Sequence record: MT446422.1
Direction: 5' to 3' (one strand)
From: Escherichia virus TH57
Length of the DNA: 64,000 bases
The translations under genes were made by a program, and so were the position numbers. The notes below the pieces were generated by a model. That model did not search any database and had not been told where the DNA came from. It worked only from the letters and a program-made list of their open reading frames with translations. This document shows positions 1 through 64,000 of this stretch, piece after piece (positions within the stretch are counted from its first letter, which is position 1; each line of letters starts with the position of its first letter).

Positions 1-80
1 ATCTGGAAGAATTTGCTAATCGATTTGATGAGAAAGAAAACGAATTAATAGCTTATGTGAATACGCTTTAAGAAGGTGAT

Positions 81-653
81 ATGGCGAGTTTAATTTATCA
101 TTACGCAGCAATGAATGCAGGCAAAACAGCTTCATTGCTGACTGCAGCTTATTCCTATAAAGAGCGTGGAATGAGTGTGCTTTTGCTAAAGCCTGTTATT
201 GATAATCGGGACTCGGAATCTGAAATTAAATCACGTATTGGTATTAGTCAGGAAGCAAACCTGGTAACGGCCGACATGAACCTGTTTGAATTCTATAAAT
301 GGGCCGAGTCTCAAAAGGATATCCATTGTGTCCTGGTCGATGAAGCTCAATTTTTGTTACCAGAGCAAATTGACCAGTTAGCTCAAGTGGTTGATAATTA
401 CAATATCCCCGTTATGTGTTACGGGCTAAGAACAGATTTTCGGGGTCAGTTATTTCCCGGTTCAGCCAGACTTCTGGCTATTTCGGATAAACTGGTTGAA
501 TTAAAGGGCGTCTGCCATTGCGGCCGGAAAGCAACCATGACCGCTCGAGTAATCGACGGTGCTGCTGTAAAGGACGGCGAGCAAGTATTGGTCGGTGGGA
601 ATGAATCGTACGTATCTTTATGCAGGAAACATTGGCTCGAATTGACAAGCTGA
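81..653 (+). CDS. tk: thymidine kinase
   Basis: 190 aa, P-loop NAGKT, strong match to recalled T4 Tk; followed by rI as in T4. Confidence 0.9.
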   Translation: MASLIYHYAAMNAGKTASLLTAAYSYKERGMSVLLLKPVIDNRDSESEIKSRIGISQEANLVTADMNLFEFYKWAESQKDIHCVLVDEAQFLLPEQIDQLAQVVDNYNIPVMCYGLRTDFRGQLFPGSARLLAISDKLVELKGVCHCGRKATMTARVIDGAAVKDGEQVLVGGNESYVSLCRKHWLELTS

Positions 654-660
654 GGTCCTT

Positions 661-936
661 ATGATATATAAGATTTGGACGTATATCTCTATTTTTGTTA
701 TTGCTGGAATTGCATTTATCCCCACACAAACAGATAGCGAGAGATATGAAAGGGAAATTGAAATAGTAGCAAGCACGTATCATTCTGTTAATAAAGAATG
801 CCCGAATAAAAATGGAATAAATTTACAAAAAGCACATTATATGCTGACTGTTACTAGTCCGGTGCAAAGAATATGGGTTGATAGCCATTTTTCTGATTTA
901 TTTGCAATATATTGTTTCAAGTTTAAAAGATTATAA
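661..936 (+). CDS. hypothetical small membrane protein (rI.1 position)
   Basis: 91-aa ORF with N-terminal hydrophobic segment, 8 nt after tk stop. Confidence 0.5.
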   Translation: MIYKIWTYISIFVIAGIAFIPTQTDSERYEREIEIVASTYHSVNKECPNKNGINLQKAHYMLTVTSPVQRIWVDSHFSDLFAIYCFKFKRL

Positions 937-1010
937 ATACAGTTACTAACTAGTATTCCGCTATGTTAAGGCTGCAAAGCGTAATCATGACCAACAATAA
1001 GGAGTCCTTT

Positions 1011-1304
1011 ATGGACCTTATTCGAGGACTTTCTCTAAGTCTATTACTAATGGGCTGTTTAGGCCCAAATCTGTCCTCTGCTACAGATGGTAAATTTACA
1101 CAGTATGCAGATAGTGCGATGCAAATCTATTCGCAATTCAAAGAACCTAGCGTCGAGCAGTCCGAACAATTTTGGGCTTTTATTAAAACCGAATGGAACA
1201 ATAAGAGTCAATGTGTAAATGAAATCACATGTCAAATTGATGGCCGTGCTGCTGCAGTCGAATACGCTAAATTAATGAAGGTAAAATTGGAAGATGAAAT
1301 TTGA
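1011..1304 (+). CDS. rI: lysis inhibition regulator rI
   Basis: 97 aa from internal ATG with AAGGAG SD; signal-anchor N-terminus; C-terminal half resembles T4 RI. Confidence 0.75.
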   Translation: MDLIRGLSLSLLLMGCLGPNLSSATDGKFTQYADSAMQIYSQFKEPSVEQSEQFWAFIKTEWNNKSQCVNEITCQIDGRAAAVEYAKLMKVKLEDEI

Positions 1305-1677
1305 TGATTTCGTAACGGGTCGTGGGTCTGAGGTGGATTCATATATTGGGTGGTTGTTAGTCTCTTTGGCTTATTTTAAATCCGCCCATCTTGAAACCAA
1401 AAGTTACGCCCGCCATAAAGCTTATGATTTCTACTTCACAGAAATCCAAGGTCCACTCGACCAGTTCAGTGAGCAATGGTTAGGTTACAGCGGGAAACAA
1501 TACAAAGCTGCATTACCGTCCGCCTCGGACTTGCCGAAAGATACAATTTTGTTTTTAGATGAAATGATTAAAAGCTCGGAAAGAGTCTATAAAGTTGTAC
1601 CCAAGGCTATTCAATCGACTCTGGACGATATCGTTGGAGTTTTCTTTCAGACTAAGTATCTGTTAACATTAGAGTAA
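1294..1677 (+). CDS. hypothetical protein (rI.-1 position)
   Basis: 127-aa ORF overlapping rI stop; synteny. Confidence 0.55.
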   Translation: MKFDDFVTGRGSEVDSYIGWLLVSLAYFKSAHLETKSYARHKAYDFYFTEIQGPLDQFSEQWLGYSGKQYKAALPSASDLPKDTILFLDEMIKSSERVYKVVPKAIQSTLDDIVGVFFQTKYLLTLE

Positions 1678-1682
1678 TTCAA

Positions 1683-1712
1683 AAGGTCTGCCTTCGGGTG
1701 GACCTTTTTTCA
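1683..1712 (+). terminator. rho-independent terminator-like hairpin with T-run
   Basis: GC hairpin with TTCG core followed by TTTTTT. Confidence 0.5.
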
Positions 1713-1720
1713 TTTAGGGG

Positions 1721-1778
1721 GTTTACATCCTCATCAAAAGGGTGTACTATTATCCCATCAACTACTGAGGAGAACACA
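1721..1778 (+). promoter_or_regulatory. early promoter cassette, CATCAACTACTGA leader type
   Basis: -35 GTTTAC, 18-bp spacer, -10 TACTAT, conserved leader TATCCCATCAACTACTGAGGAG, then ATG. Confidence 0.55.
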
Positions 1779-1982
1779 ATGAGAATTAAAAATATCAAGA
1801 TTGATGCAGTTAATACTGGTGATGAGGTTGTTATCTATCTTAATGATTATGCAATCTTTATGGACAGTGCCACTGATGAAGAAATGGTTGAACTCTTACA
1901 GAAAGCTCCATTTGAACTGTGTGAAGAAGATGCTACCCATCTTTCATCAGCAATTTTCTCATTATCATATGTGGTGGAATAA
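1779..1982 (+). CDS. hypothetical protein
   Basis: 67-aa ORF from ATG directly after the conserved leader with GAGGAG SD. Confidence 0.5.
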   Translation: MRIKNIKIDAVNTGDEVVIYLNDYAIFMDSATDEEMVELLQKAPFELCEEDATHLSSAIFSLSYVVE

Positions 1983-2218
1983 TGAAACTTACAAATACCA
2001 TGGTTTCATTGGAATATGAAACCAATAATCATATTCTTGAAATTAAGATATTTGATGACGGAAGCATATTTGCTGATTACCGCGGATATAGAATTCGCCT
2101 GGAAAAGGAACAGCTTAAAGATGTTGAGCTTTTTAAAGAAACATTAAAAAGTTGTGGGTGTAAACTGAAAAATACTCAAGTCCAAGAATTAATTTCTACC
2201 ATCAACAAATACTGGTGA
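1982..2218 (+). CDS. hypothetical protein
   Basis: 78-aa ORF, start overlaps preceding stop. Confidence 0.5.
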   Translation: MKLTNTMVSLEYETNNHILEIKIFDDGSIFADYRGYRIRLEKEQLKDVELFKETLKSCGCKLKNTQVQELISTINKYW

Positions 2219-2222
2219 TATT

Positions 2223-2405
2223 ATGTTAACTACTGAACAAATTGAAAAAATTATTAAACTCGCCTGGCATATTGAAAATGCATCTAATGACCTGGCAGTG
2301 GAATTATGTGAAGGCTATTCATATTCTGGAATAGAACAGTGTAAGCGTGATTTGAATAGTTCTAAAGCTAATTTGGTTGAATATCTGAATGGGTTGAAAG
2401 CATAA
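2223..2405 (+). CDS. hypothetical protein
   Basis: 60-aa ORF in operon tiling. Confidence 0.45.
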   Translation: MLTTEQIEKIIKLAWHIENASNDLAVELCEGYSYSGIEQCKRDLNSSKANLVEYLNGLKA

Positions 2406-2662
2406 TGGCTGTTGGATTTGCAAAAGATGGCGCTGAACAGTTAGAGATGGAAGCGGTTGTACAAGCCGCTATCACCCATGCGAGAGCACAGGTTGCAGTT
2501 GAAAGGGAGTCTGCTGAATTCTGTTTTGACTGCGACGAAAAAATTCCTGAAGCGCGGAGACAAGCGATTAAGGGTGTGATATATTGTGTTGGTTGTCAAT
2601 CAATGCATGATGAAATTTTTAAACGTGAGCCACGAAACTGTTGGCACAGGAGCATGAGATGA
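2405..2662 (+). CDS. DksA/TraR-family C4 zinc-finger protein
   Basis: 85 aa; C-F-D-C ... C-V-G-C with intervening IPEARRQA fits the DksA/TraR C4 signature. Confidence 0.6.
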   Translation: MAVGFAKDGAEQLEMEAVVQAAITHARAQVAVERESAEFCFDCDEKIPEARRQAIKGVIYCVGCQSMHDEIFKREPRNCWHRSMR

Positions 2663-2753
2663 TTTACTATCTTGAACCTTGGGCTTGGTTAATAATGGCT
2701 GTAGGGCCTGTTTTAATTGGTTTATTCTTTTCATGGTTAGCGAGGAAACTGTA

Positions 2754-2969
2754 ATGTTATATGACCCTAGTGGTAATTCTGAAAATGGTGTGATTGTTCT
2801 GGAGCCTGAGCATCCAGTTGGTGACGTATACCGCCCGGTTGAAGTGTGCGAATGTAATTTTGTTAAAGGTAATACTGGTGGTATTTCCATTGAGCAAGAT
2901 GATGATGTTATTTACCTGGATGCAAGCCAAGTAGAAGCGCTTTATAGTATTTTAAAACACAACCGGTGA
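2754..2969 (+). CDS. hypothetical protein
   Basis: 71 aa from ATG with GAGGAA SD; track ORF 2679 begins at an upstream TTG. Confidence 0.45.
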   Translation: MLYDPSGNSENGVIVLEPEHPVGDVYRPVEVCECNFVKGNTGGISIEQDDDVIYLDASQVEALYSILKHNR

Positions 2970-3167
2970 TTTATGAAAACTAAAGAAAAGCATTTAAAGC
3001 TTGAAGAGCTTATCGAGGCCTTATGCAGGTACAGTTGCTAGATTCGAAACAGCATTTTGTCACCAATACTCGGTTGATGATTGTACTAGGCTTTCTAAAG
3101 AAGAAGATAATGCCCTTAAAGAATTGCTAAATTTTATTAAACAAAATGTGAAATGAGGAAATAGAAA

Positions 3168-3728
3168 ATGATTATTGAAACGACTGAATTGTTTGGCGAA
3201 CTGACCGCTGAAGTAGTTAATAACGCAATTGAGCTTTGTCAAGAAGACGATAAAATCGTACTGACTATCGCTGATATTAAACCGCTTTATGATTTAATGG
3301 TTTTGGATAGACACGATTATCTTAATGGTCGTGCTAGTGCTCCTATTGATATCAATGATGATATGTATGCCTATATCTATAAAAATGAAGCTGGGTTTAA
3401 TCTGGAAAATGGTATTGAATGTCTGAGCATCAGCGATTCTGATAAATTCTTTGATTGTATTTTCAAACTCTTTCAGGAAGAATGTAAACCAGAAGTTGAA
3501 TGGAAAGTCCCAGGACAAGACGCACTGATTCGTTCTAGCGAAACGTTTGAAGGCGATGAAGAGGAATTAGATTATAACACTGAACTGACTGTGCATCAAC
3601 ATAACGGCCGTGACTTGTTGTCCATTGTCCAAAGACATGACGGCGAAAGTGAAGTAGTATTTACTAAGGACGAGCTAAAAGTTTTAGTCTCTTATCTGAA
3701 CTCTGTTATCCCAACTATGAACGCTTAA
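3168..3728 (+). CDS. hypothetical acidic protein
   Basis: 186-aa ORF with GAGGAAA SD, D/E-rich. Confidence 0.55.
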   Translation: MIIETTELFGELTAEVVNNAIELCQEDDKIVLTIADIKPLYDLMVLDRHDYLNGRASAPIDINDDMYAYIYKNEAGFNLENGIECLSISDSDKFFDCIFKLFQEECKPEVEWKVPGQDALIRSSETFEGDEEELDYNTELTVHQHNGRDLLSIVQRHDGESEVVFTKDELKVLVSYLNSVIPTMNA

Positions 3729-3738
3729 GGAAAATATT

Positions 3739-4191
3739 ATGATTATCAATACAAACTCATGGCACGCTCGTTTCCACGACCGTTTTTATGACCGCCATTC
3801 TCGACCACACTCTTTGTGTGCTTACTTTTGGAAAATTGTATGGGCCTGCTTTATTTGTTCTGTGCTTGCAGGTAGTACAATCTTCGCCTTATCTGCTGCA
3901 GGTGCTGGTATATTGGAGCAGTTCTTTGTATTAAGTATTCCTGTTGGTTTAGGGTTAGGGTTTATTTTAGGACTAGCTACAGTAGCTCTTATTCTGGCTG
4001 TAGCATTTGGTTTAATGTACGGTCTAATGAATTTATGGTCCTGGTACGATTTACATAAAGAAGAAAAAGAATGGAAACGTATTCAAGCTGAGCGTGAAGG
4101 CCGAGAAACTAAAGAAAACGTTTTCATTCAATATATCAAAGCTCGTAAATCTAAGATGTGTCCGGTAATCCATTTTGAGGCGAAGAAATGA
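3739..4191 (+). CDS. hypothetical membrane protein
   Basis: 150 aa, two long hydrophobic segments, basic C-terminus. Confidence 0.55.
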   Translation: MIINTNSWHARFHDRFYDRHSRPHSLCAYFWKIVWACFICSVLAGSTIFALSAAGAGILEQFFVLSIPVGLGLGFILGLATVALILAVAFGLMYGLMNLWSWYDLHKEEKEWKRIQAEREGRETKENVFIQYIKARKSKMCPVIHFEAKK

Positions 4192-5198
4192 GAACAGTTA
4201 TGAAAGGCTACTTCGGTAGCCATCTTTATGGAACAAGTACTCCTGAATCTGATGTCGATTTTAAGGAAATCTTTGTTCCACACCCACGTGATATTCTGTT
4301 AGGTACGGCTATGAACCATACCAACTTGAACACGAATAATACGGCATCCAAAAACACTAAAGACGATGTTGACCACGAGCTTTATAGTCTGAAATATTTC
4401 TTTAAACTGGCGGCTGAAGGCGAAACTGTTGCTCTGGACATGATTCACACTCCGGCTAACCTGGTAGTCAAATCCGATTTACCAGATGTATGGAAATTTA
4501 TCCAAGACAACCGTTCACGGTTCTATACAACTAACATGAAAGCCTATTTGGGGTATGTCCGTAAGCAAGCTTCAAAATATGGTGTTAAAGGTTCTAGACT
4601 GGCTGCTCTGCGTGGTGTACTGGCAATTGTTAACCAGATTCCTGAACAGTGGGTCGATTATCAAGAAGATGGTTCTGTTAAACAGCGTCGAACTAAGGTA
4701 GAAGATATTAAGCACCGACTCCCTGAAAACGAGTTCTGTGAATGGGTATTTCATAACCATGAGAAAACAGGTCCTCAAACGTTCTATACTGTCCTCGGTC
4801 GTAAATACCAAACCACTTTGTCGTTAATCGAGCTTAAGCAATCTCTGAATAAGCTTGATTCTGAATATGGTGAACGTGCTCGCAAGGCCGAAGCCAATGA
4901 AGGTATTGACTGGAAAGCTCTGAGCCACGCTTATCGTGCTGGATATCAGTTGAAGGAAATTTATATGACCGGTGACCTTCAATATCCTTTACGAACAGCC
5001 CCATTTATCCTTGAAATCAAACAAGGCCTACACGCTTTTAAAGATGTACAAGCTGAACTTGAAGCAATCGTCGATGAAGTCGAAACCAATGCCATCTGGG
5101 CGGCCAAGAACGGCATGCCAGACAAGGTAGACATGAAGTTCTGGGACAAGTTTGTTGAAGAGGTATATCTTGACAACCACAATTCCTATTATTGTTAA
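4188..5198 (+). CDS. putative nucleotidyltransferase-fold protein
   Basis: 336 aa; N-terminal GSHLYG...SDVDF resembles the minimal NTase motif; ATGA overlap with upstream ORF. Confidence 0.45.
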   Translation: MRTVMKGYFGSHLYGTSTPESDVDFKEIFVPHPRDILLGTAMNHTNLNTNNTASKNTKDDVDHELYSLKYFFKLAAEGETVALDMIHTPANLVVKSDLPDVWKFIQDNRSRFYTTNMKAYLGYVRKQASKYGVKGSRLAALRGVLAIVNQIPEQWVDYQEDGSVKQRRTKVEDIKHRLPENEFCEWVFHNHEKTGPQTFYTVLGRKYQTTLSLIELKQSLNKLDSEYGERARKAEANEGIDWKALSHAYRAGYQLKEIYMTGDLQYPLRTAPFILEIKQGLHAFKDVQAELEAIVDEVETNAIWAAKNGMPDKVDMKFWDKFVEEVYLDNHNSYYC

Positions 5199-5203
5199 AT
5201 TCT

Positions 5204-5229
5204 AAGGACCCTTCGGGGTCCTTTTTTTA
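5204..5229 (+). terminator. rho-independent terminator
   Basis: GGACCC-TTCG-GGGTCC hairpin followed by TTTTTTT. Confidence 0.75.
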
Positions 5230-5242
5230 TTTTAAAAAGTAG

Positions 5243-5311
5243 TGTACGACCAGATGGTTATGAGGCATAATGATTCCATACTGAGTTACCAAATAAAAAC
5301 TGGAGAATAAA
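5243..5311 (+). promoter_or_regulatory. early promoter cassette, CCATACTGAGTTACC leader type
   Basis: AAAAAGTAGTGTAC -35 region, 17-bp spacer, CATAAT, conserved leader GATTCCATACTGAGTTACCAAA..CTGGAGAATAAA ATG. Confidence 0.6.
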
Positions 5312-5518
5312 ATGTTAGAATTAATCAAAGCTGCTGGTGAAAAAGGTCTGATGGTTAACACTCGTGACCCTGAACAACGTCAAGCATTTGGTGAGTTAAA
5401 AGCCAAAGGTCTGGTTAAAGCATCCCTTGGTATTGGCAATGCTTTGCGTGTGACTTTGACCCCTGCAGGTAAAGCAATGTTCTTCCCTAAACCATTACCA
5501 AAACGTCGTCGCAAGTGA
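5312..5518 (+). CDS. hypothetical small basic protein
   Basis: 68 aa, C-terminal KRRRK, directly after promoter cassette. Confidence 0.5.
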   Translation: MLELIKAAGEKGLMVNTRDPEQRQAFGELKAKGLVKASLGIGNALRVTLTPAGKAMFFPKPLPKRRRK

Positions 5519-5524
5519 GGAATT

Positions 5525-5827
5525 ATGAAAAAGTATGAAATTGACATGATTGATGCATGTCTTAAATCTGCTGACCATTTTAAGTTGAAAATGCACAAGT
5601 TAAGAGGAATGGTCAAAACTCCAGAAGAGAAGAAACGTTATGCTCTGAAGGAGAAATGTAAAGCTCTTATCATGATGGATAAGTTGCAAATAGTCGCCGC
5701 AGAAGCTCACAGGACACGTAAAGCTGAGGCCCTTAGTGTTTATATGGCAGAACAGCTACAGCGCGCACAGCAAGCCGTTAAGAGCGCGTGGTTCAGTGGT
5801 GAAAATACTGAAAGAACTTTTAATTAA
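5525..5827 (+). CDS. hypothetical protein
   Basis: 100-aa ORF with GAGG SD. Confidence 0.5.
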   Translation: MKKYEIDMIDACLKSADHFKLKMHKLRGMVKTPEEKKRYALKEKCKALIMMDKLQIVAAEAHRTRKAEALSVYMAEQLQRAQQAVKSAWFSGENTERTFN

Positions 5828-5829
5828 AT

Positions 5830-5896
5830 GTGTACATAGTATGGGGATAGCCGTATAATGTTCCCATACTGAGTTACCAAATAACTGGAGAATAAA
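5830..5896 (+). promoter_or_regulatory. early promoter cassette, CCATACTGAGTTACC leader type
   Basis: GTGTAC, 18 bp, TATAAT, then TTCCCATACTGAGTTACCAAATAACTGGAGAATAAA ATG. Confidence 0.6.
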
Positions 5897-6421
5897 ATGG
5901 AAGCCAAATCAATCTTTAATCTGATTAATTACAATAATGGTAATTTTAAATCAGAAGCACAAAGTAAGTTCTTTAATGATGTTGCTTGTGTGGGTGAGAT
6001 TACAGTATCAGGTGGTCAGACTTATAAAAACGCCTGGAACTGGATTGTGACTGTTGATTCAGTTGGTATTGTTGATGTATATAAAAACACCAATAAAAAT
6101 CGCTCCTTGTTCTGGTCAAGAGAGACTAATGCTGAGTATCAGGCAACAAGAGCAAAGAAAAATATGCCTACTGAATCTGATGTACAGAACATCAAATCAG
6201 ATATCCAATATTATGATGGTCTGATTGCTGAACAACAAGCGGTGCTTGATAAGTTCAATGAAATCAAAGCATGTAAAGAGATTCCTGAATTCATGCGGGA
6301 ATCGGTTAATGAACAATACAATCTCACTTCAGAGCGTATTGAAACCTATACCAAACAAAGAGCAGAGCGCCAGGTACTCCTTCAGAAGTTTGAAGAGCGT
6401 TTAAAGACGGTTCACGCATAA
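5897..6421 (+). CDS. hypothetical protein
   Basis: 174-aa ORF after promoter cassette. Confidence 0.55.
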   Translation: MEAKSIFNLINYNNGNFKSEAQSKFFNDVACVGEITVSGGQTYKNAWNWIVTVDSVGIVDVYKNTNKNRSLFWSRETNAEYQATRAKKNMPTESDVQNIKSDIQYYDGLIAEQQAVLDKFNEIKACKEIPEFMRESVNEQYNLTSERIETYTKQRAERQVLLQKFEERLKTVHA

Positions 6422-6423
6422 AC

Positions 6424-6447
6424 GCTTTATACCAAGGATGGTATAAT
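6424..6447 (+). promoter_or_regulatory. putative middle-type promoter
   Basis: GCTTTAT MotA-box-like element about 12 bp upstream of TGGTATAAT. Confidence 0.4.
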
Positions 6448-6484
6448 GGTTCTGACCTTTGATTAATCTATTGAGGAAATTATT

Positions 6485-7333
6485 ATGTCACAAGCAATTA
6501 ATGAAATTCGTTCTGAAGTTAAAAAAGTTGTTAAATTCGGGCGTATTCCAAGCACTAAAGATGTGGTTTTAAATGTTCTATATATGATGTGGAATAAGTT
6601 CAATGTTTGTACTAATTCCGCTGAATTCACTAAAATCTTTGAAAAGACCAACGGTCTTCTTACATTAGAAGACCGAGTCATGAAATCTCTTCATCGTTCA
6701 GGTATGTTGTCTCGTGCTAATGCCAAAATTATTCTTAAAAAATATAACAAAGGTTACGACCTTTATGGTCGTGCGATTAGCACCATGACGTTTGATGAAG
6801 TGGTTAAAGACCTTTGGAAAAACCAGCGCCGTTTATTGGCATTAGGTGCTCGTTTAGCAAGCGGTCAAGATAAACAAATGACCTTTAAAACCAATAATTC
6901 TTTAGATTATAAACTATTTAATGTTATTAAAGGTCAAAATGAAGGCGAATACAGTATTTCTTCTTTTAGTGGATGTCAATACGAAAACTGGAAATTCCAC
7001 CTCCGTTTGGCTTTGTCTGAACTCGAATGTCACGGGGTTCTTACCTTTTATGATGTTAAAACTGGAGGCGTCCAGCGTATTAAATTATGTCAAATTAAAG
7101 ACCGAGTTGAAGTCGAGAGCCCCATTGAACAAGCTCCTAAAATGGAACCTGTTCCAGTGCGAAGCAATGAAAAATATTCAGAGCAAATTGAGCTTTTCAC
7201 TAAACAGATTGAAGAGCTCAACATCACCATCCAGCAGCAAGATGATGAAATTTTCCGTCTGTCGGGACTGAACAATGCAGCGAAAGCCGAACGTCAAAAA
7301 CTGATGAACGTTATTGAATTGCTTAAGGATTAA
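6485..7333 (+). CDS. hypothetical protein with C-terminal coiled-coil
   Basis: 282 aa; C-terminal ~45 aa heptad-like (QIEELNITIQQQDDEIFRL...). Confidence 0.55.
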   Translation: MSQAINEIRSEVKKVVKFGRIPSTKDVVLNVLYMMWNKFNVCTNSAEFTKIFEKTNGLLTLEDRVMKSLHRSGMLSRANAKIILKKYNKGYDLYGRAISTMTFDEVVKDLWKNQRRLLALGARLASGQDKQMTFKTNNSLDYKLFNVIKGQNEGEYSISSFSGCQYENWKFHLRLALSELECHGVLTFYDVKTGGVQRIKLCQIKDRVEVESPIEQAPKMEPVPVRSNEKYSEQIELFTKQIEELNITIQQQDDEIFRLSGLNNAAKAERQKLMNVIELLKD

Positions 7334-7334
7334 T

Positions 7335-7550
7335 ATGACCATTTTGATTATCAGTATTATTTTTGGTTATCTTTTGACGGGATTTATTACTACCCTGTTG
7401 CTCCACAAGTTTGATAGTCCCTACGAAAGTGGGGACGAGTATGATGCGGTGTTCACAACATTTTGCTGGCCTATATTCTGGGTAGTCGCTGTTATAATGT
7501 GTGTGACCTGGCCTTTTGCTAAACTCTATGAAAAATTACTTGGAATATGA
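7335..7550 (+). CDS. hypothetical small membrane protein (CWP-motif family)
   Basis: 71 aa from ATG right after upstream stop; two TM segments; CWPIFWVV motif shared with 10288..10455. Confidence 0.5.
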   Translation: MTILIISIIFGYLLTGFITTLLLHKFDSPYESGDEYDAVFTTFCWPIFWVVAVIMCVTWPFAKLYEKLLGI

Positions 7551-7551
7551 T

Positions 7552-8439
7552 ATGAACATTAAAACACGTAAAGAATATTCTCGATTTGAACAGCGTGAAG
7601 GTCGTGCGACTCGTCTTATCGCGATGAATTCTCTGGTTAACTTTGGCAAAATTAAATCAGGTTCTGCCACCCAGGGGTATGGACAACGTATTGTAAGAAT
7701 TAACTCTCTGAATGATTACTGCCGCCGCCCGGCGTTTTTGTTTGGTGCCACAGTTCGTAAGAGCATCAAGGAAATCCTGGCTGCTGGGCTTCGTATTCGT
7801 AAAGCTCCGGTTAACATCAAGAACTATAATTTCAATTCTAGTAACTTGATTATCAATATCAAGAATGATGGTGTGCAGATTAAGTTCAAGCCAACTACTA
7901 AAGGCGATGTTGCCCTTTGTGATACCTTTAAAGAGGTTATGGGTATTGCTCTGTTTTATATGCGTCATGCTGTTGAAGCATACACGTTTGAAGAAGATAC
8001 AAATTATATCCATCAAACAGAAAAATTCCTTAAAACTATAACCATTGATATTAAATTAACTAAAGAATATCTTTTGTCTTATGCTCCTTATCAAGAGAAA
8101 AATGAACCAGAAGAGAAAAAGGAATCAGAAATGGAACGTATCCCTACTGCATCATATGGCCCAGCATTTGCAGGTCAGTATAAAACACAACCTATTTCAC
8201 CACCGGACGTTAAAAATATGTACAAATGGAACGTCCAGCCATCCAGCTCTCTTGGAATCTTTAACCCATCAATGAAACCTATTGAGAGCCATCATGCTGA
8301 TGCTATCCAGGAATCAGTCAACCGCTTAAACGGTCTGATTGAAGATGAGAAAAAGGGTATTCAGGACGTCCTGAATCGCATCAAGAACATGGAAAAACAA
8401 CGCAATAAATTGCAAGCTGCAATCAAAGCATTAAAATAA
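7552..8439 (+). CDS. hypothetical protein with C-terminal coiled-coil
   Basis: 296 aa from in-frame ATG just after upstream stop; C-terminal heptad-like tail. Confidence 0.5.
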   Translation: MNIKTRKEYSRFEQREGRATRLIAMNSLVNFGKIKSGSATQGYGQRIVRINSLNDYCRRPAFLFGATVRKSIKEILAAGLRIRKAPVNIKNYNFNSSNLIINIKNDGVQIKFKPTTKGDVALCDTFKEVMGIALFYMRHAVEAYTFEEDTNYIHQTEKFLKTITIDIKLTKEYLLSYAPYQEKNEPEEKKESEMERIPTASYGPAFAGQYKTQPISPPDVKNMYKWNVQPSSSLGIFNPSMKPIESHHADAIQESVNRLNGLIEDEKKGIQDVLNRIKNMEKQRNKLQAAIKALK

Positions 8440-8440
8440 T

Positions 8441-8470
8441 GTTTACTTCCAAGGATGGAGGGAGTATAAT
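8441..8470 (+). promoter_or_regulatory. early sigma70-type promoter
   Basis: GTTTAC, 18 bp, TATAAT. Confidence 0.5.
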
Positions 8471-8496
8471 GAATTCCTACTTTTGAGGAGAACACT

Positions 8497-9489
8497 ATGA
8501 CACGTAATGAATATATCCGGGCCTTTAACACCACTATCGATGCAAAAGTAAAACCATTAATAGGTGAATCGGCTATCCTTTCGATTATCAATTTCTGGTT
8601 AAATCAGATTGACGCATCGATTGTTGCATCCGGTCGTTTTAAGAAAGACATCATGACTATTGCGAGTCGTGCTGGTAATGATGATATCAAGAAAACTTTT
8701 AAAGGTTCCCGAGTCCTGGCATACCTGGTTAATAAAGACCTTCTTAATAAGTTTGGTGTTGAATCCAGACGTGGTAAAGGTACAATTGGGTATCATTGGT
8801 TTGGTGATGTTGAAAAATACTACCTTGATACGCAAGGCTATACTGTTTCTGAATTCGCAAATTGTTGGGCTCGTGAATTCAGAGATAACAAAATGTCTAT
8901 CATCAAATCAGCGACAAAAATGATGGGTGGTGATTTTCGCACTATCTCCCATTTGGCTGAGCACATGATAAATGTTAAAGATTCTGGTGAAAACCAGGTA
9001 ATTATTGCAGTTAAGTATGAATTCTTTACGCCAGTGGCTACCCCAGAAAATGTCAAAAAGTATCTTGATGTTGCATGTGTTCTTACTCATCAGCTGCAGT
9101 GTGCCCTTAACTATATGCGTACTGTTGAAAAAATTAAAGTAGACCCTATCACCAGTACTCATGGTTGGAAGGGTTATAAAATTGTGGTAACATTACGCAA
9201 AGTTAAATGTGCAAAGCAACCAACTGTTGCAGAAATCCATAAAAAGAAAAGTGAGGAAATTATGAATGCACCGCAAGAAGTTACCACCCTTGAAGACCTG
9301 ATTGATAATCTGAATAATGAACCAGTGAAACAAAAAGCGCCTGAAATTGTTGCCCTGGAAACAGCGTATAATGAAGCTCTTGTTATTAATAAAAAGGCAA
9401 CTGAAGATTATACAAAAGCCAAGCGACTTTGGGAAGAATCAACCAATCGTCTGGATAAACTGGAACAGGCTCTGGAGCTGCTGAAATGA
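8497..9489 (+). CDS. hypothetical protein with C-terminal coiled-coil
   Basis: 330-aa ORF, GAGGAG SD; C-terminal heptad-like tail. Confidence 0.55.
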   Translation: MTRNEYIRAFNTTIDAKVKPLIGESAILSIINFWLNQIDASIVASGRFKKDIMTIASRAGNDDIKKTFKGSRVLAYLVNKDLLNKFGVESRRGKGTIGYHWFGDVEKYYLDTQGYTVSEFANCWAREFRDNKMSIIKSATKMMGGDFRTISHLAEHMINVKDSGENQVIIAVKYEFFTPVATPENVKKYLDVACVLTHQLQCALNYMRTVEKIKVDPITSTHGWKGYKIVVTLRKVKCAKQPTVAEIHKKKSEEIMNAPQEVTTLEDLIDNLNNEPVKQKAPEIVALETAYNEALVINKKATEDYTKAKRLWEESTNRLDKLEQALELLK

Positions 9490-9803
9490 AAAATCGTTTA
9501 AGAGAAGATATTGCTGCGGCCTCTAATACAGATTTATTGAAATTTATTAAAGAAGCCGAGCTCGATGAAGTTAAATTGAATGGAAAAATTCATGGCTGTG
9601 ATGATTATAGCCGAGATATTCCTGATTGGAATGCTATTATTAAAATTGTCGAACGTCGTGAAAAAGCTTCTAAGAACGTTCCTAACTGTCCTATGTGTGG
9701 AACTGAACAAGTCCAGTTGATTCAATGGCGACATAATCCGCTTCAGTATAAATGTCGCATGTGTAAACACAAATTTGAGCGAGATGAAAATGGCAAAGCG
9801 TAA
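9486..9803 (+). CDS. hypothetical zinc-ribbon protein
   Basis: 105 aa; C-terminal CPMCG...CRMC. Confidence 0.5.
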
Positions 9804-10035
9804 AGAATATGTTGAGACCGCCGAAAGGGTGGTCCGTGAATTAACTCTGGCCTATTATAAAGAACACGGCAAATTTCCGGATAGTTATTCGGTATTGAAA
9901 TCTGCTTTAACTCGTTCATATAATAATATCCTTACTGAAGTGCATGATATCAGAAATGCGCACCTTAAAGAAACCGGAACAGAGCTTGACCGCTCTGAAG
10001 TATTCAAACAAGTATTAGGAATTCAAGATGTTTAA
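9775..10035 (+). CDS. hypothetical protein (nrdC.1 position)
   Basis: 86-aa ORF; true start may be a downstream in-frame ATG. Confidence 0.45.
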
Positions 10036-10291
10036 AGTATATGGCTATGATTCAAACATTCATCGTTGTGTTTTCTGCGACAATGCAAAACGTCTACTTG
10101 ACGTTAAAAAACAGCCTTACGAATTCATCAACGTGATGCCTGAAAAAGGTGTGTTTGATGATGAGAAGATTGCTCAACTCCTGGCTGCACTTGGTCGCGA
10201 ATCCCAAATTGGTTTGACTATGCCACAAGTGTTTGCTCCTGACGGAAGTCATATTGGTGGCTTCGACCAACTGCGAGAATATTTCAAATGA
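10028..10291 (+). CDS. nrdC: thioredoxin/glutaredoxin NrdC
   Basis: 87 aa, CVFC active site, near-identical to recalled T4 NrdC. Confidence 0.9.
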
Positions 10292-10455
10292 TTGAATTAA
10301 TGTTGGGTGTTTTGTATCTTATCATTGGTATTGGTTATGCTAAGACCCTAGCTAAATTAGATGATTTCGGTGCAGGTGACTTTTGCTGGTGGCTGACGTC
10401 TATGATTTGTTGGCCTTTATTTCTGGTTGGTGCTTCATTCTGGAACTTTAAATGA
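10288..10455 (+). CDS. hypothetical small membrane protein (CWP-motif family)
   Basis: 55 aa, ATGA overlap with nrdC stop; CWPLFLVG motif; not in ORF track (below 60 aa). Confidence 0.4.
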   Translation: MIELMLGVLYLIIGIGYAKTLAKLDDFGAGDFCWWLTSMICWPLFLVGASFWNFK

Positions 10456-10477
10456 TTGACGAATTTATGGTGGAATT

Positions 10478-10786
10478 ATGATTGGATTAAATGAACAGAC
10501 TATTTTTCTAGGTGATGGTACCGAAGATGACCTAGAATATAAACTCTATGAATACATGGTAGCCCTGGCGAAAGAAGAAGGTATTGACTTTGCTGTGGCT
10601 AATCCATATGGCGAGAACACCGTTGTAATCGGTGGCACTGCTTATGAAGTCCAATGGCAATACGTTGGGCTTGAATCTGAAGAATATGAAGAAGATAAGC
10701 ATGGCGATTGGCATCCGGTTGGTCCTTGGTATTGGGACGACGGTGAGCCTGATTTTGAAGTATCAAGCTATTGGAGTGACCAATGA
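10478..10786 (+). CDS. hypothetical acidic protein
   Basis: 102-aa ORF. Confidence 0.5.
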   Translation: MIGLNEQTIFLGDGTEDDLEYKLYEYMVALAKEEGIDFAVANPYGENTVVIGGTAYEVQWQYVGLESEEYEEDKHGDWHPVGPWYWDDGEPDFEVSSYWSDQ

Positions 10787-11103
10787 CTATTGAAAATGAA
10801 TTAGATGTTGATGCTGTTTTAAGCGAAATCATTGAAGACCATGATGCGTTTACCGAATCATACGAGTTTGAATTTTCGGACTACCTGGTTCCGGTTGAAT
10901 TAGGCGAATGGACACAAACCGGCAAATACCAATATCGCCAGGCAATTTATTTCAGCAAAAAACATAATGTGCATGTGGCTGTAAACGAAACTCGTACCGG
11001 CTCTTATCATACCGATTGGGACTATATGGTCCCGACTGTTGAACTGGTTAAGCTCCAAGAACGTGTCGTAACCCAAACTATCAGAGAATGGATTACGCTA
11101 TAA
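10783..11103 (+). CDS. hypothetical protein
   Basis: 106-aa ORF, ATGA overlap. Confidence 0.5.
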   Translation: MTIENELDVDAVLSEIIEDHDAFTESYEFEFSDYLVPVELGEWTQTGKYQYRQAIYFSKKHNVHVAVNETRTGSYHTDWDYMVPTVELVKLQERVVTQTIREWITL

Positions 11104-11220
11104 AACCATGGTATACCGCTCGATGGGAAACTGTCGAGCCAGAGGAACCTGTTTACAACGATTCCGAAATAGATTATAATGAACCTTCAAACAATGATTT
11201 AATCGATATGGAGTTTGGAT

Positions 11221-11394
11221 ATGAGTACCAAAATTGAAGTTGGCCGCCACAAAGGTCGTTTAATTGAACATTCACTTTACGAATTGTCGGATTCTCGTAA
11301 GTTACCCGATGAAGAATCTGCTTTAATTTTTGCCGCGGCGGATTATATCCATTGGCTTGAAGCACAACTTCGCTTTTCTGATGAGGTCTTTTAA
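11221..11394 (+). CDS. hypothetical small protein
   Basis: 57-aa ORF whose stop overlaps the next ATG; not in track. Confidence 0.35.
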   Translation: MSTKIEVGRHKGRLIEHSLYELSDSRKLPDEESALIFAAADYIHWLEAQLRFSDEVF

Positions 11395-11663
11395 TGTTTT
11401 TAGAAATTGTTAATATTCATGCTGCTCAATCAGGTTTTATGAAAGAGCTTCAAGACGCAGGATTTAAAAATGGCGATGTTATCCAGGCGTTAAGACAACG
11501 TTTTGACCCTGATGTTGAATGTAATGTTTGGGACGTTGTTGAAACAGATGAATACCTTTTTGATACCATAGAAATTGAAGGGTCATGGACTTGTATCACT
11601 GAGTATATGATAATTGATAATGGTAACGTTGAATGCCATTATCCTTGTTTTAGGATTGTTTAA
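11394..11663 (+). CDS. hypothetical protein
   Basis: 89-aa ORF. Confidence 0.5.
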   Translation: MFLEIVNIHAAQSGFMKELQDAGFKNGDVIQALRQRFDPDVECNVWDVVETDEYLFDTIEIEGSWTCITEYMIIDNGNVECHYPCFRIV

Positions 11664-11839
11664 TGAAAACTAAATTAGTCTATACTGAAAAGTTAAATGG
11701 TGCCAAGGTCTGGAAACTTCTTATCAAAGGAAGTCCTACTGACCAGTTTATGGCCACCTGTGTGGGATTGTATACTCGCCCTACCAAAAAGATGATTCGT
11801 CAATTTAAACGGTTGCATCGCTCGTTCTATAATATTTAA
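11663..11839 (+). CDS. hypothetical small protein
   Basis: 58-aa ORF, TAATG overlap with upstream gene; not in track. Confidence 0.4.
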   Translation: MKTKLVYTEKLNGAKVWKLLIKGSPTDQFMATCVGLYTRPTKKMIRQFKRLHRSFYNI

Positions 11840-11844
11840 TAAAT

Positions 11845-11869
11845 ACCCTTATCTAATAATGGTAAGGGT
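11845..11869 (+). promoter_or_regulatory. 5' UTR hairpin sequestering the gene 49 ribosome-binding site
   Basis: 7-bp stem ACCCTTA/TAAGGGT with 11-nt loop; the AAGGG SD lies in the 3' arm 6 nt before the ATG. Confidence 0.5.
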
Positions 11870-11874
11870 TTATT

Positions 11875-12348
11875 ATGTTGTTGACTGGCAAATTATACAA
11901 AGAAGAAAAACAAAAACTTTATGATGCACAAGCTGGTAAGTGTCCAATTTGCCACCGTGATTTGGACTCTGATGTTCAGGCCAACCATCTTGACCATGAC
12001 CACGAATTGAACGGGCCAAAAGCCGGTAAGGTTCGCGGGTTACTATGCAATCTGTGCAATGGAACAGAAGGGCAAATGAAGCATAAGTTCAGCCGTTCGG
12101 GTCTGAAAGGTCGTGATGTTGACTACCTGGAATGGTTGGAGAGTTTGCTTGTCTATCTGAAATCTGATTATACCGAAAACAATATTCACCCCAATTTTGT
12201 AACAGACAAAGCCAAAGAGTTTGGCCGCCTGGGGAAAGAAGAAATGATTCGGGAAATGCTTTTGAATGGTATGACTTATAATGAATCTGACACCAAAACA
12301 CAATTAATGGCTTCATTTAAGAAGCAGCTTAGAAAGAGTTTAAAATGA
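11875..12348 (+). CDS. 49: endonuclease VII, Holliday junction resolvase
   Basis: 157 aa, near-identical to recalled T4 gp49 including Zn-binding cysteines. Confidence 0.92.
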   Translation: MLLTGKLYKEEKQKLYDAQAGKCPICHRDLDSDVQANHLDHDHELNGPKAGKVRGLLCNLCNGTEGQMKHKFSRSGLKGRDVDYLEWLESLLVYLKSDYTENNIHPNFVTDKAKEFGRLGKEEMIREMLLNGMTYNESDTKTQLMASFKKQLRKSLK

Positions 12349-14162
12349 CAATTGAAAACGAAATTGAAGGATTGATTCATAAAACTAATAAAGACCTTTT
12401 AAACGAGAATGCTAATAAAGATTCTCGTGTTTTTCCAACTCAACGTGACCTTATGGCTGGTATTGTATCTAAACACATTGCCAAAAATATGGTCGCGTCT
12501 TTTATTATGAAAGCACATGAAAGCGGAATTATTCATTTCCATGATATTGATTATTCCCCTGCTCTTCCATTTACTAATTGCTGTTTAGTAGATTTAAAAG
12601 GAATGCTTGAGAACGGATTTAAGCTTGGTAACGCACAGATTGAAACTCCTAAATCAATTGGTGTTGCTACTGCAATTATGGCACAAATTACTGCACAGGT
12701 TGCTTCTCACCAATATGGTGGAACGACTTTTGCTAATGTAGACAAAGTATTTTCTCCTTATGTTAAACGTACATACGCAAAACATATTGAAGACGCAGAA
12801 AAATGGCAAATCACTGATGCATTGAATTATGCCCAATCTAAAACAGAAAAAGACGTATACGATGCATTCCAAGCTTATGAATACGAAGTAAATACTCTCT
12901 TTAGTTCAAACGGACAAACGCCTTTTGTAACCATTACATTTGGTACGGGAACTGACTGGACTGAACGAATGATTCAGAAAGCAATTCTGAAAAATCGTAT
13001 CAAAGGTCTTGGTCGCGATGGGATAACTCCTATTTTCCCTAAACTTGTTATGTTCGTTGAAGAAGGTGTTAATCTTTATAAAGACGACCCGAACTATGAT
13101 ATTAAGCAGCTTGCTCTAGAGTGTGCAAGCAAAAGAATGTATCCTGATATTATTTCAGTTAAGAATAATAAAGCTATCACCGGTTCATCTATTCCTGTTT
13201 CTCCAATGGGTTGCCGTAGTTTCTTGAGCGTATGGAAAGATTCGACTGGTAATGAAATTCTTGATGGACGTAATAATCTTGGCGTTGTAACACTGAATCT
13301 TCCTCGTATTGCATTAGATTCTTATATTGGAACACAGTTCAATGAACAGAAATTTATCGAATTGTTTAATGAGCGAATGGATTTATGTTTTGAAGCATTG
13401 ATGTGCAGAATTAGTTCCTTAAAAGGAATTAAAGCGACTGTTGCTCCTATTCTTTACCAAGAAGGTGCGTTCGGGGTTCGTCTTAAACCTGATGATGATA
13501 TAATTGAGTTATTTAAAAACGGTAGAAGTTCAGTGTCTTTGGGATACATTGGTATTCACGAATTGAATATTCTTGTCGGTCGTGATATTGGGCAGGAAAT
13601 TTTAACTAAAATGAATGCTCGTCTTAAGCAGTGGACCGAAAGAACCGGTTTTGCTTTTAGCTTGTATTCTACTCCCGCTGAAAACCTTTGTTATCGATTC
13701 TGTAAACTTGATACTGAAAAATATGGAAGTGTAAAAGATGTTACCGATAAAGGATGGTACACTAACAGTTTCCATGTTTCAGTAGAAGAAAATATTACTC
13801 CGTTTGAAAAGATTTCTCGCGAAGCACCATATCATTTCATTGCGACAGGTGGTCACATTTCTTATGTTGAACTTCCTGATATGAAAAATAACTTAAAAGG
13901 TCTTGAGGCTGTATGGGATTATGCTGCACAACATTTAGATTATTTTGGTGTTAATATGCCAGTAGATAAATGTTTTACGTGTGGAAGTACCCATGAGATG
14001 ACTCCTACTGAAAACGGATTTGTTTGTTCTATTTGTGGAGAAACTGACCCTAAAAAGATGAACACAATAAGAAGAACATGCGGCTATCTTGGAAACCCGA
14101 ACGAACGCGGATTTAATCTCGGCAAAAATAAAGAAATCATGCATAGGGTTAAACACCAATGA
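12345..14162 (+). CDS. nrdD: anaerobic ribonucleoside-triphosphate reductase
   Basis: 605 aa uninterrupted; C-terminal CxxC Zn site; T4 NrdD-like. Confidence 0.92.
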   Translation: MTIENEIEGLIHKTNKDLLNENANKDSRVFPTQRDLMAGIVSKHIAKNMVASFIMKAHESGIIHFHDIDYSPALPFTNCCLVDLKGMLENGFKLGNAQIETPKSIGVATAIMAQITAQVASHQYGGTTFANVDKVFSPYVKRTYAKHIEDAEKWQITDALNYAQSKTEKDVYDAFQAYEYEVNTLFSSNGQTPFVTITFGTGTDWTERMIQKAILKNRIKGLGRDGITPIFPKLVMFVEEGVNLYKDDPNYDIKQLALECASKRMYPDIISVKNNKAITGSSIPVSPMGCRSFLSVWKDSTGNEILDGRNNLGVVTLNLPRIALDSYIGTQFNEQKFIELFNERMDLCFEALMCRISSLKGIKATVAPILYQEGAFGVRLKPDDDIIELFKNGRSSVSLGYIGIHELNILVGRDIGQEILTKMNARLKQWTERTGFAFSLYSTPAENLCYRFCKLDTEKYGSVKDVTDKGWYTNSFHVSVEENITPFEKISREAPYHFIATGGHISYVELPDMKNNLKGLEAVWDYAAQHLDYFGVNMPVDKCFTCGSTHEMTPTENGFVCSICGETDPKKMNTIRRTCGYLGNPNERGFNLGKNKEIMHRVKHQ

Positions 14163-14629
14163 ATTACGATAGAATATATCCTTGCGATTTTATTAATGGT
14201 CCTGGCTGCAGGGCCGTTCTTTTCGTTACAGGTTGTTTGCATAAATGCGAAGGGTGTTATAATAAATCAACATGGAATGCTAGAAATGGTGTTCCATTCA
14301 CTGGTGAAACACTAGAACAATTAATTGAATGTTTGAATAATGATTATATAGAAGGATTGACTATAACTGGAGGAGACCCTCTCTATCCCGATAACCGAGA
14401 TGTTATTCACTCTGTGGTTCAAACTATTAAAAATCTTTATCCCAATAAAAGCATTTGGTTGTGGACCGGATATAAGTTTGAAGATATTAAACAACTAGAA
14501 ATGCTTAAATATGTTGATGTTATTATTGATGGGAAGTATGAGAAAAATCTTCCGACCAAAAAACTGTGGCGAGGGTCAGATAATCAGCGACTTTGGTCAA
14601 ATACCGATGGGGTGTGGAAACATGATTAA
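14159..14629 (+). CDS. nrdG: anaerobic RNR activating protein (radical SAM)
   Basis: 156 aa; CxxxCxxC cluster motif near N-terminus; ATGA overlap with nrdD. Confidence 0.9.
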   Translation: MNYDRIYPCDFINGPGCRAVLFVTGCLHKCEGCYNKSTWNARNGVPFTGETLEQLIECLNNDYIEGLTITGGDPLYPDNRDVIHSVVQTIKNLYPNKSIWLWTGYKFEDIKQLEMLKYVDVIIDGKYEKNLPTKKLWRGSDNQRLWSNTDGVWKHD

Positions 14630-14743
14630 ATTTAATTATATTATGGACACTATAAATGATATGATTTTTCATTTTGGTCCAGAATTTTATTCGCAGTATA
14701 GTTTAGTGTTTATCAATGCTTGGTTAATCAATTAAGGGTAAAT

Positions 14744-14959
14744 ATGAATAAATTTCGTAATGCTACAGCAGATATTCTGGCAAACATAACGCTTGTGTTG
14801 TTCATCGTTTGTCTGCTTATTCTGGCTATCCCGTTTGGTTTACTGTTTGTTATCATCGGTTGGTTAAGCACCAATCCTGGCCTAGAAAGCTCTGAATTCA
14901 ACAAACGAATCCAGGCTATTCATAGTACCATTGCAAAAATGATGAAGGTGAAAGAATGA
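14744..14959 (+). CDS. hypothetical membrane protein
   Basis: 71 aa from ATG with AAGGG SD; one long TM segment. Confidence 0.45.
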   Translation: MNKFRNATADILANITLVLFIVCLLILAIPFGLLFVIIGWLSTNPGLESSEFNKRIQAIHSTIAKMMKVKE

Positions 14960-15255
14960 AACGTTTTGAAGAATATGTAGCTACTAATTGGACCGCGTGG
15001 GACAAATTCGGTGATGAATGGTACTTCCACGACTGTGACCTGGACCCGAAATTCTTTGCTGATAAAGAAGAAGACCTTAAAGATATCTATGCTCTATCTG
15101 AGATTCATGGAATCAAACCGACGGTTTATTTCTCTTTCAATGACACAGGTTTCCTTATTCAGGTTTATGTCCCGTATGCAACCGCCAGCGATGAAGAAGT
15201 TATTAAAACCTGGAACTACCAAGGAGTGATTTCCTGTGGGCCAAAACTCGACTAA
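14956..15255 (+). CDS. hypothetical protein
   Basis: 99-aa ORF, ATGA overlap. Confidence 0.5.
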   Translation: MKRFEEYVATNWTAWDKFGDEWYFHDCDLDPKFFADKEEDLKDIYALSEIHGIKPTVYFSFNDTGFLIQVYVPYATASDEEVIKTWNYQGVISCGPKLD

Positions 15256-15553
15256 GATTGAAATTTATGGTATCCCCGAAGAAGTCGGTCGATGCCCTGG
15301 TTGTATGCACGTAAGGAGCCTTCTGGGCTCCTTAAACCTTCCTTATACATTCTATTCAGTCCTTAACAAACAAGGCTCTGAAATCGCTTATGACAGGCCT
15401 TTAATCATGTCTTTGGCTAAGCGTGCTGGATATCCTACCCTTAACATTCGTTACCCAGTGATTTTTGTCAATGATGAAAAAATGACAAATATTCCTGCCT
15501 TTAAAACAAAACTGATATCCCTGGGGTACGACCAGGACTTAATTGAAGATTAA
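15236..15553 (+). CDS. glutaredoxin-like protein (nrdH-like)
   Basis: 105 aa from GTG with AAGGAG SD; CPGC dithiol motif; position matches T4 nrdH. Confidence 0.5.
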   Translation: MGQNSTKIEIYGIPEEVGRCPGCMHVRSLLGSLNLPYTFYSVLNKQGSEIAYDRPLIMSLAKRAGYPTLNIRYPVIFVNDEKMTNIPAFKTKLISLGYDQDLIED

Positions 15554-15620
15554 AAAGGGGTGTACAAGCCCCTTTGAACGGTGTATCATTATCCCATCAA
15601 CTACTGATGAGGAAAACAAA
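15554..15620 (+). promoter_or_regulatory. early promoter cassette with stem-loop, CATCAACTACTGA leader type
   Basis: AAAGGGG/CCCCTTT hairpin enclosing GTGTAC, then TATCAT and ATCCCATCAACTACTGATGAGGAAAACAAA ATG. Confidence 0.55.
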
Positions 15621-15803
15621 ATGGTTATTGAAGATAAAGAAATTAAACTTGACCATTATTATTCTGTAAATGGTTATCCTATACAAGTAACCAAAGTGAC
15701 TGACCAAGATGTATGGTATCGTCCTTTGAAATGGCCAGACGCTCCGTTGATGGTGTGCGACCGTAGCTTGTTCAATACAGTTGCGAAAGGACCTAAATTA
15801 TGA
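15621..15803 (+). CDS. hypothetical protein
   Basis: 60 aa from ATG right after conserved leader. Confidence 0.5.
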   Translation: MVIEDKEIKLDHYYSVNGYPIQVTKVTDQDVWYRPLKWPDAPLMVCDRSLFNTVAKGPKL

Positions 15804-16054
15804 GCCTGAAATTACACTCAATGAAAAATATCATTACCCTTAATCTGGATGATGAGCGCCTGATTTTTCTCACCGTCACTGATAAGAATATTGAAATTGC
15901 AAATGGTCCTAAGACTTATTGTTGCCCAGTGAAGAATTGGAAACATGTAACCTTTTTGACCCTGGGTGAACGCCTGAAAGACCTTAAGTTGGATTTGGAT
16001 GTCAAAGATATCCAGTACATTAAAAATCTTATTGGATACAAACTGTTGAGGTAA
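15800..16054 (+). CDS. hypothetical protein
   Basis: 84-aa ORF, ATGA overlap. Confidence 0.5.
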   Translation: MSLKLHSMKNIITLNLDDERLIFLTVTDKNIEIANGPKTYCCPVKNWKHVTFLTLGERLKDLKLDLDVKDIQYIKNLIGYKLLR

Positions 16055-16056
16055 CT

Positions 16057-16350
16057 ATGGGTAAAACTATCCGTCGTAAAGAATTGTCTGTAAAAGATTT
16101 TTATTATTCCGGACGTCGTAAAGCACCAGACGGTGTAAGTCAGGAACAAGTTGAAGAAAATATTTTCCGTTCAGACAAATGGAAGCGTATGCGTGGCGTT
16201 GATTCAGAAGTCAAGAATGAAATGAATCGTCAACTGCGCAAAGAAGTTCGCCAGTTGAAAAAAGATGTATACGTTGAGGATGATTTTGATTATAATACTT
16301 CTCACCGTGTTGCAAAGCGTAAATCAAATGAATGTTATCGTTACAGTTGA
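16057..16350 (+). CDS. hypothetical basic protein
   Basis: 97 aa, K/R-rich. Confidence 0.5.
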   Translation: MGKTIRRKELSVKDFYYSGRRKAPDGVSQEQVEENIFRSDKWKRMRGVDSEVKNEMNRQLRKEVRQLKKDVYVEDDFDYNTSHRVAKRKSNECYRYS

Positions 16351-16357
16351 GGAAAAT

Positions 16358-16489
16358 ATGAATATCAAACGTATGCTTTTTAAACAAGGGTTATACACTT
16401 TAAATTCTGCTCCAAAAGGCGATACAACCAAGTGGTCAGTAAATGACTGGATTGAATTTATTGATGAAAACGGTAACTGGAAAATTTAA
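16358..16489 (+). CDS. hypothetical small protein
   Basis: 43 aa from ATG with GAGGAAAA SD. Confidence 0.35.
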   Translation: MNIKRMLFKQGLYTLNSAPKGDTTKWSVNDWIEFIDENGNWKI

Positions 16490-16687
16490 ATGAACCCTGA
16501 ATCTAAATTATCACAGCGAATTGCTGAAGCTCGTCGCCAGTTTTTTGAAAATATGATAGCTCAAGGTATCGATGACGAAGTTTTTCTAAACTGGTTTTGG
16601 AATCACAAGTATTCAAGTTGTTCAGGAGCGATATTCATATCAGCCGCAATGATGTATGAAGGCTGGAAAGCGGCTAAAGCGCAATAA
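16490..16687 (+). CDS. hypothetical protein
   Basis: 65-aa ORF. Confidence 0.45.
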   Translation: MNPESKLSQRIAEARRQFFENMIAQGIDDEVFLNWFWNHKYSSCSGAIFISAAMMYEGWKAAKAQ

Positions 16688-16694
16688 AAACCAA

Positions 16695-16759
16695 CGGGGT
16701 CATGGTATAATGACCCTAGGATAATAAAATTTTAATTTAATGAGACTGAGGAATATATC
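16695..16759 (+). promoter_or_regulatory. early promoter with inverted repeat flanking -10
   Basis: GGGTCAT-GGTATAAT-GACCC. Confidence 0.45.
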
Positions 16760-17086
16760 ATGACTGCATCTATCACTAACATCATCGCTAATTTCGCATT
16801 TACTAAAGTTAACACTCTGATGAAATCTGGTTTTGTTACTCCTGAGATTCTGGACCAGTGGGAAGGCGATGTACAGAAACTGATTATTGCAGAAGGTCAG
16901 ACAATGGGTAAAGCGCGTATTCGTGAAAGCCTTGTCCAGTATATCCTGAATGAATTTGATGTAGTAGCGTTTGGTTTACCGCTTCTGCGTGAAAACAAAG
17001 AAGTTTCTGATAAAGCTATCAAGCGTATGAAGTCCCAACGCAAGAAGGGGTTTGTTGACCTGAAAATTGTTAAGGGTGCAAAATGA
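16760..17086 (+). CDS. hypothetical protein
   Basis: 108-aa ORF with GAGG SD. Confidence 0.5.
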   Translation: MTASITNIIANFAFTKVNTLMKSGFVTPEILDQWEGDVQKLIIAEGQTMGKARIRESLVQYILNEFDVVAFGLPLLRENKEVSDKAIKRMKSQRKKGFVDLKIVKGAK

Positions 17087-17346
17087 TGTGCCCTGCTATT
17101 GAATTACCTGAAGGTGTTGCGGTAATAGTATCCTACAAACATACGTATGCTAATGGAATTCGCCGAGCTCATAAAATTAGTCACGGTTACTATTTACAAA
17201 GGACTTTAAATTATTTCATTTCAATGGGATATGAATTCAGAATCTATCCTATGTGTACTAAAACCAAGTACACTAAAATCGATGCTTGGGAAGCTTGGGC
17301 GGAAGGCATGACATTAGACGAATTCCTGGACTACTTAAATGATTAA
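17083..17346 (+). CDS. hypothetical protein
   Basis: 87-aa ORF. Confidence 0.5.
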   Translation: MMCPAIELPEGVAVIVSYKHTYANGIRRAHKISHGYYLQRTLNYFISMGYEFRIYPMCTKTKYTKIDAWEAWAEGMTLDEFLDYLND

Positions 17347-17605
17347 AATAAAACTCTCTAATTACGATAAAAACCTGGAAATGATTACTATGAAAGAAGA
17401 ACTCCTGAATGATGTCCGCTTGACGGGTTATGCAGTTCAATTTAATGATGTTGGTGTCCTCCAGATTGAAGGCGACCACTTTATTATTGAATATGAATTC
17501 CATCAGTATTGGTTGTATGCCAAAGATGAAGTAGGTGGGATTGATTATGTTGACCAGTTTGATAAGCTTGACGATGTTTTAGAAGCTGCCCAGATGGTTT
17601 ACTGA
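17339..17605 (+). CDS. hypothetical protein
   Basis: 88-aa ORF; start uncertain (alternative ATGs at 17381 and 17390). Confidence 0.45.
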   Translation: MIKIKLSNYDKNLEMITMKEELLNDVRLTGYAVQFNDVGVLQIEGDHFIIEYEFHQYWLYAKDEVGGIDYVDQFDKLDDVLEAAQMVY

Positions 17606-17871
17606 TGCACATCAATCATACAATGATATCCGTCCAGGACCTGGGAACGTTTTGGGTGGATGAATTTATGAAAATAACATTCTTCCCGCATGCAGAAGGG
17701 TATGGCTCTTGGGAGTCTCATATCGGTATGCTGAATGAAGGACAATACCGCAACGAGCATGACCGTTTGATGGAATTCATTAGCGATGCCGAGGTTATTC
17801 CTTATATTGACATCCATGAATTTAAGGCAATTATGGAGAAGGTCTTTCAGGCTTACTGTTTACTTCGCTAA
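17605..17871 (+). CDS. hypothetical protein
   Basis: 88-aa ORF, ATGA overlap. Confidence 0.5.
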   Translation: MHINHTMISVQDLGTFWVDEFMKITFFPHAEGYGSWESHIGMLNEGQYRNEHDRLMEFISDAEVIPYIDIHEFKAIMEKVFQAYCLLR

Positions 17872-17896
17872 TGCTTTGTATTAAGGATGATATAAT
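17872..17896 (+). promoter_or_regulatory. middle (MotA-dependent) type promoter upstream of gene 55
   Basis: ATGCTTTG MotA-box-like element, 12-13 bp, TATAAT. Confidence 0.5.
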
Positions 17897-17919
17897 ATTC
17901 ATATACTAAGTGAGGCGAT

Positions 17920-18477
17920 ATGAACGAAATTAAATTAACCAAGAATAACTATGTAAATAATAAAGAGCTTTTGAAAGCTATTTCGGAGTGGAAACAGAAG
18001 CTGAATGCGAACACCGACCCGAACAAAATTATTCGCCAGAACGATGTTATTGGTCTGGCGATTATGCTTATAGCCGAAGGTCTTAGCAAACGTTTCAACT
18101 TCTCCGGATATACCCAATCCTGGAAGCAAGAAATGATAGCAGACGGAATTGAGGCCGCAATAAAAGGTCTTCATAACTTCGACGAAACAAAATACGATAA
18201 TCCACATGCTTACATAACAATGGCTTGCTTCAATGCTTTCGTTCAGCGTATCAAAAAAGAACGTAAAGAAATGGCAAAGAAATATAGCTACTTCGTCCAT
18301 AACGTATATGATTCACGTGACGACGATATGGTGGCTCTGGCTGATGAAACATTTATCCAGGACATCTACGACAAAATGACACAGTACGAATCCTCTTTAG
18401 TTAAAGCGCCAGGGTCTGATAAGAGCGCCAAAGATAAAGAAGGTGATTTGGATTTTTTATATGGAACATCAATTTGA
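17920..18477 (+). CDS. 55: late-transcription sigma factor gp55
   Basis: 185 aa; long stretches identical to recalled T4 gp55. Confidence 0.92.
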
Positions 18478-18694
18478 TATTACCGATTTTTTAGATAAAA
18501 TCGAGGAAGACTTTACTGCGCTCCCATATTTCATTAAACTTTATCTGCGAGACATAAAAGGTCTTCCAATTGATATCGACCCTTTAAACGTCCGGAATCT
18601 GGAATTTACTTCACCGGATAATAACGTTGATTACCGTTATCATGTGGATAATGCTAATCTATATTTTACAATTGAGTTAACTCCCAAGGATTAA
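18461..18694 (+). CDS. hypothetical protein (55.1 position)
   Basis: 77 aa from internal ATG; start uncertain. Confidence 0.4.
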
Positions 18695-18695
18695 T

Positions 18696-19007
18696 ATGCA
18701 AGCTCCAGATATTTCTCAACTGACCGATAAGCAGATTGAAGAAGCACAGGAACGTCTCGAAGAAGCGAACGCACTCGAAGCGCAGAGTCAAGCAGCAAAG
18801 ATTCTGAAAAAGAATGCTCGTGAAATTGCACGACTGAATAAGCATGCTCAAGGGGCAGTGCTGGAAAACAATTTTGAAGCATACAAATATGCTTTAGTTA
18901 AACTGCGTGGAATTTACCGCCAACCAGTTACGGAAGACCTGATTAAGTTGATGTGGGAAACTACTCGCAAACAAATTTGGGAAATCGTAAATGGCATTAG
19001 TAAATAA
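18696..19007 (+). CDS. hypothetical protein
   Basis: 103-aa helical ORF. Confidence 0.5.
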   Translation: MQAPDISQLTDKQIEEAQERLEEANALEAQSQAAKILKKNAREIARLNKHAQGAVLENNFEAYKYALVKLRGIYRQPVTEDLIKLMWETTRKQIWEIVNGISK

Positions 19008-19194
19008 ACCTTTTAAACGGCTTCTTGTTGGAGCCGCTTTCAGACTTCGCTCATACGGTAATATCTGTATCAAGCAGACCGAAACCGAATATAAAATGGT
19101 TGGTCAGTATTCTGATGGTATTTTTCAGATTGAGCCTGTGGCCAAGGTTTGGGTGGATTCACACCAACTTAAGAAATGGTGGCAACGATGGTAG
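18991..19194 (+). CDS. hypothetical protein
   Basis: 67-aa ORF. Confidence 0.4.
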   Translation: MALVNKPFKRLLVGAAFRLRSYGNICIKQTETEYKMVGQYSDGIFQIEPVAKVWVDSHQLKKWWQRW

Positions 19195-19284
19195 GATTTT
19201 ATGAAAGCGGATGTAACGAAGACGAACATCCGGATTTTTAAGCTTATGAACGACGAATAAGAAAAAGTTTAAGAGGTTTTATGA

Positions 19285-19458
19285 ATGACGAATTCGACGG
19301 ATTTTGATAAGATTAAATCTGGCAAAAATGAGATGATACTTCAATTTGAAGCCGCTCGTATTAAAGCAGAAAATGAAGGCACTATTACCCATAAGAAAAT
19401 CAAGTTCAAGTCTAATCGCGAACCTCTGTATGGTGTATTAATTGGAAAGGAAGCCTAG
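19285..19458 (+). CDS. hypothetical small protein
   Basis: 57 aa, AAGAGG SD, terminator overlaps its end; not in track. Confidence 0.35.
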   Translation: MTNSTDFDKIKSGKNEMILQFEAARIKAENEGTITHKKIKFKSNREPLYGVLIGKEA

Positions 19459-19470
19459 TGCTTCCTTTTT
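19446..19470 (+). terminator. rho-independent terminator
   Basis: AAAGGAAGC-CTAGT-GCTTCCTTT followed by TT. Confidence 0.65.
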
Positions 19471-19493
19471 GCTTTATATTCGGGATGATAAAA
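19466..19493 (+). promoter_or_regulatory. middle-type promoter upstream of 47
   Basis: TTTGCTTTAT MotA-box-like element, then GATAAAAT. Confidence 0.4.
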
Positions 19494-19514
19494 TGAACCA
19501 ACTGAGGAGAACAT

Positions 19515-19658
19515 ATGGAATTATTTTTAGGATATGTTGTGTTATTCATGGCATTCTACACATTCACACGAGCTTGTTGGATAGGATTCTTTTCTACTCC
19601 TGACGGGTTCATTTCAATAATTTTATTTTGCACTGCGATAACGGCGCTTGGCTTATGA
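19515..19658 (+). CDS. hypothetical small membrane protein
   Basis: 47 aa, GAGGAGAA SD, ATGA overlap with gene 47; not in track. Confidence 0.4.
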   Translation: MELFLGYVVLFMAFYTFTRACWIGFFSTPDGFISIILFCTAITALGL

Positions 19659-20674
19659 AAATTTTAAATTTAGGTGATTGGCACTTGGGTGTCAAAGCTG
19701 ACGACCCATGGGCTCAAAACATTCAACGTGATGGTATTTTACAGGCGATTGCATATTCCAAAGCGAATGGAATTAAAGTTTGGATTCAATATGGTGATAT
19801 TTTTGACGTCCGTAAGGCCGTAACGCATAAGACAATGGAATTCAGCCGCGAGATTATGGAACTCCTTCGTGAAGCAGGAATTACTATGCACACGATAGTC
19901 GGGAACCATGACATGAATCTGAAGAATAAGATTCATCCTAATGCTATCACCGAACTCCTGAATAAGTATGACCATGTTAAAATCTACGACAAGCCAACGA
20001 CTGTTGATTTTGACGGTTGTCAGATTGATATGATTCCATGGATGTGTGACGAGAACGCGACTGACATTCATCAACACATCAAAACTTCTGGTGCCGAATA
20101 TTGCATCGGTCACTGGGAATTAACCGGGTTTTATTTCTATAAAGGATTGAAATCCCACGGGCTTGAGCCTGATTTCCTTAAGAAGTACAAGCAAGTTTGG
20201 TCTGGGCACTTCCATACCATTTCAGAAGCTGCGAACGTTAAGTACATAGGAACGCCATGGACATTAACAGCAGGTGATGAGAATGACCCGCGCGGATTCT
20301 GGGAATTTGATACAGAAACCGAAGAGATGAAATTTATTCCGAATGAAACCACCTGGCATCGGAAGATTTTTTATCCAAACGAAACTATTAACTACGACGA
20401 CTTCAAAGACTTATCAGTCCGTGTTATTGTAGAAAAAGTCGATAAAGACCTGACCAAGTTCGAATCTGAATTAGAAAAGCGTGTACATGAATTGCGTGTT
20501 GTCAATAAGGTTGATAACAGTGTTGATACGACTGACTCCGAAGAAGAGTTAGACATAAAACGCTTAACTGATATGATGGCAGAATATATTGATGCATTAC
20601 CTGACACCAATGAGAAAGAATCAAAAGCTCTTAAAGCATTGGCCAACAAATTATATCTTGAGGTGCAACCGTGA
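19655..20674 (+). CDS. 47: recombination endonuclease subunit gp47 (Mre11/SbcD-like)
   Basis: 339 aa from MKILNLGDWHLG; phosphoesterase motifs GDxHLG, GDxFD, GNHD. Confidence 0.9.
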   Translation: MKILNLGDWHLGVKADDPWAQNIQRDGILQAIAYSKANGIKVWIQYGDIFDVRKAVTHKTMEFSREIMELLREAGITMHTIVGNHDMNLKNKIHPNAITELLNKYDHVKIYDKPTTVDFDGCQIDMIPWMCDENATDIHQHIKTSGAEYCIGHWELTGFYFYKGLKSHGLEPDFLKKYKQVWSGHFHTISEAANVKYIGTPWTLTAGDENDPRGFWEFDTETEEMKFIPNETTWHRKIFYPNETINYDDFKDLSVRVIVEKVDKDLTKFESELEKRVHELRVVNKVDNSVDTTDSEEELDIKRLTDMMAEYIDALPDTNEKESKALKALANKLYLEVQP

Positions 20675-20934
20675 GACTTTATGATTTTAATGAAGCGGGG
20701 CTTGAACATATCCGCGAATGTGATGTGGTTGACGACGATAATCAACCGAATACTATTAAGTATTGGTTTGAAGCTATCACTGACCGGGAAACCGGTCAAC
20801 TTATCAAAGTCTATGTAGTCACCGATTGGGCCGTAGAATTTAGTTTTAATGTAATGGAAGATGATACTCCAGAAACATTAATTCATATGGCTGAATCATG
20901 CATCAAGGATGCTTATAATGATGAAAATGTATAA
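20671..20934 (+). CDS. hypothetical protein
   Basis: 87-aa ORF, ATGA overlap. Confidence 0.5.
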   Translation: MRLYDFNEAGLEHIRECDVVDDDNQPNTIKYWFEAITDRETGQLIKVYVVTDWAVEFSFNVMEDDTPETLIHMAESCIKDAYNDENV

Positions 20935-21133
20935 ACATGATTTTCATATTGGCGATGGCTGGTTCGGTAATGTAGAATGGGACGTGGATGGTTCTTGGTA
21001 TACCGGAACTATGTATGTCACTTCTGAATATTCTGAAGGTGTTTCATGGGTCATGGAACTTGACGACGTGTTTGCTTCTTCCGAAGAAATGCTAGAATAT
21101 GCTGAACAAACAATTCGTGAGAACAATACATGA
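20927..21133 (+). CDS. hypothetical protein
   Basis: 68 aa from in-frame ATG; start uncertain (track gives 20909). Confidence 0.4.
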   Translation: MYKHDFHIGDGWFGNVEWDVDGSWYTGTMYVTSEYSEGVSWVMELDDVFASSEEMLEYAEQTIRENNT

Positions 21134-22812
21134 AAACGTTTAAGCTTAAGAAAGTTATCTATAAAAATATTATGTCGGTTGGTGCTCAACCGATTACTGT
21201 TGAACTGGATAAAGTCCAGAAAACTCTTGTAACTGGCAAGAATGGCGCAGGGAAATCTACGTTCCTTGAAGCGGTTACCTTTGCTATGTTCGGTAAGCCT
21301 TTCCGTGATGTAAAGAAAGGTCAGCTGATTAACTCGAGCAACAAAAAAGATATGCTCGTTGAATTGTGGATGGAATATGATGGAAAAGAATACTATATCA
21401 AACGCGGGCAAAAACCCAATGTTTTTGAAATCTCTTGTGGCGGTAAACGTCTTGATGAATCTGCCAGCAGTAAAGACTTCCAAGCGGAATTTGAACAGCT
21501 TATCGGAATGTCATACGCAAGCTTCAAACAAATTGTCGTACTCGGCACAGCTGGATATACCCCTTTTATGGGCCTATCCACTCCTGCCAGAAGAAAGCTT
21601 GTCGAAGACCTTTTAGAGGTTTCTGTACTGGCCGATATGGATAAGCTGAACAAATCTCTTATCCGCGAAGTCAATAGCCAAATCCAGGTGATGGATGTAC
21701 AGCATGACGGTATCGTTCAACAGATTAAAATCTATCAGGACAACGAAGACCGTCAAAGAAAATTGTCAGGCGATAATCTGTTGCGACTGCAAACGATGTA
21801 TGATGAACTTGCCACAGAAGCACGTGGAATCAAGGCAACTATCGAAGAAGCAACGACAAGACTGACCGAGATAATCTTGGGAGAAGACCCTGAGCACGAA
21901 CTCACAAAGTTAAAGCAGGAATCATTCCTGATTAAATCGAAGATTGACGATTATCGAAAGGTTGTTGGTCTGTACGAGAAAGGTGGTTGTTGTCAGACCT
22001 GTGCCAGTCAGTTGCATCCAGGAGACCCTATTGTCGCCAGGATTGAGTCAAAGATTGAAGAATGTAATGCATCGGCTGATAAGCATAAAGCTCGCCAGAA
22101 TGCTGTTCAGGAGCAATTTGATGCGTATACCAAGGCAAGACAAAACCAGCGTACAATAGCTCAAGACATTCAAACTAAGAAACAAACCTTAGTCCAGACT
22201 GTCGAAAAAGCTAAAAAGGTTAAAGCATTAATCGAGCAAGCCAAGTCAGAATTCATTGACCATGCAGCAGACATTAAAATGCTTCAAGACCAGCTTGATA
22301 AAATAGTCAAACAGAAATCTGACCTTGTGATGGAAAAATATCAACGTGGTATCCTAACGGATATGTTGAAAGATTCTGGTATCAAGGGCGCGATTATTAA
22401 GAAATATATTCCTATCTTTAATAAGCAGATAAACGCTTATCTTAAAGTTATGGAAGCTGATTATAGCTTTACGTTAGATGAAGAGTTCAACGAAACGATT
22501 AAATCTCGTGGACGTGAAGACTTTAGCTATGCATCATTTAGCCAGGGTGAAAAAGCTCGTATAGATATTGCATTGCTGTTTACATGGCGCGATATTGCTG
22601 CGAAAGTATCTGGTGTTAATATTAACACATTGATTCTGGATGAAGTTTTTGACTCGGCCACTGATGTAGAGGGTGTTAAAGCAATTGCTACCATCCTGAA
22701 CAAATTGGAAGACACCAACATTTTTATTATCAGTCACCGAGACCATGACCCGGAAGCATACGGGCAACATCTCCAGATGAAAAAAGTTGGTCGATTCACC
22801 GTTATGGAATAA
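21130..22812 (+). CDS. 46: recombination endonuclease subunit gp46 (Rad50/SbcC-like)
   Basis: 560 aa; Walker A GKNGAGKST; CxxC zinc hook; strong match to recalled T4 gp46. Confidence 0.92.
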   Translation: MKTFKLKKVIYKNIMSVGAQPITVELDKVQKTLVTGKNGAGKSTFLEAVTFAMFGKPFRDVKKGQLINSSNKKDMLVELWMEYDGKEYYIKRGQKPNVFEISCGGKRLDESASSKDFQAEFEQLIGMSYASFKQIVVLGTAGYTPFMGLSTPARRKLVEDLLEVSVLADMDKLNKSLIREVNSQIQVMDVQHDGIVQQIKIYQDNEDRQRKLSGDNLLRLQTMYDELATEARGIKATIEEATTRLTEIILGEDPEHELTKLKQESFLIKSKIDDYRKVVGLYEKGGCCQTCASQLHPGDPIVARIESKIEECNASADKHKARQNAVQEQFDAYTKARQNQRTIAQDIQTKKQTLVQTVEKAKKVKALIEQAKSEFIDHAADIKMLQDQLDKIVKQKSDLVMEKYQRGILTDMLKDSGIKGAIIKKYIPIFNKQINAYLKVMEADYSFTLDEEFNETIKSRGREDFSYASFSQGEKARIDIALLFTWRDIAAKVSGVNINTLILDEVFDSATDVEGVKAIATILNKLEDTNIFIISHRDHDPEAYGQHLQMKKVGRFTVME

Positions 22813-22836
22813 TGCTTTAAACAAGGATGTTATAAT
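22811..22836 (+). promoter_or_regulatory. middle-type promoter
   Basis: AATGCTTTAA MotA-box-like element, 12 bp, TATAAT. Confidence 0.5.
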
Positions 22837-22846
22837 AGAGGCTATT

Positions 22847-23038
22847 ATGGCTGACTTCTTAACCGGGCAGCATTTACTGGCTGTCCCTGAAATTAAACGG
22901 TATGTGTTAGTTAATACCTTTTCGAAAGATGAACACCTTGTCACTGAACGTGACTTGCAAAACGCTTTCGGTGAAGAATATGTTAAAATAATCGCGAACA
23001 GACACAATGCCTGGTTCGCATATGAATACTTTGATTAA
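22847..23038 (+). CDS. hypothetical protein (45.2 position)
   Basis: 63 aa from ATG after middle promoter. Confidence 0.4.
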   Translation: MADFLTGQHLLAVPEIKRYVLVNTFSKDEHLVTERDLQNAFGEEYVKIIANRHNAWFAYEYFD

Positions 23039-23062
23039 TTGATAATGAATAGAGAGAATATT

Positions 23063-23470
23063 ATGAACAACGTAACTGCTAAAGATATCCAAGTTAAAAC
23101 CATCCGCACTGACGCTAACCCGCATAACCAAAACCGTGTGCGCAAATCCTGGGTTCTGGCCTGTGATGAAGCATCTGCTACCCGTCTGCAGTCTCTGCCG
23201 CAAGAAATTAAATTCATGCTGTACGGTGTGATTGATACTGATGTATCTGATAAGTGGATTGAACTGATGCGTAATCACTACAACGATTCACTGGCTGCTG
23301 GTGCTAAACTGGTTATCGACCGTGATGGTTCCGAACGTCTTGAAGATGATTATTGTGTTAACTCGGACGACCATCTGGTGCAAGCCGGTTCTATTATTGC
23401 TGCGCAACTTCCAGAGTATATTGAATCTCTTCCGGAAGCTATCCGCAAACAAATGGCAGTTGTTGCTTAA
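23063..23470 (+). CDS. rpbA: RNA polymerase-binding protein RpbA (positional)
   Basis: 135 aa from ATG after GAGAGAA SD; position between 46 and 45 as in T4. Confidence 0.55.
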   Translation: MNNVTAKDIQVKTIRTDANPHNQNRVRKSWVLACDEASATRLQSLPQEIKFMLYGVIDTDVSDKWIELMRNHYNDSLAAGAKLVIDRDGSERLEDDYCVNSDDHLVQAGSIIAAQLPEYIESLPEAIRKQMAVVA

Positions 23471-23500
23471 TTAATTTTGATTTGAATAAAAGGTAATTAA

Positions 23501-24196
23501 ATGAAATTCTCTAAAGACACTATCGCAGTTCTGAAAAACTTCACCTCCATCTACTCTGGCATTATGCTTAAGCCAGGTAATACCATCCTGACCCGTTCTG
23601 TAACTGGAGCGTCATATGGCGAAGCCGAAATCAATGATACAATTGACTTTGAAGCTGCGATTTATGACCTGAACGGCTTCTTAAGTATCCTGGGCCTGGT
23701 AACTGACCAAGCTGAAGTATCTCTGGCTGAAGATGCATCGAATATCATTATCAAAGACCAACGTTCAACGATTCACTGGCCTGCAGCAGACCCGAGCACT
23801 ATCGTGTTCCCTGCTAAGAAGATTCCTTTCCCGGTAGCTAAGGTTATCTTCGACCTGAAAGGCAGTGACCTGCAGCAGCTTCTGCGTGTGGCTGGTGGTT
23901 TGTCTCTGGATACTTTTGCAATCACCAACAAAGACGGTAAGATTGTTATCCATGGTTATAACCAGCTCGAAGATAAAGAATTAGCGCGTCCATTGTATTC
24001 CCTGGTGTGTGGTGATTACGAAGGTGATGCAGCGTTTAAATTTATCATTAACAAACTGAACATGAAAATGATTCCGGCTGATTACCGTGTTATGCTTTGG
24101 GCAAAAGATGATAAATTTGCTACGAAGTTTGAAGGTACACAAGCAAGCTATGTGATTGCAATGGAACAAGGCTCTAGCCACGAATTCCAAGATTAA
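23501..24196 (+). CDS. 45: sliding clamp gp45
   Basis: 231 aa; extensive identity to recalled T4 gp45. Confidence 0.93.
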   Translation: MKFSKDTIAVLKNFTSIYSGIMLKPGNTILTRSVTGASYGEAEINDTIDFEAAIYDLNGFLSILGLVTDQAEVSLAEDASNIIIKDQRSTIHWPAADPSTIVFPAKKIPFPVAKVIFDLKGSDLQQLLRVAGGLSLDTFAITNKDGKIVIHGYNQLEDKELARPLYSLVCGDYEGDAAFKFIINKLNMKMIPADYRVMLWAKDDKFATKFEGTQASYVIAMEQGSSHEFQD

Positions 24197-24254
24197 TAAA
24201 TGGGGCTTCGGCCCCATGGAGTACAAAGTAGAAACTAATATGAGGAAAATAATA

Positions 24255-25232
24255 ATGGCAACAGTAATTAACGGTCTAACAGTCAACGAATCCGACTTCA
24301 TGTGGGAACAAAAATACCGCCCAGGCACATTATCAGAGTGTATTCTGCCGGCTCATGATAAAGAAACGTTAGAGGCGATTGTTAAAAAAGGTTTGATTCC
24401 TAACTTGATTCTGGTCAGTAGTTCCCCTGGCACCGGTAAGACAACAGTTGCGAAAGCTATGTGTGCGGATACGAATTCTGATATGTTGTTTGTTAACGGC
24501 TCCGATTGTCGAATTGACTTTGTGCGTAATGAATTGACTCGCTTTGCATCATCCAAATCAATCGAAGGGCGCCGTAAGGTAATCGTTATCGATGAGTTTG
24601 ACCGTGCAGGTCTGGCAGAATCCCAGCGACATCTTCGTAGTTTCATGGAAGCTTATTCGAGCAACTGTTCAATCATTATGACCGCGAACAACATCGATGG
24701 TATCATCACTCCATTGCAGTCCCGTTGCCGTGTGATTAAATTCGGTGAGTCAACCGATGAAGACCGTACCTCCATGCTTAAACAGATGATTCATCGTTCA
24801 GTGGCTATCTGTAAGAACGAAGGTGTTGAAATCGAAGACCTGAAAGTTGTTGCTGCCCTGGTTAAGCATAACTTCCCGGACTTGCGTAAGACAATTAACG
24901 AGCTTGACCGTTACTCTGCGAAGGGTGTTATCGATTCTGGTATCTTAAGTATCGTGACAAATAATCGCACTCCAATCGATGATGTGATTGATGCCCTTAA
25001 GGACCGTAACTTTAAAGTTCTCCGTGGCCTGGCACCGAAATTTGCAAATGATTATTCAAACTTCATTGCCAAGCTCGCTGATGAAATGTACGGCAAACTG
25101 ACTGGTGCAAGCATCATCCGTATGTATGAGATTGTGGGTGAGAACAATCAGTATCACGGGCTGGCAGCGAACACCGAAGTTCACTTGACTTATCTGTTTG
25201 CTCAACTGGCTGGGGAAATGAAATGGCTGTAA
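24255..25232 (+). CDS. 44: clamp loader large subunit gp44
   Basis: 325 aa from ATG with GAGGAAAA SD; Walker A SPGTGKTT; track ORF extends upstream in frame. Confidence 0.9.
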   Translation: MATVINGLTVNESDFMWEQKYRPGTLSECILPAHDKETLEAIVKKGLIPNLILVSSSPGTGKTTVAKAMCADTNSDMLFVNGSDCRIDFVRNELTRFASSKSIEGRRKVIVIDEFDRAGLAESQRHLRSFMEAYSSNCSIIMTANNIDGIITPLQSRCRVIKFGESTDEDRTSMLKQMIHRSVAICKNEGVEIEDLKVVAALVKHNFPDLRKTINELDRYSAKGVIDSGILSIVTNNRTPIDDVIDALKDRNFKVLRGLAPKFANDYSNFIAKLADEMYGKLTGASIIRMYEIVGENNQYHGLAANTEVHLTYLFAQLAGEMKWL

Positions 25233-25801
25233 GTCTCTTTGATGATGACGTTCAATTAAACGAACATGAGGTTGCGTGGAAATCACGTGACTTTAACAAA
25301 ATTCAGGAATTGTCCGATTCATACAAAGAGAAAGCAGAAAATGAATTGTTCGCGATTCTTAATGACATAACCGTTAGCAAAAAACCACGGAACCTGATTC
25401 AATCGGAAAACTACAATAAATTCTGGTTGGAAAACGCATTGAGCCAACATGTCGATTGCATTATGCAGGTGAACGTGATGAACTTAATCGGTTCCGGGTT
25501 AACAGACCAACAGCATTATAATTATTTGCTGCATGCGGTTCCACAAGGCAAACGTTATGGTAAATGGGCAAAGGCTGAGCCGGATGCGGTCAACGTCCAG
25601 CTTGTGTTAAAGCTTTTAATGAAATATTATACAATTAATGCAGATGATGCTTTGATGTATATGGAAACATTGAAAGTCAAAGGTAGTCTTAAAGATGTTT
25701 TGAAAAAGACAAAAGGTCTGGTAACGGATGAATTCTTAAAGACCGTTACCAGTAATGTGAAAGAACAAAAAGAAATTAAAAAACAAATATTGGAATGGTA
25801 A
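25223..25801 (+). CDS. 62: clamp loader small subunit gp62
   Basis: 192 aa, overlaps gene 44 end; synteny. Confidence 0.85.
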   Translation: MAVSLFDDDVQLNEHEVAWKSRDFNKIQELSDSYKEKAENELFAILNDITVSKKPRNLIQSENYNKFWLENALSQHVDCIMQVNVMNLIGSGLTDQQHYNYLLHAVPQGKRYGKWAKAEPDAVNVQLVLKLLMKYYTINADDALMYMETLKVKGSLKDVLKKTKGLVTDEFLKTVTSNVKEQKEIKKQILEW

Positions 25802-25802
25802 A

Positions 25803-26171
25803 ATGATTGAAATTACATTAAAGCAACCTGAAGACTTCCTGAAAGTTAAAGAAACTCTGACCCGTATGGGCATCGCAAATAATAAAGACCGTGTGCTGTA
25901 CCAGAGCTGCCACATCCTCCAGAAGCAAGGTCGTTACTATATTGTTCACTTCAAAGAAATGCTGCGTATGGATGGTCGCCAGGTAGATATTGATGGTGAA
26001 GACTATCAGCGCCGTGATTCCATTGCTCAACTGCTCGAAGACTGGGGCTTAATCACTATCAAAGAAGAAGAGCATAATGAATTGTTCGCAGTAACAAACA
26101 ACTTCCGTGTTATCTCCTTTAAACAAAAAGACGACTGGAAGCTCGTAGCCAAATATACAATTGGTAATTGA
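25803..26171 (+). CDS. regA: translational repressor RegA
   Basis: 122 aa, near-identical to recalled T4 RegA. Confidence 0.92.
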   Translation: MIEITLKQPEDFLKVKETLTRMGIANNKDRVLYQSCHILQKQGRYYIVHFKEMLRMDGRQVDIDGEDYQRRDSIAQLLEDWGLITIKEEEHNELFAVTNNFRVISFKQKDDWKLVAKYTIGN

Positions 26172-26172
26172 T

Positions 26173-26388
26173 ATGAAGCATGAAATTGAAACATGCGAAC
26201 GCCTTAAAGAAATATATGGACTTTCCCCAACTCAAACTATTTTTGACCTTTCCGAAGAACTTCAAATAGAATTTCAAAAGGAACTCAAGAAATTATTGCA
26301 TCCTGGGCAGAGAGTCTTCCAGGCTATGGTTAGAACTAAAGATGAAAAGGGGAATCCGACCATCGAACGTCGTACAATAGAAATTTAA
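26173..26388 (+). CDS. hypothetical protein
   Basis: 71 aa between regA and the gene 43 control region; start uncertain. Confidence 0.4.
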   Translation: MKHEIETCERLKEIYGLSPTQTIFDLSEELQIEFQKELKKLLHPGQRVFQAMVRTKDEKGNPTIERRTIEI

Positions 26389-26391
26389 AGC

Positions 26392-26413
26392 AAAGGGACT
26401 TCGGTCCCTTTTG
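26392..26413 (+). terminator. rho-independent terminator
   Basis: AGGGAC-TTCG-GTCCCT followed by TTT. Confidence 0.65.
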
Positions 26414-26416
26414 TAG

Positions 26417-26473
26417 TATAATAGCGTCAAGTCATAAAACAAAAGTCAATCACTCGACTATAAAGGAAACCAA
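26417..26473 (+). promoter_or_regulatory. gene 43 promoter and putative translational operator hairpin
   Basis: TATAAT at 26417-26422; hairpin AGTC-AATCACTC-GACT (26444-26459) then AUAAAGGAAACCAA AUG, like the T4 gp43 operator layout. Confidence 0.4.
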
Positions 26474-29188
26474 ATGCAAGAATTTTATTTAACTATCGAA
26501 CAAATCGGTGACAATCTGCTTGAACGATACATTGACAAGAACGGTCATGAACGTGTTCGTGAAATCCCTTATGCTCCATGCTTGTTTATGCATGCCCGTG
26601 AAGACCAGGCTGCAAAGTATACAGACATCTATAATAAAGGTTGTGTGAAAAAAGAATTCGATTCCATGCGTGATGCATCCCAGTGGATGAAGCGAATGAA
26701 TGACATGGGTCTCGAAGCTATGGGTATGGATGACTTTAAACTCGCATACTTGTCCGACCGTTACCCGCACGAAATCAAATACGATTCAAGTAAAATCCGT
26801 GTGGCTAACTTCGATATCGAGGTGACATCTCCTGATGGGTTCCCTGAGCCGTCTGAAGCACGTCACCCTATTGATGCCCTGACGCACTATGATTCGGTAG
26901 ACGATAAATTCTATGTCTTTGACCTTTTGAGCTCACCATACGCCACTGTGGAGCAATGGTCTATCGATATTGCTGCTAAGCTGCAAGAAGATGGCGGCGA
27001 TGAAGTCCCCGAAGAAATCCTGGAAAAAATTGTTTATATGGCCTTCGATTCAGAAGAAGAAATGCTCCAGCAGTATTTGGTATTCTGGAACGAGAAAACT
27101 CCGGTTATGTTGACTGGTTGGAACATCGAGAAGTTTGATATTCCATATATCTACAACCGCCTTAAAAATGTGTTTGGTGAAGCTACGGCAAAACGTCTGA
27201 GTCCACATCGTCGTACAAAAGTTAAGGTCATTAACAACGGATTCGGTGAAGAACAAGAAATCATTCAGATTCTGGGTATCTCTGTTCTGGATTATCTGGA
27301 CCTGTATAAAAAGTTCAGCTTCACAAACCAACCATCTTATTCGTTGGATTATGTTGCAGAATCTGAGCTGGGTGTTGGTAAACTCCCGTATGATGGTCCG
27401 ATTTCTAAACTGCGTGAATCAAATCACCAACGGTATATTTCTTATAACATCATCGACGTTTATCGTGTTGTGCAGATTGACCGTAAGCGACAGTTTATTA
27501 ACCTAAGCCAGTCAATGGGTTATTATGCAAAAATGCAGATTCAGTCTGTATTCAGCCCAATCAAAACTTGGGATGCGATTATCTTTAACAGCCTGAAGAC
27601 GCAAAACAAAGTCATTCCGGAAACCAAATCGCATGTTCGCCAATCGTTCCCTGGTGCATTTGTTAAGGAACCGATTCCGAACGCATACAAATACGTTATG
27701 AGCTGTGACTTAACATCTCTGTATCCGAGCATCATCCGACAGATTAACATCAGTCCAGAAACGATTGCCGGGTCATTTGCACCTGCGCCGATGTACGAAT
27801 ACATTGCAGGAACTGCTGACCGTCCATCTGATACATTTAGTTGTGCTCCAAACGGTATGATGTATTTTAAAGATGTTGCGGGTATTATTCCGACAGAAGT
27901 CACCAAGGTGTTTAATCAGCGTAAAGAACACAAAGGCTATATGCTTGCGGCTCAACGTAATGGTGAACTGATTAAGGAAGCTCTGCGTAATCCAGGAACT
28001 GGTACAACCGAGCCTGAAGTTGATTATCGTTATGACTTTGATGACAATATGAAAACAACCTTGCATGGTCTGAATCAAACAGTCCTGAATGGTATGTTGT
28101 ACAAAGCGCAGATGGAAGAAGTTGCTGGTATGACCGCACAGATTAACCGTAAACTGCTTATCAACAGTTGTTATGGTGCTCTGGGTAATATCTGGTTCCG
28201 TTACTTTGACCTGCGAAATGCAACCGCGATTACATCTTTCGGGCAACTTGCATTGCAGTGGATTGAGCGTAAAGTTAACGAATATTTTGATAGTGTTTGT
28301 GGTACAAGTGGTGAAACATATGTATTCTATGGCGATACTGACTCCATTTATATCCAGTGCGATAACCTGATTAAAAAGGTTGGTGGCGAATCTAAATTCC
28401 GCGATACAAACCACCTGGTTGACTTCATGGACAAGTTTGCGAAAGACCGTCTGGAACCAGCAATCGATAAAGCTTTCCGTGAACTAGCTGAATACATGAA
28501 CAACAAACAGCACCTTATGTTTATGGACCGTGAAGCGATTGCATGTCCTCCACTTGGTTCTAAAGGTGTTGGTGGATTCTGGACGGCGAAGAAGCGTTAT
28601 GCTCTGAACGTGTACGATATGGAAGGCACACGATATGCTGTTCCGAAACTGAAAATCATGGGTCTGGAAACTCAAAAGTCGAGCACACCAAAAGCATGTC
28701 AGAAAGCTCTGAAAGAATGTATCCGCCGTATGTTGCAAGAAGGTGAAGAATCTCTGCAGACGTACTTCAAGGAATTCAACAAGGAATTTAATGAGCTTAA
28801 TTACATGACCATCGCAGGTGTATCATCGGTTAACAACATCCAGAAATATAATGAGGGTGGTTTCCCTGGATTTAAGTGTCCGGCTCATATCAAAGGCGTG
28901 CTTGCTTACATGCGTGCAACCAAAGGGCTGAAGACTGTTCCACAAATCATGGAAGGGGAAAAGGTGTATGTGCTTCCTCTTAAAGTTGGTAACCCGTTTG
29001 GCGAAACCGTGATTGCGTGGCCATCAGGGATTGAACTCCCGATTGAAATTCGTGACCAAGTCTTGCAGTGGATGGACTACAACACACTGTTCCAGAAGAC
29101 TTTTGTTAAGCCATTGACAGGGTTCTCTGAAGCAGCTAAGGTTGATTACGAGAAAAAAGCATCTCTTTTTGATATGTTTGACTTTTAA
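26474..29188 (+). CDS. 43: DNA polymerase gp43 (family B)
   Basis: 904 aa, uninterrupted; exonuclease and polymerase motifs (FDIE, YGDTDS). Confidence 0.95.
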   Translation: MQEFYLTIEQIGDNLLERYIDKNGHERVREIPYAPCLFMHAREDQAAKYTDIYNKGCVKKEFDSMRDASQWMKRMNDMGLEAMGMDDFKLAYLSDRYPHEIKYDSSKIRVANFDIEVTSPDGFPEPSEARHPIDALTHYDSVDDKFYVFDLLSSPYATVEQWSIDIAAKLQEDGGDEVPEEILEKIVYMAFDSEEEMLQQYLVFWNEKTPVMLTGWNIEKFDIPYIYNRLKNVFGEATAKRLSPHRRTKVKVINNGFGEEQEIIQILGISVLDYLDLYKKFSFTNQPSYSLDYVAESELGVGKLPYDGPISKLRESNHQRYISYNIIDVYRVVQIDRKRQFINLSQSMGYYAKMQIQSVFSPIKTWDAIIFNSLKTQNKVIPETKSHVRQSFPGAFVKEPIPNAYKYVMSCDLTSLYPSIIRQINISPETIAGSFAPAPMYEYIAGTADRPSDTFSCAPNGMMYFKDVAGIIPTEVTKVFNQRKEHKGYMLAAQRNGELIKEALRNPGTGTTEPEVDYRYDFDDNMKTTLHGLNQTVLNGMLYKAQMEEVAGMTAQINRKLLINSCYGALGNIWFRYFDLRNATAITSFGQLALQWIERKVNEYFDSVCGTSGETYVFYGDTDSIYIQCDNLIKKVGGESKFRDTNHLVDFMDKFAKDRLEPAIDKAFRELAEYMNNKQHLMFMDREAIACPPLGSKGVGGFWTAKKRYALNVYDMEGTRYAVPKLKIMGLETQKSSTPKACQKALKECIRRMLQEGEESLQTYFKEFNKEFNELNYMTIAGVSSVNNIQKYNEGGFPGFKCPAHIKGVLAYMRATKGLKTVPQIMEGEKVYVLPLKVGNPFGETVIAWPSGIELPIEIRDQVLQWMDYNTLFQKTFVKPLTGFSEAAKVDYEKKASLFDMFDF

Positions 29189-29190
29189 GT

Positions 29191-29257
29191 GTTTACAACG
29201 GCAAAGGACTGCCGTATGATTACTCCATCAACTGATGAATAACTTAAGGATATTAAA
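29191..29257 (+). promoter_or_regulatory. early promoter, CATCAAC leader type, upstream of imm
   Basis: GTTTAC, 18 bp, TATGAT, TACTCCATCAACTGATG leader. Confidence 0.5.
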
Positions 29258-29500
29258 ATGGAAACATTAATTGCGGGTACTGTTGTTCTGGGTGCTGGCT
29301 CTTTCTTCCTGGCTGCACTGGCATATTTTCTGCCGTGGATTATCGCACTACTGCGAGGAACCAAAAGTAATTGCGGAATCTTCTTTGTTAACCTCCTGTT
29401 AGGTTGGACAATGGTCGGATGGTTTATTGCATTTATCTGGGCACTCGTTGCTGAGCGTAAATCAAACGCACAAGTAATTATCATCAAGGAAACCAAATGA
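29258..29500 (+). CDS. imm: superinfection immunity protein Imm
   Basis: 80-aa two-TM protein with YFLPWIIA motif; downstream of 43 as in T4. Confidence 0.8.
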   Translation: METLIAGTVVLGAGSFFLAALAYFLPWIIALLRGTKSNCGIFFVNLLLGWTMVGWFIAFIWALVAERKSNAQVIIIKETK

Positions 29501-29640
29501 AGATAATTACAATTATTATACTGATTGCATTTTTTAGTATGTCAATCTATTGGGCAATAATGACTCCGCATATGATTCCAACTTTAATTTTGGGTTGGGT
29601 ATTTTTGGGGCTCCAAGCTCGCTATGAATGTTTTAATTGA
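29497..29640 (+). CDS. hypothetical small membrane protein (imm.1 position)
   Basis: 47 aa, ATGA overlap with imm; not in track. Confidence 0.4.
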   Translation: MKIITIIILIAFFSMSIYWAIMTPHMIPTLILGWVFLGLQARYECFN

Positions 29641-29650
29641 GGAAAATACA

Positions 29651-30154
29651 ATGAAAAAGTTAGCTATCGCAGCTGTTATGCTGCTATCTGGTTGTGCTTA
29701 CCAGGGCGATGTAGTTAATGTCAGTGAAATTGGTAAAGCGCGAATTGCTGCAGACCGTCAGGTGCATAATGGTTCCTTTGATTTCAAAGGTGGTACTGGA
29801 CTTATCTACAAACGCGACAACAATCAATGTGGAAACAACTGCGCAAAATATGCTCAACAAGAAATTGAGTACAAACGCGAGCAAGCTGCAAAGCATGACG
29901 AAATCATTGCCAAGCTGGAAGCAGAAACTAAGCGACAAAATGACTTGGATACTGTTAACCAGATTTCACAGGTCTGCATGTCATACATCAATATGCAGAT
30001 AAACATCATGCGCGCGGAAGCTTATCAGGCAGCGGAGACGGGTTCTCCAAAAGCCAATGAGTATCGCGATATGTATCAGCGGTCTGCTCAAAATCGTCTG
30101 AGCTATATTAATAAATGTGTGGCTAAAGAGAAAGCCCGCCAAGGTATTAACTAA
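29651..30154 (+). CDS. hypothetical lipoprotein
   Basis: 167 aa from ATG with GAGGAAAA SD; signal peptide plus lipobox LSGC; sits where T4 has 42 and beta-gt. Confidence 0.55.
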   Translation: MKKLAIAAVMLLSGCAYQGDVVNVSEIGKARIAADRQVHNGSFDFKGGTGLIYKRDNNQCGNNCAKYAQQEIEYKREQAAKHDEIIAKLEAETKRQNDLDTVNQISQVCMSYINMQINIMRAEAYQAAETGSPKANEYRDMYQRSAQNRLSYINKCVAKEKARQGIN

Positions 30155-30177
30155 CATTAATTGCTCTAAAAATACAG

Positions 30178-30186
30178 TGATATAAT
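30178..30186 (+). promoter_or_regulatory. extended -10 promoter element upstream of uvsX
   Basis: TGATATAAT. Confidence 0.35.
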
Positions 30187-30239
30187 TATCCTATCTTAAA
30201 CCTGTGAGAAAAATATAATGGTGCCTATGGAAAAAATGA

Positions 30240-31418
30240 ATGTCTATTGCAGATTTGAAATCCCGTTTGATTAAAGCTTCTACATCCAAAATGACTGCGA
30301 CTCTTACTAAGTCCAAGTTTTTTAATGATAAAGATGTAGTTCGTACAAAAATCCCGATGCTGAACATTGCAATCAGCGGTGCACTAGATGGTGGTATGCA
30401 GTCAGGTTTGACTATTTTTGCTGGTCCGTCAAAACACTTTAAATCCAATATGGGTTTAACGATGGTCTCTGCATATATGAACAAATACCCCGAAGCAATC
30501 TGTTTGTTCTATGATTCAGAATTTGGTATCACAGAAGCCTATCTGCGTGCAATGAAAGTAGACCCGGAGCGTGTTATCCACACACCAATCCAGTCGGTTG
30601 AACAATTGAAAGTTGATATGGTTAACCAGCTTGAAGCAATTGAGCGTGGTGAAAAAGTCATTATCTTTATTGACTCAATCGGTAACATGGCGTCAAAAAA
30701 AGAAACAGAAGATGCGATGAACGAAAAAGTCGTTGGCGATATGACTCGTGCTAAATCCCTGAAATCTCTGTTCCGTATTGTTACCCCATATTTTAGTATC
30801 AAGGATATTCCTTGTGTCGCGGTTAACCATACAATCGAGACGATTGAGATGTATAGCAAAACCGTTATGACCGGTGGTACAGGTGTTATGTATTCTGCGG
30901 ACACCGTATTCATTATCGGCAAACGCCAGATTAAAGAAACTGGTAAAGAACTTGAAGGTTTCCAATTTGTTCTGAATGCCGAAAAATCTCGTATGGTCAA
31001 AGAGAAAAGTAAATTCTTCATTGATGTAAAATTCGATGGTGGTATTGACCCGTATTCTGGCCTGCTTGATATGGCAATGGAAATCGGATTTGTAGTGAAA
31101 CCGAAAGTTGGTTGGTATAACCGTGAATATCTTGATGTTGAGACCGGTGAAATGGTCCGCGAAGAAAAATCATGGCGTGCAAAAGATACTAACTGTACTG
31201 AATTCTGGGGCCCGTTGTTTAAGCACGAACCTTTCCGTGACGCAATCAAACGCCATTACCAACTGGGTGCAATCGATAGCAATGCTGTTGTTGATGCCGA
31301 AGTTGATGCGCTTATTGCCTCCAAGGTTGAAAAATACTCTGCCCCTGAAGGTAAGGCAAAACCATCTGCGGCAGATATCGAAAACGATTTAGATATGATG
31401 GAAGACCTTGATGAATGA
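30240..31418 (+). CDS. uvsX: recombinase UvsX (RecA-like)
   Basis: 392 aa; Walker A GPSKHFKS; high identity to recalled T4 UvsX. Confidence 0.95.
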   Translation: MSIADLKSRLIKASTSKMTATLTKSKFFNDKDVVRTKIPMLNIAISGALDGGMQSGLTIFAGPSKHFKSNMGLTMVSAYMNKYPEAICLFYDSEFGITEAYLRAMKVDPERVIHTPIQSVEQLKVDMVNQLEAIERGEKVIIFIDSIGNMASKKETEDAMNEKVVGDMTRAKSLKSLFRIVTPYFSIKDIPCVAVNHTIETIEMYSKTVMTGGTGVMYSADTVFIIGKRQIKETGKELEGFQFVLNAEKSRMVKEKSKFFIDVKFDGGIDPYSGLLDMAMEIGFVVKPKVGWYNREYLDVETGEMVREEKSWRAKDTNCTEFWGPLFKHEPFRDAIKRHYQLGAIDSNAVVDAEVDALIASKVEKYSAPEGKAKPSAADIENDLDMMEDLDE

Positions 31419-31752
31419 TATCGATTTATCTGATTTAGATAATTTCGAGAAAGATGCGGAGGGAGCTAAGGCTCCTTCTGTGCCTTACTACGAAAAAAGT
31501 TTGGAGATTATCCGGCAATCCATGGGAACCGTACGACAGGAAATTCTGTTATCACTCCCTGATGGGTCCAATCACATTGTGTACGTAACCGGAATTAAAA
31601 TTGAACCATCTGGAAAAGTTTCCGTTGATTTCGGCACCCCTTCTGAAGACCGCAAAGCGGAGCTTGCAGTGCATGTAGAAAAGTGTGTTACAATGCAAAT
31701 ACAAGATGAAATTGATAAGATTAAAATGAAAAAGAGGTGGTGGAAGTGGTAG
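31408..31752 (+). CDS. 40: gp40-like protein (positional)
   Basis: 114-aa ORF between uvsX and 41 as in T4. Confidence 0.5.
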   Translation: MMNDIDLSDLDNFEKDAEGAKAPSVPYYEKSLEIIRQSMGTVRQEILLSLPDGSNHIVYVTGIKIEPSGKVSVDFGTPSEDRKAELAVHVEKCVTMQIQDEIDKIKMKKRWWKW

Positions 31753-33176
31753 AAACTATTTTATCCCAGCTACTCTTTAACAAGGAATATTTTGTTAAAG
31801 TCTGGCCATATCTTAATAACACATATTTTGAAAAGGGTCCAGCAAAGACCCTTTTTAATACGATTAACGAACACGTAAAAGAATATCAAGCGGTACCAAC
31901 TAAGACTGCACTTGATATCGCGCTCGACAGTTCTGACCTTTCTGAAGTCGAATATGAAGGCACAAAGAAACTCTTAGGAGTCCTGGCCGATACTCCAGAA
32001 GACCAGGAATGGTTGGTCAAAGAAACCGAGAAGTATGTACAGAAGTCTGCGATGTTCAATGCCACATCCAGGATTATCGAAATCCAGAGTAATGCCGAAC
32101 TTCCAAAAGATAAACGTGATAAACGAATCCCAGATATTGGGGCTATCCCTGACATCATGCGCGATGCATTGTCCATCTGTTTTGACTCTGCTCTGGGGCA
32201 TGACTGGTTAAACGATTACGAAGCTCGATTCCAGACTTATCTGAACAAATCGAAGAAGGTTCCGTTCCGTATTAACATCCTGAATAAAATCACGAAGGGT
32301 GGAGTTGAGTACGGCACAGAGAACGTTTTACTGGCCGGGACAAACGTCGGCAAATCCCTTGGACTTTGTTCGTTAGCGGCTGACTATCTTCAGACTGGTC
32401 ATAACGTGCTTTATATAAGCATGGAAATGGCTGAAGAAGTATGTGCCAAACGTATTGATGCCAACTTGTTGGATGTATCTCTGGATGATATTGATGAAGG
32501 TCATGTGTCATGGGCAGAATACAAAAGTAAGATGGAAAAATGGCGTGCTTCCGGGACTCTCGGGACTCTGAAGATAAAACAATATCCAACTGGGGGCGCG
32601 CATGCGGATACCTTCCGTGCATTACTGAACGAGTACAAACTGAAGCAAGGATTTGTACCGGATGTGATTATTGTTGACTACCTGGCAATCTGCGCAAGCT
32701 CAAGACTGAAAACGTTTACCGAAAACAGTTACGGCCTGATTAAGATGGTTGCAGAAGAACTTCGTGGTCTGGCGGTCGAGAAAAATGTGGTCCTGTGGAC
32801 TGCAGCACAGACAACCAGGGGCGCAAACGTTGCAGCTGAGATTGACATGGCTGACATCGCAGAATCCTTTGGTATTGCTCACACGGCTGACTTTATGTTG
32901 GGTGTTGTTGAGACCGAAGAATTCGCTCAAATGGGACTGCAGTTAATCAAACAGCTTAAGTCTCGTTATGGCGATAAGAACTACTATAATAAATTCAAGA
33001 TGGGTGTTAAGAAAGGTAATCAACGCTGGTATGAGGTTGATGATGATTCAGCTCCTAAACAAGGCCCTACGGTGAAAGAAGCCACTGGTGAGATGAATCG
33101 TCAGGCTGAAATGAATAGACAAACCAGGGTCAACAGGAGCGACCTGGATGACCTTGCCGCTCAAATGAAATTTTAA
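31746..33176 (+). CDS. 41: replicative DNA helicase gp41
   Basis: 476 aa from GTG with GAGGTGG SD, N-terminus aligns with T4 gp41; Walker A GTNVGKS. Confidence 0.9.
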   Translation: MVETILSQLLFNKEYFVKVWPYLNNTYFEKGPAKTLFNTINEHVKEYQAVPTKTALDIALDSSDLSEVEYEGTKKLLGVLADTPEDQEWLVKETEKYVQKSAMFNATSRIIEIQSNAELPKDKRDKRIPDIGAIPDIMRDALSICFDSALGHDWLNDYEARFQTYLNKSKKVPFRINILNKITKGGVEYGTENVLLAGTNVGKSLGLCSLAADYLQTGHNVLYISMEMAEEVCAKRIDANLLDVSLDDIDEGHVSWAEYKSKMEKWRASGTLGTLKIKQYPTGGAHADTFRALLNEYKLKQGFVPDVIIVDYLAICASSRLKTFTENSYGLIKMVAEELRGLAVEKNVVLWTAAQTTRGANVAAEIDMADIAESFGIAHTADFMLGVVETEEFAQMGLQLIKQLKSRYGDKNYYNKFKMGVKKGNQRWYEVDDDSAPKQGPTVKEATGEMNRQAEMNRQTRVNRSDLDDLAAQMKF

Positions 33177-33184
33177 AATATTTT

Positions 33185-33209
33185 AAAAGGGGCTTACAGC
33201 CCCTTTTTC
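33185..33209 (+). terminator. rho-independent terminator
   Basis: GGGGC-TTACA-GCCCC followed by TTTTT. Confidence 0.7.
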
Positions 33210-33215
33210 TTATGT

Positions 33216-33247
33216 TATAATGACCCTATCAACTACTGGAGAATAAA
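33216..33247 (+). promoter_or_regulatory. early promoter cassette, CATCAACTACTG leader type
   Basis: TATAAT, then GACCCTATCAACTACTGGAGAATAAA ATG. Confidence 0.55.
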
Positions 33248-33565
33248 ATGAAAACTATTGATTGCAAAGCGGAATACAAAGTTTATTATCATGGCTCAAG
33301 CTCTAATGCTGGAATCCAAAATATGCTTTGCCCTCCTGATGCAACTGGTGTTCTGTCAGAAGTTGGGCGCAAGAAAAATTTAGGGCGTGTGTTTTTTACT
33401 GAAGATATTGGTTTGGCCCGTATCTATGCAGGAAGAGCAGCTCGCTCGTATGGAGGAGAACCCCGTCTTTATCGTGTGATTGCACCTGTTGACGTGGTTT
33501 GTTTAAATGATACTAAAGGTGCTACAGTTTATCACGCTGACTGGGCCTTCTGTGAGGAAATCTAA
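33248..33565 (+). CDS. hypothetical protein
   Basis: 105-aa ORF directly behind a terminator-promoter cassette, between 41 and dmd. Confidence 0.5.
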   Translation: MKTIDCKAEYKVYYHGSSSNAGIQNMLCPPDATGVLSEVGRKKNLGRVFFTEDIGLARIYAGRAARSYGGEPRLYRVIAPVDVVCLNDTKGATVYHADWAFCEEI

Positions 33566-33778
33566 ATGTATAAATTAGAGAACGTAGTGTTTATTGGTTG
33601 GTTTGAAAATGGTAATATGTTTACCAAAGAAACTGCACTAGATGTTAGCGACCAAAATATGATTGAATGGGTCACAGTGCAGTATGCAGAAGTGAATAAT
33701 GCGCTGGTGAAAGCCTTTGTTAATGACAATAAAGTTTTTGAATATGATTATCGTATCCACTTATCTGAGGAAATCTAA
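33566..33778 (+). CDS. dmd: Dmd antitoxin (inhibitor of RnlA/LsoA-type toxins)
   Basis: 70 aa; VVFIGWFENGNMFTKE...YAEVNNALVKAFVNDNKV closely matches recalled T4 Dmd; position downstream of 41. Confidence 0.75.
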   Translation: MYKLENVVFIGWFENGNMFTKETALDVSDQNMIEWVTVQYAEVNNALVKAFVNDNKVFEYDYRIHLSEEI

Positions 33779-34120
33779 ATGGCTTTTAATCCAGAAGACC
33801 GCGTAAAAGTAACAATCAAAGTGAGTGCTGTTGGTGTACCATCTTTTGAACGTTCTAGCATGTTCCACCCAGCAGGTATTCACTGGTATGTCCAGAAGAC
33901 TGCTGATAACTATAATGCACTGGTTGAAGCTTTTGTTGATGACAAGCTAATTCATAAAGTAGACATGCGTAAGGGTACTGCATTGCGTAATCTGATTTTG
34001 ACCGTTGAAGCTCAACTGGTAAATGAAGAAATCTGCCTTACTGATATTGAAGCAGCTCTTCATATTGCGCGTGCTGAATATTACAACTTGACTGGTTTTT
34101 CAGTTGAAGGCGAAAAATAA
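33779..34120 (+). CDS. Dmd-like paralog
   Basis: 113 aa; shares the NALVEAFVDDKLI core with the adjacent Dmd. Confidence 0.5.
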   Translation: MAFNPEDRVKVTIKVSAVGVPSFERSSMFHPAGIHWYVQKTADNYNALVEAFVDDKLIHKVDMRKGTALRNLILTVEAQLVNEEICLTDIEAALHIARAEYYNLTGFSVEGEK

Positions 34121-34178
34121 GTGTACAACAAAGGGATAATGCTGTATATTATCCCTATCAACTACTGAGGAGATTGAA
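34121..34178 (+). promoter_or_regulatory. early promoter cassette with inverted repeat, CATCAACTACTGA leader type
   Basis: GTGTAC; AGGGATAAT...ATTATCCCT inverted repeat around -10; TATCAACTACTGAGGAG leader. Confidence 0.55.
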
Positions 34179-34472
34179 ATGAAAAAGTTATTAATTGCAG
34201 CAATTCTTACCGTAGCATCATGTGGTACAGCTCCAGTTACTGCTGGGCTTGATAAAGACCTTTGTGAGTGGTCTATGACCGCTGACCAGACTGATGTTGA
34301 ACATCAGATTTATGCTGATATCATGAACATAACTAAACGTGACCGTCCTGATATGGTTAAAGAAGTGTCTGACCAACTGGCTTCTGGTGACGTTATGCAG
34401 TATAACTATGTTCTGTATTGCGATGCTTCATTCGACAACAGCAAAATTGTTCAATGGGTTACAGGTGAATAA
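34179..34472 (+). CDS. sp: spackle-like periplasmic protein Sp
   Basis: 97 aa, signal peptide with lipobox-like VASC; size and position match T4 sp; CEWSMTADQT motif. Confidence 0.6.
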   Translation: MKKLLIAAILTVASCGTAPVTAGLDKDLCEWSMTADQTDVEHQIYADIMNITKRDRPDMVKEVSDQLASGDVMQYNYVLYCDASFDNSKIVQWVTGE

Positions 34473-34473
34473 A

Positions 34474-34911
34474 ATGATTAACAGAAATTTGGTTATCAAA
34501 AAACTTCGCTGTAAAAATCCAAATGCGCAAGCATACAGAGTGTTTTGGAGCGACGAGATTCAATATCTGGGTTATTTTCTTGTTGACAGTGATAATAGAA
34601 TTACGTTTGCTCATAAGCTTCTTAACAAAGAATTAAACCATTGGCAAGAACTTATTGCAGTCAAGTCTAAATTATTTTCATGCAATGCAATGCACCAATT
34701 GGTTTATTTTTTCGCTGATGGTATTCCTGACAAGGTTGAGTTTGAAGGGTTTGAATTTAAAGACATCAATCCAGACAATGAATTGAATAATGATGTTGTT
34801 AATATGGGTATCCCTGGTAAGTACATCAAAAACAGTCTTTTGAAAATTCTGGAAAATCCTGTTTATTCAGTTGACGACCAAATTTTTAATGCCTTTATGA
34901 AGCGAGATTAA
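34474..34911 (+). CDS. hypothetical protein (61.2 position)
   Basis: 145 aa from in-frame ATG after sp stop; C-terminus DDQIFNAFMKRD. Confidence 0.5.
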   Translation: MINRNLVIKKLRCKNPNAQAYRVFWSDEIQYLGYFLVDSDNRITFAHKLLNKELNHWQELIAVKSKLFSCNAMHQLVYFFADGIPDKVEFEGFEFKDINPDNELNNDVVNMGIPGKYIKNSLLKILENPVYSVDDQIFNAFMKRD

Positions 34912-34912
34912 T

Positions 34913-35269
34913 ATGAGTTATTATAATTTTCTGAATTTTGAACTGGCCAGCAATAATGATGGTAATGCTCGTTATGAATTTCGTGAGCCTCGGTTTAATC
35001 AGGCGATTGGTTATATTATCGTTAAAGATGATGTTATCATAAAGGCTCGCTCATTTATGGTAATGGATGGACCTTATGAAGATACTCGTGGATACCCATT
35101 TGATAAAAAGAATGTGCGCGATTGCGCAATCTGGATAACTGGGAACCCTGAAATTGGGGTCATGATATCTACTGAAGCGAATGACATTCTGGAAGGGGTA
35201 GCCAAAGCTCAAGAACCGCCTACTGATATTGATGACCAGATTTTTAATGCCTTCATGAAGCGAGGTTAA
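34913..35269 (+). CDS. hypothetical protein (61.1 position)
   Basis: 118-aa ORF; C-terminus DDQIFNAFMKRG repeats the upstream gene tail. Confidence 0.5.
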   Translation: MSYYNFLNFELASNNDGNARYEFREPRFNQAIGYIIVKDDVIIKARSFMVMDGPYEDTRGYPFDKKNVRDCAIWITGNPEIGVMISTEANDILEGVAKAQEPPTDIDDQIFNAFMKRG

Positions 35270-35270
35270 T

Positions 35271-35492
35271 ATGTTTGTTTTGACCCAATTCTCTAAAGCA
35301 ATATATAGTTACTCTTGCCAGTGGGAAGTCTTTATTGATACTCCTTCGCCTAAGTATGGTGTTTTTGGACGAGTAACTACTCAAGCTTATGTTGCACGAC
35401 CGACTAAACGTCAGATTCGTAAACTTAAAAAGGCACATCGTCAATTGATTAAAAGAAGGGAACAATATGAGTGCAATGTGTACGGGCTCTAA
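35271..35492 (+). CDS. hypothetical basic protein
   Basis: 73-aa ORF. Confidence 0.45.
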   Translation: MFVLTQFSKAIYSYSCQWEVFIDTPSPKYGVFGRVTTQAYVARPTKRQIRKLKKAHRQLIKRREQYECNVYGL

Positions 35493-35658
35493 GATTTCGG
35501 TCTTCCAGATTTTTGAAGAATATGAAATCGTGTCGCAAGACCAAGAAGCAATCCATGTTATCGCTGATGATGGTGTTACCTGGATTATTCCGTTGTATCA
35601 TGAAGACACTTATGAAGTGACTGATGCAAATGGTGATAAAGCTATCTTCGTTGTATAA
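35467..35658 (+). CDS. hypothetical protein
   Basis: 63-aa ORF. Confidence 0.45.
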   Translation: MSAMCTGSKISVFQIFEEYEIVSQDQEAIHVIADDGVTWIIPLYHEDTYEVTDANGDKAIFVV

Positions 35659-35661
35659 ATA
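35654..35661 (+). promoter_or_regulatory. late promoter TATAAATA
   Basis: exact TATAAATA 17 nt upstream of the 35678 ATG. Confidence 0.5.
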
Positions 35662-35677
35662 GCGGAAAGGGGGTGTT

Positions 35678-35845
35678 ATGAAAACATTCAAAGATTTTAT
35701 AAACGAAGATATGGTTGCCGGTGATGCAGGTGGAAACCCAACTAATATCGCAACAGGTACCACTTCCGGGGCAGTTGTCAATAAAGGCCCTGAACAAATC
35801 CCATCAAAAAAGCGTAAGAACAAAGACGATAAACCTACAGTATAA
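35678..35845 (+). CDS. hypothetical small protein, possibly late-expressed
   Basis: 55 aa, AAAGGGGG SD, K/R-rich tail, followed by GGTCCC-CC-GGGACC hairpin; not in track. Confidence 0.4.
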   Translation: MKTFKDFINEDMVAGDAGGNPTNIATGTTSGAVVNKGPEQIPSKKRKNKDDKPTV

Positions 35846-35877
35846 TGGTCCCCCGGGACCATTGAAATGAGGAAACT

Positions 35878-36906
35878 ATGTCATATATTGATAAAGAATT
35901 TGCGGTCAGAGCTTTATCGTATCAACCACGTTATAGAGAAGTCACCGGGAGCACATTTAAAGCAAACTGTCGTTGTAAGGTTTGCGGGGACTCCCAGAAA
36001 GATTCACATAAGGCTCGATTCTGGGCGTATACCAATCCGTCTGATGGTGCGGTTTACGTGAAATGTTTTAACTGTGACTACTCCACGCATATAAGCAAAT
36101 ACATAAAAGAGTTTGAGCCGGATTTGCACCGGGAATATATGGTTGAGAAGTACAAGGAAAATGCCTTCGGTCGACAACGTAATGAAGTTGCAGAAACTCC
36201 GAAAGAACCAGAAAAAACTCCGGTTATTGAAGAGCTTGCTTTTTGCGAAAGAATCGATACTTTACCAGAAGCACATCCGATAGTTAAGTATGTGAAAAGT
36301 CGGTGTATTCCGAGCAATGTTTGGAACCGGTTATGGTTTACAAACAAATGGCCTGCATTAGTTAACTCCGTTAATCCTGGGACGTATAAGAATGAAACGA
36401 ATGAACCACGCTTGGTTATTCCTATCTTCAACGGCAAAAAAGAAATCGAATCTTTCCAAGGACGAGCTCTTCGCAAAGATGCACCACAAAAATATATCAC
36501 AATCAAAGCTCACCCAGAAGCTTCCAAAGTCTATGGCGTAGACAAGATTGATGAGCGCAAGCGCGTGTGGGTAATGGAAGGTCCGATTGATAGTTTGTTT
36601 ATCCCTAACAGCATTGCGATAACCGGTGGAACATTAGCATTGGAAGCCGTTCCTTATGCTGAAACCCGAGTATGGGTAATGGACAACGAGCCAAGACATC
36701 CGGATACGATTAAACGTATGAAGAAACTCGTTGAAGCTGGCGAAGCTGTTATGTTCTGGGACAATGCACCATGGCATACGAAAGACATAAATGAGATGGT
36801 TAAATCGGAGGGTGCAACCCCTGAACAAATCGAATCATATATGGCCGATAACGTTGCTCAAGGGCTGATGGCGAGAATGCGACTTTCGAAGTACGCAAAA
36901 GTTTAG
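35878..36906 (+). CDS. 61: DNA primase gp61
   Basis: 342 aa; N-terminal zinc ribbon CRCKVCGDS...CFNC; same length as T4 gp61. Confidence 0.9.
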   Translation: MSYIDKEFAVRALSYQPRYREVTGSTFKANCRCKVCGDSQKDSHKARFWAYTNPSDGAVYVKCFNCDYSTHISKYIKEFEPDLHREYMVEKYKENAFGRQRNEVAETPKEPEKTPVIEELAFCERIDTLPEAHPIVKYVKSRCIPSNVWNRLWFTNKWPALVNSVNPGTYKNETNEPRLVIPIFNGKKEIESFQGRALRKDAPQKYITIKAHPEASKVYGVDKIDERKRVWVMEGPIDSLFIPNSIAITGGTLALEAVPYAETRVWVMDNEPRHPDTIKRMKKLVEAGEAVMFWDNAPWHTKDINEMVKSEGATPEQIESYMADNVAQGLMARMRLSKYAKV

Positions 36907-37014
36907 GAAGGGATTCCGGTAAAGTAACCGATGATGGAATGGATATGTTCCATTGTGACCTGAGGTAAGTGTACCCCTTGTGATGCAGCGATAGGCATAA
37001 CCAGTAAGTTCTAC

Positions 37015-37212
37015 CTATATAAGGCCGATTAATGCCAGTGAAACATCTACAACTGATTCGAGTGCGATGACTGGCAATATAACGCCATGTGCCAATGCAA
37101 CAGGGGCAACAATGAAATTCCAGAGTAGAACTAAACAGAGTATCGAAAGGACTAGAATCGTTCGCTTACGACTGCCTTTGATGGCTTGAATTAGACTAGA
37201 TAGTTTTAGCAT
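37015..37212 (-). CDS. hypothetical small membrane protein on opposite strand
   Basis: 65 aa from ATG with AAAGGAGG SD; two hydrophobic segments; only minus-strand ORF with a strong RBS inside the early block. Confidence 0.5.
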   Translation of the reverse strand: MLKLSSLIQAIKGSRKRTILVLSILCLVLLWNFIVAPVALAHGVILPVIALESVVDVSLALIGLI

Positions 37213-37296
37213 ATATCCTCCTTTCTTGTATTTATGCTTCAAACCAATATGATATAATTAACATACAAACAACATGAATTGATAAGGAAAAATATA

Positions 37297-37815
37297 ATGG
37301 CTCATTTTAATGAATGTTCACAACTGATTGCTGGTGTTGACAAAGCTGAAGAAGCTTATGACAATGCAATTATCGAAGGCACTGACCCGCTGCAGATTAT
37401 GCTTGATATGCAGAAATCATTGCAGGTCCGTTTGGCTACTGAAAAACCAGAATACAACTCACATCCAGACGAATTGGCTACCGCCGGCGATGTTGTTGCA
37501 TGGCTTCGTAACCAGAAAGATTATGTTGATGATGAATTCCGTGAACTTCTAACTTCTCTCGGTGGTATGTCTAATGGCGAGAAAGCTGCATCTAGTGTAT
37601 GGAAGCCTTGGAAAGCCCAACATGCTGAATTCCGTAATCGTCGTATTGATGAGTTGTCTCCTGAAGACCAGCTCGAAATTAAATTTGAGATGATTGACAT
37701 CCTGCACTTTGTTCTGAACATGTTCCATGGTCTTGGCCTGTCGGCAGAAGAAATCTTTAAATTGTATTACCTGAAAAATGCTGAAAACTTTGCTCGTCAA
37801 GACCGAGGTTATTAA
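37297..37815 (+). CDS. 56: dCTPase-dUTPase gp56
   Basis: 172 aa from MAHFNEC; strong match to recalled T4 gp56. Confidence 0.9.
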   Translation: MAHFNECSQLIAGVDKAEEAYDNAIIEGTDPLQIMLDMQKSLQVRLATEKPEYNSHPDELATAGDVVAWLRNQKDYVDDEFRELLTSLGGMSNGEKAASSVWKPWKAQHAEFRNRRIDELSPEDQLEIKFEMIDILHFVLNMFHGLGLSAEEIFKLYYLKNAENFARQDRGY

Positions 37816-38096
37816 TGGCTCGTTTAAATAAACGACAGCTTAAGAAAGCTCGTAAGAAGCATATTAATGATATAATTGAAAACGCTAATGTTGAAATCTT
37901 TGTAGAACTTTTAGCCAATCAACTAAAAAATTTATCTAAACAAGAAATTGCTATGAATACTGAAAATGCTAAAAATGTAATCGAAACTCATAATGTTTTT
38001 GCCCAAGCTACTGCTGAATACATTGCTAATCCTACTGCTGAAAATCTAGCTAAAATGACCGAAGCCAATAAAGCAGTCCAAGCCGCCAAATTGTAA
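37815..38096 (+). CDS. hypothetical protein
   Basis: 93-aa helical basic ORF, ATGA-type overlap. Confidence 0.5.
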   Translation: MARLNKRQLKKARKKHINDIIENANVEIFVELLANQLKNLSKQEIAMNTENAKNVIETHNVFAQATAEYIANPTAENLAKMTEANKAVQAAKL

Positions 38097-38098
38097 GT

Positions 38099-38106
38099 TA
38101 TAAATA
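38099..38106 (+). promoter_or_regulatory. late promoter TATAAATA upstream of soc
   Basis: exact TATAAATA about 30 nt upstream of soc ATG; soc is a late gene in T4. Confidence 0.6.
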
Positions 38107-38137
38107 CACCTGTAATTAAACATCAAAGGAGTTTATT

Positions 38138-38371
38138 ATGGGTGGTTTCGTTAATATCAAAACCTTCACGCATGCAGCTGGTGAAGGTAAAGAAGTTAAA
38201 GGTACTGAGGTTTCAGTTCCATTTGAAATCTATTCTGATGCGCATCGTATTGCTAATGCTCATTATCAGACTTTCCCTTCGGCCGTTGCAGCCTATTCTA
38301 CCGTAGTGACTGATGCTGCTGACTGGAAGACCAAGAACGAGGCAATGTTTACGCCGACCGATATTGTTTAA
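38138..38371 (+). CDS. soc: small outer capsid protein Soc
   Basis: 77 aa; VNIKTF...YSDAHRIANAHYQTFPS matches recalled T4 Soc. Confidence 0.85.
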   Translation: MGGFVNIKTFTHAAGEGKEVKGTEVSVPFEIYSDAHRIANAHYQTFPSAVAAYSTVVTDAADWKTKNEAMFTPTDIV

Positions 38372-38375
38372 TTAT

Positions 38376-38401
38376 AGGGAACCTTCGGGTTCCCTTTTTG
38401 C
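38376..38401 (+). terminator. rho-independent terminator
   Basis: GGGAACC-TTCG-GGTTCCC followed by TTTTT. Confidence 0.75.
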
Positions 38402-38422
38402 TTTTAATAGAAGCGGTATAAT
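38397..38422 (+). promoter_or_regulatory. middle-type promoter
   Basis: TTTGCTTTT MotA-box-like element, 11 bp, TATAAT. Confidence 0.45.
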
Positions 38423-38447
38423 TATTTCAATTACAGAGGAGAATACT

Positions 38448-38645
38448 ATGTTAAACCGTTGGATTAAACCAAATAAAGCTTTAGATGAAATTATTGCTCA
38501 TGATGTCCATTTTAAGTACGGATTGGGTGTGTTTGATGAGGTTATCGTACATTCATTCATGATGCATGACGATGACTCTTTAGAATTCAATATTGAAATC
38601 CGTTATGATGATGGTCAAGTTGAATTTAAACGAGGTTTCCTATGA
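38448..38645 (+). CDS. hypothetical protein
   Basis: 65 aa from ATG with GAGGAGAA SD. Confidence 0.45.
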   Translation: MLNRWIKPNKALDEIIAHDVHFKYGLGVFDEVIVHSFMMHDDDSLEFNIEIRYDDGQVEFKRGFL

Positions 38646-39001
38646 TTAGTTGGCTCAAGAATTTGTTCAAGACCAAACCAAACGAGGGTGTGGTTCCGGT
38701 TAGCCTGCCGGATGTTAAGCTAAGAGAATATGTTTACATGGGTGACGGCATGATGGAAGAAGTTCGTCGACGTCCAGAAAAAGCCGGTAATGTCGGGCCA
38801 GGTGCATTACCATTGAATTCGAAAAAGTTAAAAGAGCATCTGGATTCAAGACGTCCTGCAAACCATATTAATACCACTCCAGTTATCGATACTACTTCGA
38901 TTGTGGTTACGGCCGCTGCAGTCAGTTCCTGGACCGGTGATTCGTCTTATTCCTCCTATGATTCGGGAAGCTGTGATTCGTCTTCCAGCTCGTGTGATTA
39001 A
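38642..39001 (+). CDS. hypothetical protein with Ser-rich C-terminus
   Basis: 119 aa; tail SSYSSYDSGSCDSSSSSCD. Confidence 0.5.
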   Translation: MISWLKNLFKTKPNEGVVPVSLPDVKLREYVYMGDGMMEEVRRRPEKAGNVGPGALPLNSKKLKEHLDSRRPANHINTTPVIDTTSIVVTAAAVSSWTGDSSYSSYDSGSCDSSSSSCD

Positions 39002-39196
39002 ATGAGAATTACAAGTTGGCTTAAAGATTGGTTGGTTACTCCAGGGATTGATGATTCCTGGGTGGCCAGAGCCGAGGAAGAAATGCAACGCGAAGCCGAA
39101 GAATGGGCTGTTAACGGGCTTAAAGCCATGCAGGAAAAGAAGACTGAACGAGCAGCGCTTAAACTGATGCGTGATATCTACGGAGATAAATCATGA
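39002..39196 (+). CDS. hypothetical protein
   Basis: 64-aa ORF. Confidence 0.45.
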
Positions 39197-39342
39197 CACA
39201 AGAAGATGCTGAACGCCGAGCAAAAGAAGCACTGGATTTGCTTTTGAAAATTGGCAGTAAAATGATGGAAGAAAACGAAAAGTACATCAAGGAAAATAAA
39301 GTTCCTGATGGTCCATTAGTCGGTAAGAGGAAAACATTATGA
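39193..39342 (+). CDS. hypothetical small protein
   Basis: 49 aa, ATGA overlaps on both sides; not in track. Confidence 0.35.
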
Positions 39343-39827
39343 AAGTATATGAATTAGAATTCTATGTCCGTGATTCGGCAGGTCAAACACGACCTTACGA
39401 TGCTACCGCATGCCTTATCATGGTTTACAATGGCATGGATTCGGTTACTGAGTTAGAAACAAAATTAATGAACCTGACGATGCCAGAAAATGTCATGATG
39501 AAGGTATTTCATAACAAAAACGTTAATGTGGCTGAAGGGTGTCCGTTTACTGTTTCTGAAGCTCTGCACATCAAAGGCTATCGTCACCCGGACCCTTATG
39601 CAGAAGGTACTGCGGATATTTTCTATAAAGATACCGATAGAATTTCAGAAGAACGCCTTAAAGGTCGCACATATCTGATTTCCACTACCGACGACCTTGC
39701 TGAAGTTGAACGTCAGATTTGGAAGCACTTTGATATTGGCTTACGCTTTACTTTAACAGAAGAAGCTATTCAAGATACTAAAATGCGTGCTCATATGTAT
39801 GGTTACGGTCCGATTGGTGGTTACTAA
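39339..39827 (+). CDS. hypothetical protein (possible mrh by position)
   Basis: 162-aa ORF upstream of the modB/modA-like pair. Confidence 0.5.
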
Positions 39828-40006
39828 TGGATTTATTTGAACTTTTTGAAGAGCCTAAAGCTCATACGGAAGCCCGTGTGGACCTAGTTGACGAACTTGA
39901 TGCGATTATACAGAAGCACGGTTTTAGTCTCCCAATGGAAGTTCTACGCGACCTGGCCTCATATTACGACGACCCACCTCCATGGGCACCATGGGTGAAA
40001 CAATGA
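39827..40006 (+). CDS. hypothetical small acidic protein
   Basis: 59 aa; not in track. Confidence 0.35.
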   Translation: MDLFELFEEPKAHTEARVDLVDELDAIIQKHGFSLPMEVLRDLASYYDDPPPWAPWVKQ

Positions 40007-40236
40007 ACTGGTTAACAAATATCCCCACATCGGCACTGGATATCGACCGTAAACATGCTCATAAGGAAATTGAGCAACAAAAAATTAATCGTTTACAAAG
40101 GCTTAAGACTGAATCCGAGACAATTAAAGTCAAACGCCCGACAGAATCGAAAAGTTCTTACTCATCATATCAATCTCCGATTGGCATGGCCGTAGACATT
40201 GCAGTCTTTGGCACCCCACTTGGAGTATTTAAGTAG
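40003..40236 (+). CDS. hypothetical protein
   Basis: 77 aa from in-frame ATG; contains SSYSSY. Confidence 0.45.
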   Translation: MNWLTNIPTSALDIDRKHAHKEIEQQKINRLQRLKTESETIKVKRPTESKSSYSSYQSPIGMAVDIAVFGTPLGVFK

Positions 40237-40292
40237 TTTACTTACTCCCCTCCTAATGACATAATGGTCTTTCTTACAACAGAGAGGCCATT

Positions 40293-40853
40293 ATGAACAT
40301 CATCAAATCTGATACCGAACCCAACCAGTTAAAATTTAGTGAAATGGAGATAGCTTCATTATTTGAGTGCCGTACAGCAAAGGTTGATAAGACCTTGCAT
40401 TCAAATGTCAACTCAATCATCAAGTCAAGGTTATCTATACCCGATACAGTCTTGTATCGTGGGGTAACCCAGCAAGAGATTGATTTATTAGATGAAGCAA
40501 AAGAATCAATGCAACCTTTTGAATTTGGAAGGATAACCTCCTTTACAGAAGACTATGGTATTGCCAGGGATTTTGCTGCAATGGAATATGTATCAAGGAC
40601 TATCATCAGATTGAATCATACAAAAGCTTTTTGTTACCATGATGCGATGCGCAAAATTGCGCTTGATGTTCCACTGGAATTCTTCAATACTGCTTCTGGT
40701 TCCGAACAGGCGGCAACGTTAAGACGTGAAGAATATATGGACATGATTGATTCTGAGCTTGAATGGTTTGTTCCAGCTGACCAGAAATTCGTGATAGTTG
40801 ATGCTGGATTTGTTGGTGATTATTATGTTCTTGACTGTGTACAAGAGCAATAA
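40293..40853 (+). CDS. modB: ADP-ribosyltransferase, ModB-like
   Basis: 186 aa; R (LYRG), S-x-T (TSFTED) and E-x-E (SELEWF) motifs; synteny with srd and dda. Confidence 0.6.
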   Translation: MNIIKSDTEPNQLKFSEMEIASLFECRTAKVDKTLHSNVNSIIKSRLSIPDTVLYRGVTQQEIDLLDEAKESMQPFEFGRITSFTEDYGIARDFAAMEYVSRTIIRLNHTKAFCYHDAMRKIALDVPLEFFNTASGSEQAATLRREEYMDMIDSELEWFVPADQKFVIVDAGFVGDYYVLDCVQEQ

Positions 40854-40897
40854 GACACGTTAATATGTTCCTATCAACTACTGATGAGGATAATAAA
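40837..40897 (+). promoter_or_regulatory. early promoter cassette, CATCAACTACTGA leader type
   Basis: GTGTAC inside the upstream gene's 3' end, 18 bp, TAATAT, CTATCAACTACTGATGAGGA leader. Confidence 0.5.
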
Positions 40898-41512
40898 ATG
40901 CTGTACACTGATGATGTTTTGAATGGAATTATTGACACTGCTGCTTCTAGTGAGTCTTTTCGTGACCAATGTCAAGCGGAGATTGATGCTCTTTATACAG
41001 ATGAAGAGCAATCGGTACTCTGGCAGTGTATGGAAAATAAACCCGACTTGATTCAAGAAGACTTAACCAGGATTATCCGCAACAATCTGAATACTGCACC
41101 GCCTGCGGCATTGTTCCGTGGTATATCAAAGAAAACTATGGAATACCTGGAAGATTTAAGATATGTTGGTGCGACAATTGAGTTCAACCGTGTAATGAGT
41201 TTTTCCAGGGACTGGCAGGTTGCAAGAAATTTTGCATCATACAGTTTCTATGGCACAAGGAACATTTTCTGTATAAACAATGCACCATATGCGTATAACT
41301 ATCAGGAAGCAATCTTCAAAATGATTTGCGGTGCTCCTCCTGAAGAGTTCAATGGTGCATATCCAGAAGCAACCAGGAAGTCAAACTTGCACCTGGTTAA
41401 TGATGAAGATGAGTTTATGTTTCCCGCTGGGACTACGCTCCGCGTAGACTTGATTGAAACACACCCATTGAATAACCTGTATACTGTTTGGCATTTAACT
41501 GTTTTGAACTAA
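40898..41512 (+). CDS. modA: ADP-ribosyltransferase, ModA-like
   Basis: 204 aa; R (LFRG), S-x-S (MSFSRD), E-x-E (DEDEFMF). Confidence 0.6.
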   Translation: MLYTDDVLNGIIDTAASSESFRDQCQAEIDALYTDEEQSVLWQCMENKPDLIQEDLTRIIRNNLNTAPPAALFRGISKKTMEYLEDLRYVGATIEFNRVMSFSRDWQVARNFASYSFYGTRNIFCINNAPYAYNYQEAIFKMICGAPPEEFNGAYPEATRKSNLHLVNDEDEFMFPAGTTLRVDLIETHPLNNLYTVWHLTVLN

Positions 41513-41572
41513 CCAAAGACCTTAGAACCATTATACACAGTAAAAATAAAAGCGTTAAAGGTGAAAAAGTAG

Positions 41573-41645
41573 TGTACATAAAAGATGAATAGTATATAAT
41601 GATTCCGTACTGAGTTATTCACGTCCGTAAGATGAGAAAAATATC
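41573..41645 (+). promoter_or_regulatory. early promoter cassette, CCATACTGAGTTA leader variant
   Basis: AAAAAGTAGTGTAC, TATAAT, GATTCCGTACTGAGTTATTC leader. Confidence 0.55.
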
Positions 41646-42392
41646 ATGACTTTATCAAAAACCAAAACACTGAAAGTTAAACGTCGTCTGGAACACACTC
41701 AAGCTTCTGCTAAACGTCGTGGTAAGGACTTTAACCTGGATTTCAATTACCTGGTTAACATTCTTGACCAAAAAGTTTGTGCTTATTCTGGTGAAGCATT
41801 TAATAACTCTGTTGAAGACGAGAAGTTATCATTAGAACGTTTTAACAATGATATTGGTTATATCAAGGGTAATGTTATTCCTGTTAAAAAGAAATACAAC
41901 ACCATGCGTTCTGATTGGTCCCTGGATGAGCTTAAACAACGTCGTGATGATGTTGCTGTAAAAATTGCTCGCCCGTCCGCCAAGAAGATTGAAAAGTTAA
42001 ATCTGACTTCAGAGAAATGGGAACAGATTAAAAAGGCATATAACCATATAAAGAACATTCAGCACAAACGTGAGAATCGCGTTAAGCATTATGCTCAAAT
42101 GAGTAAATCAGAACAGTCCAAAGAAAACCAATTAAAAATGGTTGCTTTGAAGGCTCGCATTGATGGTTCCCGTGTTGCGGAAGGTCATGAGCTTACTAAA
42201 TTGAATGTTTTGCTCAAAGGCAATGACTGGAAAGTTACCAAGAAATTAACTGATGCTGAAACGCTTTTTGATTGCTATGATAAAATCATTCAAGGTCTTG
42301 AGCGTTTTGAGAAGATTGGTTTTATTGGTAAATTAAAACTGAAACGTGGTTTGCCTTTGAACGCGTCAATTTTTAAACTGATTAGAGGTTAA
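41646..42392 (+). CDS. srd: Srd-like protein (positional)
   Basis: 248 aa basic helical protein; position next to dda.1 and dda; size matches T4 Srd. Confidence 0.5.
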   Translation: MTLSKTKTLKVKRRLEHTQASAKRRGKDFNLDFNYLVNILDQKVCAYSGEAFNNSVEDEKLSLERFNNDIGYIKGNVIPVKKKYNTMRSDWSLDELKQRRDDVAVKIARPSAKKIEKLNLTSEKWEQIKKAYNHIKNIQHKRENRVKHYAQMSKSEQSKENQLKMVALKARIDGSRVAEGHELTKLNVLLKGNDWKVTKKLTDAETLFDCYDKIIQGLERFEKIGFIGKLKLKRGLPLNASIFKLIRG

Positions 42393-42393
42393 T

Positions 42394-42693
42394 GTGATGT
42401 ACTACGCATATGTGCTGGTCCACAAAGATAAAGATGGTTTTGAACACCCATTGGAGTATGATGGAAAGGTGACCTTATACACCACAAAAGCTGGCGCAGA
42501 TTATGAACTTGCCAACTATTCATATACTACAAACCGCTATTTACGCATGGGACGTATTGAAACACGGTATATTCCCAGGAAGTGGTGGTTTGATAAGCGT
42601 GAAACAAAAACTGTTTTTCCTACTGAAGAACGCGCACGAGAATTGAAATTAGTTTTAGATACTTTATATGTTAAGCGAGTAAAATTGGCATGA
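42394..42693 (+). CDS. hypothetical protein (dda.1 position)
   Basis: 99-aa ORF. Confidence 0.5.
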   Translation: MMYYAYVLVHKDKDGFEHPLEYDGKVTLYTTKAGADYELANYSYTTNRYLRMGRIETRYIPRKWWFDKRETKTVFPTEERARELKLVLDTLYVKRVKLA

Positions 42694-44018
42694 TTAAATT
42701 TGAAGACTTGAACACAGGACAAAAAGAAGCTTTTGATTATATCACTGAAGCTATTCAGCGACGTTCAGGGGAATGTATCACTCTGAATGGCCCAGCTGGC
42801 ACAGGTAAGACCACTCTGACAAAATTTGTCATTGACCACTTAGTGCGTAATGGAGTTATGGGAATTGTGCTCGCTGCACCAACTCACCAGGCGAAAAAAG
42901 TTTTATCTAAATTGTCTGGTCAAACAGCGAATACAATCCATAGTATCCTGAAGATTAACCCGACCACATATGAAGACCAAAACGTTTTTGAACAGCGCGA
43001 AATGCCTGACATGTCAAAATGTAATGTTCTGGTTTGTGATGAAGCAAGTATGTATGACGGGTCTCTGTTTAAGATTATTCTTAACTCTGTTCCCGAATGG
43101 TGTACTATTCTTGGGATTGGTGATATGCACCAGCTGCAGCCAGTTGACCCAGGAAGCACACAACAAAAGATAAGCCCATTCTTTACGCATCCTAAGTTCA
43201 AACAGATTCATCTGACTGAGGTCATGCGAAGTAATGCTCCTATCATTGAAGTGGCGACAGAAATTCGCAATGGTGGTTGGTTCCGTGACTGCATGTATGA
43301 AGGCCATGGCGTGCAAGGTTTCACCTCACAAACCGCTTTAAAGGATTTCATGATAAACTATTTCAGTATTGTAAAAGATGCTGATATGTTGATGGAAAAC
43401 AGGATGTATGCATACACGAATAAATCAGTTGAAAAACTGAACAATATTATTCGTCGCAAGCTATATGAAACGGACAAAGCATTTTTACCGTATGAAGTCC
43501 TGGTTATGCAAGAGCCACACATGAAAGAGCTGGAATTTGAAGGTAAGAAATTCAGCGAAATTATTTTTAACAATGGTCAGTTAGTTCGCATCAAGGATTG
43601 CAAATACACTTCCACCATTCTCCGCTGTAAAGGCGAATCGCACCAGTTAGTGATTAATTACTGGGACCTGGAAGTTGAGTCAATTGATGAAGATGAAGAA
43701 TATCAGGTTGACCGCATTAAAGTTTTACCAGAAGACCAGCAACCAAAATTCCAGGCATATCTGGCGAAAGTTGCTGACACATACAAACAGATGAAAGCCG
43801 CTGGTAAACGTCCAGAGTGGAAAGACTTCTGGAAAGCGCGCAGGACCTTCTTGAAAGTTCGTGCTCTTCCGGTCAGTACAATCCATAAGGCACAGGGCGT
43901 TTCAGTGGACAAAGCATTCATCTATACTCCATGCATCCATATGGCCGAAGCTTCATTAGCGAGCCAGTTGGCTTATGTAGGAATCACACGAGCGAGGTAC
44001 GACGCATATTATGTATAA
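42690..44018 (+). CDS. dda: DNA helicase Dda (SF1B)
   Basis: 442 aa; Walker A GPAGTGKTT; extensive identity to recalled T4 Dda. Confidence 0.93.
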   Translation: MIKFEDLNTGQKEAFDYITEAIQRRSGECITLNGPAGTGKTTLTKFVIDHLVRNGVMGIVLAAPTHQAKKVLSKLSGQTANTIHSILKINPTTYEDQNVFEQREMPDMSKCNVLVCDEASMYDGSLFKIILNSVPEWCTILGIGDMHQLQPVDPGSTQQKISPFFTHPKFKQIHLTEVMRSNAPIIEVATEIRNGGWFRDCMYEGHGVQGFTSQTALKDFMINYFSIVKDADMLMENRMYAYTNKSVEKLNNIIRRKLYETDKAFLPYEVLVMQEPHMKELEFEGKKFSEIIFNNGQLVRIKDCKYTSTILRCKGESHQLVINYWDLEVESIDEDEEYQVDRIKVLPEDQQPKFQAYLAKVADTYKQMKAAGKRPEWKDFWKARRTFLKVRALPVSTIHKAQGVSVDKAFIYTPCIHMAEASLASQLAYVGITRARYDAYYV

Positions 44019-44256
44019 GGTACATAAAGAAGATTTAGATAATCTTATCTATGGTATTCAGGACGCGGTTGAATTTTTCGAAGATAATCCAACTATCGTC
44101 GTGCAGGGTAATTACGTTTTGCTGGAACTGAATCTTATTCGGAAACGTATGGCCGCGATTGAATATTTTAACAATGAAGAGCCAGGGATTTTTATCTCCG
44201 ACTATGTTGCTGGTGAAATTCAGAAATTAAAAGAGATGTGCGATGGTTGCTGGTGA
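44011..44256 (+). CDS. hypothetical protein
   Basis: 81-aa ORF whose last 17 codons run into the 40-bp tandem duplication. Confidence 0.45.
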   Translation: MYKVHKEDLDNLIYGIQDAVEFFEDNPTIVVQGNYVLLELNLIRKRMAAIEYFNNEEPGIFISDYVAGEIQKLKEMCDGCW

Positions 44257-44285
44257 AATTCAAAAATTAAAAGAGATGTGCGATG
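44206..44285 (+). repeat. 40-bp direct tandem duplication (2 copies, 1 mismatch)
   Basis: GTTGCTGGTGAAATTCAGAAATTAAAAGAGATGTGCGATG at 44206-44245 and again at 44246-44285 with G to A at unit position 18. Confidence 0.9.
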
Positions 44286-44966
44286 ATTGATGCTATTATT
44301 GACTTTGAAACTCTAGGAAACGGCTCGAAGGGAGCCGTTATTGACCTGGCTCTGATTACATTCGAATCTGACCCTGCTATTGTGGAATCATTCGAAACTC
44401 TGGTTAATCGCGGCAAACGTATTAAGTTCAGCCTCGAATACCAAAAAGGTAAGCGGTTGTTCGACACAACAACCATGGGTTGGTGGAAAAAACAATCACC
44501 AGAAGCTCGTGTTAACCTGACTCCTTCTGCGCATGATGTTGATACTCTGACCGGTATCCAACAGGCGATTGACTATCTGAATGGCAATGGAATTAACAAA
44601 TACGAAAGCCTTATGTGGTGCCGTGGAATGTCTTTTGACTTCCCGTTGTTTGTCGACCTTATCCGCGACCTACAGCGCAATGAGGGGATTCCTGAGCGTG
44701 AATTGAATACCTACGGTCTGGAGCCGGTTGTATTCTGGAATCAGCGAGATATCAGGACAGCCATCGAAGCCTTATCACTCGTCCGTAAGATGTGTGAAAC
44801 CCCATTACCGAAAGGGACTTTAGATGGATTTGTGGCGCACGATTCGGTACATGACTGCGCGAAAGATATTTTGATGTTGAAGTACGCCCAACGCTATGCT
44901 CTTGGTTTGGATGAAGTTCCTTCCGAAGAAGATGCAGACCCGTTATCTTTACCGAAAAAACGATAA
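44283..44966 (+). CDS. dexA: exonuclease A DexA
   Basis: 227 aa; DFET exonuclease motif; strong match to recalled T4 DexA. Confidence 0.9.
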   Translation: MIDAIIDFETLGNGSKGAVIDLALITFESDPAIVESFETLVNRGKRIKFSLEYQKGKRLFDTTTMGWWKKQSPEARVNLTPSAHDVDTLTGIQQAIDYLNGNGINKYESLMWCRGMSFDFPLFVDLIRDLQRNEGIPERELNTYGLEPVVFWNQRDIRTAIEALSLVRKMCETPLPKGTLDGFVAHDSVHDCAKDILMLKYAQRYALGLDEVPSEEDADPLSLPKKR

Positions 44967-44973
44967 AAAGTAG

Positions 44974-45033
44974 TGTACAAGGCCAATAGAAAGAGACATA
45001 ATCATCTCATCAACTACTGATGAGGATAACAAA
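44974..45033 (+). promoter_or_regulatory. early promoter cassette, CATCAACTACTGA leader type
   Basis: AAAAAGTAGTGTAC, CATAAT, CATCTCATCAACTACTGATGAGGA. Confidence 0.55.
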
Positions 45034-45291
45034 ATGATTACTTCTTTTGAAATTGGCCAACAATATGAAATGTCTGCTCTTCAAGCTGCTGAAGCAGGTC
45101 TGACTAAAGCGTTTGAATGTGCATTTGCAAATATTCGTGGTAAAATCTTTACTGTCAATAAAATTGCGGTATATGATAAAGAAACAGACATGAACAAAGG
45201 CATCTACCTGAACGTGTCAAATGCAAAAGGCCGTCGTGAAATTATGGTTGTACAACCTAATCAACTGGCGATGTTCAATAAGGTTGCATAA
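45034..45291 (+). CDS. hypothetical protein
   Basis: 85-aa ORF after promoter cassette. Confidence 0.5.
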   Translation: MITSFEIGQQYEMSALQAAEAGLTKAFECAFANIRGKIFTVNKIAVYDKETDMNKGIYLNVSNAKGRREIMVVQPNQLAMFNKVA

Positions 45292-46046
45292 TGAAACCAG
45301 AATTTATTGACTTTGATGTTGTAAGCACTTATGTGTGTCCAATTAAACCATTAAAACTTGAGAAACAAAATATGACTATTGAAATTAACAAAACTTATCA
45401 ACTGATTGAACCTATTATTCAAAACGCAGCTATGATTTCTGGGTATAATACTTTGACTGATGCTTTAGGTGAAGGTGAATTTGTTGTTGAAACTTTTGTA
45501 AAAAGTAACTGGTTTGATAAAGCATATATTTTGCATGCCCGTCGTCTGGATACTAATGAAGTGGAAAAAATTATGGTTTATGAAGCTGAGATTGAACTTT
45601 TCAAAGAAGTTGAAGAAACTCCTATCAAAGTTGGTAAAACATATCAGCTTATTGAAGATGGTAGTCAGTTTGATAATGCTATCGCACTGCATGCAGGCTG
45701 GCGTGTGCTGAAAGGTATTTTTGGCTTTGCTCCATTTACCGTTGAAACAGTTAAGTACCACAATCACTTAAATATCTTTGAATTTACTGCAATTAATGAA
45801 TCAGGTGACAATCTTGAAGCTATCCTTTATCCGCGTGAATCTGTACTGTTGGAAGAAGTTAACGAACTGGGTGACCCTATTGACTTGTTATGTAAACCAG
45901 TTCAAATCAAACGCCCATTTAACAGTTCCATTTGTGGTTGGGTAACAGACCAGTGGATTGAAGATGGGGTTGAACTCCTGAACGTCGTCCATGCTGGTGA
46001 ATTTACTGTTGTCCCACGTTCCATGGTTGTTCAAATTTTTAATTAA
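45291..46046 (+). CDS. MotB-like paralog with internal duplication
   Basis: 251 aa; two KTYQLIE-containing segments; C-terminal region similar to the next ORF. Confidence 0.5.
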   Translation: MKPEFIDFDVVSTYVCPIKPLKLEKQNMTIEINKTYQLIEPIIQNAAMISGYNTLTDALGEGEFVVETFVKSNWFDKAYILHARRLDTNEVEKIMVYEAEIELFKEVEETPIKVGKTYQLIEDGSQFDNAIALHAGWRVLKGIFGFAPFTVETVKYHNHLNIFEFTAINESGDNLEAILYPRESVLLEEVNELGDPIDLLCKPVQIKRPFNSSICGWVTDQWIEDGVELLNVVHAGEFTVVPRSMVVQIFN

Positions 46047-46052
46047 GTTTAG

Positions 46053-46123
46053 TGTACAAACTCTTGGGGTCGGAGTATAATGACCCCACTGGAGAATAAA
46101 CTTATTAACCAAGAGAGAAAATT
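46053..46123 (+). promoter_or_regulatory. early promoter cassette with inverted repeat around -10
   Basis: GTGTAC; GGGGTC-GGAGTATAAT-GACCCC; CACTGGAGAATAAA leader. Confidence 0.55.
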
Positions 46124-46615
46124 ATGAAAGTTGAAGCTGGTGATATTGTACGTGTTTCTAAAGAATCTCGTTCCAAAGCTGCTGGTCGTTTTGTTGAGGT
46201 TGTGGGTCTTCGCACTAATTTAGCAGGTGGAATTAAAGAAGTTAAAGTGCGCATCATTCCTAAAAATGGTCAGACTGAAACTCAATTGGCTTATGTGCAT
46301 CCTAAATTCCTGGAATCAACCGAATTTACTGGGTACATCGCTCCTGTGGCCGAAGAAGTTGAAACTATTGACCAGTCTCATGTTGGGGTTGATTTTAAAT
46401 GGAAATTGGGCAAAGGTGTCTTTTTTGTTTCACCTAAACCGTTTGAATATAATTGTCAGTATGGTCCGACTTATGAAACCACTAGCATGTCTGGTTATAT
46501 CACAGACCAATGGGTTGAAGAAGGTGTCAAACTGTATAATATCGTGTTCCTTGGAACCTTTAAGGTTGTTCCTGAGAGCTTTATTGTCGAGTATGCTGAT
46601 ATTCATTTTGCCTAA
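46124..46615 (+). CDS. motB: MotB-like protein (positional)
   Basis: 163 aa; position between dexA and 39; size as T4 MotB. Confidence 0.5.
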   Translation: MKVEAGDIVRVSKESRSKAAGRFVEVVGLRTNLAGGIKEVKVRIIPKNGQTETQLAYVHPKFLESTEFTGYIAPVAEEVETIDQSHVGVDFKWKLGKGVFFVSPKPFEYNCQYGPTYETTSMSGYITDQWVEEGVKLYNIVFLGTFKVVPESFIVEYADIHFA

Positions 46616-46662
46616 ATTATAAAAATGATAGGGTAATTTGCCCTATCAATGAGGAGAATATT

Positions 46663-46887
46663 ATGTTTAATGAAGATTGTGTGACCACTTCCCTGACTGC
46701 TGAAGAGTTTTGGGATACTGCTGAAAGTGATAAAGTGATTGTGAAGAAAAACATCAATGAATTTCTTTGCACCACTGATATCATTTATGTGTATGCAGAC
46801 AAAGACGCAGAACTACCTAGCTATGCGTTGTTCCGTGAAGAATCAGAAGATGGTACAGATTTTTGGAAGGAGATTTATAATGTCTAA
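46663..46887 (+). CDS. hypothetical acidic protein
   Basis: 74-aa ORF with GAGGAGAA SD. Confidence 0.5.
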   Translation: MFNEDCVTTSLTAEEFWDTAESDKVIVKKNINEFLCTTDIIYVYADKDAELPSYALFREESEDGTDFWKEIYNV

Positions 46888-47239
46888 ATTTGAAACTGAT
46901 AAGTGGTATTATTTTAAAGATAATGTTGCTGAAAGCAGATTCCGTTTGTTATGCACAGATAATGATAATATAGCCAATGCTATAATCAATGGCGAGGGAT
47001 TTAGACCAGTCAGAATTGAAGATGGTGATGTGTGTAAAATGGAATTATCAACTGGTGAATTTGTGAGCCTATTCATAAAGGAAGATGAATTCCGTTTCTT
47101 TGAAGAAGAAAAAGATGACGGCGATGAAGAAACTGAAGCTCCAGAAATCACTGCATTCCCATTGACTAAAATCACCATTAGTAATAATGAAGAAGCCTGG
47201 TCAGTTTTCCAGATGTTGAAAGCACACTTTAAGGAATAA
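46880..47239 (+). CDS. hypothetical acidic protein
   Basis: 119 aa from in-frame ATG with GGAAGGAG SD. Confidence 0.5.
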   Translation: MSKFETDKWYYFKDNVAESRFRLLCTDNDNIANAIINGEGFRPVRIEDGDVCKMELSTGEFVSLFIKEDEFRFFEEEKDDGDEETEAPEITAFPLTKITISNNEEAWSVFQMLKAHFKE

Positions 47240-47246
47240 TTTAGAG

Positions 47247-47420
47247 ATGCCACTTTATGATTACAAATGCCAATCTGAAGACTGCGCAAAAGAATACGAA
47301 AAAATCAAGAAAATCTCTGAAAGAGATAATGATGTTTGTCCTGATTGTCATCGGCTGGCTGTTCGGCTAGTCTCGGCCCCCAAACATGTTAATGGTGGGG
47401 TTTACGACCTGCTTAAATGA
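47247..47420 (+). CDS. FmdB-family zinc-ribbon protein
   Basis: 57 aa; MPLYDYKC..C ... CPDC fits the FmdB pattern; not in track. Confidence 0.5.
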   Translation: MPLYDYKCQSEDCAKEYEKIKKISERDNDVCPDCHRLAVRLVSAPKHVNGGVYDLLK

Positions 47421-47426
47421 GGAAAT

Positions 47427-47687
47427 ATGAAATATATTAATCGTTCTATTGCCGCGCTGGTTTTGGCAGTTTCATTGACTGGTTGTACTGATGCAGATAA
47501 TGCTGTTCGCGTATTAGATGCAAACGGCTATGAGCAAATCCAAATCACCGGATATAACTGGTTTGGATGCTCTAAAGATGATTTCCAGCATACTGGTTTT
47601 ACAGCAGTGGGTTCAACTGGTAAGAAAGTTGAAGGAACTGTTTGTTCTGGATTGTTGTTCAAGAATTCAACCATCCGATTTGAATAA
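47427..47687 (+). CDS. hypothetical lipoprotein
   Basis: 86 aa; signal peptide plus lipobox LTGC. Confidence 0.55.
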   Translation: MKYINRSIAALVLAVSLTGCTDADNAVRVLDANGYEQIQITGYNWFGCSKDDFQHTGFTAVGSTGKKVEGTVCSGLLFKNSTIRFE

Positions 47688-47705
47688 GGCCTTCGGGCCT
47701 TTTTG
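47686..47705 (+). terminator. rho-independent terminator
   Basis: AGGCC-TTCG-GGCCT followed by TTTT. Confidence 0.7.
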
Positions 47706-47728
47706 CTTTAAAATATGTGACTTATAAT
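47702..47728 (+). promoter_or_regulatory. middle-type promoter upstream of gene 39
   Basis: TTTGCTTTA MotA-box-like element, 12 bp, TATAAT. Confidence 0.5.
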
Positions 47729-47750
47729 ACCTCCATACACAAGAGGAAAG

Positions 47751-49583
47751 ATGATGATTAATAATGAAATTAAAGTACTCTCGGACGTCGAGCATATCAA
47801 AAAACGTTCCGGGATGTATATTGGTTCCAGTTCAAATGAAGCGCATGAGCGATTCTTGTTTGGTGAATATAAGTCCGTAAGCTATGTTCCTGGTATTGTA
47901 AAACTGATTGATGAAATTATTGATAACTCTGTTGATGAAGCAATTCGCACCAGTTTTAAATTTGCCAATAAAATTGATGTCCAAATTAAAGATAATCAGA
48001 TTTCGGTTTCTGATAATGGCCGTGGTATTCCACAGGCAATGGTTACAGACCAAAACGGTGAACAAATCCCTGGCCCTGTTGCAGCATGGACTATTCCAAA
48101 AGCAGGTGGCAACTTCGGCGATGATGCTGAACGTAAAACTGGCGGGATGAATGGCGTCGGGTCTTCTCTGACCAATATTTTCTCCGTATTGTTCACCGGG
48201 ATTACCGCTGATGGGGCGAACGAAATTACTGTTAACTGCTCCAACGGTATGGAAAACAAATGTTGGTCGACTAAGAAATCAAAGGGTAAAGGTACGACTG
48301 TTATATTTATTCCAGATTTTAGTCACTTTGAAGAAAATAGTCTGTCCCAGATTTATCTGGATATTACATTGGACCGTCTGCAGACTCTTGCTGTTGTTTA
48401 TCCGGATATTCAGTTCACCTTTAATGGTAAAAAGGTTGATGGCAACTTCAAGAAGTTCTCCAAGCAATTCGGAACCGAAGTTGTTATTCAGGAAACTGAT
48501 ACAGTATCGATGGCCTTTACGACCAGCCCAGACGGTTTCCGTCAGTTGACTTATGTCAACAACATTCATACAAAGAATGGCGGACACCACGTTGAATGTG
48601 TTATGGATGATATCTGTGAACACCTTCAGCCGGCGATTAAGCGCAAATATAAAGGCATTGAGGTGACCAAGGCACGAGTTAAAGAATGTCTCACCATGCT
48701 TATGTTCATCCGCGATATGAGCAACATGCGATTTGATTCCCAAACCAAGGAGCGATTGACTTCTCCGGCTGGTGAAATCCGAAATCACATTAAGATTGAT
48801 GCTAAGAAAATCGCGCAAGCTATTCTGAAAAATGAACCGCTGATTATGCCGATTGTTGAAGCTGCATTAGCCCGTAAATTGGCTGCAGAGAAAGCAGCAG
48901 AGACTAAGGCAAATAAGAAAGCTTCAAAGGCCAAGGTACAAAAGCATATCAAGGCCAACGAATGGGGCAATGATAAGTTGGAAACGACTCTATTCCTGAC
49001 CGAAGGGGATTCTGCAACTGGCCCATTTATCAAGGTTCGCGACCGTGAATTGCAGGGTGCTTATCCATTACGGGGCAAGTTTAAAAACACATGGGGCCTG
49101 AAAGCTATTGACGTTATGAAGAACGCTGAAGCCTTTGATGTGTGTGCAATTACTGGATTAACGATTGGACAACCGGCCGAGAATATGAATTACCGAAACA
49201 TTGCTATCATGACAGATGCGGATGTGGATGGTGTCGGTAGTATCTATCCATCGTTATTGGCGTTTTTCAGTAACTGGCCAGAGCTGTTCCATGAAGGACG
49301 AATTCGCTTTGTGAAAACTCCTGTTATTATTGCGCAGCTCAAAGATAAACAAGAATGGTTCTATTCTCTTCCTGACTATGAAGAAGCTAAGGATAAACTT
49401 CCGAAGCACACCATCCGATACATCAAGGGACTTGGTTCTCTGGAAGATGCCGAGTACAAACGCGTATTGCTCGAACCGGTATTCGAAGTTGTTCAATTGC
49501 CTGACAACTGGAAAGAACTGTTTGAAATGTTATTCGGTAAAGATTCCCAGCAGCGCAAAGATTGGATGAATGCGACGCTATAA
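47751..49583 (+). CDS. 39: DNA topoisomerase II large subunit gp39 (ATPase), unsplit
   Basis: 610 aa continuous ORF covering the region that T4 splits into genes 39 and 60. Confidence 0.92.
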   Translation: MMINNEIKVLSDVEHIKKRSGMYIGSSSNEAHERFLFGEYKSVSYVPGIVKLIDEIIDNSVDEAIRTSFKFANKIDVQIKDNQISVSDNGRGIPQAMVTDQNGEQIPGPVAAWTIPKAGGNFGDDAERKTGGMNGVGSSLTNIFSVLFTGITADGANEITVNCSNGMENKCWSTKKSKGKGTTVIFIPDFSHFEENSLSQIYLDITLDRLQTLAVVYPDIQFTFNGKKVDGNFKKFSKQFGTEVVIQETDTVSMAFTTSPDGFRQLTYVNNIHTKNGGHHVECVMDDICEHLQPAIKRKYKGIEVTKARVKECLTMLMFIRDMSNMRFDSQTKERLTSPAGEIRNHIKIDAKKIAQAILKNEPLIMPIVEAALARKLAAEKAAETKANKKASKAKVQKHIKANEWGNDKLETTLFLTEGDSATGPFIKVRDRELQGAYPLRGKFKNTWGLKAIDVMKNAEAFDVCAITGLTIGQPAENMNYRNIAIMTDADVDGVGSIYPSLLAFFSNWPELFHEGRIRFVKTPVIIAQLKDKQEWFYSLPDYEEAKDKLPKHTIRYIKGLGSLEDAEYKRVLLEPVFEVVQLPDNWKELFEMLFGKDSQQRKDWMNATL

Positions 49584-49586
49584 ATA
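49579..49586 (+). promoter_or_regulatory. late promoter TATAAATA overlapping the gene 39 stop
   Basis: exact TATAAATA. Confidence 0.45.
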
Positions 49587-49591
49587 GATGT

Positions 49592-49607
49592 GGGAGAATA
49601 TTCTCCC
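49592..49607 (+). repeat. perfect 16-bp palindrome
   Basis: GGGAGAATATTCTCCC between the late promoter and the next ATG. Confidence 0.9.
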
Positions 49608-49623
49608 GCTACTAGGAGACAAT

Positions 49624-49776
49624 ATGACTAAATACTGGATTACACTCGCTACCGGTGAATATGGTTTTCTCTGGGCAGAGAAAAAGCCTTTGTTTGCAGA
49701 ATTTGTAACAATCACGTGCGAAACCTGGGAAGGTGAAACTTTCATGGCGTATGGTCAAGTCTATAAAGTAGAATAA
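49624..49776 (+). CDS. hypothetical small protein
   Basis: 50 aa from ATG with AGGAGA SD; followed by terminator. Confidence 0.4.
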   Translation: MTKYWITLATGEYGFLWAEKKPLFAEFVTITCETWEGETFMAYGQVYKVE

Positions 49777-49780
49777 AATT

Positions 49781-49806
49781 TGGTCTCCTTCGGGAGACCT
49801 TTTTAT
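49781..49806 (+). terminator. rho-independent terminator
   Basis: GGTCTCC-TTCG-GGAGACC followed by TTTTT. Confidence 0.75.
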
Positions 49807-49854
49807 TATGTACAAGCCACAAAAATTGTGTTAAGATGTCTTTGAGGTGAAAAT

Positions 49855-50139
49855 ATGATTATGTCTGACGGAAGTTTAGTTAATCTGCAAAATGTTGCAC
49901 GGTGTATTATGGAAGCAGGTCTAAGGAAGGTGCAGGGGCTCCCAGATAACGACAGGAAGCGAAGTTACTTGTTAGCTGTAAGAACAACAGCCATGAGCAT
50001 TAAGGCTGGCCAGAAGGTCCCTGAGGAGCGAATTGAAGCACTCCTTGCATTGATATACCATGACCAAGAACATAAAGCTACCATGCGTAGTATGAGAAAA
50101 ATATTACAGGAGATTGGAAATGACGAACTTCAAAGTTAA
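49855..50139 (+). CDS. hypothetical protein
   Basis: 94-aa ORF. Confidence 0.5.
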   Translation: MIMSDGSLVNLQNVARCIMEAGLRKVQGLPDNDRKRSYLLAVRTTAMSIKAGQKVPEERIEALLALIYHDQEHKATMRSMRKILQEIGNDELQS

Positions 50140-50323
50140 TATGGAACTGTTTGATAAGGCTATCCATAAAGAGTACCGTGTTATCCAACGATTTTTTGAT
50201 ATAAGAGAAGCTGAAGAGTTTAAAGAACGCTTCAAAGAAATCCGTATTAAAATAGCTTCTGACGCCGCAACAAAGGATGAACTTCTTGAAGTTGCAGAAT
50301 TAATCAAACGTAACATAAAGTGA
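50114..50323 (+). CDS. hypothetical protein (rIIA.1 position)
   Basis: 69-aa ORF; start uncertain. Confidence 0.45.
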   Translation: MEMTNFKVNMELFDKAIHKEYRVIQRFFDIREAEEFKERFKEIRIKIASDAATKDELLEVAELIKRNIK

Positions 50324-50330
50324 GAAAAAC

Positions 50331-52565
50331 ATGATTTTAGAAACTGAAAAGGAAACAATCCTTGGTAATGGTGCCAAGGCATCAGCATTCACAATCCAGG
50401 CATCTCCAAAGGTGTTTAAGATTCTGACCAGCGACCTTTATACAAACAAGGTGCGCGCGGTTGTTCGTGAGCTGATTACCAATATGATTGATGCTCATAT
50501 GCTCAATGGTTGTCAGGATAAATTCATTGTGCAAGCTCCTGGTGAACTGGACCCACGTTTTGTATGTCGTGACTTTGGTCCGGGTATGAGTGATTTCCAG
50601 ATTCGTGGTGATGAAAATACTCCAGGTCTGTATAACAGTTTCTTTGCATCATCCAAGGCTGAATCCAACGATTTTATTGGTGGCTTTGGCCTGGGTTCTA
50701 AATCTCCGTTCAGTTATACCGAGACGTTTAGCCTGATTTCATATCATGATGGTCAAGTTAACGGTTATGTCGCTTATATGGATGGCGATGGCCCACAGAT
50801 TAAGCCAACCTTTAGCGAACCAATGAAACCTGGTGACCGCACAGGGATTGAAGTTGTTGTCCCGGTTGATAGTAATGATTTTGGTAAGTTCCGCTACGAG
50901 ATTGCGTATATCATGCGTCCATTTGCTGGACTGGCTGAAGTGCAAGGCGTAGGCGAAATTAATTACTTCCCAGAATTTGATGATTATTATGCTCCAGCGC
51001 GTATTGATTATAGCAGCCCAGAACGTTATGGACTTTATGCAATTTACGGCGGTATTGTTTATCCGATTGGTGACGGTTATACAAAGAAAACCTGGATGAC
51101 TGCCAAAAATGATGTTGTCTTTATTAAGTTCCCGATGGGTTCGTTGGATATTGCACCTTCTCGCGAAGCATTATCACTGGACAAACGTACGGTCGCAAAT
51201 ATCGTTGAACGTATTGAATCGCTTGATAAGAAGGTCATGGAAGATGATTGTAAGAAATGGCAGGAATCAGAATGTATCCGCCATACGTATCGCGAATTGC
51301 AGAGTCTGAGTTATGAAGCTCGTAATTTTCTGAAAGCTCGTAATGCTGAAACGAAATTTACAAAATCACAATTGACTTTTAACCAGATGTACGAAATGTT
51401 CGAGCTGGACAAAGACCTTATTAATGCCGGGGTTGTCTATGATATCTATAGCACCACCCGTCTGAAACGTCTGCGTAACTCAAGCTCGAACACGAATACT
51501 GCAAGCCTGACAAGCATGTTTGGTATTCATAATGATACCTTGAATATTGTTATTGACGATGCTAAAGGGCGAATTGCGATGATTCGTGGTATCAGTTCAA
51601 TGCTGTATGACACCAGCGCGAAAGCCAAAAAGCTCAAAGCATCTGGTAAAGTTCCGACTGTGCAGGGTAGTAGTCTATTGTTCGTTGACCCAACCAGCGA
51701 AATTCAAACACGTCTGATGGTTCAACTTCAAGAACGATTTAAAGGCGATACAGTTAATATCTATCGTACGTCTGAACTGACCGCCCTTGTAAAAGACTGG
51801 ATTCCGGTTGCGGACCCGAAAGAGCGTGTTAAGTCAAAGACTCCATCGGTGATTCGTTGGACTAAAACCAATGGTCGATGGCAGGCTGTTGAAGAATTTA
51901 CATGCGCTGCTGATGCAGAGGAAATCGATGGTTATGCTGTATTCATTAACCGTAGCAACATTTCCCCGTTGAATCAGGATTATGGCGTCACGAACTTCGG
52001 GACCCAGACATTGTGCAAACTGGCAAACCTGTTGGAAATCAATGAATTCTGTGTTATTCGTCCACAGCTTCAGAAAAAGGTTACCAAGCTGGCGCAGTGT
52101 GATTGTCTGATTGAAGCTGCAGTCAATCGTTATGTGGAATTGATTGATTCAGTTGATGCGGACCAGTACATTGCCGCTTCAAGCCGTTCGCGTTATTATA
52201 TTCCTATCCTGTCTGAATATGCAGAACTGAATTTTATGTTCAAGTATTTTTATGCAAAAGATGTTCAGAAAGATGTGAACACTGACTATGCCGAACTAAT
52301 GCAGTTCAATAAGTTCTTTGCTTATAACGCATATAACAGTGGAACAGTTGATAAGACCATGCAGGAAACTCTGGTCCTTTGTAATAAGATTTATGACGAC
52401 CTGACCAAAAACGCTTCGGTAACAAGCGATAAAATGGTTTTTGAATTTGAAAAGAATCACCCGATTGTTTCACACTTTTTATATAACCGTAACGCCATGT
52501 CAACTGAACAAGTACAGAACGTTGCTCAAATCATGAAGGCCGTGGAAGCGGCCAATAAGGAATAA
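50331..52565 (+). CDS. rIIA: rIIA protein
   Basis: 744 aa; N-terminal region matches recalled T4 rIIA. Confidence 0.93.
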   Translation: MILETEKETILGNGAKASAFTIQASPKVFKILTSDLYTNKVRAVVRELITNMIDAHMLNGCQDKFIVQAPGELDPRFVCRDFGPGMSDFQIRGDENTPGLYNSFFASSKAESNDFIGGFGLGSKSPFSYTETFSLISYHDGQVNGYVAYMDGDGPQIKPTFSEPMKPGDRTGIEVVVPVDSNDFGKFRYEIAYIMRPFAGLAEVQGVGEINYFPEFDDYYAPARIDYSSPERYGLYAIYGGIVYPIGDGYTKKTWMTAKNDVVFIKFPMGSLDIAPSREALSLDKRTVANIVERIESLDKKVMEDDCKKWQESECIRHTYRELQSLSYEARNFLKARNAETKFTKSQLTFNQMYEMFELDKDLINAGVVYDIYSTTRLKRLRNSSSNTNTASLTSMFGIHNDTLNIVIDDAKGRIAMIRGISSMLYDTSAKAKKLKASGKVPTVQGSSLLFVDPTSEIQTRLMVQLQERFKGDTVNIYRTSELTALVKDWIPVADPKERVKSKTPSVIRWTKTNGRWQAVEEFTCAADAEEIDGYAVFINRSNISPLNQDYGVTNFGTQTLCKLANLLEINEFCVIRPQLQKKVTKLAQCDCLIEAAVNRYVELIDSVDADQYIAASSRSRYYIPILSEYAELNFMFKYFYAKDVQKDVNTDYAELMQFNKFFAYNAYNSGTVDKTMQETLVLCNKIYDDLTKNASVTSDKMVFEFEKNHPIVSHFLYNRNAMSTEQVQNVAQIMKAVEAANKE

Positions 52566-52566
52566 T

Positions 52567-53541
52567 ATGTTTAATATTAAAGCTTTATCCAAATTTGACC
52601 AAAACCAGGTAGTTTCTCTTTATAAAACTGGTAATTATACCCAACAGGAACTAGCAGATAATTTCGGTGTATCGGTTGACACCATTCGCCGTGTTTTGAA
52701 AAATGATAAAGAATCAAAATTATCTAAAACCATTTCTGCATCACTGAAAGCAGCTGTTGGTGTGGCGATTAATGCTCCGGTGACAGTAACGGTTGAAGTC
52801 CCGGTTGTTGAAGATACAATCGGCGGGAGCCGCCCGGAAATCGTATGGAATGCATCAAGCAAATTCGTTTCCATCACCGAAGGTCGTACGGTCTGGAACG
52901 CAACAAAAGACCATAAACACTTTAATGATATTATTCAGGCATTGATTGAATCTCGTTTTGATGATGCTATCGAGTTTATCTCAATCAAAGCTGCAGTACA
53001 AAAATATGTGAAAGGCGATGTGCGTATTGAAGGTGGTAGTTTGTTCTATCAGGGAATTGAACTGCGCTCTGGCCTGGTTACTCGTATCATTGATTCAATG
53101 CAAAATGGCGAAGACTTTGAATTCTATCTGCCGTTCCTTGAGAATCTCCTTGAGAACCCGAGTGAGAAAGCTGTACAGCGTTTGTTTGACTTCCTGGTTG
53201 CAAACGATATCGAAATCACCGAAGATGGCCATTTCATCGCCTGGAAAATGGTTCGTTCAACCTACAAAGATTGCCACTCAAACACATTCGACAACAGCCC
53301 TGGCCAATATGTTAAAATGCCGCGCTCTCGTGTGAATGACAATGACGAACAGACCTGTTCAACTGGGCTGCACGTTTGTTCTAAAGGTTATATCGGAAGT
53401 GGCTTTGGTCATGGTGATGGGCGCATCGTATCCTGTAAAGTTCACCCGCGCGATGTTGTAAGCATCCCGGTGGATTATAATGATTCCAAAATGAGGGTAT
53501 GTGGTTATCTGGTCCTTGATGATGTAACTGAACAATTCTAA
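52567..53541 (+). CDS. rIIB: rIIB protein
   Basis: 324 aa immediately downstream of rIIA. Confidence 0.85.
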   Translation: MFNIKALSKFDQNQVVSLYKTGNYTQQELADNFGVSVDTIRRVLKNDKESKLSKTISASLKAAVGVAINAPVTVTVEVPVVEDTIGGSRPEIVWNASSKFVSITEGRTVWNATKDHKHFNDIIQALIESRFDDAIEFISIKAAVQKYVKGDVRIEGGSLFYQGIELRSGLVTRIIDSMQNGEDFEFYLPFLENLLENPSEKAVQRLFDFLVANDIEITEDGHFIAWKMVRSTYKDCHSNTFDNSPGQYVKMPRSRVNDNDEQTCSTGLHVCSKGYIGSGFGHGDGRIVSCKVHPRDVVSIPVDYNDSKMRVCGYLVLDDVTEQF

Positions 53542-53574
53542 ATGAATCGGGGCTTCGGCCCCTAATGAGGCTTT

Positions 53575-53772
53575 ATGTTAGGTTTCCAAGCACGTGTAGT
53601 TGAAGAATATGACCAGCTGGTTTTGAAAATCAATGCTCTTGAAGAATTTATTAAGGGCGGTGTTTTTGAAACTCTCGATGCTCGTCAACAAGGTCTTTTG
53701 ATTGCCCAGTTAGATGCAATGGGTGCTTATGCTCATGTACTGGCAATTCGTATCTCTTATTTTGGTGAATAA
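53575..53772 (+). CDS. hypothetical protein
   Basis: 65-aa ORF. Confidence 0.45.
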   Translation: MLGFQARVVEEYDQLVLKINALEEFIKGGVFETLDARQQGLLIAQLDAMGAYAHVLAIRISYFGE

Positions 53773-53775
53773 ATT

Positions 53776-54045
53776 ATGATTAAGCATTTCAATGTGTCAG
53801 ACCGTGACATCAAAGTTTCAAATCTCCGGGGTCACCATTACGCAGGAATAGTTTACTGTGGCAAGCTCATCAAGCATGAAGGTGATGTTCACTATGGCTG
53901 GTTGGAATGTGATGAAGTAGTTGTTGGGGAATTCCCTGACCCGGATTCTGATACATTTGATGCTAATGACCGTTTGTATTATGGCGAGCTTCATATCCGG
54001 GGAATCGTCGGTATCGATGAGGTAAAAGATGATTCAGAAGAGTAA
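53776..54045 (+). CDS. hypothetical protein
   Basis: 89-aa ORF. Confidence 0.5.
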   Translation: MIKHFNVSDRDIKVSNLRGHHYAGIVYCGKLIKHEGDVHYGWLECDEVVVGEFPDPDSDTFDANDRLYYGELHIRGIVGIDEVKDDSEE

Positions 54046-54622
54046 AACATGGGAGCATCTGAAAAAGATGCCCTCCTTTCTTTATACAAAGGAAGACTTA
54101 ACACCTGAATCCCTACAAAAGATTGTAGACACGGCCAGGTATTCATTGCGTAAAGACCCAGGTCAAGACCGTGAGCAAGTCATGCAAAGATGTATGGTGG
54201 CTACAATGGCAGAACAAGCTATTGCTAAATGGACCTCCGGCTTTTTATGCGGCGGTGATGAAGATTACGATAATCCTTATTCCTTTGCATTTGATGTAGT
54301 TTCGAAGGAAGGGGTAAGAATCGAAGTCAAGACCCACCAGTCTGGTTCCAAATGGATATCCGTGCATACTGGTAGTCAGGGCGATTATCCACATGGTTAC
54401 GGGATTAATCTTGGTCCTTTTATGCAACACAAGCTTGCTGACCTTATGATTATGTTTAATGTAAAAGAGACTATCAAAGGTTATAGATTTAAACCAAAAT
54501 TCCTTGCTGGGCCTGGGGCTTTTGTTCCTGAGTCCGGTCTTGTGCAGAAGTCACAAGGGGATGGCTGGTACCTCCGTTCTTGTTCAGAAGAAAAATTCCC
54601 CTATCACCGGTTTACAAGCTGA
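54029..54622 (+). CDS. hypothetical protein (possibly denB-like by position)
   Basis: 197-aa ORF between rIIB and ndd; no motif recognised. Confidence 0.45.
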   Translation: MIQKSKTWEHLKKMPSFLYTKEDLTPESLQKIVDTARYSLRKDPGQDREQVMQRCMVATMAEQAIAKWTSGFLCGGDEDYDNPYSFAFDVVSKEGVRIEVKTHQSGSKWISVHTGSQGDYPHGYGINLGPFMQHKLADLMIMFNVKETIKGYRFKPKFLAGPGAFVPESGLVQKSQGDGWYLRSCSEEKFPYHRFTS

Positions 54623-54669
54623 ACCAACCATGTAATAATGTCCTCACACCAACAAATGAGGACATTATC

Positions 54670-54945
54670 ATGGACCACGTTACTACTCACAACATTAAAC
54701 AAATTCTTATTCAAGCACTCAAAAACAACAACATCAATTTTCCAACCCATGAAATTTTTGATGTGGTATTCAACGAAGTCCAGGGTCAAGTTGCATATTA
54801 TGACGTTATCGTTTATCTTTCAGAATTTGAAGTCTACCACCTGACTGAAATCGCTTTCTATCTCTATCGTGGAACAGCAGATTTTACTGGTGTCGTGAAT
54901 GCAGTTGGCGCATATAAAGAAGTTAAAGAACAAATGCACAATTAA
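54670..54945 (+). CDS. hypothetical protein
   Basis: 91 aa from in-frame ATG. Confidence 0.45.
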   Translation: MDHVTTHNIKQILIQALKNNNINFPTHEIFDVVFNEVQGQVAYYDVIVYLSEFEVYHLTEIAFYLYRGTADFTGVVNAVGAYKEVKEQMHN

Positions 54946-54955
54946 TTAAAAAGTA

Positions 54956-55019
54956 GTGTACATCAGTATGGAGTCTATGTATAATGATTCCATACTGAGT
55001 TACCAAACTGGAGAATAAA
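54956..55019 (+). promoter_or_regulatory. early promoter cassette, CCATACTGAGTTACC leader type
   Basis: AAAAAGTAGTGTAC, 18 bp, TATAAT, GATTCCATACTGAGTTACCAAACTGGAGAATAAA ATG; AGTATGGA...TCCATACT inverted repeat around -10. Confidence 0.6.
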
Positions 55020-55175
55020 ATGAAACCTGCTCAATATGCAATGACTTTATACCTTGAAGTTAATGGCGATATTACTGAATTTTTTAAATTAATGCAACAG
55101 CGTGGAAAAAGTTTTGCAGTTACTGAGCGTCAATTTTACGCTTGCCGTAAAAATACATACAATCGTTATGCATGA
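55020..55175 (+). CDS. hypothetical small protein
   Basis: 51 aa directly after conserved leader; not in track. Confidence 0.4.
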   Translation: MKPAQYAMTLYLEVNGDITEFFKLMQQRGKSFAVTERQFYACRKNTYNRYA

Positions 55176-55185
55176 GGAAAATAAA

Positions 55186-55452
55186 ATGGATATTAAATTA
55201 TACTACGCCAAACACAAAGTTACAGGTATGGTTGTTGCCGCTATGTATGATGCGTCAGGTGATGGTGATGATGTTACCACAGAATTGTCTCTTTCTGATT
55301 GTAAATTTCTTCGTCCATTGATTGCATCAAAGGAAGATTTGGAAAAGCTTATTGATGGAAAACTGGATAATGTTGATGGCATAGATATTCTTTATGACCT
55401 TCGCACCGCATTGCACAGGGGTCTGATTGAAATAAAAGAGGTGATATTTTGA
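55186..55452 (+). CDS. hypothetical protein
   Basis: 88 aa from ATG with GAGGAAAA SD. Confidence 0.45.
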   Translation: MDIKLYYAKHKVTGMVVAAMYDASGDGDDVTTELSLSDCKFLRPLIASKEDLEKLIDGKLDNVDGIDILYDLRTALHRGLIEIKEVIF

Positions 55453-55542
55453 GCAGCAAAACCTGGTGTCTTATCTGGATGCTGTGTATCCCAGTAATTT
55501 GCGTTTGTTTTAGTTTATTATTAATGAAACTTGCATAAAAGA

Positions 55543-55597
55543 GTGTACATCTCCGGTGGTTGTAGTATAATGAACCTATCAACTACTGGAGATGATT
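55543..55597 (+). promoter_or_regulatory. early promoter cassette, CATCAACTACTG leader type
   Basis: GTGTAC, 17 bp, TATAAT, GAACCTATCAACTACTGGAGATGATT ATG. Confidence 0.55.
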
Positions 55598-55714
55598 ATG
55601 AAAAAGTTACTTAAAGCCATTTGGAACATGTTTGTATTGTTTGTTGTCCTGAGCATTTTCCCAATTGTTTTTATGATTGACCATGTGCGCGTTTACTTTA
55701 ACTATTTCTTTTGA
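55598..55714 (+). CDS. hypothetical small membrane protein
   Basis: 38 aa, one TM segment; not in track. Confidence 0.35.
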   Translation: MKKLLKAIWNMFVLFVVLSIFPIVFMIDHVRVYFNYFF

Positions 55715-55724
55715 GGATAATATT

Positions 55725-55931
55725 ATGAATTACAATTCACAATTTCAGAAATCCAATCGTCGCTTTGACTTTATGTTCAAGTTTATTGTGGCGATGATTA
55801 TCCTGATTTTCATTGGTGCCATTGCAATGATTAGTTTCCAGCTCTGGATTGCTGCTGAAGTGTTCACACAAATCCAGGATAATGGTTTGAAGTCTGTTGT
55901 TGATGTAATTTGGAATGGAGCTAAGCAATGA
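55725..55931 (+). CDS. hypothetical membrane protein
   Basis: 68 aa from ATG with GAGGATAA SD. Confidence 0.45.
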   Translation: MNYNSQFQKSNRRFDFMFKFIVAMIILIFIGAIAMISFQLWIAAEVFTQIQDNGLKSVVDVIWNGAKQ

Positions 55932-56173
55932 AACTTTTTAAAGACATTGCAGTTGGTGAAAAATTTGTCCTGGGTAATGGTCAACAACTGATTCGCATTT
56001 CGCCTTTAATGGATAACAGCGAGCGCCCCGTGCGCACTGAAAACTGTTTGGATTATCCTTTTTATCAGAAGCGTTTTGCAATTGAAAATAATACTGAGTG
56101 CTTCACAGTTGATGAACTGATGGAATCATCAGAAGAAGTTGACTTGTGGGATGGCGCAGTAGACCCTGAATAA
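55928..56173 (+). CDS. hypothetical protein
   Basis: 81-aa ORF, ATGA overlap. Confidence 0.5.
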   Translation: MKLFKDIAVGEKFVLGNGQQLIRISPLMDNSERPVRTENCLDYPFYQKRFAIENNTECFTVDELMESSEEVDLWDGAVDPE

Positions 56174-56188
56174 ATTGAGGAAATCATT

Positions 56189-56530
56189 ATGTCTAAATTA
56201 TTTTTTGGTAATGCCAATGTTATGTTCTTTAAGAACCTTAGTCTCCAAGATGCAGCTTTATGTAATCAAGGGCAGATTCCAGGGTTACATTTAAAAACTG
56301 TAATGAGCACAGATTTTGTTTTTGTTCAAGACCCTGATACAGGTTTTTACAGATTTATTAAATTCCGTATGTGCATGGACCCCGACTATCGCAATGCTTA
56401 CTATGTAAGTTATGAAAATGTTATTAAAGAATTACGTAATACCTATGGATATGCTTTGATAAACCTGAATAAGGTGTATAACGCTACTTGTTACACCCCC
56501 GAATTTATTTTAGAACAACTTCAAAAATAG
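56189..56530 (+). CDS. hypothetical protein
   Basis: 113-aa ORF with GAGGAAA SD. Confidence 0.5.
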   Translation: MSKLFFGNANVMFFKNLSLQDAALCNQGQIPGLHLKTVMSTDFVFVQDPDTGFYRFIKFRMCMDPDYRNAYYVSYENVIKELRNTYGYALINLNKVYNATCYTPEFILEQLQK

Positions 56531-56603
56531 TGTACAAACTCATGGGGTCAGAGTATAATGACCCCACTGGAGCACAAAACTTTAACTTACTGAGGAAATT
56601 AAT
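56530..56603 (+). promoter_or_regulatory. early promoter cassette with inverted repeat around -10
   Basis: GTGTAC; GGGGTCA-GAGTATAAT-GACCCC; CACTGGAGCACAAAAC leader. Confidence 0.55.
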
Positions 56604-57053
56604 ATGACTACTTACATGACCCGTCGTGACGTACTGAATGCTGGCGCTACCACTGTTGCTCACATCCATAATGGCAATTATGTTGTAGGGCGTCCAACTA
56701 AAGAAGCTATCACCCAACCAGGTTTTTATTTCGTGGTTAAAGGTGAAGGCGAATCACGTATTGTTGCTGCACGTTTTTACGTTGGTAACCAACGTTCACA
56801 ACAAGGGTTTGACACTGTATTAAGTCACATCCGCAAACAGCGTTCACAACTGTCGCGCACAATGGCGAACAATGGTGTTATCTATGAAGTCCTGTTTGTT
56901 CCAGTTTCTAAAATGAAACCTTTGACAACTGGTTATGGTAAAGGTCAAATTGCGATGGCGTTCACACGCTCACATAGTTCTGATTGTCAGACCCTTTCAG
57001 AAATGAATCGCATGCTTGCTGATAACTTTAAATTCATTTTGCAGAGCTATTAA
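56604..57053 (+). CDS. ndd: nucleoid disruption protein Ndd
   Basis: 149 aa; [14 protein letters not shown]...[12 protein letters not shown]...[11 protein letters not shown] matches recalled T4 Ndd. Confidence 0.9.
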
Positions 57054-57054
57054 T

Positions 57055-57135
57055 ATGAGTAATTTCCATAATGAACATGTGATGCAATGGCATCGTCATA
57101 ATCTGAAATTAACCGGCGTCTTTGGGCGCCCTTGA
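57055..57135 (+). CDS. stp: Stp peptide (PrrC anticodon-nuclease activator)
   Basis: 26 aa [26 protein letters not shown], near-identical to recalled T4 Stp; not in track. Confidence 0.8.
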
Positions 57136-57142
57136 GGAAAAT

Positions 57143-57298
57143 ATGAATAAATTTGTTTATAGTGTAGCTTTTTTCTGTTGGTCATTTGTATTTGTTGGAA
57201 CATTATTAACTGGAGAAACTTCAGTATTTTCACAGGCGATTGCTCAAGGTACCGTAGCGGTTTTATCACTATTTAAATTATTGGATAAAAATGATTAA
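57143..57298 (+). CDS. ac: Ac-like small membrane protein (positional)
   Basis: 51 aa, membrane; position between stp and 52; same length as T4 Ac; not in track. Confidence 0.5.
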   Translation: MNKFVYSVAFFCWSFVFVGTLLTGETSVFSQAIAQGTVAVLSLFKLLDKND

Positions 57299-57431
57299 GA
57301 AAATCTTGGGCTACTCATTAGCCCTTGCTACCTTATTGGTGGCGCTGTATTATGGAGTTGTATTTGCATTAGTGCAGGTTGTGCTTTTTATTTCTGATGC
57401 TATAATGGCAGTACATTCGTTAATCTGGTAA
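57291..57431 (+). CDS. hypothetical small membrane protein (52.1 position)
   Basis: 46 aa; not in track. Confidence 0.4.
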   Translation: MIKKILGYSLALATLLVALYYGVVFALVQVVLFISDAIMAVHSLIW

Positions 57432-57439
57432 GGTGATAT

Positions 57440-58819
57440 ATGTCTGACGTTTTAAGTATGATGTCCAAACAGTTCAGTGATTCCATGGGGTCCCTTAACC
57501 CACGCAGTCTAAAAGACATTATTGATGTGGAAGCATTGTCATATGCTATCTACACTGTGGAAGGTCGTGCCATCCCAAACATGATTGATGGTTTTAAACC
57601 AGTTCACAGATTTGTTATGGCGAGAGCATTAGACCTGGCTCGTGGCGATAAGAATAAATTCCATAAGGTTGCCTCCATTGCAGGTGGCGTAGCTGATTAT
57701 GGTTATCACCATGGCGAAGCATCAGCGGAAGAAGCAACTTCTGGTCTGGTCGCAACATATAAAAATGAATACCCCATGTTTGATGGGCAAGGCAACTTTG
57801 GTTCCAGAATGGTGCCAGAAGCATCATCAGCTCGTTATGTATTCGCAAGGGTTTCAAAGAACTTTTATAACTTGTTTAAGGATACAGAATATGCTCCGGT
57901 CCATCCTGATGAAGAACATAAGCCTCCTGCTTTTTATCTTCCTGTTATTCCTACTGTATTACTTAACGCCACTTCTGGGATTGCTGTTGGCTTCGCTACT
58001 GATATTCTTCCTCATTCGTTCCAGGACGTCAAGGAAGCTGTTAAAGCTATCGTGGAAGGTCGTGAGCCGGTTGCTCCGAAAGTAAAATATCCAGAATTCC
58101 GTGGTGAAGTTGTTGAGCTGGAAGAGCCTGGTAAGTATGAGCTTCATGGCACGTACAAAATGACTTCCAGGACTCAAATGGAAATTACTGAAATCCCGGT
58201 CCAATGGAACCTGGAAAAGTATACAAGTAAAATCCTGGACCCACTGGAAGAGAAAGGTTTTATCACCTGGAAAGATAACTGTGGCGAGCATGGTTTTGGG
58301 TTTAAGATTAAATTCCGTAAGGAATACAAGCTGGATGGCACTGAAGAAGAAAATCATGAGAAAATCATGAAAGACTTTGGTCTGATTGAGAAGCTCTCCC
58401 AGAACTTAACTGTACTTAATCACAAAGGCAAATTGGCTGAATACACCAACACGCTTGACCTGATTCGCGATTTCGTTGATGTCCGTAAGACTTATGTCCA
58501 AGTGCGAATTGACAGTAAGATTAAAGAAACTGAAGCCGCGTTTAAACTGGCCCGAGCAAAAGTCTTCTTTATTAAAGAAGTGATTGATGGTAAGGTTGTT
58601 ATCCAGGGGAAACCTCGTAAGAAGTTGATTGAGGAGCTCCAGGCGAGTGAAATATATGGCGATTATGCAGAGAAGTTAGTGGCGATGAACATCTACCATA
58701 TGACCTCTGATGAAGCCAAGAAGCTTGCAGACGAAGCAAAGGCTAAGAAAGCCGAGCATGAGTACTGGAAGACAACTGATGTTAAAACTGAATACCTTAA
58801 TGATTTGGAGGCTCTATGA
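57440..58819 (+). CDS. 52: DNA topoisomerase II medium subunit gp52 (GyrA-like)
   Basis: 459 aa; matches recalled T4 gp52. Confidence 0.9.
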   Translation: MSDVLSMMSKQFSDSMGSLNPRSLKDIIDVEALSYAIYTVEGRAIPNMIDGFKPVHRFVMARALDLARGDKNKFHKVASIAGGVADYGYHHGEASAEEATSGLVATYKNEYPMFDGQGNFGSRMVPEASSARYVFARVSKNFYNLFKDTEYAPVHPDEEHKPPAFYLPVIPTVLLNATSGIAVGFATDILPHSFQDVKEAVKAIVEGREPVAPKVKYPEFRGEVVELEEPGKYELHGTYKMTSRTQMEITEIPVQWNLEKYTSKILDPLEEKGFITWKDNCGEHGFGFKIKFRKEYKLDGTEEENHEKIMKDFGLIEKLSQNLTVLNHKGKLAEYTNTLDLIRDFVDVRKTYVQVRIDSKIKETEAAFKLARAKVFFIKEVIDGKVVIQGKPRKKLIEELQASEIYGDYAEKLVAMNIYHMTSDEAKKLADEAKAKKAEHEYWKTTDVKTEYLNDLEAL

Positions 58820-58914
58820 GTTTTGGAGTTGAGTTTGCATTGCTTTGTATTTTCGCGGCAATCGCGGGTGTGATTGTTGGTATGTTTATTGGTAATAAGA
58901 TAGATAAAGACTAG
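58816..58914 (+). CDS. hypothetical small membrane peptide
   Basis: 32 aa, ATGA overlap with gene 52 stop; not in track. Confidence 0.3.
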   Translation: MSFGVEFALLCIFAAIAGVIVGMFIGNKIDKD

Positions 58915-58936
58915 GGCCCTTCGGGGTCCTTTTTTA
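58913..58936 (+). terminator. rho-independent terminator
   Basis: GGGCCC-TTCG-GGGTCC (one mismatch) followed by TTTTTT. Confidence 0.65.
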
Positions 58937-58948
58937 TTTTAAAAAGTA

Positions 58949-59027
58949 GTGTACAAGTCCCTTGACCCGATGCATAATGATTCCATACTGAGTTACACAC
59001 TGAATCATAAAAATTTTGGAGAATAAA
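58949..59027 (+). promoter_or_regulatory. early promoter cassette, CCATACTGAGTTAC leader type
   Basis: AAAAAGTAGTGTAC, CATAAT, GATTCCATACTGAGTTACAC...GGAGAATAAA ATG. Confidence 0.55.
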
Positions 59028-59243
59028 ATGTTTACTGCACAACAGAATGAAGGTCAAGAATACATCAACGCCAAATTCAAATCTAACAAAGAAGCTTGTT
59101 ATTACTACTTTGACATGTTCAAACTGGCAAACTCTAAAGAAGAACGTAAACAAGCGATTGATGTTATTGTTTCTACTTCCCATATGAAACGTACTGTGGT
59201 ACAATCATATGCATCAAATTATATGAAATCTATTAAGGGATAA
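59028..59243 (+). CDS. hypothetical protein
   Basis: 71 aa from ATG after leader (track ORF begins at upstream TTG). Confidence 0.5.
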   Translation: MFTAQQNEGQEYINAKFKSNKEACYYYFDMFKLANSKEERKQAIDVIVSTSHMKRTVVQSYASNYMKSIKG

Positions 59244-59245
59244 TT

Positions 59246-59854
59246 GTGAACAAGTTAAATTATATCGTTAAATGCTCCCAGAACGCCTTACATGAGACTG
59301 ATGTCAATGCCCTGGTGTTTGTATACAAAAACAACTTTGTGCGTCCAGAGGTTGTTTTAAACCAGCAGAACACATCAATTGATAGTGTGCAGACATTGTT
59401 GAATAACAACTATGTTGAAGCTTCTGGTGATGGTTTGATGGTTACAGAAAAAGGTGTTGACCTTATTCTGGATGCAGCTGAACTTTGGGCAAATGAAAAT
59501 AATCCTGACCTTCTGGAAGTGAAGAAGACAAGAACAAAACGCGGTGTGACTGATGAAATGGAAGCGACTGCAGAATATATCAAAGAGCAATTGTTGTCTA
59601 TTGGTATTGACTTTAAGAGCATTTCAGAAGACCGCAGCAATCTGATTGTGAAGTTCAAGCGTGTCAAGACATTAAAACAGATTGATGTACGTCGTGATGG
59701 TCAGATTCGCGTGCATGCGTATAATACTGAACAAAAGATAGTAAAACAGTTTACAGACGTGGGATTTAGCGTTAAAGTGGGTGGATTAAATACCTACATT
59801 GACAACGTTATGTCAACTGAAAACATTCAACATGTTATTAACATCTTAAAGTGA
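59246..59854 (+). CDS. motA: middle-transcription activator MotA
   Basis: 202 aa from GTG; SGDGL and NIQHVI regions align with recalled T4 MotA; adjacent to gene 52. Confidence 0.8.
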   Translation: MNKLNYIVKCSQNALHETDVNALVFVYKNNFVRPEVVLNQQNTSIDSVQTLLNNNYVEASGDGLMVTEKGVDLILDAAELWANENNPDLLEVKKTRTKRGVTDEMEATAEYIKEQLLSIGIDFKSISEDRSNLIVKFKRVKTLKQIDVRRDGQIRVHAYNTEQKIVKQFTDVGFSVKVGGLNTYIDNVMSTENIQHVINILK

Positions 59855-59864
59855 GGAAATTGTT

Positions 59865-60041
59865 ATGAACATCTATCTGATTAAGTACCTAAAAGATGGT
59901 AAAGAACGTGATTACCAAATCCCCGCAAAAAATGAATATGATGCGTGTGTTCGCCTTGGTCAGATTCATGGTGATGACCGTGAATATCGCAATGATGTTG
60001 AAATTGAAATCCAATCTGTAACTTTGAAAGTGAGAGGCTAA
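59865..60041 (+). CDS. hypothetical small protein (motA.1 position)
   Basis: 58 aa with GAGGAAA SD; not in track. Confidence 0.4.
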   Translation: MNIYLIKYLKDGKERDYQIPAKNEYDACVRLGQIHGDDREYRNDVEIEIQSVTLKVRG

Positions 60042-60043
60042 TC

Positions 60044-60376
60044 ATGAATAAGCTGAATATTGTTAATGAATTGCGTGCTTGCGTAGAACCTACTCAAGAG
60101 GGTTGGGATGTTTGGTATCATGGCGCTTACCTTGGGACTATTGTCAAGGTCAAAGCTGGTCAGTATCTTATTCACCGCCAGGATGATGCAACAGCACCGT
60201 TTGGCGTCCGCAAGAACTTCATGGCAGCGATTGGCGCCTTTGTTCCAGCAGCATATGAAGTCTATAAAGCTGACTATAAGGAATACCAGGAATCACAACC
60301 AGTTATTCGCTCAATTGGTGTCAATAAAGCTCAACAGAAAAGTCTGTGGCAACGTGTTAAAGGTTGGTTCAAATGA
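60044..60376 (+). CDS. hypothetical protein
   Basis: 110-aa ORF. Confidence 0.5.
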   Translation: MNKLNIVNELRACVEPTQEGWDVWYHGAYLGTIVKVKAGQYLIHRQDDATAPFGVRKNFMAAIGAFVPAAYEVYKADYKEYQESQPVIRSIGVNKAQQKSLWQRVKGWFK

Positions 60377-60711
60377 TTCCTATGGAGCTAAATTGGGATG
60401 GCGAAGGTCATTCCCTTAAATTGATTGAAGAGCAACGTAACGCTTGGGATGAGCGTTGTGCCCTGGTGAATGGTATTAAGGTAATTTATAACCTTCATCT
60501 CCAAATTGATAATATTCCTCTTGAGTTTGGTATGCAGTTATCACGTTTTCTTGAGATTATTACTATAGAAAAAGTATCCATAACTTCATTTGGTGTATGT
60601 CAAACAGTTGATATCAAATTGGCTTCTTCTGATAAAGGCGAGTTGATTGGTATTGGTGATAAAATTCATGAATTCGTGAAATATAATGGTTATAAGGTGA
60701 TTATCAAATGA
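60364..60711 (+). CDS. hypothetical protein
   Basis: 115-aa ORF. Confidence 0.5.
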
Positions 60712-61196
60712 ATCCATTAAAAGGTAAAGAATTATCTTTTAAAGACCGTATGGCTTTATTGGATAAAGCTCTTTCTCGTGAGACACCTGAAAGTCTAGCG
60801 GCTAAATTACAGGCATCCGGTGACTATACAGAATATACAGAAGAAGATGTTTTAGAAGAAGTCCCAGAAATCTGTTGGCAGATTGCTCATTGGAACAACA
60901 ATGAAAAATATCAGCGACGAATTGTATGCGCTGCCAACCGCTTTAGATTAAAAGATGGCGGGACTTTGGTTATTCCTGGCGCCAGACATTATTCAAAAGA
61001 TATGGCAGAAGTGCTTGACCAGGTAAGTGATAAACTTGTATCAGACCATGTTTGTGGTGATAATCAAGGATTCATTGACCAATACAGCAATTACTGGACC
61101 CGTGAAGAAGCAATGATTATTGCGACTTATGCAAATCAAGTGCGTATTGAACGTGGTGGTAGTGAAAAAGAACTTTACTCTGAGGACCTTTACTAA
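60708..61196 (+). CDS. hypothetical protein
   Basis: 162-aa ORF, ATGA overlap. Confidence 0.5.
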
Positions 61197-61477
61197 TGAA
61201 TCTTAAACAACTCCAGATTGATGCAATCGAAGCCCATATTAACCATATTAAACGTCTGAATGTTATGCTGGAAGACAACTGGGGAACTTATGTCAACCAA
61301 CCGGCCTGGGATGCATTAGACCATGAATATATAAAGAATATTAGTTCCAAGACAATTCATGGAAATATGGAAGGCCTAAAGCCATTCTTGCGTGATATGT
61401 ATATTGCTACTAATAAAGAAATTATTGGCTCTTTGGAATATCAATTAAGGAAATTGCATGAACAATCTGGTAGCTAA
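61196..61477 (+). CDS. hypothetical protein
   Basis: 93-aa ORF. Confidence 0.5.
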   Translation: MNLKQLQIDAIEAHINHIKRLNVMLEDNWGTYVNQPAWDALDHEYIKNISSKTIHGNMEGLKPFLRDMYIATNKEIIGSLEYQLRKLHEQSGS

Positions 61478-61577
61478 ACACGATTTCAATAAGGCATCTG
61501 TCCATAAGGACAAGAAGAAAAATTTTAAAGAGTCCAATCGCAAACAGAAACATAAGGGTAAAGGCTATGATTACTAA
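61458..61577 (+). CDS. hypothetical small basic protein
   Basis: 39 aa, K-rich; overlaps neighbours; not in track. Confidence 0.25.
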   Translation: MNNLVAKHDFNKASVHKDKKKNFKESNRKQKHKGKGYDY

Positions 61578-61857
61578 ACTCCATACATATCAAGCAACTG
61601 AATTGGTTATTCTTATTGATGAGCTTTTTAAAATCCATGCTTCAGTTCCAGCCGAAATCTATGCAGAAATTCTTTGTGATTTGGATAGCAGCTTTGGCTA
61701 TATTCAACCGGAATATACAATTAGATTCTCTAGTGAACGACCTGGCTACGCTAAAGTGGTTTTTGGTCCTGGATTAGATGAAGAACAAGTATTAAGAGAA
61801 ATTCAAGAAGAAATTGATGATTTTGGTTTAGAAGATTACATCGAGGAATCACTATGA
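61567..61857 (+). CDS. hypothetical acidic protein (possible Arn-like by position)
   Basis: 96 aa, strongly acidic, two ORFs upstream of asiA where T4 encodes Arn. Confidence 0.4.
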   Translation: MITKLHTYQATELVILIDELFKIHASVPAEIYAEILCDLDSSFGYIQPEYTIRFSSERPGYAKVVFGPGLDEEQVLREIQEEIDDFGLEDYIEESL

Positions 61858-62018
61858 GTCATAACTTAGAGAACACCATCACTGGCCAACGTACACACGA
61901 ATCGACTTGCTTTGATGAATTCCTGGGAGCCGATTTTAAGTTCCAGGAACCAGTTGAACAGATGTATCAGGAATATGTTGTACAGATGGAAAATCATGTG
62001 TACAACCCAGAGGAATAA
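61854..62018 (+). CDS. hypothetical small protein (asiA.1 position)
   Basis: 54 aa, ATGA overlap; not in track. Confidence 0.35.
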   Translation: MSHNLENTITGQRTHESTCFDEFLGADFKFQEPVEQMYQEYVVQMENHVYNPEE

Positions 62019-62076
62019 TAGTACAATATCCTTACTGAATAATTGAATGTCTTATTGAATACTTGAGTAAATTAAA

Positions 62077-62352
62077 ATGACTAAATTTGAAATTGTTTCT
62101 GAAATTGTTACTATAACTTCAATTTTGATTAAAACCGACCGGGAAGATATTACGATGAAGCGTGATGTGTTTATCGCGTTTTTGAATGAGTTGGGATTAA
62201 GGAATGAGAATGGTAATGAGTTAAACAATGTATCGTTTAACAAGTTGTTTAAAAGTTTATCTGAAGATGAAATTGAACAAATCATTGAACAATTTAACGA
62301 AGGATTCGAAGATATACACCGATATCTGATGATGTATACCTCCGGATTCTAA
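62077..62352 (+). CDS. asiA: anti-sigma70 factor AsiA
   Basis: 91 aa; ITSILIK..REDI...FIAFLNE...EQFNEGFE..HRYL matches recalled T4 AsiA. Confidence 0.9.
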   Translation: MTKFEIVSEIVTITSILIKTDREDITMKRDVFIAFLNELGLRNENGNELNNVSFNKLFKSLSEDEIEQIIEQFNEGFEDIHRYLMMYTSGF

Positions 62353-63002
62353 CGTGTACGCCCGAGCGTACGACCTGCTTGCCCACACATAGCAGAAAGC
62401 CTATCAAAACTAAGGTCGGGTTTTTGCTTATACCAGTACAGCGAGACTGTACCTGCATAAACGTTTTCCAAATTAAAGAATGGGCAGCTGAACATATATT
62501 CGAAGCTGCTTTTTTTCTTTGTTGGTAAGAATACAGATTCCGTGCCGGATTCAAAATAATTACCATTAACCCCCGCCAAATATTCCGCTGAAGTTTTATC
62601 TATTGGAAACCCACCCAAGTTTTTTTCGTCGACTGTATCAGGTAATATCCCCTCATAACCCACCATATCCACGAAGTAGTTAAGGTTAGTTGGTCTAAAA
62701 GAATATATTGCTGTAAAGTCTGCCCCACTTGATGAGTGAACTATCTGGATTTGCTCGATAGCTGCAATTTTAAATCTGTTATCCTGGTCTTGCCTTATCA
62801 TTTCTGTGTACGAGGCATATGAAGCATCCCTATACGCATCTAAAATTGCATCACCTTTATACCAGATTACCGCCATTAAAAATAATAGAACAATAACTAG
62901 TACCCGGGAAAAAACAACTTTCCCGGTTGCATTATCTTTAAAAATTCTATCAAGAAGTCCAAAAAGTAGGTCGGGTATTGAGATTCCTACTTTTGGTTCC
63001 AT
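62349..63002 (-). CDS. t: holin T
   Basis: 217 aa; N-terminal LLFGLLDRIFKDNATGKV and TM segment match recalled T4 holin; stop overlaps asiA stop. Confidence 0.9.
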   Translation of the reverse strand: MEPKVGISIPDLLFGLLDRIFKDNATGKVVFSRVLVIVLLFLMAVIWYKGDAILDAYRDASYASYTEMIRQDQDNRFKIAAIEQIQIVHSSSGADFTAIYSFRPTNLNYFVDMVGYEGILPDTVDEKNLGGFPIDKTSAEYLAGVNGNYFESGTESVFLPTKKKSSFEYMFSCPFFNLENVYAGTVSLYWYKQKPDLSFDRLSAMCGQAGRTLGRTR

Positions 63003-63020
63003 ACTTTTCTCCTTTAAAGA

Positions 63021-63028
63021 TATTTATA
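63021..63028 (-). promoter_or_regulatory. late promoter TATAAATA for gene t
   Basis: TATAAATA on minus strand about 18 nt upstream of the t ATG, with AAAGGAG SD. Confidence 0.6.
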
Positions 63029-63042
63029 ATGCTTTTGCGTTA

Positions 63043-63588
63043 TTATTTTTTAAACAATCCTTTGAAGAATGATTTTTTCTCTTTCTCTGGCCAAGCCGGG
63101 AATTCACCACCAAGGTGTTCGTGTTTTTCTAAAAGAGCAAAGAAACGTTTAAGATTCTGGTGATAGAATTTTTCTTTCTTATCGGCGACTGAGGCTTCAA
63201 CCATATTACTTAATACCTGGAATTCTTTATACAAATCGTCAATTTTTCGATTACGAATTAAAACGCGTTTATAGGTTTCGTCTTCTTTCCAGCCATCGTC
63301 GGTCCACACATCAAATTCACCAGGCTCGTCAAAAGATATACCGACTGGGCTTCCTATGTCATTTATTAAGATTTCTTCTTTATTAAAAGTCCATGCACGT
63401 TTGCCTCGATGGTCTTCTTCATAAATCCAATCTTGAACGCGTTCATCAAATACAACGGCGAAACCTTCTTTAGGTTCCAATGGTTCCTTTGTGGTTGAGT
63501 GAGCCGGGAGACCAAGACCTTTAATGGGTTTATAATTTTCTTCTTTGTAAAATTCTTTTGTGTCAAAATAAAAATGATAAATTTTCAT
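63043..63588 (-). CDS. 38: tail fibre assembly protein gp38 (T4-type)
   Basis: 181 aa from MKIYHFYFDTKEFYKEENYKP, near-identical to recalled T4 gp38 (track ORF starts at upstream TTG). Confidence 0.9.
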   Translation of the reverse strand: MKIYHFYFDTKEFYKEENYKPIKGLGLPAHSTTKEPLEPKEGFAVVFDERVQDWIYEEDHRGKRAWTFNKEEILINDIGSPVGISFDEPGEFDVWTDDGWKEDETYKRVLIRNRKIDDLYKEFQVLSNMVEASVADKKEKFYHQNLKRFFALLEKHEHLGGEFPAWPEKEKKSFFKGLFKK

Positions 63589-63592
63589 ATTC

Positions 63593-63615
63593 AAAAGGGG
63601 CCGAAGCCCCCTCTC
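63593..63615 (-). terminator. terminator-like hairpin between 37 and 38
   Basis: minus-strand GGGGGC-TTCG-GCCCC followed by TTTT. Confidence 0.5.
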
Positions 63616-63616
63616 C

Positions 63617-64000
63617 TTATGCTAAACGAACGATATAGTTAAAAGCAATGTTTTTAACCGTGTTTTCTGTATTACCTGTACTATTTACAGTGATAGTATG
63701 ACCGTGCGAACCAATTGCTACCGAGTGGGTATGAGCACCAATACCTACAGTATGTGTATGGGCACCAATACCTACAGTATGCGCGTGGTTACCTGTGGTA
63801 CTTGTGGTTCCTGACCAAGAGTGGGTATGAGCACCATCATTTGATGTTTTACCAATAGAGCTACTAATACCGATAACACTGGTTGAATTAAATCCAGTCA
63901 TACCAGACGAGGCAGATACTGAATTAACACCGTCTGGAAATAACCCGTTTGGATTATTTCCACTCGAATATCTAGGACCTGAACGAGCGTGCTGGTGAGC
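63617..64000 (-). CDS. 37: long tail fibre distal subunit gp37, C-terminal part (partial)
   Basis: frame stays open to the window edge; ends NIAFNYIVRLA like T4 gp37; His-box repeats GAHTH. Confidence 0.85.
   Translation of the reverse strand, partial: AHQHARSGPRYSSGNNPNGLFPDGVNSVSASSGMTGFNSTSVIGISSSIGKTSNDGAHTHSWSGTTSTTGNHAHTVGIGAHTHTVGIGAHTHSVAIGSHGHTITVNSTGNTENTVKNIAFNYIVRLA
63735..63788 (-). repeat. 27-bp tandem repeat (2 units) encoding the gp37 His-box motif
   Basis: GCACCAATACCTACAGTATG core repeated; encodes two copies of TVGIGAHTH. Confidence 0.8.

Follow-up and report, generated by a model that had tools for sequence, protein, structure and literature searches.

Between gene 43 and uvsX, where other Tevenvirinae have a cytosine-modification cassette, Gaprivervirus has none, and the thymidylate synthase (TS) homolog of this genus, Td, carries an aspartic acid at the position that decides between dUMP and dCMP. 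We consider it quite probable that these observations share one explanation, in which a conserved membrane module is followed by an empty, swappable slot and cytosine is replaced through Td(N177D) acting as a dCMP methyltransferase. The fuller proposition for the whole genus is put forward a little more cautiously, as likely on balance: that cytosine is fully replaced by 5-methylcytosine at the nucleotide level by the phage's own TS after an Asn177-to-Asp change, without a dedicated dTMP synthase.

The analysis started from a 64,000-nucleotide stretch of Escherichia virus TH57 (the window). Its 43-uvsX locus matches phage TH54 at 99.9%, which assigns it to the T4-like coliphage genus Gaprivervirus, and the genes run in the order 43, imm, a 47-aa membrane ORF, a 167-aa lipoprotein and uvsX (Table 1). 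The counterparts of the two outer genes are annotated as DNA polymerase and uvsX in VR7 and EAWsc9. The window Imm scored 64.2 bits against PF14373 (gathering cut-off 27.9 bits); its identity is 52% with T4 Imm and 68% with the JS98 protein. The 47-aa ORF is kept beside imm in T4, JS98 and CIP9, with 52% identity to an unannotated T4 ORF in the imm-42 gap, 56% to JS98 orf44 and 57% to the CIP9 ORF. All coordinates and the gene order given in an earlier note, made from the sequence alone, held on ORF and profile checks, but its T4 order (43, imm, imm.1, 42) was mistaken; T4 reads 43, imm.1, imm, (small ORF), 42, beta-gt, segA, uvsX.

Table 1. Features of the 43-uvsX locus and cytosine-related genes in the window.
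Feature	Position	Strand	Evidence
Gene 43 DNA polymerase, upstream anchor	26474..29188	+	904-aa ORF; 78% identity to JS98 gp43
imm, superinfection immunity membrane protein	29258..29500	+	Pfam PF14373 (Imm_superinfect) 1e-17; phrog_1039 1.8e-30
47-aa single-pass hydrophobic membrane ORF ('42.1'-like)	29497..29640	+	phrog_3610 1.6e-26, full length
Imm.1-family lipoprotein, 167 aa	29651..30154	+	lipobox LSGC; phrog_1754 1.4e-46
85-bp spacer, site of the cytosine-modification cassette in other Tevenvirinae	30155..30239	+	read from sequence
uvsX recombinase, downstream anchor	30240..31418	+	392-aa ORF; 72% identity to JS98 UvsX
Gene 56 dCTPase/dUTPase	37297..37815	+	86% identity to JS98 gp56 over 173 aa
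denB (endonuclease IV) homolog	54029..54622	+	49% identity to JS98 DenB; endonuclease IV annotation in EAWsc9

Ahead of uvsX, the spacer contains a MotA-box-like TTGCTCTAA (30161-30169) and an extended -10 TGATATAAT (30178-30186), motifs which may constitute the uvsX promoter. Alignment of the window with VR7 and JS98 revealed that this promoter-like stretch is conserved, and that a ~42-aa TM ORF found in VR7 and JS98 is deleted from the window spacer. A promoter and terminator scan of 29100-30320 returned counts not above those of shuffled sequence.

We propose that the interval consists of two parts: a conserved early membrane module (imm, the 47-aa TM ORF and the Imm.1-family lipoprotein), and a swappable slot that receives the cytosine-modification cassette in other Tevenvirinae. 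The slot is filled by 42 and beta-gt in T4 and by a 5-hydroxy-dCMP synthase with arabinosylation genes in RB69 and Dhakavirus; in Gaprivervirus it is empty, so that the lipoprotein abuts uvsX. Dhakavirus JS98 provides the closest comparison, as it exhibits the same imm / small ORF / lipoprotein order (68%, 56% and 52% identity, respectively) and the same promoter-like region before uvsX. In JS98, imm, orf44 and orf43 are followed by orf42 through orf38 and then uvsX; in place of the 85 bp of the window, these five genes form a cassette of ~4.2 kb, in which orf39 is a gp42/TS homolog with E143/N169/D177. For RB69 and the Dhakaviruses, Lee et al. 2026 (PMC13326640) describe arabinosyl-5hoC clusters at this place. 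T4 gene 42 and beta-gt occupy the same genomic slot, and the logic is shared in that gp56 gives dCMP and gp1 phosphorylates the product; unlike T4, both the window and the Gaprivervirus genome lack a gene 42 homolog, and no glucosyltransferase is present.

This absence was examined with several searches. T4 gp42 and beta-gt gave no tblastn match to the window below E=0.2 (best, gp42, E 0.21), in agreement with the earlier note, which had seen neither a dCMP hydroxymethylase nor a glucosyltransferase there. Against the TH54 composite genome, tblastn with T4 gp42, beta-gt and the five JS98 cassette proteins returned nothing (for gp42, none at E<0.01), and phmmer together with a two-sequence HMM, applied to every TH54 composite ORF of at least 70 aa, found no gp42-like ORF, the best E being at least 0.04. 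No RB69-type TS homolog was found in the whole TH54 genome, and TS homologs occur at a single place in each Gaprivervirus record. For glucosylation or arabinosylation, tblastn of the window and TH54 detected no homolog of T4 beta-gt or of JS98 orf42, orf41, orf40 or orf38. The earlier note had suggested that gene 42 lies elsewhere or that the chemistry differs; the tblastn, phmmer and HMM searches of the TH54 composite rule out the first, while cytosine replacement by another chemistry stands. Acinetobacter phages ZZ1 and 133 and Morganella phage MP1 are reportedly also without gene 42 and yet retain alc and denB. For Gaprivervirus this absence has already been published, with the base proposed to be non-canonical and unknown (2021, 2025; PMC8056088, PMC12115623).

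Genes of a cytosine-replacement pathway are nevertheless present: gp56, DenB and Ndd are encoded in the window, and Alc, gp1, Cd, Td and Frd in TH54. The window gp56, whose retention had been pointed out before, passes the Pfam dUTPase_2 model (27.7 bits, cut-off 22.9 bits) and is predicted to remove dCTP and feed dCMP to the modifying enzyme. No Pfam model matches the window DenB. DenB is a cytosine-DNA-specific nuclease, and its retention therefore implies phage DNA with a base other than C. The joint retention of gp56, DenB, Alc and Ndd indicates that cytosine replacement is still needed, and the genus most likely supplies it from another locus, td. Relative to JS98, divergence is greatest in the proteins that read the base (gp1 47%, Alc 48% and DenB 49% identity), with gp43, nrdA and gp56 at 78-90%. 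Published restriction data describe the cytosines of VR7 DNA as 'modified' and unglycosylated (PMC6326788, Suppl. Fig. S4), and VR7 is fully restricted by BREX, as are non-glycosylated phages (PMC6326788). A literature search for the chemical identity of the Gaprivervirus base (biochemistry or mass spectrometry), the original VR7 papers lying outside its scope, found none.

The td gene lies ~15 kb outside the window, and its residues were taken from the TH54 sequence and from further Gaprivervirus records. Td, the only TS homolog of the genus, matches Pfam Thymidylat_synt over its full length (8.3e-91) and the T4 TS 1TIS (2e-127), and contains the PPCH motif with the catalytic Cys146. At E. 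coli ThyA position 177, however, it carries Asp, within a GLPFDIGSYG segment found in TH54, SP18, Yersinia phage P8 and EAWsc9. Leu143 (QMALPPCH), Cys146, His147, Asp169 (QRSVDVF) and the C-terminus are kept. At positions 143/169/177, Gaprivervirus Td thus reads L/D/D, compared with D/D/D in T4 gp42 and E/N/D in JS98 orf39. The Asp177 variants form one clade.

This combination of Asp177, Leu143 and Asp169 has been published as characteristic of dCMP methylases. The N177D substitution in TS switches specificity away from dUMP to dCMP, with 5mdCMP as the product (PMC8670742), and a residue code has been described in which Leu143 marks a methyl product, an acidic residue at 143 a hydroxymethyl one and D169N a 5-hydroxy one (PMC13326640). 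In vivo, together with T4 gp1, 5mdC was made by the N177D homologs of Xp12 and five of seven from metagenomes; it was absent for the other two, so the signature predicts imperfectly (bioRxiv 10.1101/2024.12.05.627091). The dCMP methyltransferases of Xp12 and PaMx74 and the engineered TS N177D / L. casei N229D share with Gaprivervirus Td the TS fold, Asp177, Leu143 and Asp169. Like Gaprivervirus, phages with 5mC-substituted DNA (Xanthomonas Xp12, Pseudomonas PaMx74) also encode a dCMP deaminase, a candidate source of dTMP/dTTP. Unlike these enzymes, Gaprivervirus Td shares ~70% identity with T4 td, is encoded at the ordinary td locus and belongs to a T4-like coliphage. Its identity to T4 td and its locus point to a td lineage with a switched substrate, or to a swap from a related T4-like lineage (P0079). 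From the signature we infer the activity of Td, and with it that 5-methylcytosine is probably the base in Gaprivervirus DNA.

One alternative is that Td has remained an ordinary dTMP synthase and that the modified cytosine comes from some other, unrecognised enzyme, acting at the nucleotide level or after replication. Its ~70% identity to T4 td over the full length, its canonical frd-td-nrdA site and its passing of the Pfam TS model would all fit this reading, as would several small Gaprivervirus-specific ORFs without assignable function; we nonetheless judge it unlikely, since N177D is the classic switch off dUMP (PMC8670742) and Asp177 occurs in all four Gaprivervirus td clusters, including SP18 and an 86%-identity branch with Yersinia phage P8, but is absent from 115 of the 116 other T4-like clusters, which have Asn. 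Nor did other enzymes come forward. Gaprivervirus-specific ORFs, a set which ignored TH54 regions matching JS98 81-120.6 kb (structural genes), do not exceed ~215 aa; ten of them (115-214 aa) gave no Pfam match and no other candidate enzyme. The EAWsc9 'phytanoyl-CoA dioxygenase' (PhyH-type) and 'nucleotidyltransferase' were considered as modifiers and rejected: JS98 has both (79% and 90% identity, respectively), and enzymes common to JS98 cannot account for a difference in base.

Equally improbable, in our estimate, is that Td(N177D) does use dCMP but that the final base is 5-hydroxymethylcytosine or a further, undescribed derivative. Further elaboration of DNA bases is common in T4-like phages, and the strong divergence of Gp1, Alc and DenB could be read in this way, as could the published wording, which says only 'modified cytosines' (PMC6326788). 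Against this, Leu143 is kept, whereas hydroxymethylating enzymes have Asp or Glu143 and 5-hydroxylating ones Asn169 (PMC13326640); the supplement with the VR7 data terms T4147 'hydroxymethylated' and VR7 only 'modified', and VR7 is fully restricted by BREX in the manner of non-glycosylated phages (PMC6326788). Neither the JS98 cassette queries nor Pfam searches of the Gaprivervirus-specific ORFs yielded a glycosyltransferase or other transferase candidate.

Under the favoured 5-methylcytosine reading, gp56 would turn dCTP and dCDP into dCMP, which Td(N177D) would methylate to 5-methyl-dCMP with Frd recycling the folate; gp1 and the host NDK would then make 5m-dCTP, to be incorporated by gp43. 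Since a substrate switch in the TS would leave no dedicated dTMP synthase, thymidylate would depend on host ThyA, on the deamination of 5-methyl-dC nucleotides, for which Cd is the candidate, or on both; this source, too, we infer. All-5mC phage DNA is an expected target of McrBC/McrA-type restriction, which counts against the 5-methylcytosine reading. It has been reported that dTTP is obtainable through deamination of 5mdCTP (bioRxiv 10.1101/2024.12.05.627091).

In our view the absence of gene 42 weighs more than the lipoprotein finding. The undefined Gaprivervirus base has blocked a judgement of therapy safety with regard to transduction risk (2021, 2025; PMC8056088, PMC12115623), and the reading of the td residues offers a concrete answer, testable within a day, to the question of the 'unknown non-canonical base' posed in those years. 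If true, at least three TS-family chemistries (hydroxymethyl, hydroxy and methyl) would operate inside one conserved T4-like pathway frame, and td would be a natural example of recruitment to base replacement; the BREX sensitivity of VR7 and an expected exposure to McrBC-type restriction would also be explained. We know of no earlier case of full 5mC replacement in E. coli phages or Tevenvirinae. Fully 5mC-substituted DNA is at present usually obtained from Xanthomonas phage Xp12, and on this reading an easily grown E. coli phage would become a source of it.

The lipoprotein belongs, by its sequence, to the T4 Imm.1 family. It has a lipoprotein signal peptide, MKKLAIAAVMLLSG, preceding the lipid-modified Cys, with Ala at +2, and is probably anchored in the outer membrane; T4 Imm.1 has the signal peptide MKIAILVIALGLAG, likewise preceding Cys. 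Both proteins match phrog_1754 nearly end to end: the window protein through residues 1-161 (profile positions 2-147 of 148) and T4 Imm.1 at 6.1e-43 (2-146 of 148). L12, G14 and C15 are invariant among 21 aligned Imm.1-family sequences. The two proteins further share G-x-V-x(3)-[ED]-[IV]-G-K just past the Cys, two conserved C-terminal cysteines and the 43-imm neighbourhood, but the window protein exceeds that of T4 by ~40 residues and contains a CGNNC segment and a more extended helical region, and its gene lies downstream of imm and the small ORF whereas that of T4 lies upstream of imm. Pfam DUF5481 (PF17578), a model built from the short Tequatrovirus form alone, detects T4 Imm.1 at 5.2e-72 but leaves the window, JS98 and CIP9 proteins unmatched even at E<=10; a Pfam scan of the lipoprotein gave only sub-threshold noise. 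The earlier note had suggested profile searching and structure prediction; the former led to phrog_1754, the latter to no informative fold match. In the AF2 model (pLDDT 69.7), the helical bundle of the C-terminal half is predicted with confidence and the N-terminal half with low confidence; Foldseek returned the JS10 homolog as the sole match in BFVD and nothing below E=1.8 in the PDB.

That the lipoprotein is a Gaprivervirus innovation replacing the cassette, or an exclusion factor recruited to a vacated site, is very improbable; it does adjoin the imm side, directly precedes uvsX and is predicted from its signal peptide to be an exported envelope protein, and envelope exclusion factors are indeed known from T4-like phages (Spackle and Imm), but the Imm.1 family is already in T4, and homologs ~50% identical hold the same position in Dhakavirus (JS98, 52%), upstream of an intact modification cluster, with others in several further groups of enterobacterial T4-like phages, including Kanagawavirus CIP9 and phages of Serratia, Erwinia, Kosakonia and Edwardsiella. 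Since the family is thus distributed, the protein was not recruited to a vacated slot, and its role as a 'replacement' is largely refuted. The claim of the earlier note that it occupies the gene 42 slot gives way to a conserved membrane module made up of imm, the small ORF and imm.1: JS98 has the same lipoprotein at the same site with its modification cluster directly after, and in T4, whose DNA is glucosyl-hmC, imm.1 adjoins imm. As the family is present in phages with a cassette (JS98, T4), the lipoprotein is, judging from these homologies, no substitute for gene 42, and no link to DNA chemistry is visible. A part in superinfection exclusion is an idea drawn from adjacency to imm; a literature search on imm.1 found no exclusion function or other report. 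The lipoprotein had not itself been recognised as an imm.1 homolog in the earlier note. Imm.1-family genes lie in the 43-imm neighbourhood in T4, VR7, EAWsc9, JS98 and CIP9, in an order relative to imm that varies; this part of the analysis is ordinary, extending the family by further members and by one more gene order.

The interval 29150-30300 was 99.9% identical to Escherichia virus TH54 and 92-97% identical to approximately 30 further records, including SP18, VR7, VR20, VR26 and EAWsc9; the annotated regions of VR7, EAWsc9 and TH54 all belong to Gaprivervirus (Straboviridae, Tevenvirinae). The gene order 43, imm, 47-aa ORF, 167-aa ORF and uvsX, which had been read from the sequence, matched the ORF map as well as the VR7 and EAWsc9 annotations. 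Gene 56 was indeed retained, and tblastn of the window with T4 gp42 and beta-gt returned nothing better than E = 0.2. The T4 order given in the earlier note was incorrect; T4 has 43, imm.1, imm, 42, beta-gt, segA, uvsX.

Coordinates of the features discussed (L numbers designate fetched regions, which carry their own numbering)
Feature	Sequence	Coordinates	Basis or remark
Gene 43	window	26474-29188	ORF map; VR7, EAWsc9 annotation
imm	window	29258-29500	Pfam Imm_superinfect, 1e-17; 52% identity to T4 Imm
47-aa hydrophobic ORF	window	29497-29640	ORF map; phrog_3610
167-aa lipoprotein ORF	window	29651-30154	ORF map; phrog_1754
Spacer	window	30155-30239	85 bp; equivalent of the ~42-aa ORF region
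Promoter-like stretch	window	30161-30186	upstream of uvsX
uvsX	window	30240-31418	ORF map; VR7, EAWsc9 annotation; 40 and 41 downstream
Gene 56	window	37297-37815	86% identity to JS98 gp56
605-aa ORF	window	12345-14162	positional match of EAWsc9 nrdD
156-aa ORF	window	14159-14629	positional match of EAWsc9 nrdG
75-aa hydrophobic ORF	window	37015-37242	minus strand
~42-aa transmembrane ORF region	VR7 (L001)	7010-7250	
~42-aa transmembrane ORF region	JS98 (L009)	7868-8069	
td	TH54 (L004)	31525-32382	~15 kb past the window 3' end
td and frd	TH54 (L004)	31525-32960	
P0079 td	Logan SRR24146912 contig, 5417 bp (L016)	3953-4831	292 aa, more divergent; contig carries frd.2, DUF5417, DHFR, td
49-aa membrane ORF	T4, NC_000866.4 (L003)	6231-6368	record ~26230-26367; minus strand; unannotated in RefSeq record
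Dioxygenase-like and nucleotidyltransferase genes	EAWsc9 (L012)	33994-35705	79% and 90% identity
Dioxygenase-like and nucleotidyltransferase genes	JS98 (L013)	31030-32981	79% and 90% identity

The JS98 genes run 43, imm, orf44, orf43 (lipoprotein), orf42, orf41, orf40, orf39 (a homolog of gp42 and thymidylate synthase, TS), orf38, uvsX. Lee et al. 2026 (PMC13326640) showed that RB69 DNA contains arabinosylated 5-hydroxycytosine (5hoC), that 5-hydroxy-dCMP is synthesised in this phage by the TS homolog gp48, and that Dhakaviruses, like many other genera, have syntenic clusters for arabinosylation between the polymerase gene and rIIA. Because of these cluster positions and the five-gene insert of JS98, the DNA separating the imm module from uvsX is a slot where one cytosine-modification cassette can take the place of another: T4 has 42 and beta-gt (plus segA) there, and RB69 and JS98 have a 5hoC/arabinose cluster. 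In the window the slot consists of the spacer, and no homolog of any of the five JS98 proteins orf42-orf38 was found in Gaprivervirus (TH54). The lipoprotein gene had been taken to occupy the place of gene 42; it replaces nothing, as JS98 has the lipoprotein ahead of its five-gene cassette.

Alignment of the spacer among the window, VR7 and JS98 revealed a conserved promoter-like stretch, in which a MotA-box-like TTGCTCTAA is followed 8 nt on by an extended -10 (TGATATAAT). This looks like a T4-type middle promoter; it was not among the hits of a basic sigma-70 scan. VR7 and JS98 also carry a ~42-aa transmembrane ORF directly upstream of uvsX (MIGMLLISLWLLSAFGIGFMYWWDKRQTRKIVERAINRGFNR in VR7, where it is unannotated), which is gone from the window and TH54 by a clean deletion between short TTAATT(G/T)CT repeats.

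Searches of the remainder of TH54 with T4 gp42, T4 beta-gt and all JS98 cassette proteins gave no match, and HMM and phmmer searches over all TH54 ORFs of at least 70 aa found no gp42-like gene, which argues against the proposal that gene 42 lies elsewhere in the genome. TH54 encodes Alc, gp1, Cd, Td and Frd; the window encodes gp56, DenB and Ndd. The absence of gene 42 is already published; Gaprivervirus has no hmC enzyme yet carries denB, alc, denA, ndd and dCTPase, and an unknown non-canonical base has been suggested for it (PMC8056088, 2021; PMC12115623, 2025). In restriction analyses with and without T4 BGT treatment (Gordeeva et al., PMC6326788, Suppl. Fig. S4), DNA of VR5 (Dhakavirus) and T4 was reported as glycosylated, that of T4147 as hydroxymethylated, and that of VR7 as unglycosylated with 'modified cytosines'; BREX fully restricts VR7, as it does non-glycosylated phages (PMC6326788). 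These VR7 data, together with the retained genes, support the other proposal, namely that cytosine is still replaced in these phages, by a different chemistry.

All TH54 ORFs were compared with JS98, and early regions were surveyed for Gaprivervirus-specific ORFs; none of these exceeded ~215 aa, and ten lacked a Pfam match. The sole TS-superfamily gene in TH54 is td, adjoining frd, and each Gaprivervirus entry listed in the phage collection had exactly one TS-homolog place. TH54 td reads GLPFDIGSYG versus GLPFNIASYA in E. coli ThyA, T4 td and JS98 td, placing Asp at ThyA position 177. A database search recovered Asp177 in all four Gaprivervirus td clusters, including SP18 and an 86%-identity branch with Yersinia phage P8, and Asn177 in 115 of the 116 other closest T4-like td clusters. 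The lone exception, P0079, is the Asp177 td protein of an uncultured T4-like contig on which frd and td are arranged as in Gaprivervirus; it has many Gaprivervirus-specific substitutions in common, and among cultured phages its closest relatives are the Gaprivervirus td proteins. In a neighbour-joining tree the five Asp177 variants grouped together to the exclusion of all others. Because P0079 groups with the Gaprivervirus enzymes, the switch to Asp would either predate the genus or have arisen in another lineage also.

At ThyA positions 143, 169 and 177, E. coli ThyA, T4-type td and JS98 td have Leu, Asp and Asn; T4 gp42 has Asp at all three, JS98 orf39 has Glu, Asn and Asp, and Gaprivervirus td and P0079 have Leu, Asp and Asp. 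Cys146, His147 and the TS C-terminus are also kept in Gaprivervirus td. Yang et al. 2021 (PMC8670742), citing Hardy & Nalivaika 1992 and Liu & Santi 1992, state that position 177 sets pyrimidine specificity and that a TS becomes a methylase of dCMP through N177D. According to Lee et al. 2026 (PMC13326640), Leu143 excludes water and accompanies a methyl product, whereas hydroxymethylases have Asp or Glu there, and D169N is found in 5-hydroxy-dCMP synthases. By its residues, which are the signature of such an enzyme, Gaprivervirus td is a putative 5-methyl-dCMP synthase. Upon co-expression with T4 gp1 in E. coli, 5mdC was produced by the N177D TS homolog from Xp12 and by five of the seven N177D enzymes taken from metagenomes, the other two signature-predicted metagenomic enzymes being inactive (10.1101/2024.12.05.627091).

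The locus is best read as a conserved imm module adjoining an empty modification slot. We reasoned from these residues that the Gaprivervirus base is most likely 5-methylcytosine (5mC), which would be supplied by a substrate-switched td; a phage with all-5mC DNA would have to escape McrBC-type restriction. The genome of the window presumably has the same td as all examined Gaprivervirus records. Phages with 5mC can obtain dTTP through 5m-dCTP deamination, a separate dTMP synthase then being unneeded (10.1101/2024.12.05.627091); gp1, Cd and Frd are retained in Gaprivervirus, for which we infer a dTMP route of this kind. TS N177D enzymes and 5mC-substituted phages (Xp12, PaMx74) are of an already known kind; the 5mC/td assignment for Gaprivervirus appears new, since no paper assigning the base or noting the td switch was found within the literature searched.

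Identity to JS98 was 47% for gp1, 48% for Alc and 49% for DenB, and 78-90% for nrdA, gp56 and gp43; that the base-recognising proteins are the most diverged is suggestive of their co-adaptation, and is not a test of it. Identities of 68.5% (td), 65% (frd) and 66% (cd), versus 90% for adjoining nrdA, would fit a recombinational swap of the td-frd-cd block from a P0079-like lineage.

The lipoprotein begins MKKLAIAAVMLLSG/CAYQ, a standard lipoprotein signal. Its +2 residue is Ala, from which anchoring in the outer membrane is predicted under the usual Lol rule. T4 Imm.1 is likewise a lipoprotein (MKIAILVIALGLAG/CVAQGPVVNQSDVGK...), 54% identical to this N-terminus over 28 residues, and both matched nearly the entire PHROGs profile phrog_1754 (1.4e-46 for the lipoprotein, 6.1e-43 for Imm.1). 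The lipobox, G-x-V-x3-[ED]-[IV]-G-K, Tyr53, Gln59 and cysteines C109 and C156 were kept in a 21-member family alignment; DUF5481, the curated Pfam Imm.1 model, matched only the short Tequatrovirus form and did not detect the longer one. The 47-aa ORF (phrog_3610 in PHROGs; family named gp42.1 in the VR7 annotation) was 56-57% identical to small ORFs of JS98 and CIP9 and 52% identical to the T4 membrane ORF between imm and 42 (MKSKIIAALLLILMIIISIYYSVTVPLMIPTIILGWSLLLLQVKYECIN). Because phrog_1754 is shared and the small ORF has homologs in T4, JS98 and CIP9, these two genes and imm are a conserved membrane module of T4-like phages in which only gene order varies: imm.1 directly follows gene 43 in T4 (imm.1, imm, small ORF) and in Kanagawavirus CIP9, where it precedes the small ORF, whereas Dhakavirus and Gaprivervirus have imm, small ORF, imm.1-like. 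Dhakavirus has a lipoprotein homolog (~50% identity) at the equivalent position, as have T4-like phages infecting Enterobacter, Serratia, Erwinia, Kosakonia and Edwardsiella. In an AlphaFold2 model (mean pLDDT 69.7), confidence was high for the C-terminal half (residues ~75-167), which is helical, and low for the N-terminal half; with this model, Foldseek returned the JS10 homolog alone in BFVD and nothing meaningful in PDB. The Imm.1 family is already known, and the literature search found no paper on imm.1; from its adjacency to imm, an envelope role alongside Imm is plausible.

A PhyH-type Fe(II)/2-oxoglutarate dioxygenase-like gene and a 319-aa nucleotidyltransferase gene lie downstream of e/e.2 in Gaprivervirus and Dhakavirus; they are RB69 ORF132c- and ORF134c-like and unrelated to the gene 42 question, and were rejected as modifying enzymes, both being common to JS98. 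The 605-aa and 156-aa ORFs, whose EAWsc9 counterparts are an anaerobic ribonucleotide reductase and its activating protein, were not matched by any gene in the JS98 regions examined, where the annotation passes directly from 55.8 to gene 49. The 75-aa ORF between genes 61 and 56 is oddly placed, as a reverse-strand membrane gene inside the early region; its EAWsc9 counterpart bears a holin-family annotation.

What the first reader, a model, noticed from the sequence alone, without database searches (positions are those of the whole stretch)
33186..34120. Tandem Dmd antitoxin and Dmd-like paralog, preceded by a cassette-borne extra ORF
ORF 33566..33778 (70 aa) closely matches T4 Dmd, the inhibitor of host RnlA/LsoA mRNA endonuclease toxins. 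The next ORF (33779..34120, 113 aa) shares the NALV(K/E)AFV(N/D)D core, which suggests a diverged second Dmd-like protein that could target a different toxin. Just upstream, a terminator-promoter cassette introduces a 105-aa unknown ORF (33248..33565) between 41 and dmd. A divergent antitoxin paralog would be a candidate counter-defence specificity.
Basis: partly seen in the sequence, partly recalled or inferred. Interest (0 to 1): 0.6.

Follow-up and report, generated by a model that had tools for sequence, protein, structure and literature searches.

The report
Dmd antitoxin plus diverged two-domain paralog
A T4-like coliphage carries, right after its normal Dmd anti-toxin gene, a rare second gene whose first half has the Dmd fold with a changed, charge-inverted surface and whose second half is a small helical module, which makes it an untested candidate inhibitor of some other bacterial defence.

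Summary
ORF 33566-33778 is a true Dmd (Pfam 72.6 bits; T4 Dmd 5hy3_B E 1.4e-16). ORF 33779-34120 (113 aa) is homologous to Dmd over the whole domain, not only the NALV-AFV core: BLASTP E 3e-6, hhalign 91%, reciprocal HMM hits. A model built without any Dmd sequence matches Dmd crystal structures best (TM 0.87-0.94). It differs from Dmd in three ways. The beta2-alpha1 loop is 9 residues shorter. The domain is basic rather than acidic. A 48-aa helical hairpin is fused to its C-terminus, and that hairpin also occurs alone or on other proteins in other phages. The gene is under purifying selection (dN/dS about 0.14) and is very rare: two clusters among 1.84 billion representatives.

It is extra only relative to T4. 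It is a conserved mini ADP-ribosyltransferase with an Arr-like fold, found in 609 phage records, and its pairing with dmd was already noted by Iyer et al. 2022. The variable gene is ORF113. It sits in the dmd-sp slot, where T4 and close relatives carry tifA (anti-ToxN).

Best reading: a re-targeted Dmd-fold counter-defence protein with an unknown target. This is a new variant of a known kind, of moderate interest, and its function is untested.

The parts
33185..33207 (+). Stem-loop (intrinsic-terminator-like) downstream of gene 41. It overlaps the -35 element of the next promoter, which is the PeSL-type architecture.
   Evidence: 10-bp stem with 5 GC pairs, a 3-nt loop and a T-run. The architecture follows the description in PMC2839356 and PMC4122927, which were listed but not read.
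33193..33238 (+). Early-type promoter (CTTACA, 17-nt spacer with TG, TATAAT) followed by the conserved leader CCCTATCAACTACTG
   Evidence: for the promoter. repeat D1 shows the same sequence upstream of sp at 34145-34167. One search finds the leader motif 6 times in the window, all on the + strand, against 0.14 expected.
33248..33565 (+). ORF105: mini ADP-ribosyltransferase-fold protein (Arr-like, probably the 'p0068-like' H-Y-[EDQ] family)
   Evidence: phrog_2110 at E 1.3e-58. 115 homologous clusters and 609 phage records, some annotated as ADP-ribosyl transferase. AF2 model pLDDT 88.3. Top Foldseek PDB hits are Arr 2hw2 and 9iaf (probability 1.00, TMq 0.63), then Tpt1/KptA, PltA, ParT and PARPs. 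H15 and G16 are invariant. hhalign against Arr-2 gives E 2.9e-4.
33554..33568 (+). Coupling junction GAGGAAATCTAAATG (Shine-Dalgarno, stop of ORF105, start of dmd)
   Evidence: the window holds exactly two copies, against 0.04 expected.
33566..33778 (+). dmd: canonical Dmd antitoxin (70 aa)
33767..33781 (+). Second copy of the junction GAGGAAATCTAAATG (stop of dmd, start of ORF113)
33779..33973 (+). ORF113 N-domain (aa 1-65): diverged Dmd-fold domain, basic, with a 9-residue shorter beta2-alpha1 loop and an N-terminal extension of about 10 aa
33974..34120 (+). ORF113 C-domain (aa 66-113): acidic two-helix hairpin ending in SVEGEK. The same module occurs alone or on other proteins.
   Evidence: helices at 67-82 and 88-105; standalone proteins of 50-55 aa (P0135, P0136, P0138); the ESCO10 50-aa ORF; a 174-aa Phapecoctavirus protein in phrog_27940.
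34122..34167 (+). Next promoter and leader cassette, upstream of sp. It closes the ORF105-dmd-ORF113 unit.

Best explanation
The window comes from a Gaprivervirus (T4-like coliphage). The stretch 33185-34120 is one early transcription unit bounded by promoter/stem-loop cassettes. It encodes three translationally coupled small proteins: a mini ADP-ribosyltransferase (ORF105), canonical Dmd, and ORF113.

ORF113 is an old, diverged duplicate of the Dmd fold fused to a 48-aa acidic helical hairpin. I infer that it is a stoichiometric protein inhibitor. In this view it works like Dmd, by plugging a host effector, but against a target other than the one Dmd covers. That target could be a different RnlA/LsoA-type or other nuclease toxin. 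The hairpin would add a second contact surface or an oligomerisation surface.

What is shown: homology, fold, domain architecture, purifying selection, rarity, and the swap-site position. What is inferred: inhibitor function, altered specificity, and the role of the hairpin.
For: Homology and fold.
- BLASTP E 3e-6.
- hhalign 90.9%.
- Reciprocal HMM specificity.
- AF2 model pLDDT 84.8, built from an alignment with no Dmd sequences.
- Top PDB hits are Dmd 5i8j and 5hy3_B, with TM 0.87-0.94 and rmsd 0.9-1.7 A. The next hit has E 0.43.
- BFVD gives Dmd of phage AR1 with TM 0.93.

Functional gene.
- dN/dS is 0.14 against the 62%-identical VR7 allele, with saturated synonymous sites. This is the same as dmd (0.145) and sp (0.135).
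- It has the same Shine-Dalgarno/stop/start junction as dmd.

Changed surface.
- 12 of 23 Dmd-invariant positions are kept, mostly core residues (W, A, L, V, A, F, D, R).
- There are charge swaps at K49E, E59K and Q39K. The pI is 8.1-9.3 against 4.3-5.2 for Dmd.

Counter-defence context.
- The same 41-61 island holds dmd, tifA (61.4), sp and 61.2 in T4 (tifA = 61.4 per PMC10853763).
- The dmd-sp slot holds a tifA homologue in T4 and in DK-13.
- It holds both genes in VR7.
- It holds nothing in SP18.
- It holds ORF113 here.
Against: - There are no functional data.
- The Pfam Dmd score is below the gathering threshold (19.1 against 27 bits).
- The basic surface argues against the same binding mode in the positively charged HEPN groove, so the target may not be an RnlA-family toxin at all.
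- AlphaFold2 may have seen 5hy3 and 5i8j in training, so the fold match is not fully independent of the known structures.
- The interface residues of Dmd could not be mapped, because Wan et al. 2016 is not held.
- The family is tiny (two alleles), so conservation analysis is thin.
Confidence: 0.5

Rival explanations
1. ORF105-dmd(-ORF113) is a phage-borne type II toxin-antitoxin-like module. The ADP-ribosyltransferase is the toxin or effector. Dmd, and possibly the Dmd-like ORF113, are its cognate neutralisers or regulators. ORF113 would then act on the phage's own enzyme and not on a host toxin.
For: - Iyer et al. 2022 (PMC9503650) proposed exactly this pairing: a 'p0068-family ART' with a Dmd antitoxin in Escherichia, Shigella and Salmonella phages.
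- The three genes are translationally coupled in one unit.
- ORF105 has an ART fold with the invariant H-G motif.
Against: - The two families are distributed independently.
- Dmd occurs without the ART next to gene 41 in T4 and in the five Tequatrovirus-type loci sampled.
- The ART occurs in Klebsiella (116), Acinetobacter (68) and Aeromonas (62) phage records, host groups that are not among those listed for Dmd.
- In three sampled phages the ORFs downstream of the ART are not Dmd-like.
- T4 Dmd has a proven host target (RnlA/LsoA; PMC5308261, PMC8266594).
- ORF113 is absent from most phages that carry ART-dmd.
Confidence: 0.15
2. ORF113 is a second RnlA/LsoA-family inhibitor with the same binding mode as Dmd. 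This would be a simple specificity variant that covers Dmd-resistant RnlA/LsoA alleles.
For: - Same fold and conserved core.
- Tandem position and identical expression signals.
Against: - Domain charge is inverted.
- Half of the Dmd-invariant positions are lost, including W12, K21, Q39, N44 and K49.
- The loop is 9 residues shorter and there is an extra domain.
- Nothing here tests binding.
Confidence: 0.2
3. ORF113 is a decaying or functionless duplicate kept by hitch-hiking in a hyperplastic region.
For: - Very narrow distribution: two clusters among 1.84 billion representatives and 14 phage records with a full-length copy.
- It is lost or replaced in close relatives.
Against: - The ORF is intact in both alleles, which are 62% identical, with dN/dS 0.14 in both domains and saturated synonymous sites.
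- The predicted fold is confident.
- The Shine-Dalgarno/start junction is conserved.
Confidence: 0.07

Closest known systems
T4 Dmd (gp61.5; PF17587; PDB 5hy3_B with LsoA; RB69 Dmd 5i8j)
   Same: The ORF113 N-domain has the same beta-beta-alpha-beta-beta fold (TM 0.87-0.94) and 31-39% identity. It keeps the conserved core W..A....A(L)V.AF......D.R. It has the same early-gene island downstream of gene 41 and the same translational signals.
   Different: - ORF113 is below the Pfam threshold.
- It is 113 aa with an added helical hairpin.
- It has an N-terminal extension of about 10 aa and a loop that is 9 aa shorter.
- The domain is basic where Dmd is acidic.
- About half of the Dmd-invariant residues are replaced.
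- Activity on RnlA/LsoA is unknown.
TifA (T4 gp61.4), inhibitor of ToxN
   Same: It occupies the same genomic slot (between dmd and sp) in T4 and in close relatives of this phage. It is also a small early protein that neutralises a host TA toxin.
   Different: There is no sequence similarity to ORF113. The window carries a separate divergent TifA-like gene at 35271-35492.
Rifampin ADP-ribosyltransferase Arr (PDB 2hw2, 9iaf; PF12120) and the 'p0068-like' viral ART family of Iyer et al. 2022
   Same: The ORF105 model matches Arr best. It shares the Y-H-G-[ST] motif and the following hydrophobic [FY]-[ST] strand motif. It is a minimal single-domain ART.
   Different: - ORF105 is 105 aa against about 140-150 aa.
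- No individual member reaches the Pfam Arr-ms cut-off (best E 0.084).
- The Tyr of H-Y-[EDQ] is Phe in most members.
- The catalytic acidic residue is not assigned.
- The substrate is unknown and is unlikely to be rifampin.
PeSL promoter/stem-loop cassettes of T4-type phages (Arbiol 2010, Comeau 2014)
   Same: A stem-loop overlaps the -35 element of an early promoter. The cassette is dispersed in several copies and flanks variable gene sets.
   Different: I did not read the published PeSL consensus, so only the architecture was compared.

Membership tests
Dmd (PF17587), for ORF 33566-33778 | Sequence match above the Pfam gathering score, and match to solved Dmd structures | tested here: met
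   72.6 bits against a cut-off of 27. 5i8j E 3.1e-22 and 5hy3_B E 1.4e-16.
Dmd (PF17587), for ORF113 | Sequence match above the Pfam gathering score | tested here: not met
   19.1 bits against 27. Other measures are significant: phrog_2102 E 8.8e-6, BLASTP E 3e-6, hhalign 90.9%.
Dmd (PF17587), for ORF113 | Dmd fold (beta-beta-alpha-beta-beta) | tested here: met
   The prediction used no Dmd sequences in the alignment. The top three PDB hits are Dmd chains with TM 0.87-0.94. BFVD gives Dmd with TM 0.93. This is a prediction only.
Dmd (PF17587), for ORF113 | Single-domain protein of 60-70 aa with the family's invariant residues | tested here: not met
   113 aa in two domains. 12 of 23 invariant positions are kept, and 9 of 23 in both alleles.
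Dmd (PF17587), for both ORFs | Binds and neutralises RnlA/LsoA HEPN toxins | not testable with these tools
   This needs co-expression or binding assays. No complex prediction tool was available.
ADP-ribosyltransferase, H-Y-[EDQ] clade (Arr-like / p0068-like), for ORF105 | ART fold | tested here: met
   Model pLDDT 88.3. Foldseek gives Arr 2hw2/9iaf at probability 1.00 and TMq 0.61-0.63. Most of the next-best hits are ARTs (Tpt1/KptA, PltA, ParT, PARPs).
ADP-ribosyltransferase, H-Y-[EDQ] clade, for ORF105 | Catalytic triad H, Y, E/D/Q | tested here: inconclusive
   H15 is invariant within Y-H-G-[ST]. The position aligned to the Arr Tyr is F50 (Y in a few members). Y60 is invariant. The acidic residue is not assigned; D82 and E103 are candidates.
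Arr-ms (PF12120), for ORF105 | Pfam gathering score | tested here: not met
   No hit for the window protein. 5 of 50 family members hit at E 0.084 or weaker. A profile search of PDB sequences found nothing.
Type II toxin-antitoxin pair ART-Dmd (Iyer et al. 2022) | Strict co-occurrence and adjacency of the two genes | tested here: not met
   The genes are adjacent here and in Mosig-, Dhaka- and Gapriverviruses. Dmd occurs without the ART in T4 and sampled T4-type loci. The ART occurs in Klebsiella, Acinetobacter and Aeromonas phages where Dmd was not seen, followed by unrelated ORFs in the three loci sampled.
Type II toxin-antitoxin pair ART-Dmd | Toxicity of the ART and its neutralisation by Dmd | not testable with these tools
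   This is an experimental question.
PeSL cassette | Stem-loop overlapping an early promoter, repeated in the genome, flanking variable genes | tested here: met
   The published consensus was not compared.

The most novel reading that the evidence does not exclude
ORF113 is a new two-module anti-defence protein. The Dmd fold has been re-surfaced (acidic to basic) to neutralise a host effector unrelated to RnlA/LsoA. The portable SVEGEK helical hairpin is itself a reusable inhibitor or adaptor module, since it also occurs alone next to Zn-ribbon mini-proteins and fused to another domain in Phapecoctaviruses. This would make the Dmd fold a general scaffold for phage antitoxin mimics, and the dmd-sp slot a swap site for anti-TA cassettes.
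Probability: 0.3. Interest if true: 0.65.

Novelty: new variant of a known kind. Interest (0 to 1): 0.45.

Why it matters
Dmd is one of the few phage proteins known to inhibit a host toxin directly. It has been treated as a single, uniform 60-70-aa family. A selected, diverged, domain-fused paralog encoded next to dmd, in the slot where relatives carry the anti-ToxN gene tifA, is a concrete and cheap-to-test candidate for a new counter-defence specificity. It could also show how phage antitoxin mimics diversify, by duplication, surface re-charging and fusion to portable mini-modules. The result also corrects the record for ORF105. That gene is a widespread mini ADP-ribosyltransferase with no known substrate, and the proposed toxin-antitoxin relation to Dmd is weakened by the distribution data.

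Tried and rejected
- The word-indexed homologue search for ORF113 found only its own cluster. The exhaustive representative search added one full-length cluster and three C-domain minis. It also returned a 620-aa repeat protein whose match to 'KTADNYN' I take as chance.
- NCBIfam gave nothing for any of the five small ORFs searched, ORF105, dmd and ORF113 among them.
- PADLOC gave only a weak AbiEii hit at E 0.0045, which I discarded.
- A profile search of PDB sequences with the ORF105 family found nothing. Only the fold search and hhalign showed the link to Arr.
- Wan et al. 2016, which describes the LsoA-Dmd interface residues, is not held. I therefore could not map interface residues onto ORF113.
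- One literature search was swamped by Duchenne 'DMD' papers.
- I first recalled the T4 gene order as 41-61-...-dmd. The T4 record shows 41-dmd-61.4-sp-61.2-61.1-61, colinear with the window, so I dropped the idea of a rearrangement.
- I tested whether the small ORFs downstream of the ART in Klebsiella, Acinetobacter and Aeromonas phages, or upstream of the standalone C-domain minis, are hidden Dmd-like proteins. They are not.
- The apparent second Dmd piece in phage OLB35 is a frameshift in an 'UNVERIFIED' record and not a tandem copy.
Full report
**What the window is.** The region is 95-98% identical to Gapriverviruses (T4-like Straboviridae), with the best match to Escherichia phage EAWsc9, followed by TH15, PSD2001, phage 212 and VR20. 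The + strand gene order is as follows:

| Gene | Coordinates | Note |
|---|---|---|
| gp41 helicase | 31737-33176 | |
| ORF105 | 33248-33565 | |
| dmd | 33566-33778 | |
| ORF113 | 33779-34120 | |
| sp (spackle) | 34179-34472 | |
| ORF142 | within 34339-34911 | |
| ORF118 | 34913-35269 | only its last 15 residues match AdfA/61.2 |
| DUF7279 ORF | 35271-35492 | |
| two small ORFs | 35467-35845 | |
| gp61 primase | 35878-36906 | |

This order is colinear with T4, where it runs 41-dmd-61.4-sp-61.2-61.1-61. I had recalled the T4 order differently, and the T4 record corrected me.

**Checking the observation.**
- The 70-aa ORF is a canonical Dmd. Pfam PF17587 gives 72.6 bits against a cut-off of 27.
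- It matches RB69 Dmd 5i8j at E 3.1e-22 and T4 Dmd 5hy3_B at E 1.4e-16. Identity to T4 Dmd is 57%.
- The NALV-AFV core shared with ORF113 is real and is only the most visible part of a longer similarity.
- BLASTP aligns ORF113 residues 16-64 with Dmd 6-63 at 31% identity, E 3e-6 for the single comparison.
- Profile-profile comparison gives 90.9% probability.
- PHROG Dmd matches at E 8.8e-6.
- In a search of about 2,700 stop-to-stop ORFs from the window and the related loci, the Dmd HMM hit only Dmd proteins and the ORF113 family. The ORF113 HMM hit only its own family, the standalone C-domain proteins and Dmd proteins, T4-type ones included.
- The Pfam score of ORF113 (19.1 bits) is below the family's threshold, so it is not a member by Pfam's own rule.

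**Structure.** I predicted ORF113 from an alignment that held only its own family and standalone C-domain proteins, with no Dmd sequence.
- The model is confident: pLDDT 84.8, with strands at 9-17, 23-29, 47-53 and 56-62, a helix at 31-45, and then two helices at 67-82 and 88-105.
- Against the PDB, the only significant hits are the three Dmd chains. These are RB69 5i8j_A/B and T4 Dmd from the LsoA complex, 5hy3_B. Target-normalised TM is 0.87-0.94 and rmsd is 0.9-1.7 A. The next hit has E 0.43.
- Against viral predicted structures, the order is the VR25 orthologue and then Dmd of phage AR1, with TM 0.93.
- One caveat: AlphaFold2 may have been trained on those two entries.

**How ORF113 differs from Dmd.** The comparison rests on alignment A6 and the counts.
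- ORF113 has an N-terminal extension of about ten residues.
- It lacks nine residues of the beta2-alpha1 loop.
- It keeps 12 of the 23 positions that are invariant in my Dmd alignment. Those kept are mostly core residues: M18, F19, W35, A41, A46, L47, V48, A50, F51, D61 and R63.
- It replaces W12, K21, Q39, N44, K49 (to E) and E59 (to K).
- The Dmd-like domain is basic (pI 8.1, and 9.3 in the VR7 allele). Dmd is acidic (pI 4.3 here, 5.2 in T4).
- Residues 66-113 form an acidic (pI 4.4) helical hairpin that ends in SVEGEK.

**The C-terminal hairpin is a portable module.**
- It occurs as standalone proteins of 50-55 aa (P0135, P0136, P0138).
- It is a 50-aa ORF between dmd and sp in Dhakavirus ESCO10, preceded by a 46-aa CxxC...CxxC mini-protein.
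- It follows a similar 42-aa Zn-ribbon-like ORF in an unrelated 135-kb phage contig.
- It forms the C-terminus of a 174-aa protein of Phapecoctaviruses, in phrog_27940.
- No library assigns it a function.

**Is ORF113 a real gene, and how common is it?**
- The exhaustive search of 1.84 billion representatives found only two full-length clusters. One is the window type (P0001). The other is the VR7/VR25 type (P0134), at 62% identity.
- Among 50,697 phage records, ten carry the window type and four carry the VR7 type (VR7 and VR25, each held as two records).
- Between the two alleles, synonymous sites are saturated (pS 0.71) while pN is 0.25. This gives dN/dS of about 0.14, the same as for dmd (0.145) and sp (0.135). 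The protein is therefore under purifying selection.
- gp41 next door has dS of only 0.16, so the small-gene island is a mosaic of much older alleles.

**Which gene is the variable one?** It is ORF113, not ORF105. The slot between dmd and sp differs between relatives:

| Phage | Content of the dmd-sp slot |
|---|---|
| T4 | tifA (61.4) |
| Gaprivervirus DK-13 | 79-aa tifA homologue |
| Yersinia phage P8 | Zn-ribbon mini plus tifA homologue |
| ESCO10 | Zn-ribbon mini plus C-domain mini |
| VR7 | ORF110 (the ORF113 allele) plus a 61.4-like gene |
| SP18 | nothing |
| this window | ORF113 |

- In SP18, Dmd ends in ...YDYRSNEK*. Its last bases, CGAAAAATAA followed by GTGTACAAC, are the same as the end of ORF113 and of the C-domain genes (...EGEK*).
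- I read this as a deletion scar, meaning loss of the cassette in SP18-type phages. This is an inference from one alignment.
- The upstream boundary of the slot is the 15-nt junction GAGGAAATCTAAATG (Shine-Dalgarno, stop, start).
- That junction occurs exactly twice in the window, at ORF105/dmd and at dmd/ORF113. It recurs at the same junctions in relatives.
- The downstream boundary is the promoter/leader cassette in front of sp.

**The cassette and ORF105.**
- The stem-loop at 33185-33207 overlaps the -35 element of a CTTACA-17-TATAAT promoter.
- The -10 element plus the leader TATAAT..CCCTATCAACTACTG is repeated before sp. The leader motif occurs six times in the window, all on the + strand, against 0.14 expected.
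- This is the architecture described as PeSL in T4-type phages (PMC2839356 and PMC4122927, listed). I did not compare it with their consensus.
- ORF105 is extra relative to T4, where dmd follows gene 41 directly. It is nevertheless a conserved family, with 115 clusters and 609 phage records across Escherichia, Klebsiella, Acinetobacter, Aeromonas, Enterobacter and Vibrio phages. Several records annotate it as 'putative ADP-ribosyl transferase'.
- Its model (pLDDT 88.3) matches rifampin ADP-ribosyltransferase Arr best: 2hw2 and 9iaf, probability 1.00, TMq 0.61-0.63. The next hits include Tpt1/KptA, pertussis-like PltA, ParT and PARPs.
- H15-G16 in Y-H-G-[ST] is invariant.
- hhalign against Arr-2 aligns YHGS with YHGT and RVFFT with HIYFS, at E 2.9e-4 and 40% probability.
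- Pfam Arr-ms is not reached.
- Iyer et al. 2022 describe a 'p0068 family' ART paired with Dmd in Escherichia, Shigella and Salmonella phages and propose a phage type II toxin-antitoxin system (PMC9503650). ORF105-dmd fits that description. I could not check accession numbers.

**Testing the TA idea with distributions.**
- Dmd is found in 798 records, mostly Escherichia and Shigella phages. The five T4-type loci sampled have no ART within 2.5 kb of dmd, and T4 has dmd directly after gene 41.
- The ART is found in at least 246 Klebsiella, Acinetobacter and Aeromonas phage records. Those host groups do not appear among the ten listed for Dmd.
- In Matisse, Konradin and phiAS4, the ORFs coupled downstream of the ART are unrelated to Dmd.
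- Each gene therefore exists without the other. This weakens an obligate toxin-antitoxin relation but does not exclude regulation where they co-occur.

**Mechanism.** My best-supported account has two parts.
- Shown: ORF105, dmd and ORF113 lie in one unit bounded by early-type promoter cassettes, and they share coupling junctions.
- Inferred: ORF113 acts like Dmd, as a stoichiometric protein inhibitor of a host effector. Its specificity is changed by the re-charged surface and the shorter loop. The hairpin supplies an extra contact or an oligomerisation surface.
- The context fits this reading. T4's 41-61 island holds Dmd (anti-RnlA/LsoA; PMC5308261, PMC8266594) and TifA (anti-ToxN; PMC10853763). 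It also holds spackle and 61.2; that 61.2 is the anti-DarT factor AdfA is from my own knowledge and the name of the Pfam family. ORF113 replaces tifA in the slot next to dmd.
- Because the Dmd-like domain is basic, I consider a target other than the RnlA/LsoA groove somewhat more likely than a simple allele-tracking variant. Nothing here tests binding.

**Novelty and verdict.**
- Dmd, the ART-Dmd pairing and the promoter cassettes are known.
- I found no description of a diverged, domain-fused Dmd paralog. All records call it hypothetical, PHROG 23762 has no assigned function, and one literature search was uninformative.
- I rate it a new variant of a known kind, of moderate interest. It is a well-defined, testable counter-defence candidate with no functional evidence yet.

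Noticed in passing
window 35271-35492 (+): This 73-aa ORF (Pfam DUF7279, E 3.3e-20) is a divergent TifA/61.4-like protein. It is about 39% identical to the ORF directly downstream of dmd in Tequatroviruses, and it shares the RPTKRQIR..KKA.R motif with T4 gp61.4. The phage therefore has a TifA-like gene in a different place from T4, while ORF113 sits in the tifA slot.
   Followed up: partly
window 34913-35269 (+) and 34483-34911 (+): Two adjacent ORFs (118 aa and 142 aa) end in the same tail, DDQIFNAFMKR(G/D). That tail also matches the last 15 residues of Pfam AdfA (anti-DarT factor A, T4 gp61.2). The rest of each protein is unrelated to AdfA. This looks like a shared C-terminal tag on different N-domains.
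   Followed up: no
window 1753, 15592, 33224, 34153, 40869, 55574 (+): The leader motif (T/C)CC(T/C)ATCAACTACTG occurs six times, all on the + strand, against 0.14 expected. It appears to mark a dispersed family of early promoter/leader cassettes across the window.
   Followed up: partly
L005 1849-1989 (ESCO10), L030 975-1094 (Yersinia phage P8), L022 2380-2508: Mini-proteins of 39-46 aa with CxxC...CxxC (Zn-ribbon-like). In ESCO10 and in the unrelated 135-kb contig L022 they are translationally coupled to the standalone SVEGEK hairpin protein. In P8 the mini-protein is followed by a tifA homologue instead. The pairing in two different phage groups may be a conserved two-gene module of unknown function.
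   Followed up: partly
window 31737-33176 versus 33248-34472: There is a sharp mosaic boundary. gp41 differs from VR7 by dS 0.16, whereas ORF105, dmd, ORF113 and sp differ by dS 0.8 to more than 2. The small-gene island has a much older or foreign ancestry than the flanking core gene.
   Followed up: partly
L005 (OM386655.1, ESCO10) and MW233709.1 (UPEC01), PP693301.1: The product names in these public records are clearly shifted or wrong in this region. Dmd is called 'zinc ribbon domain-containing protein', spackle is called 'modifier of transcription', and the ART is called 'clamp loader subunit'. Annotation-based surveys of this island would be misled.
   Followed up: no
L002 1665-1913 and 1993-2295; L003 1665-2294: Some close relatives (phage 212, SP18, PSD2001) carry two further ORFs of 82 aa and 100 aa between gene 41 and the ART. 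The 82-aa ORF is annotated goF-like in SP18. Both are absent from the window, which makes this a second indel polymorphism in the same unit.
   Followed up: no

Follow-up and report, generated by a model that had tools for sequence, protein, structure and literature searches.

AdfA (anti-DarT factor A) is among the small number of phage proteins known to inhibit DarTG defence, and the understood part of its mechanism is the binding of DarT. A precedent of another kind is provided by the T4-type proteins gp43, gp55 and gp33, which carry C-terminal peptides that bind the gp45 sliding clamp. AdfA binds DarT1, a single substitution in its body (R164H) switches this binding, and AdfA with T18 fused at its C-terminus still binds (PMC11257639). 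The toxin-specificity determinant of AdfA is located in the body. The adfA gene (61.2) belongs to a region that Srikant et al. propose to be an anti-toxin island of T4, together with dmd and tifA (61.4) (PMC9391042). T4-type phages also harbor PeSLs, intergenic elements composed of an early promoter and a stem-loop that mediate modular shuffling (PMC2839356, PMC4122927).

Here we describe two adjacent genes of Escherichia virus TH57 (sequence record MT446422.1), ORF1 and ORF2, that end in the same peptide (hereafter, the tail) and are very diverged paralogues of this anti-defence family; AdfA was already known, and these two are additional members. Anti-DarT activity is known for AdfA alleles only (PMC11257639), whereas ORF1 and ORF2 are known from sequence and models. 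The window referred to below is the whole stretch of 64,000 nucleotides that was analysed.

Genetic context

The window belongs to a Gaprivervirus, a T4-like coliphage, and the region is 95% identical to members of this genus such as VR20, TH15 and SP18. The locus lies between helicase gene 41 (31737-33176) and primase gene 61 (35878-36906), with the gene order dmd, dmd-like paralogue, sp, ORF1, ORF2, ORF3 (DUF7279), a 63-aa ORF, 61.1 and 61. Its main features are the following:

33566-33778: dmd
33779-34120: dmd-like paralogue
34179-34472, plus strand: sp (spackle), the conserved left neighbour; the first tail-bearing gene is directly 3' of it in every phage examined
34474-34911, plus strand: ORF1, 145 aa, a single-domain AdfA superfamily member (phrog_8539, JS98 orf30 type)
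34913-35269, plus strand: ORF2, 118 aa, a single-domain AdfA superfamily member (phrog_4122, RB32 ORF033c type)
35271-35492, plus strand: ORF3, DUF7279, the Pfam family shared with T4 gp61.4 (TifA)

A PeSL-like element is found near the locus, at 33185-33221.

Being directly 3' of sp, ORF1 and ORF2 occupy the slot of T4 gene 61.2 (adfA) and, as AdfA does, lie upstream of 61.1 and the primase gene. The order in T4 is sp, 61.2 (AdfA), 61.1; in RB32 and AR1 it is sp, AdfA, 033c, 61.1; in JS98, sp, orf30, orf29; and in the Gaprivervirus described here, sp, ORF1, ORF2, ORF3. ORF1 is found in the AdfA position and ORF2 in the second position, like 033c of RB32. In common with the T4 anti-toxin island, the window contains dmd (plus the dmd-like paralogue), sp, two AdfA-superfamily genes and a DUF7279 (TifA-family) gene. 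The two regions differ in gene order and copy number: in the window the TifA-family gene is located 3' of the AdfA-type genes, and whereas the T4 island has one two-domain AdfA, the window has two single-domain relatives.

The shared 3' end

The original prediction was that two neighbouring genes, otherwise dissimilar, share a near-identical 3' end, either as a common interaction tag on unrelated proteins or as a recombination linker for cassette exchange. Both ORFs are present as it described, and both 3' ends do encode DDQIFNAFMKR(D/G), followed by a TAA stop and the next gene, whose ATG overlaps as TTAATATG. The repeat is real and covers 45 nt (34871-34915 versus 35229-35273) with 4 mismatches; in the 43 nt initially delimited (34873-34915 versus 35231-35273) there are likewise 4 mismatches, not the 5 that had been counted. 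The corresponding features are:

34870-34911, plus strand: tail copy 1, VDDQIFNAFMKRD then TAA
35228-35269, plus strand: tail copy 2, IDDQIFNAFMKRG then TAA
34900-34915, plus strand: coupling junction 1, AAGCGAGATTAATATG, with GAGA, similar to a Shine-Dalgarno, in the final codons, then TAA, which the ORF2 ATG overlaps
35258-35273, plus strand: coupling junction 2, AAGCGAGGTTAATATG, with a Shine-Dalgarno GAGG, TAA and the overlapping ATG of ORF3

Three of the four mismatches are synonymous (GAC/GAT, CAA/CAG, TTT/TTC), and the remaining one (GAT Asp / GGT Gly) alters the last residue. With the codon usage of the phage, two stretches encoding an identical peptide would be expected to differ by 5.5 mismatches over 11 codons, and 3 were observed (P of 3 or fewer = 0.12). 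Since this is not significantly below the expectation, the DNA repeat hardly goes beyond what a conserved peptide and a conserved translation-start junction leave behind. Within the window, a degenerate 43-nt pattern matched the two known sites only (0 matches in 100 shuffles), and a six-frame peptide search allowing up to 5 substitutions returned the two known tail copies and no third.

Relationship of the bodies of ORF1, ORF2 and AdfA

The dissimilarity of the two ORFs outside the shared end holds for BLASTP, which aligns only their last 18 residues, but not for profile and structure comparisons, which relate the bodies. With the last 14 residues removed, hhalign gave P = 0.0094 for ORF1 against ORF2. 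Comparisons without tails gave P = 0.0011 for ORF2 against the C-terminal half of AdfA and 0.0013 against its N-terminal half, and 0.0013, over 73 columns, for ORF1 against the N-terminal half. The scores of all three pairs exceeded those of 200 out of 200 column-shuffled controls, with an HHalign probability for the bodies that is weak (4-20%). A profile of the ORF2 family aligns to AdfA residues 113-210 (HMMER, E 4.6e-8). By eye, a body motif, G-x-I-x-V-K-D-N-x-I, is common to the three proteins: YLGYFLVDSDNRI in ORF1, AIGYIIVKDDVII in ORF2, and twice in T4 AdfA (SRFVFVKNNEII and YVGGIFVKDNRI).

The Pfam AdfA family (PF23813) has a gathering cut-off of 27 bits, which T4 gp61.2 passes with 450 bits. 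The Tequatrovirus (T2-type) orthologue of ORF2, P0014, is also above the cut-off (32.4 bits, HMM 112-211 to residues 21-118), and the divergent metagenomic ORF2 relative P0027 reaches 26.1 bits. ORF2 itself scores 20.6 bits, below the cut-off and through the tail only (residues 104-118 to HMM 197-211), and ORF1 gives no match, so that neither is a member of the Pfam family as defined by its cut-off.

Structural models point in the same direction as the profiles. In AlphaFold2 models, strands and helices succeed one another in the same way in the bodies of ORF1 and ORF2 (four to five strands, helix, strand, helix, tail), the last body helix being absent from the folded body in ORF1. The ORF2 model consists of strands 6-15, 18-25, 30-38 and 41-47, helix 65-76, strand 82-85, helix 87-100 and tail helix 107-115; the ORF1 model, of strands 5-11, 19-25, 30-37, 42-51 and 56-59, helix 70-81, strand 87-91, and then helix 116-125 and tail helix 135-142. 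In Foldseek searches against BFVD the two models retrieve each other's families, ORF2 an orthologue of ORF1 and ORF1 an entry of the ORF2 family (E ~2e-4, TM 0.44-0.53), with E-values that are helped by the identical tail. The ORF2 model also matches a 212-aa BFVD entry that we take to be probably AdfA-like. Among solved structures, the search for similar folds gave generic matches only.

Collectively, hhalign, HMMER, the models and Foldseek relate the bodies independently of the tail, and the bodies of ORF1, ORF2 and AdfA are members of one superfamily, wider than the Pfam AdfA family, that we propose here. AdfA (206-216 aa) appears to hold two copies of the domain followed by the tail, whereas ORF1 and ORF2 have one body domain each. 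In our reading, ORF1 is a single-domain relative most like the N-terminal half of AdfA, to which it aligns, and ORF2 is a single-domain relative of the C-terminal half, as are the other ORF2-type proteins that align there. The likeness to AdfA further includes the slot after sp, the identical tail and the correspondence of Pfam positions 197-211 with the end of ORF2.

The tail as the signature of one family

The 13-residue peptide (I/V)DDQIFNAFM(K/N)(R/K)(G/D), followed by a stop and directly by an ATG, ends the AdfA proteins of T4, RB32 and AR1 (206-210 aa), and a primer for RB69 adfA encodes the same ending, ...IFNAFMNRG-stop (PMC11257639). The identical tail and following ATG are found in 033c of RB32 and AR1 (118 aa, ORF2 type), in JS98 orf30 (144 aa, ORF1 type) and in Gaprivervirus genes; ORF1 and ORF2 both carry the C-terminal signature (I/V)DDQIFNAFMx(R/K)(G/D) of AdfA. 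It closes every T4/RB69 AdfA as well as all homologues of ORF1 and of ORF2.

A tblastn census counted 902 tails, distributed over 706 phage records. By body, AdfA accounts for 487 records, the ORF2 type (T2/RB32 033c) for 332 and the ORF1 type for 85, a sum of 904 against 902 tails, which indicates that essentially every tail is accounted for by these three body types. Searches with degenerate DNA patterns in IMG/VR, GTDB genomes and metagenomes found no carriers beyond the three body types and chance matches; the pattern matches outside phages were either internal or in the wrong frame and no more frequent than chance allows. Across 1.84 billion representative proteins, an exhaustive HMMER search gave only seven hits, implying that the family is small, and the few candidates returned by a search with a 68-column alignment and by a single-protein search are explained by an insensitive word index. 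The string QIFNAF was not found in the literature searched.

The tail is kept in divergent metagenomic members, which are 26-46% identical to ORF2 (P0019 and P0027 are ORF2-like, the latter only 26% identical) or 36-37% identical to ORF1 (P0032 and P0035). In the contigs examined for P0019, P0027 and P0032, the gene is located directly after sp or at the matching position upstream of the primase gene. Body-based searches revealed only two variants of the tail core, A to S and M to L, both rare. Hence, whereas the original prediction had supposed a shared peptide on unrelated proteins, every protein found with the tail is a member of a single diverged superfamily (AdfA / T4 gp61.2) and is encoded at one locus; a carrier from an unrelated family was not found. 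The module, whose absence from homologues in related phages and from the rest of the genome was to count against the prediction, has two copies in the window and occurs in homologues in the 706 records.

Selection on the peptide and architecture of the tail

Among 25 distinct tail DNAs, the nine-codon core shows 8 of the 11 possible synonymous changes and 1 of 70 non-synonymous ones (Fisher P = 4e-8), a count biased by the fact that part of the sample was retrieved with patterns requiring the peptide; tails from body-based searches give the same picture of conservation. That the peptide is fixed while synonymous sites vary shows that the peptide, rather than the DNA, is the target of selection. 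The tail was inherited from the common ancestor of the family and is maintained by purifying selection at the amino-acid level. An extra constraint is observed on the last four codons, which contain the Shine-Dalgarno sequence and shared rare codons: CGA-GGT, AGA-GGT and AAA-GGT each provide a Shine-Dalgarno 6-7 nt before the overlapping ATG.

ORF2 is divided into a body (residues 1-100), a linker (101-106) and the tail helix (107-115), and ORF1 into a folded body (1-101) and a conserved segment, modelled at low confidence, that ends in the tail (102-145). The linker preceding the tail is rich in Pro, Gln, Glu and Lys and differs in sequence and length among members, with insertions and deletions directly before the tail. 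The structure prediction of the C-termini that had been suggested yields a short amphipathic helix of low confidence (pLDDT ~54 in ORF2 and ~36 in ORF1, versus 76-94 by 10-residue block in the bodies), although the models were built on alignments of just 14-15 sequences, a depth that could by itself reduce the confidence of the tail. Members of the ORF1 family show almost no variation over their last 30 residues, which are nevertheless modelled as disordered.

Gene gain and loss at the repeat

Compared with RB32, T4 is short of exactly one body-plus-tail unit. T4 AdfA ends in NRG, as does the 033c tail of RB32, whereas AdfA of RB32 ends in NKG; the NRG ending of T4 AdfA is what one would expect a crossover between the two tails to leave. 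In JS98, the ORF1-type gene has an ...RG ending and is directly followed by ORF3, without ORF2, with the junction inside the module. VR26, the closest ORF1 relative, also has no ORF2 and keeps the ...KRD ending, which places its junction in TTAATATG and makes this an independent event. As a direct repeat, the tail is a crossover site where a second gene is gained or lost; this activity of the repeat as a real site of cassette gain and loss is a secondary consequence of its conservation.

To this extent the recombination linker of the original prediction has a basis, in that the breakpoints of gain and loss fall inside the repeat. The stronger claim, that the repeat is a DNA-level linker kept for the swapping, insertion or deletion of cassettes in the manner of the PeSL elements of T4-type phages, seems unlikely to us. 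It would account for breakpoints of second-gene presence or absence in at least three comparisons (T4 versus RB32, JS98 and VR26 versus TH57), for the five different genes, ORF3 among them, that directly follow the tail junction across phages, and for the identity of the two RB32 tails over ~38 nt, and recombination at homologies as short as 6-10 bp is known in T4 (PMC9391042). Like a PeSL, the module is a short repeat found at the edges of inserted, deleted and replaced genes in a hyperplastic region. However, it is coding, it is conserved as a peptide, and no promoter-like or terminator-like sites were found at the module positions (34866-35273), so that the intergenic early promoter and stem-loop terminator that define PeSLs (PMC2839356, PMC4122927) are lacking. 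Moreover, synonymous sites of the tail vary freely, between phages as well as between the two TH57 copies, and the nucleotide identity of these copies is not significantly above that predicted from an identical peptide. As the DNA is not conserved beyond the needs of the peptide and the ribosome-binding site, recombination is better read as a by-product than as the selected function. More improbable still, to the point that we give it almost no weight, is that the shared end is a functionless remnant of a recent tandem duplication or gene conversion. ORF1 and ORF2 are indeed adjacent and in the same orientation, and tails within one genome share lineage states (MKR and GCC in Gaprivervirus, MN(R/K) and GCT in Tequatrovirus). 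The pattern of divergence already contradicts a recent origin: the bodies are too diverged for any BLASTP match outside the tail, of the few synonymous sites available, 3 differ between the window copies, and the tail persists in the distant relatives of both ORFs across at least four genera and uncultured phages. Concerted evolution by gene conversion was also considered as an explanation of the lineage states and found weak, as only two lineages are available and the window copies differ at those 3 synonymous sites.

Signals affecting the downstream gene were considered as well. That conservation reflects a nucleotide-level expression signal (a ribosome-binding site or coupling element, a MotA-dependent middle promoter or an RNA structure) we regard as quite improbable for the module as a whole. 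The last ~12 nt (GCGAGRTTAATATG) do combine a Shine-Dalgarno with an overlapping stop and start and share the rare codons CGA and AAG, and a similar coupling cassette, GAGGAAATCTAAATG, ends another gene pair in the window; this signal accounts for the last four codons only. In T4, the tail contains AATGCTTTTA and, 12 nt later, TAATAT, which resembles a MotA box and -10 element. This middle promoter was dropped as a candidate, since the 27-nt core varies at third positions, including the Ala codon (GCT/GCC/GCA/TCC) in the core of the would-be box. Apart from the absence of promoter-like or terminator-like sites, the RNA of the module shows no excess of structure over shuffled controls (z = +2.0 and +0.5). 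Only slightly more credible than the remnant is a nascent-peptide arrest or pause signal, which would act in the ribosome exit tunnel and tune termination-reinitiation at the next start. Such a signal would be conserved at the amino-acid level, as the tail is, and would suit a peptide that lies outside the modelled fold and always ends exactly 3 residues before the stop; in all examined copies but one (L027, 12 nt further) the next start overlaps or directly follows this stop, and the conserved block, 4-12 residues from the C-terminus, would be placed at the site of tunnel contacts. On the other hand, variation (K/N, R/K, G/D) affects the three residues closest to the peptidyl-transferase centre, the genes that come next are not the same in all phages and have no obvious need for a common regulation, and the tail is not known to resemble any arrest peptide.

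Proposed role of the tail

The reading that we favour, with moderate confidence, is that the two genes are tandem, very diverged AdfA paralogues whose shared 3' end encodes a docking helix together with a translational coupling junction, the tail repeat serving in addition as the crossover site of gene gain and loss. Each protein consists of a fast-evolving alpha/beta body of ~100 residues, a linker of variable length and an invariant C-terminal amphipathic helix, (I/V)DDQIFNAFM(K/N)(R/K)(G/D), with the last two codons forming the Shine-Dalgarno and the stop overlapping the next ATG. The tail is conserved without being docked on the protein that carries it, and it has not changed even where the bodies have drifted so far apart that their homology is barely detected; a tethered helix for one conserved external partner would look like this. 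We therefore envisage the tail as a tethered docking helix for one conserved partner common to all family members, with the target toxin's conserved core and proteins of the host or the phage as candidates. The variable body would supply specificity, while the constant tail would dock or act as an effector. The common interaction tag of the original prediction thus survives in modified form: a functional C-terminal tag is likely, given the invariant peptide, the free synonymous sites, the variable linker and the low-confidence model, but its carriers are related and its partner is putative.

In principle, the gp45-binding peptides offer a parallel, as in both cases different proteins are (or would be) brought to one partner by a short hydrophobic peptide that ends the chain beyond a flexible linker. 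gp43 of TH57 ends in SLFDMFDF, which loosely resembles QIFNAFMK through the pattern [LI]-F-[DN]-x-F. This likeness is weak and serves as a lead only: the gp45-type motif (SLFDMFDF or (S/T)LDFL(F/Y)) is matched only loosely ([LI]F[DN]xF), and three more residues follow in the tail. No other peptide encoded in the window comes within 5 substitutions of the tail. Nor is the tail known to co-vary with the gp43 motif when T4 is compared with RB69-type phages.

A bolder proposal, which we put forward only tentatively, is that the tail acts as a docking helix of 13 residues that can be carried from body to body, and that a whole set of phage anti-toxin factors, in which bodies are swapped on a fixed tail, has it as the common working part. 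The helix would engage one conserved site, such as a DarT-type catalytic core or a host or phage hub protein, and the AdfA, ORF1-type and ORF2-type bodies would set the specificity for different toxin variants. Counter-defence would then have been diversified by duplicating, splitting and swapping bodies, with the tail repeat as the crossover point.

Implications

Two further gene types, present in 332 and 85 genomes, join the AdfA superfamily, which provides more candidate anti-toxin factors in coliphages of the type used in therapy. The locus also illustrates that what looks like a short repeat in the DNA of adjacent phage genes can trace back to a conserved peptide and nevertheless serve as a natural point of deletion or insertion. 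The invariance of the tail is the part of the finding most worth experiment, and the invariant, probably unfolded C-terminal peptide offers an experimental handle, through deletion, mutation or its use as bait (e.g., SIDDQIFNAFMNRG).

Putative promoter and coupling elements of the anti-toxin island

Several short elements punctuate the genes between gene 41 and sp, and the C-termini of gp43 and gp55, encoded elsewhere in the window, could provide a reference for any clamp binding by the tail of ORF1 and ORF2.

Features of the region and its relatives
18445-18477, C-terminal 11 residues of gp55
33185-33221, strong hairpin AAAAGGGGCTTACAGCCCCTTTT, just 3' of gene 41
33216-33238 and 34145-34167, repeated -10 element plus leader, TATAATGACCCTATCAACTACTG
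33547-33568 and 33760-33781, (C/S)EEI-stop cassette copies, at the 3' ends of the 33248-33565 gene and dmd
33566-33778, dmd
33779-34120, dmd-like gene (113 aa), directly after dmd
L005 3613-3870, T4 gp61.4 (TifA)
L025 1871-2491, HNH endonuclease gene, in the interval separating gene 41 from the dmd region

The hairpin following gene 41 overlaps a sigma-70-like promoter (CTTACA-17-TATAAT), and together they look like a PeSL, the promoter-early stem-loop cassette of T4-type phages. The -10 element and leader of this promoter recur before sp, where the second copy adjoins another hairpin (34132-34156). Further downstream of gene 41, the consecutive genes 33248-33565 and dmd share a short ending, (C/S)EEI-stop, encoded by GAGGAAATCTAAATG, which contains a Shine-Dalgarno sequence, the stop and the ATG of the following gene, and resembles the final portion of the ORF1/ORF2 tail module. 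The C-terminus of gp43 reads KKASLFDMFDF (29165-29188), identical to the RB69 clamp-binding peptide.

Gene content and apparent decay

The product of the 113-aa neighbor of dmd resembles, over residues 30-65, the Dmd profiles of both Pfam (E 0.0017) and PHROG (E 8.8e-6) and has the motif NALV(K/E)AFV(N/D)D in common with the dmd product. Judged from these sequences, the two genes look like a second diverged tandem paralogue pair of the anti-toxin island; SP18 lacks the 113-aa gene.

T4 gp61.4 is TifA, an anti-ToxN factor (PMC9391042). Because ORF3 (35271-35492) and gp61.4 both match Pfam DUF7279 (E ~1e-20), ORF3 is a TifA-family gene, located 3' of the AdfA-type genes, whereas in the uncultured relatives L025 and L027 the DUF7279 gene lies upstream of sp. 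MN01 lacks ORF3, with the junction at an AATATG microhomology, and the HNH endonuclease gene of L025, an uncultured T4-like phage, is missing from the window.

Shortened remnants of ORF2-type or AdfA-type genes occur in several Tequatrovirus genomes and contigs (including L046). Four encoded proteins, P0010 and P0012 (33 aa) and P0009 and P0013 (64 aa), comprise only the last 33-64 residues, tail included; unlike these, P0051 (63 aa) is a frameshifted N-terminal piece. In the remnant genes, the body seems to decay while the 3' end, carrying the ribosome-binding site of the next gene, is retained.
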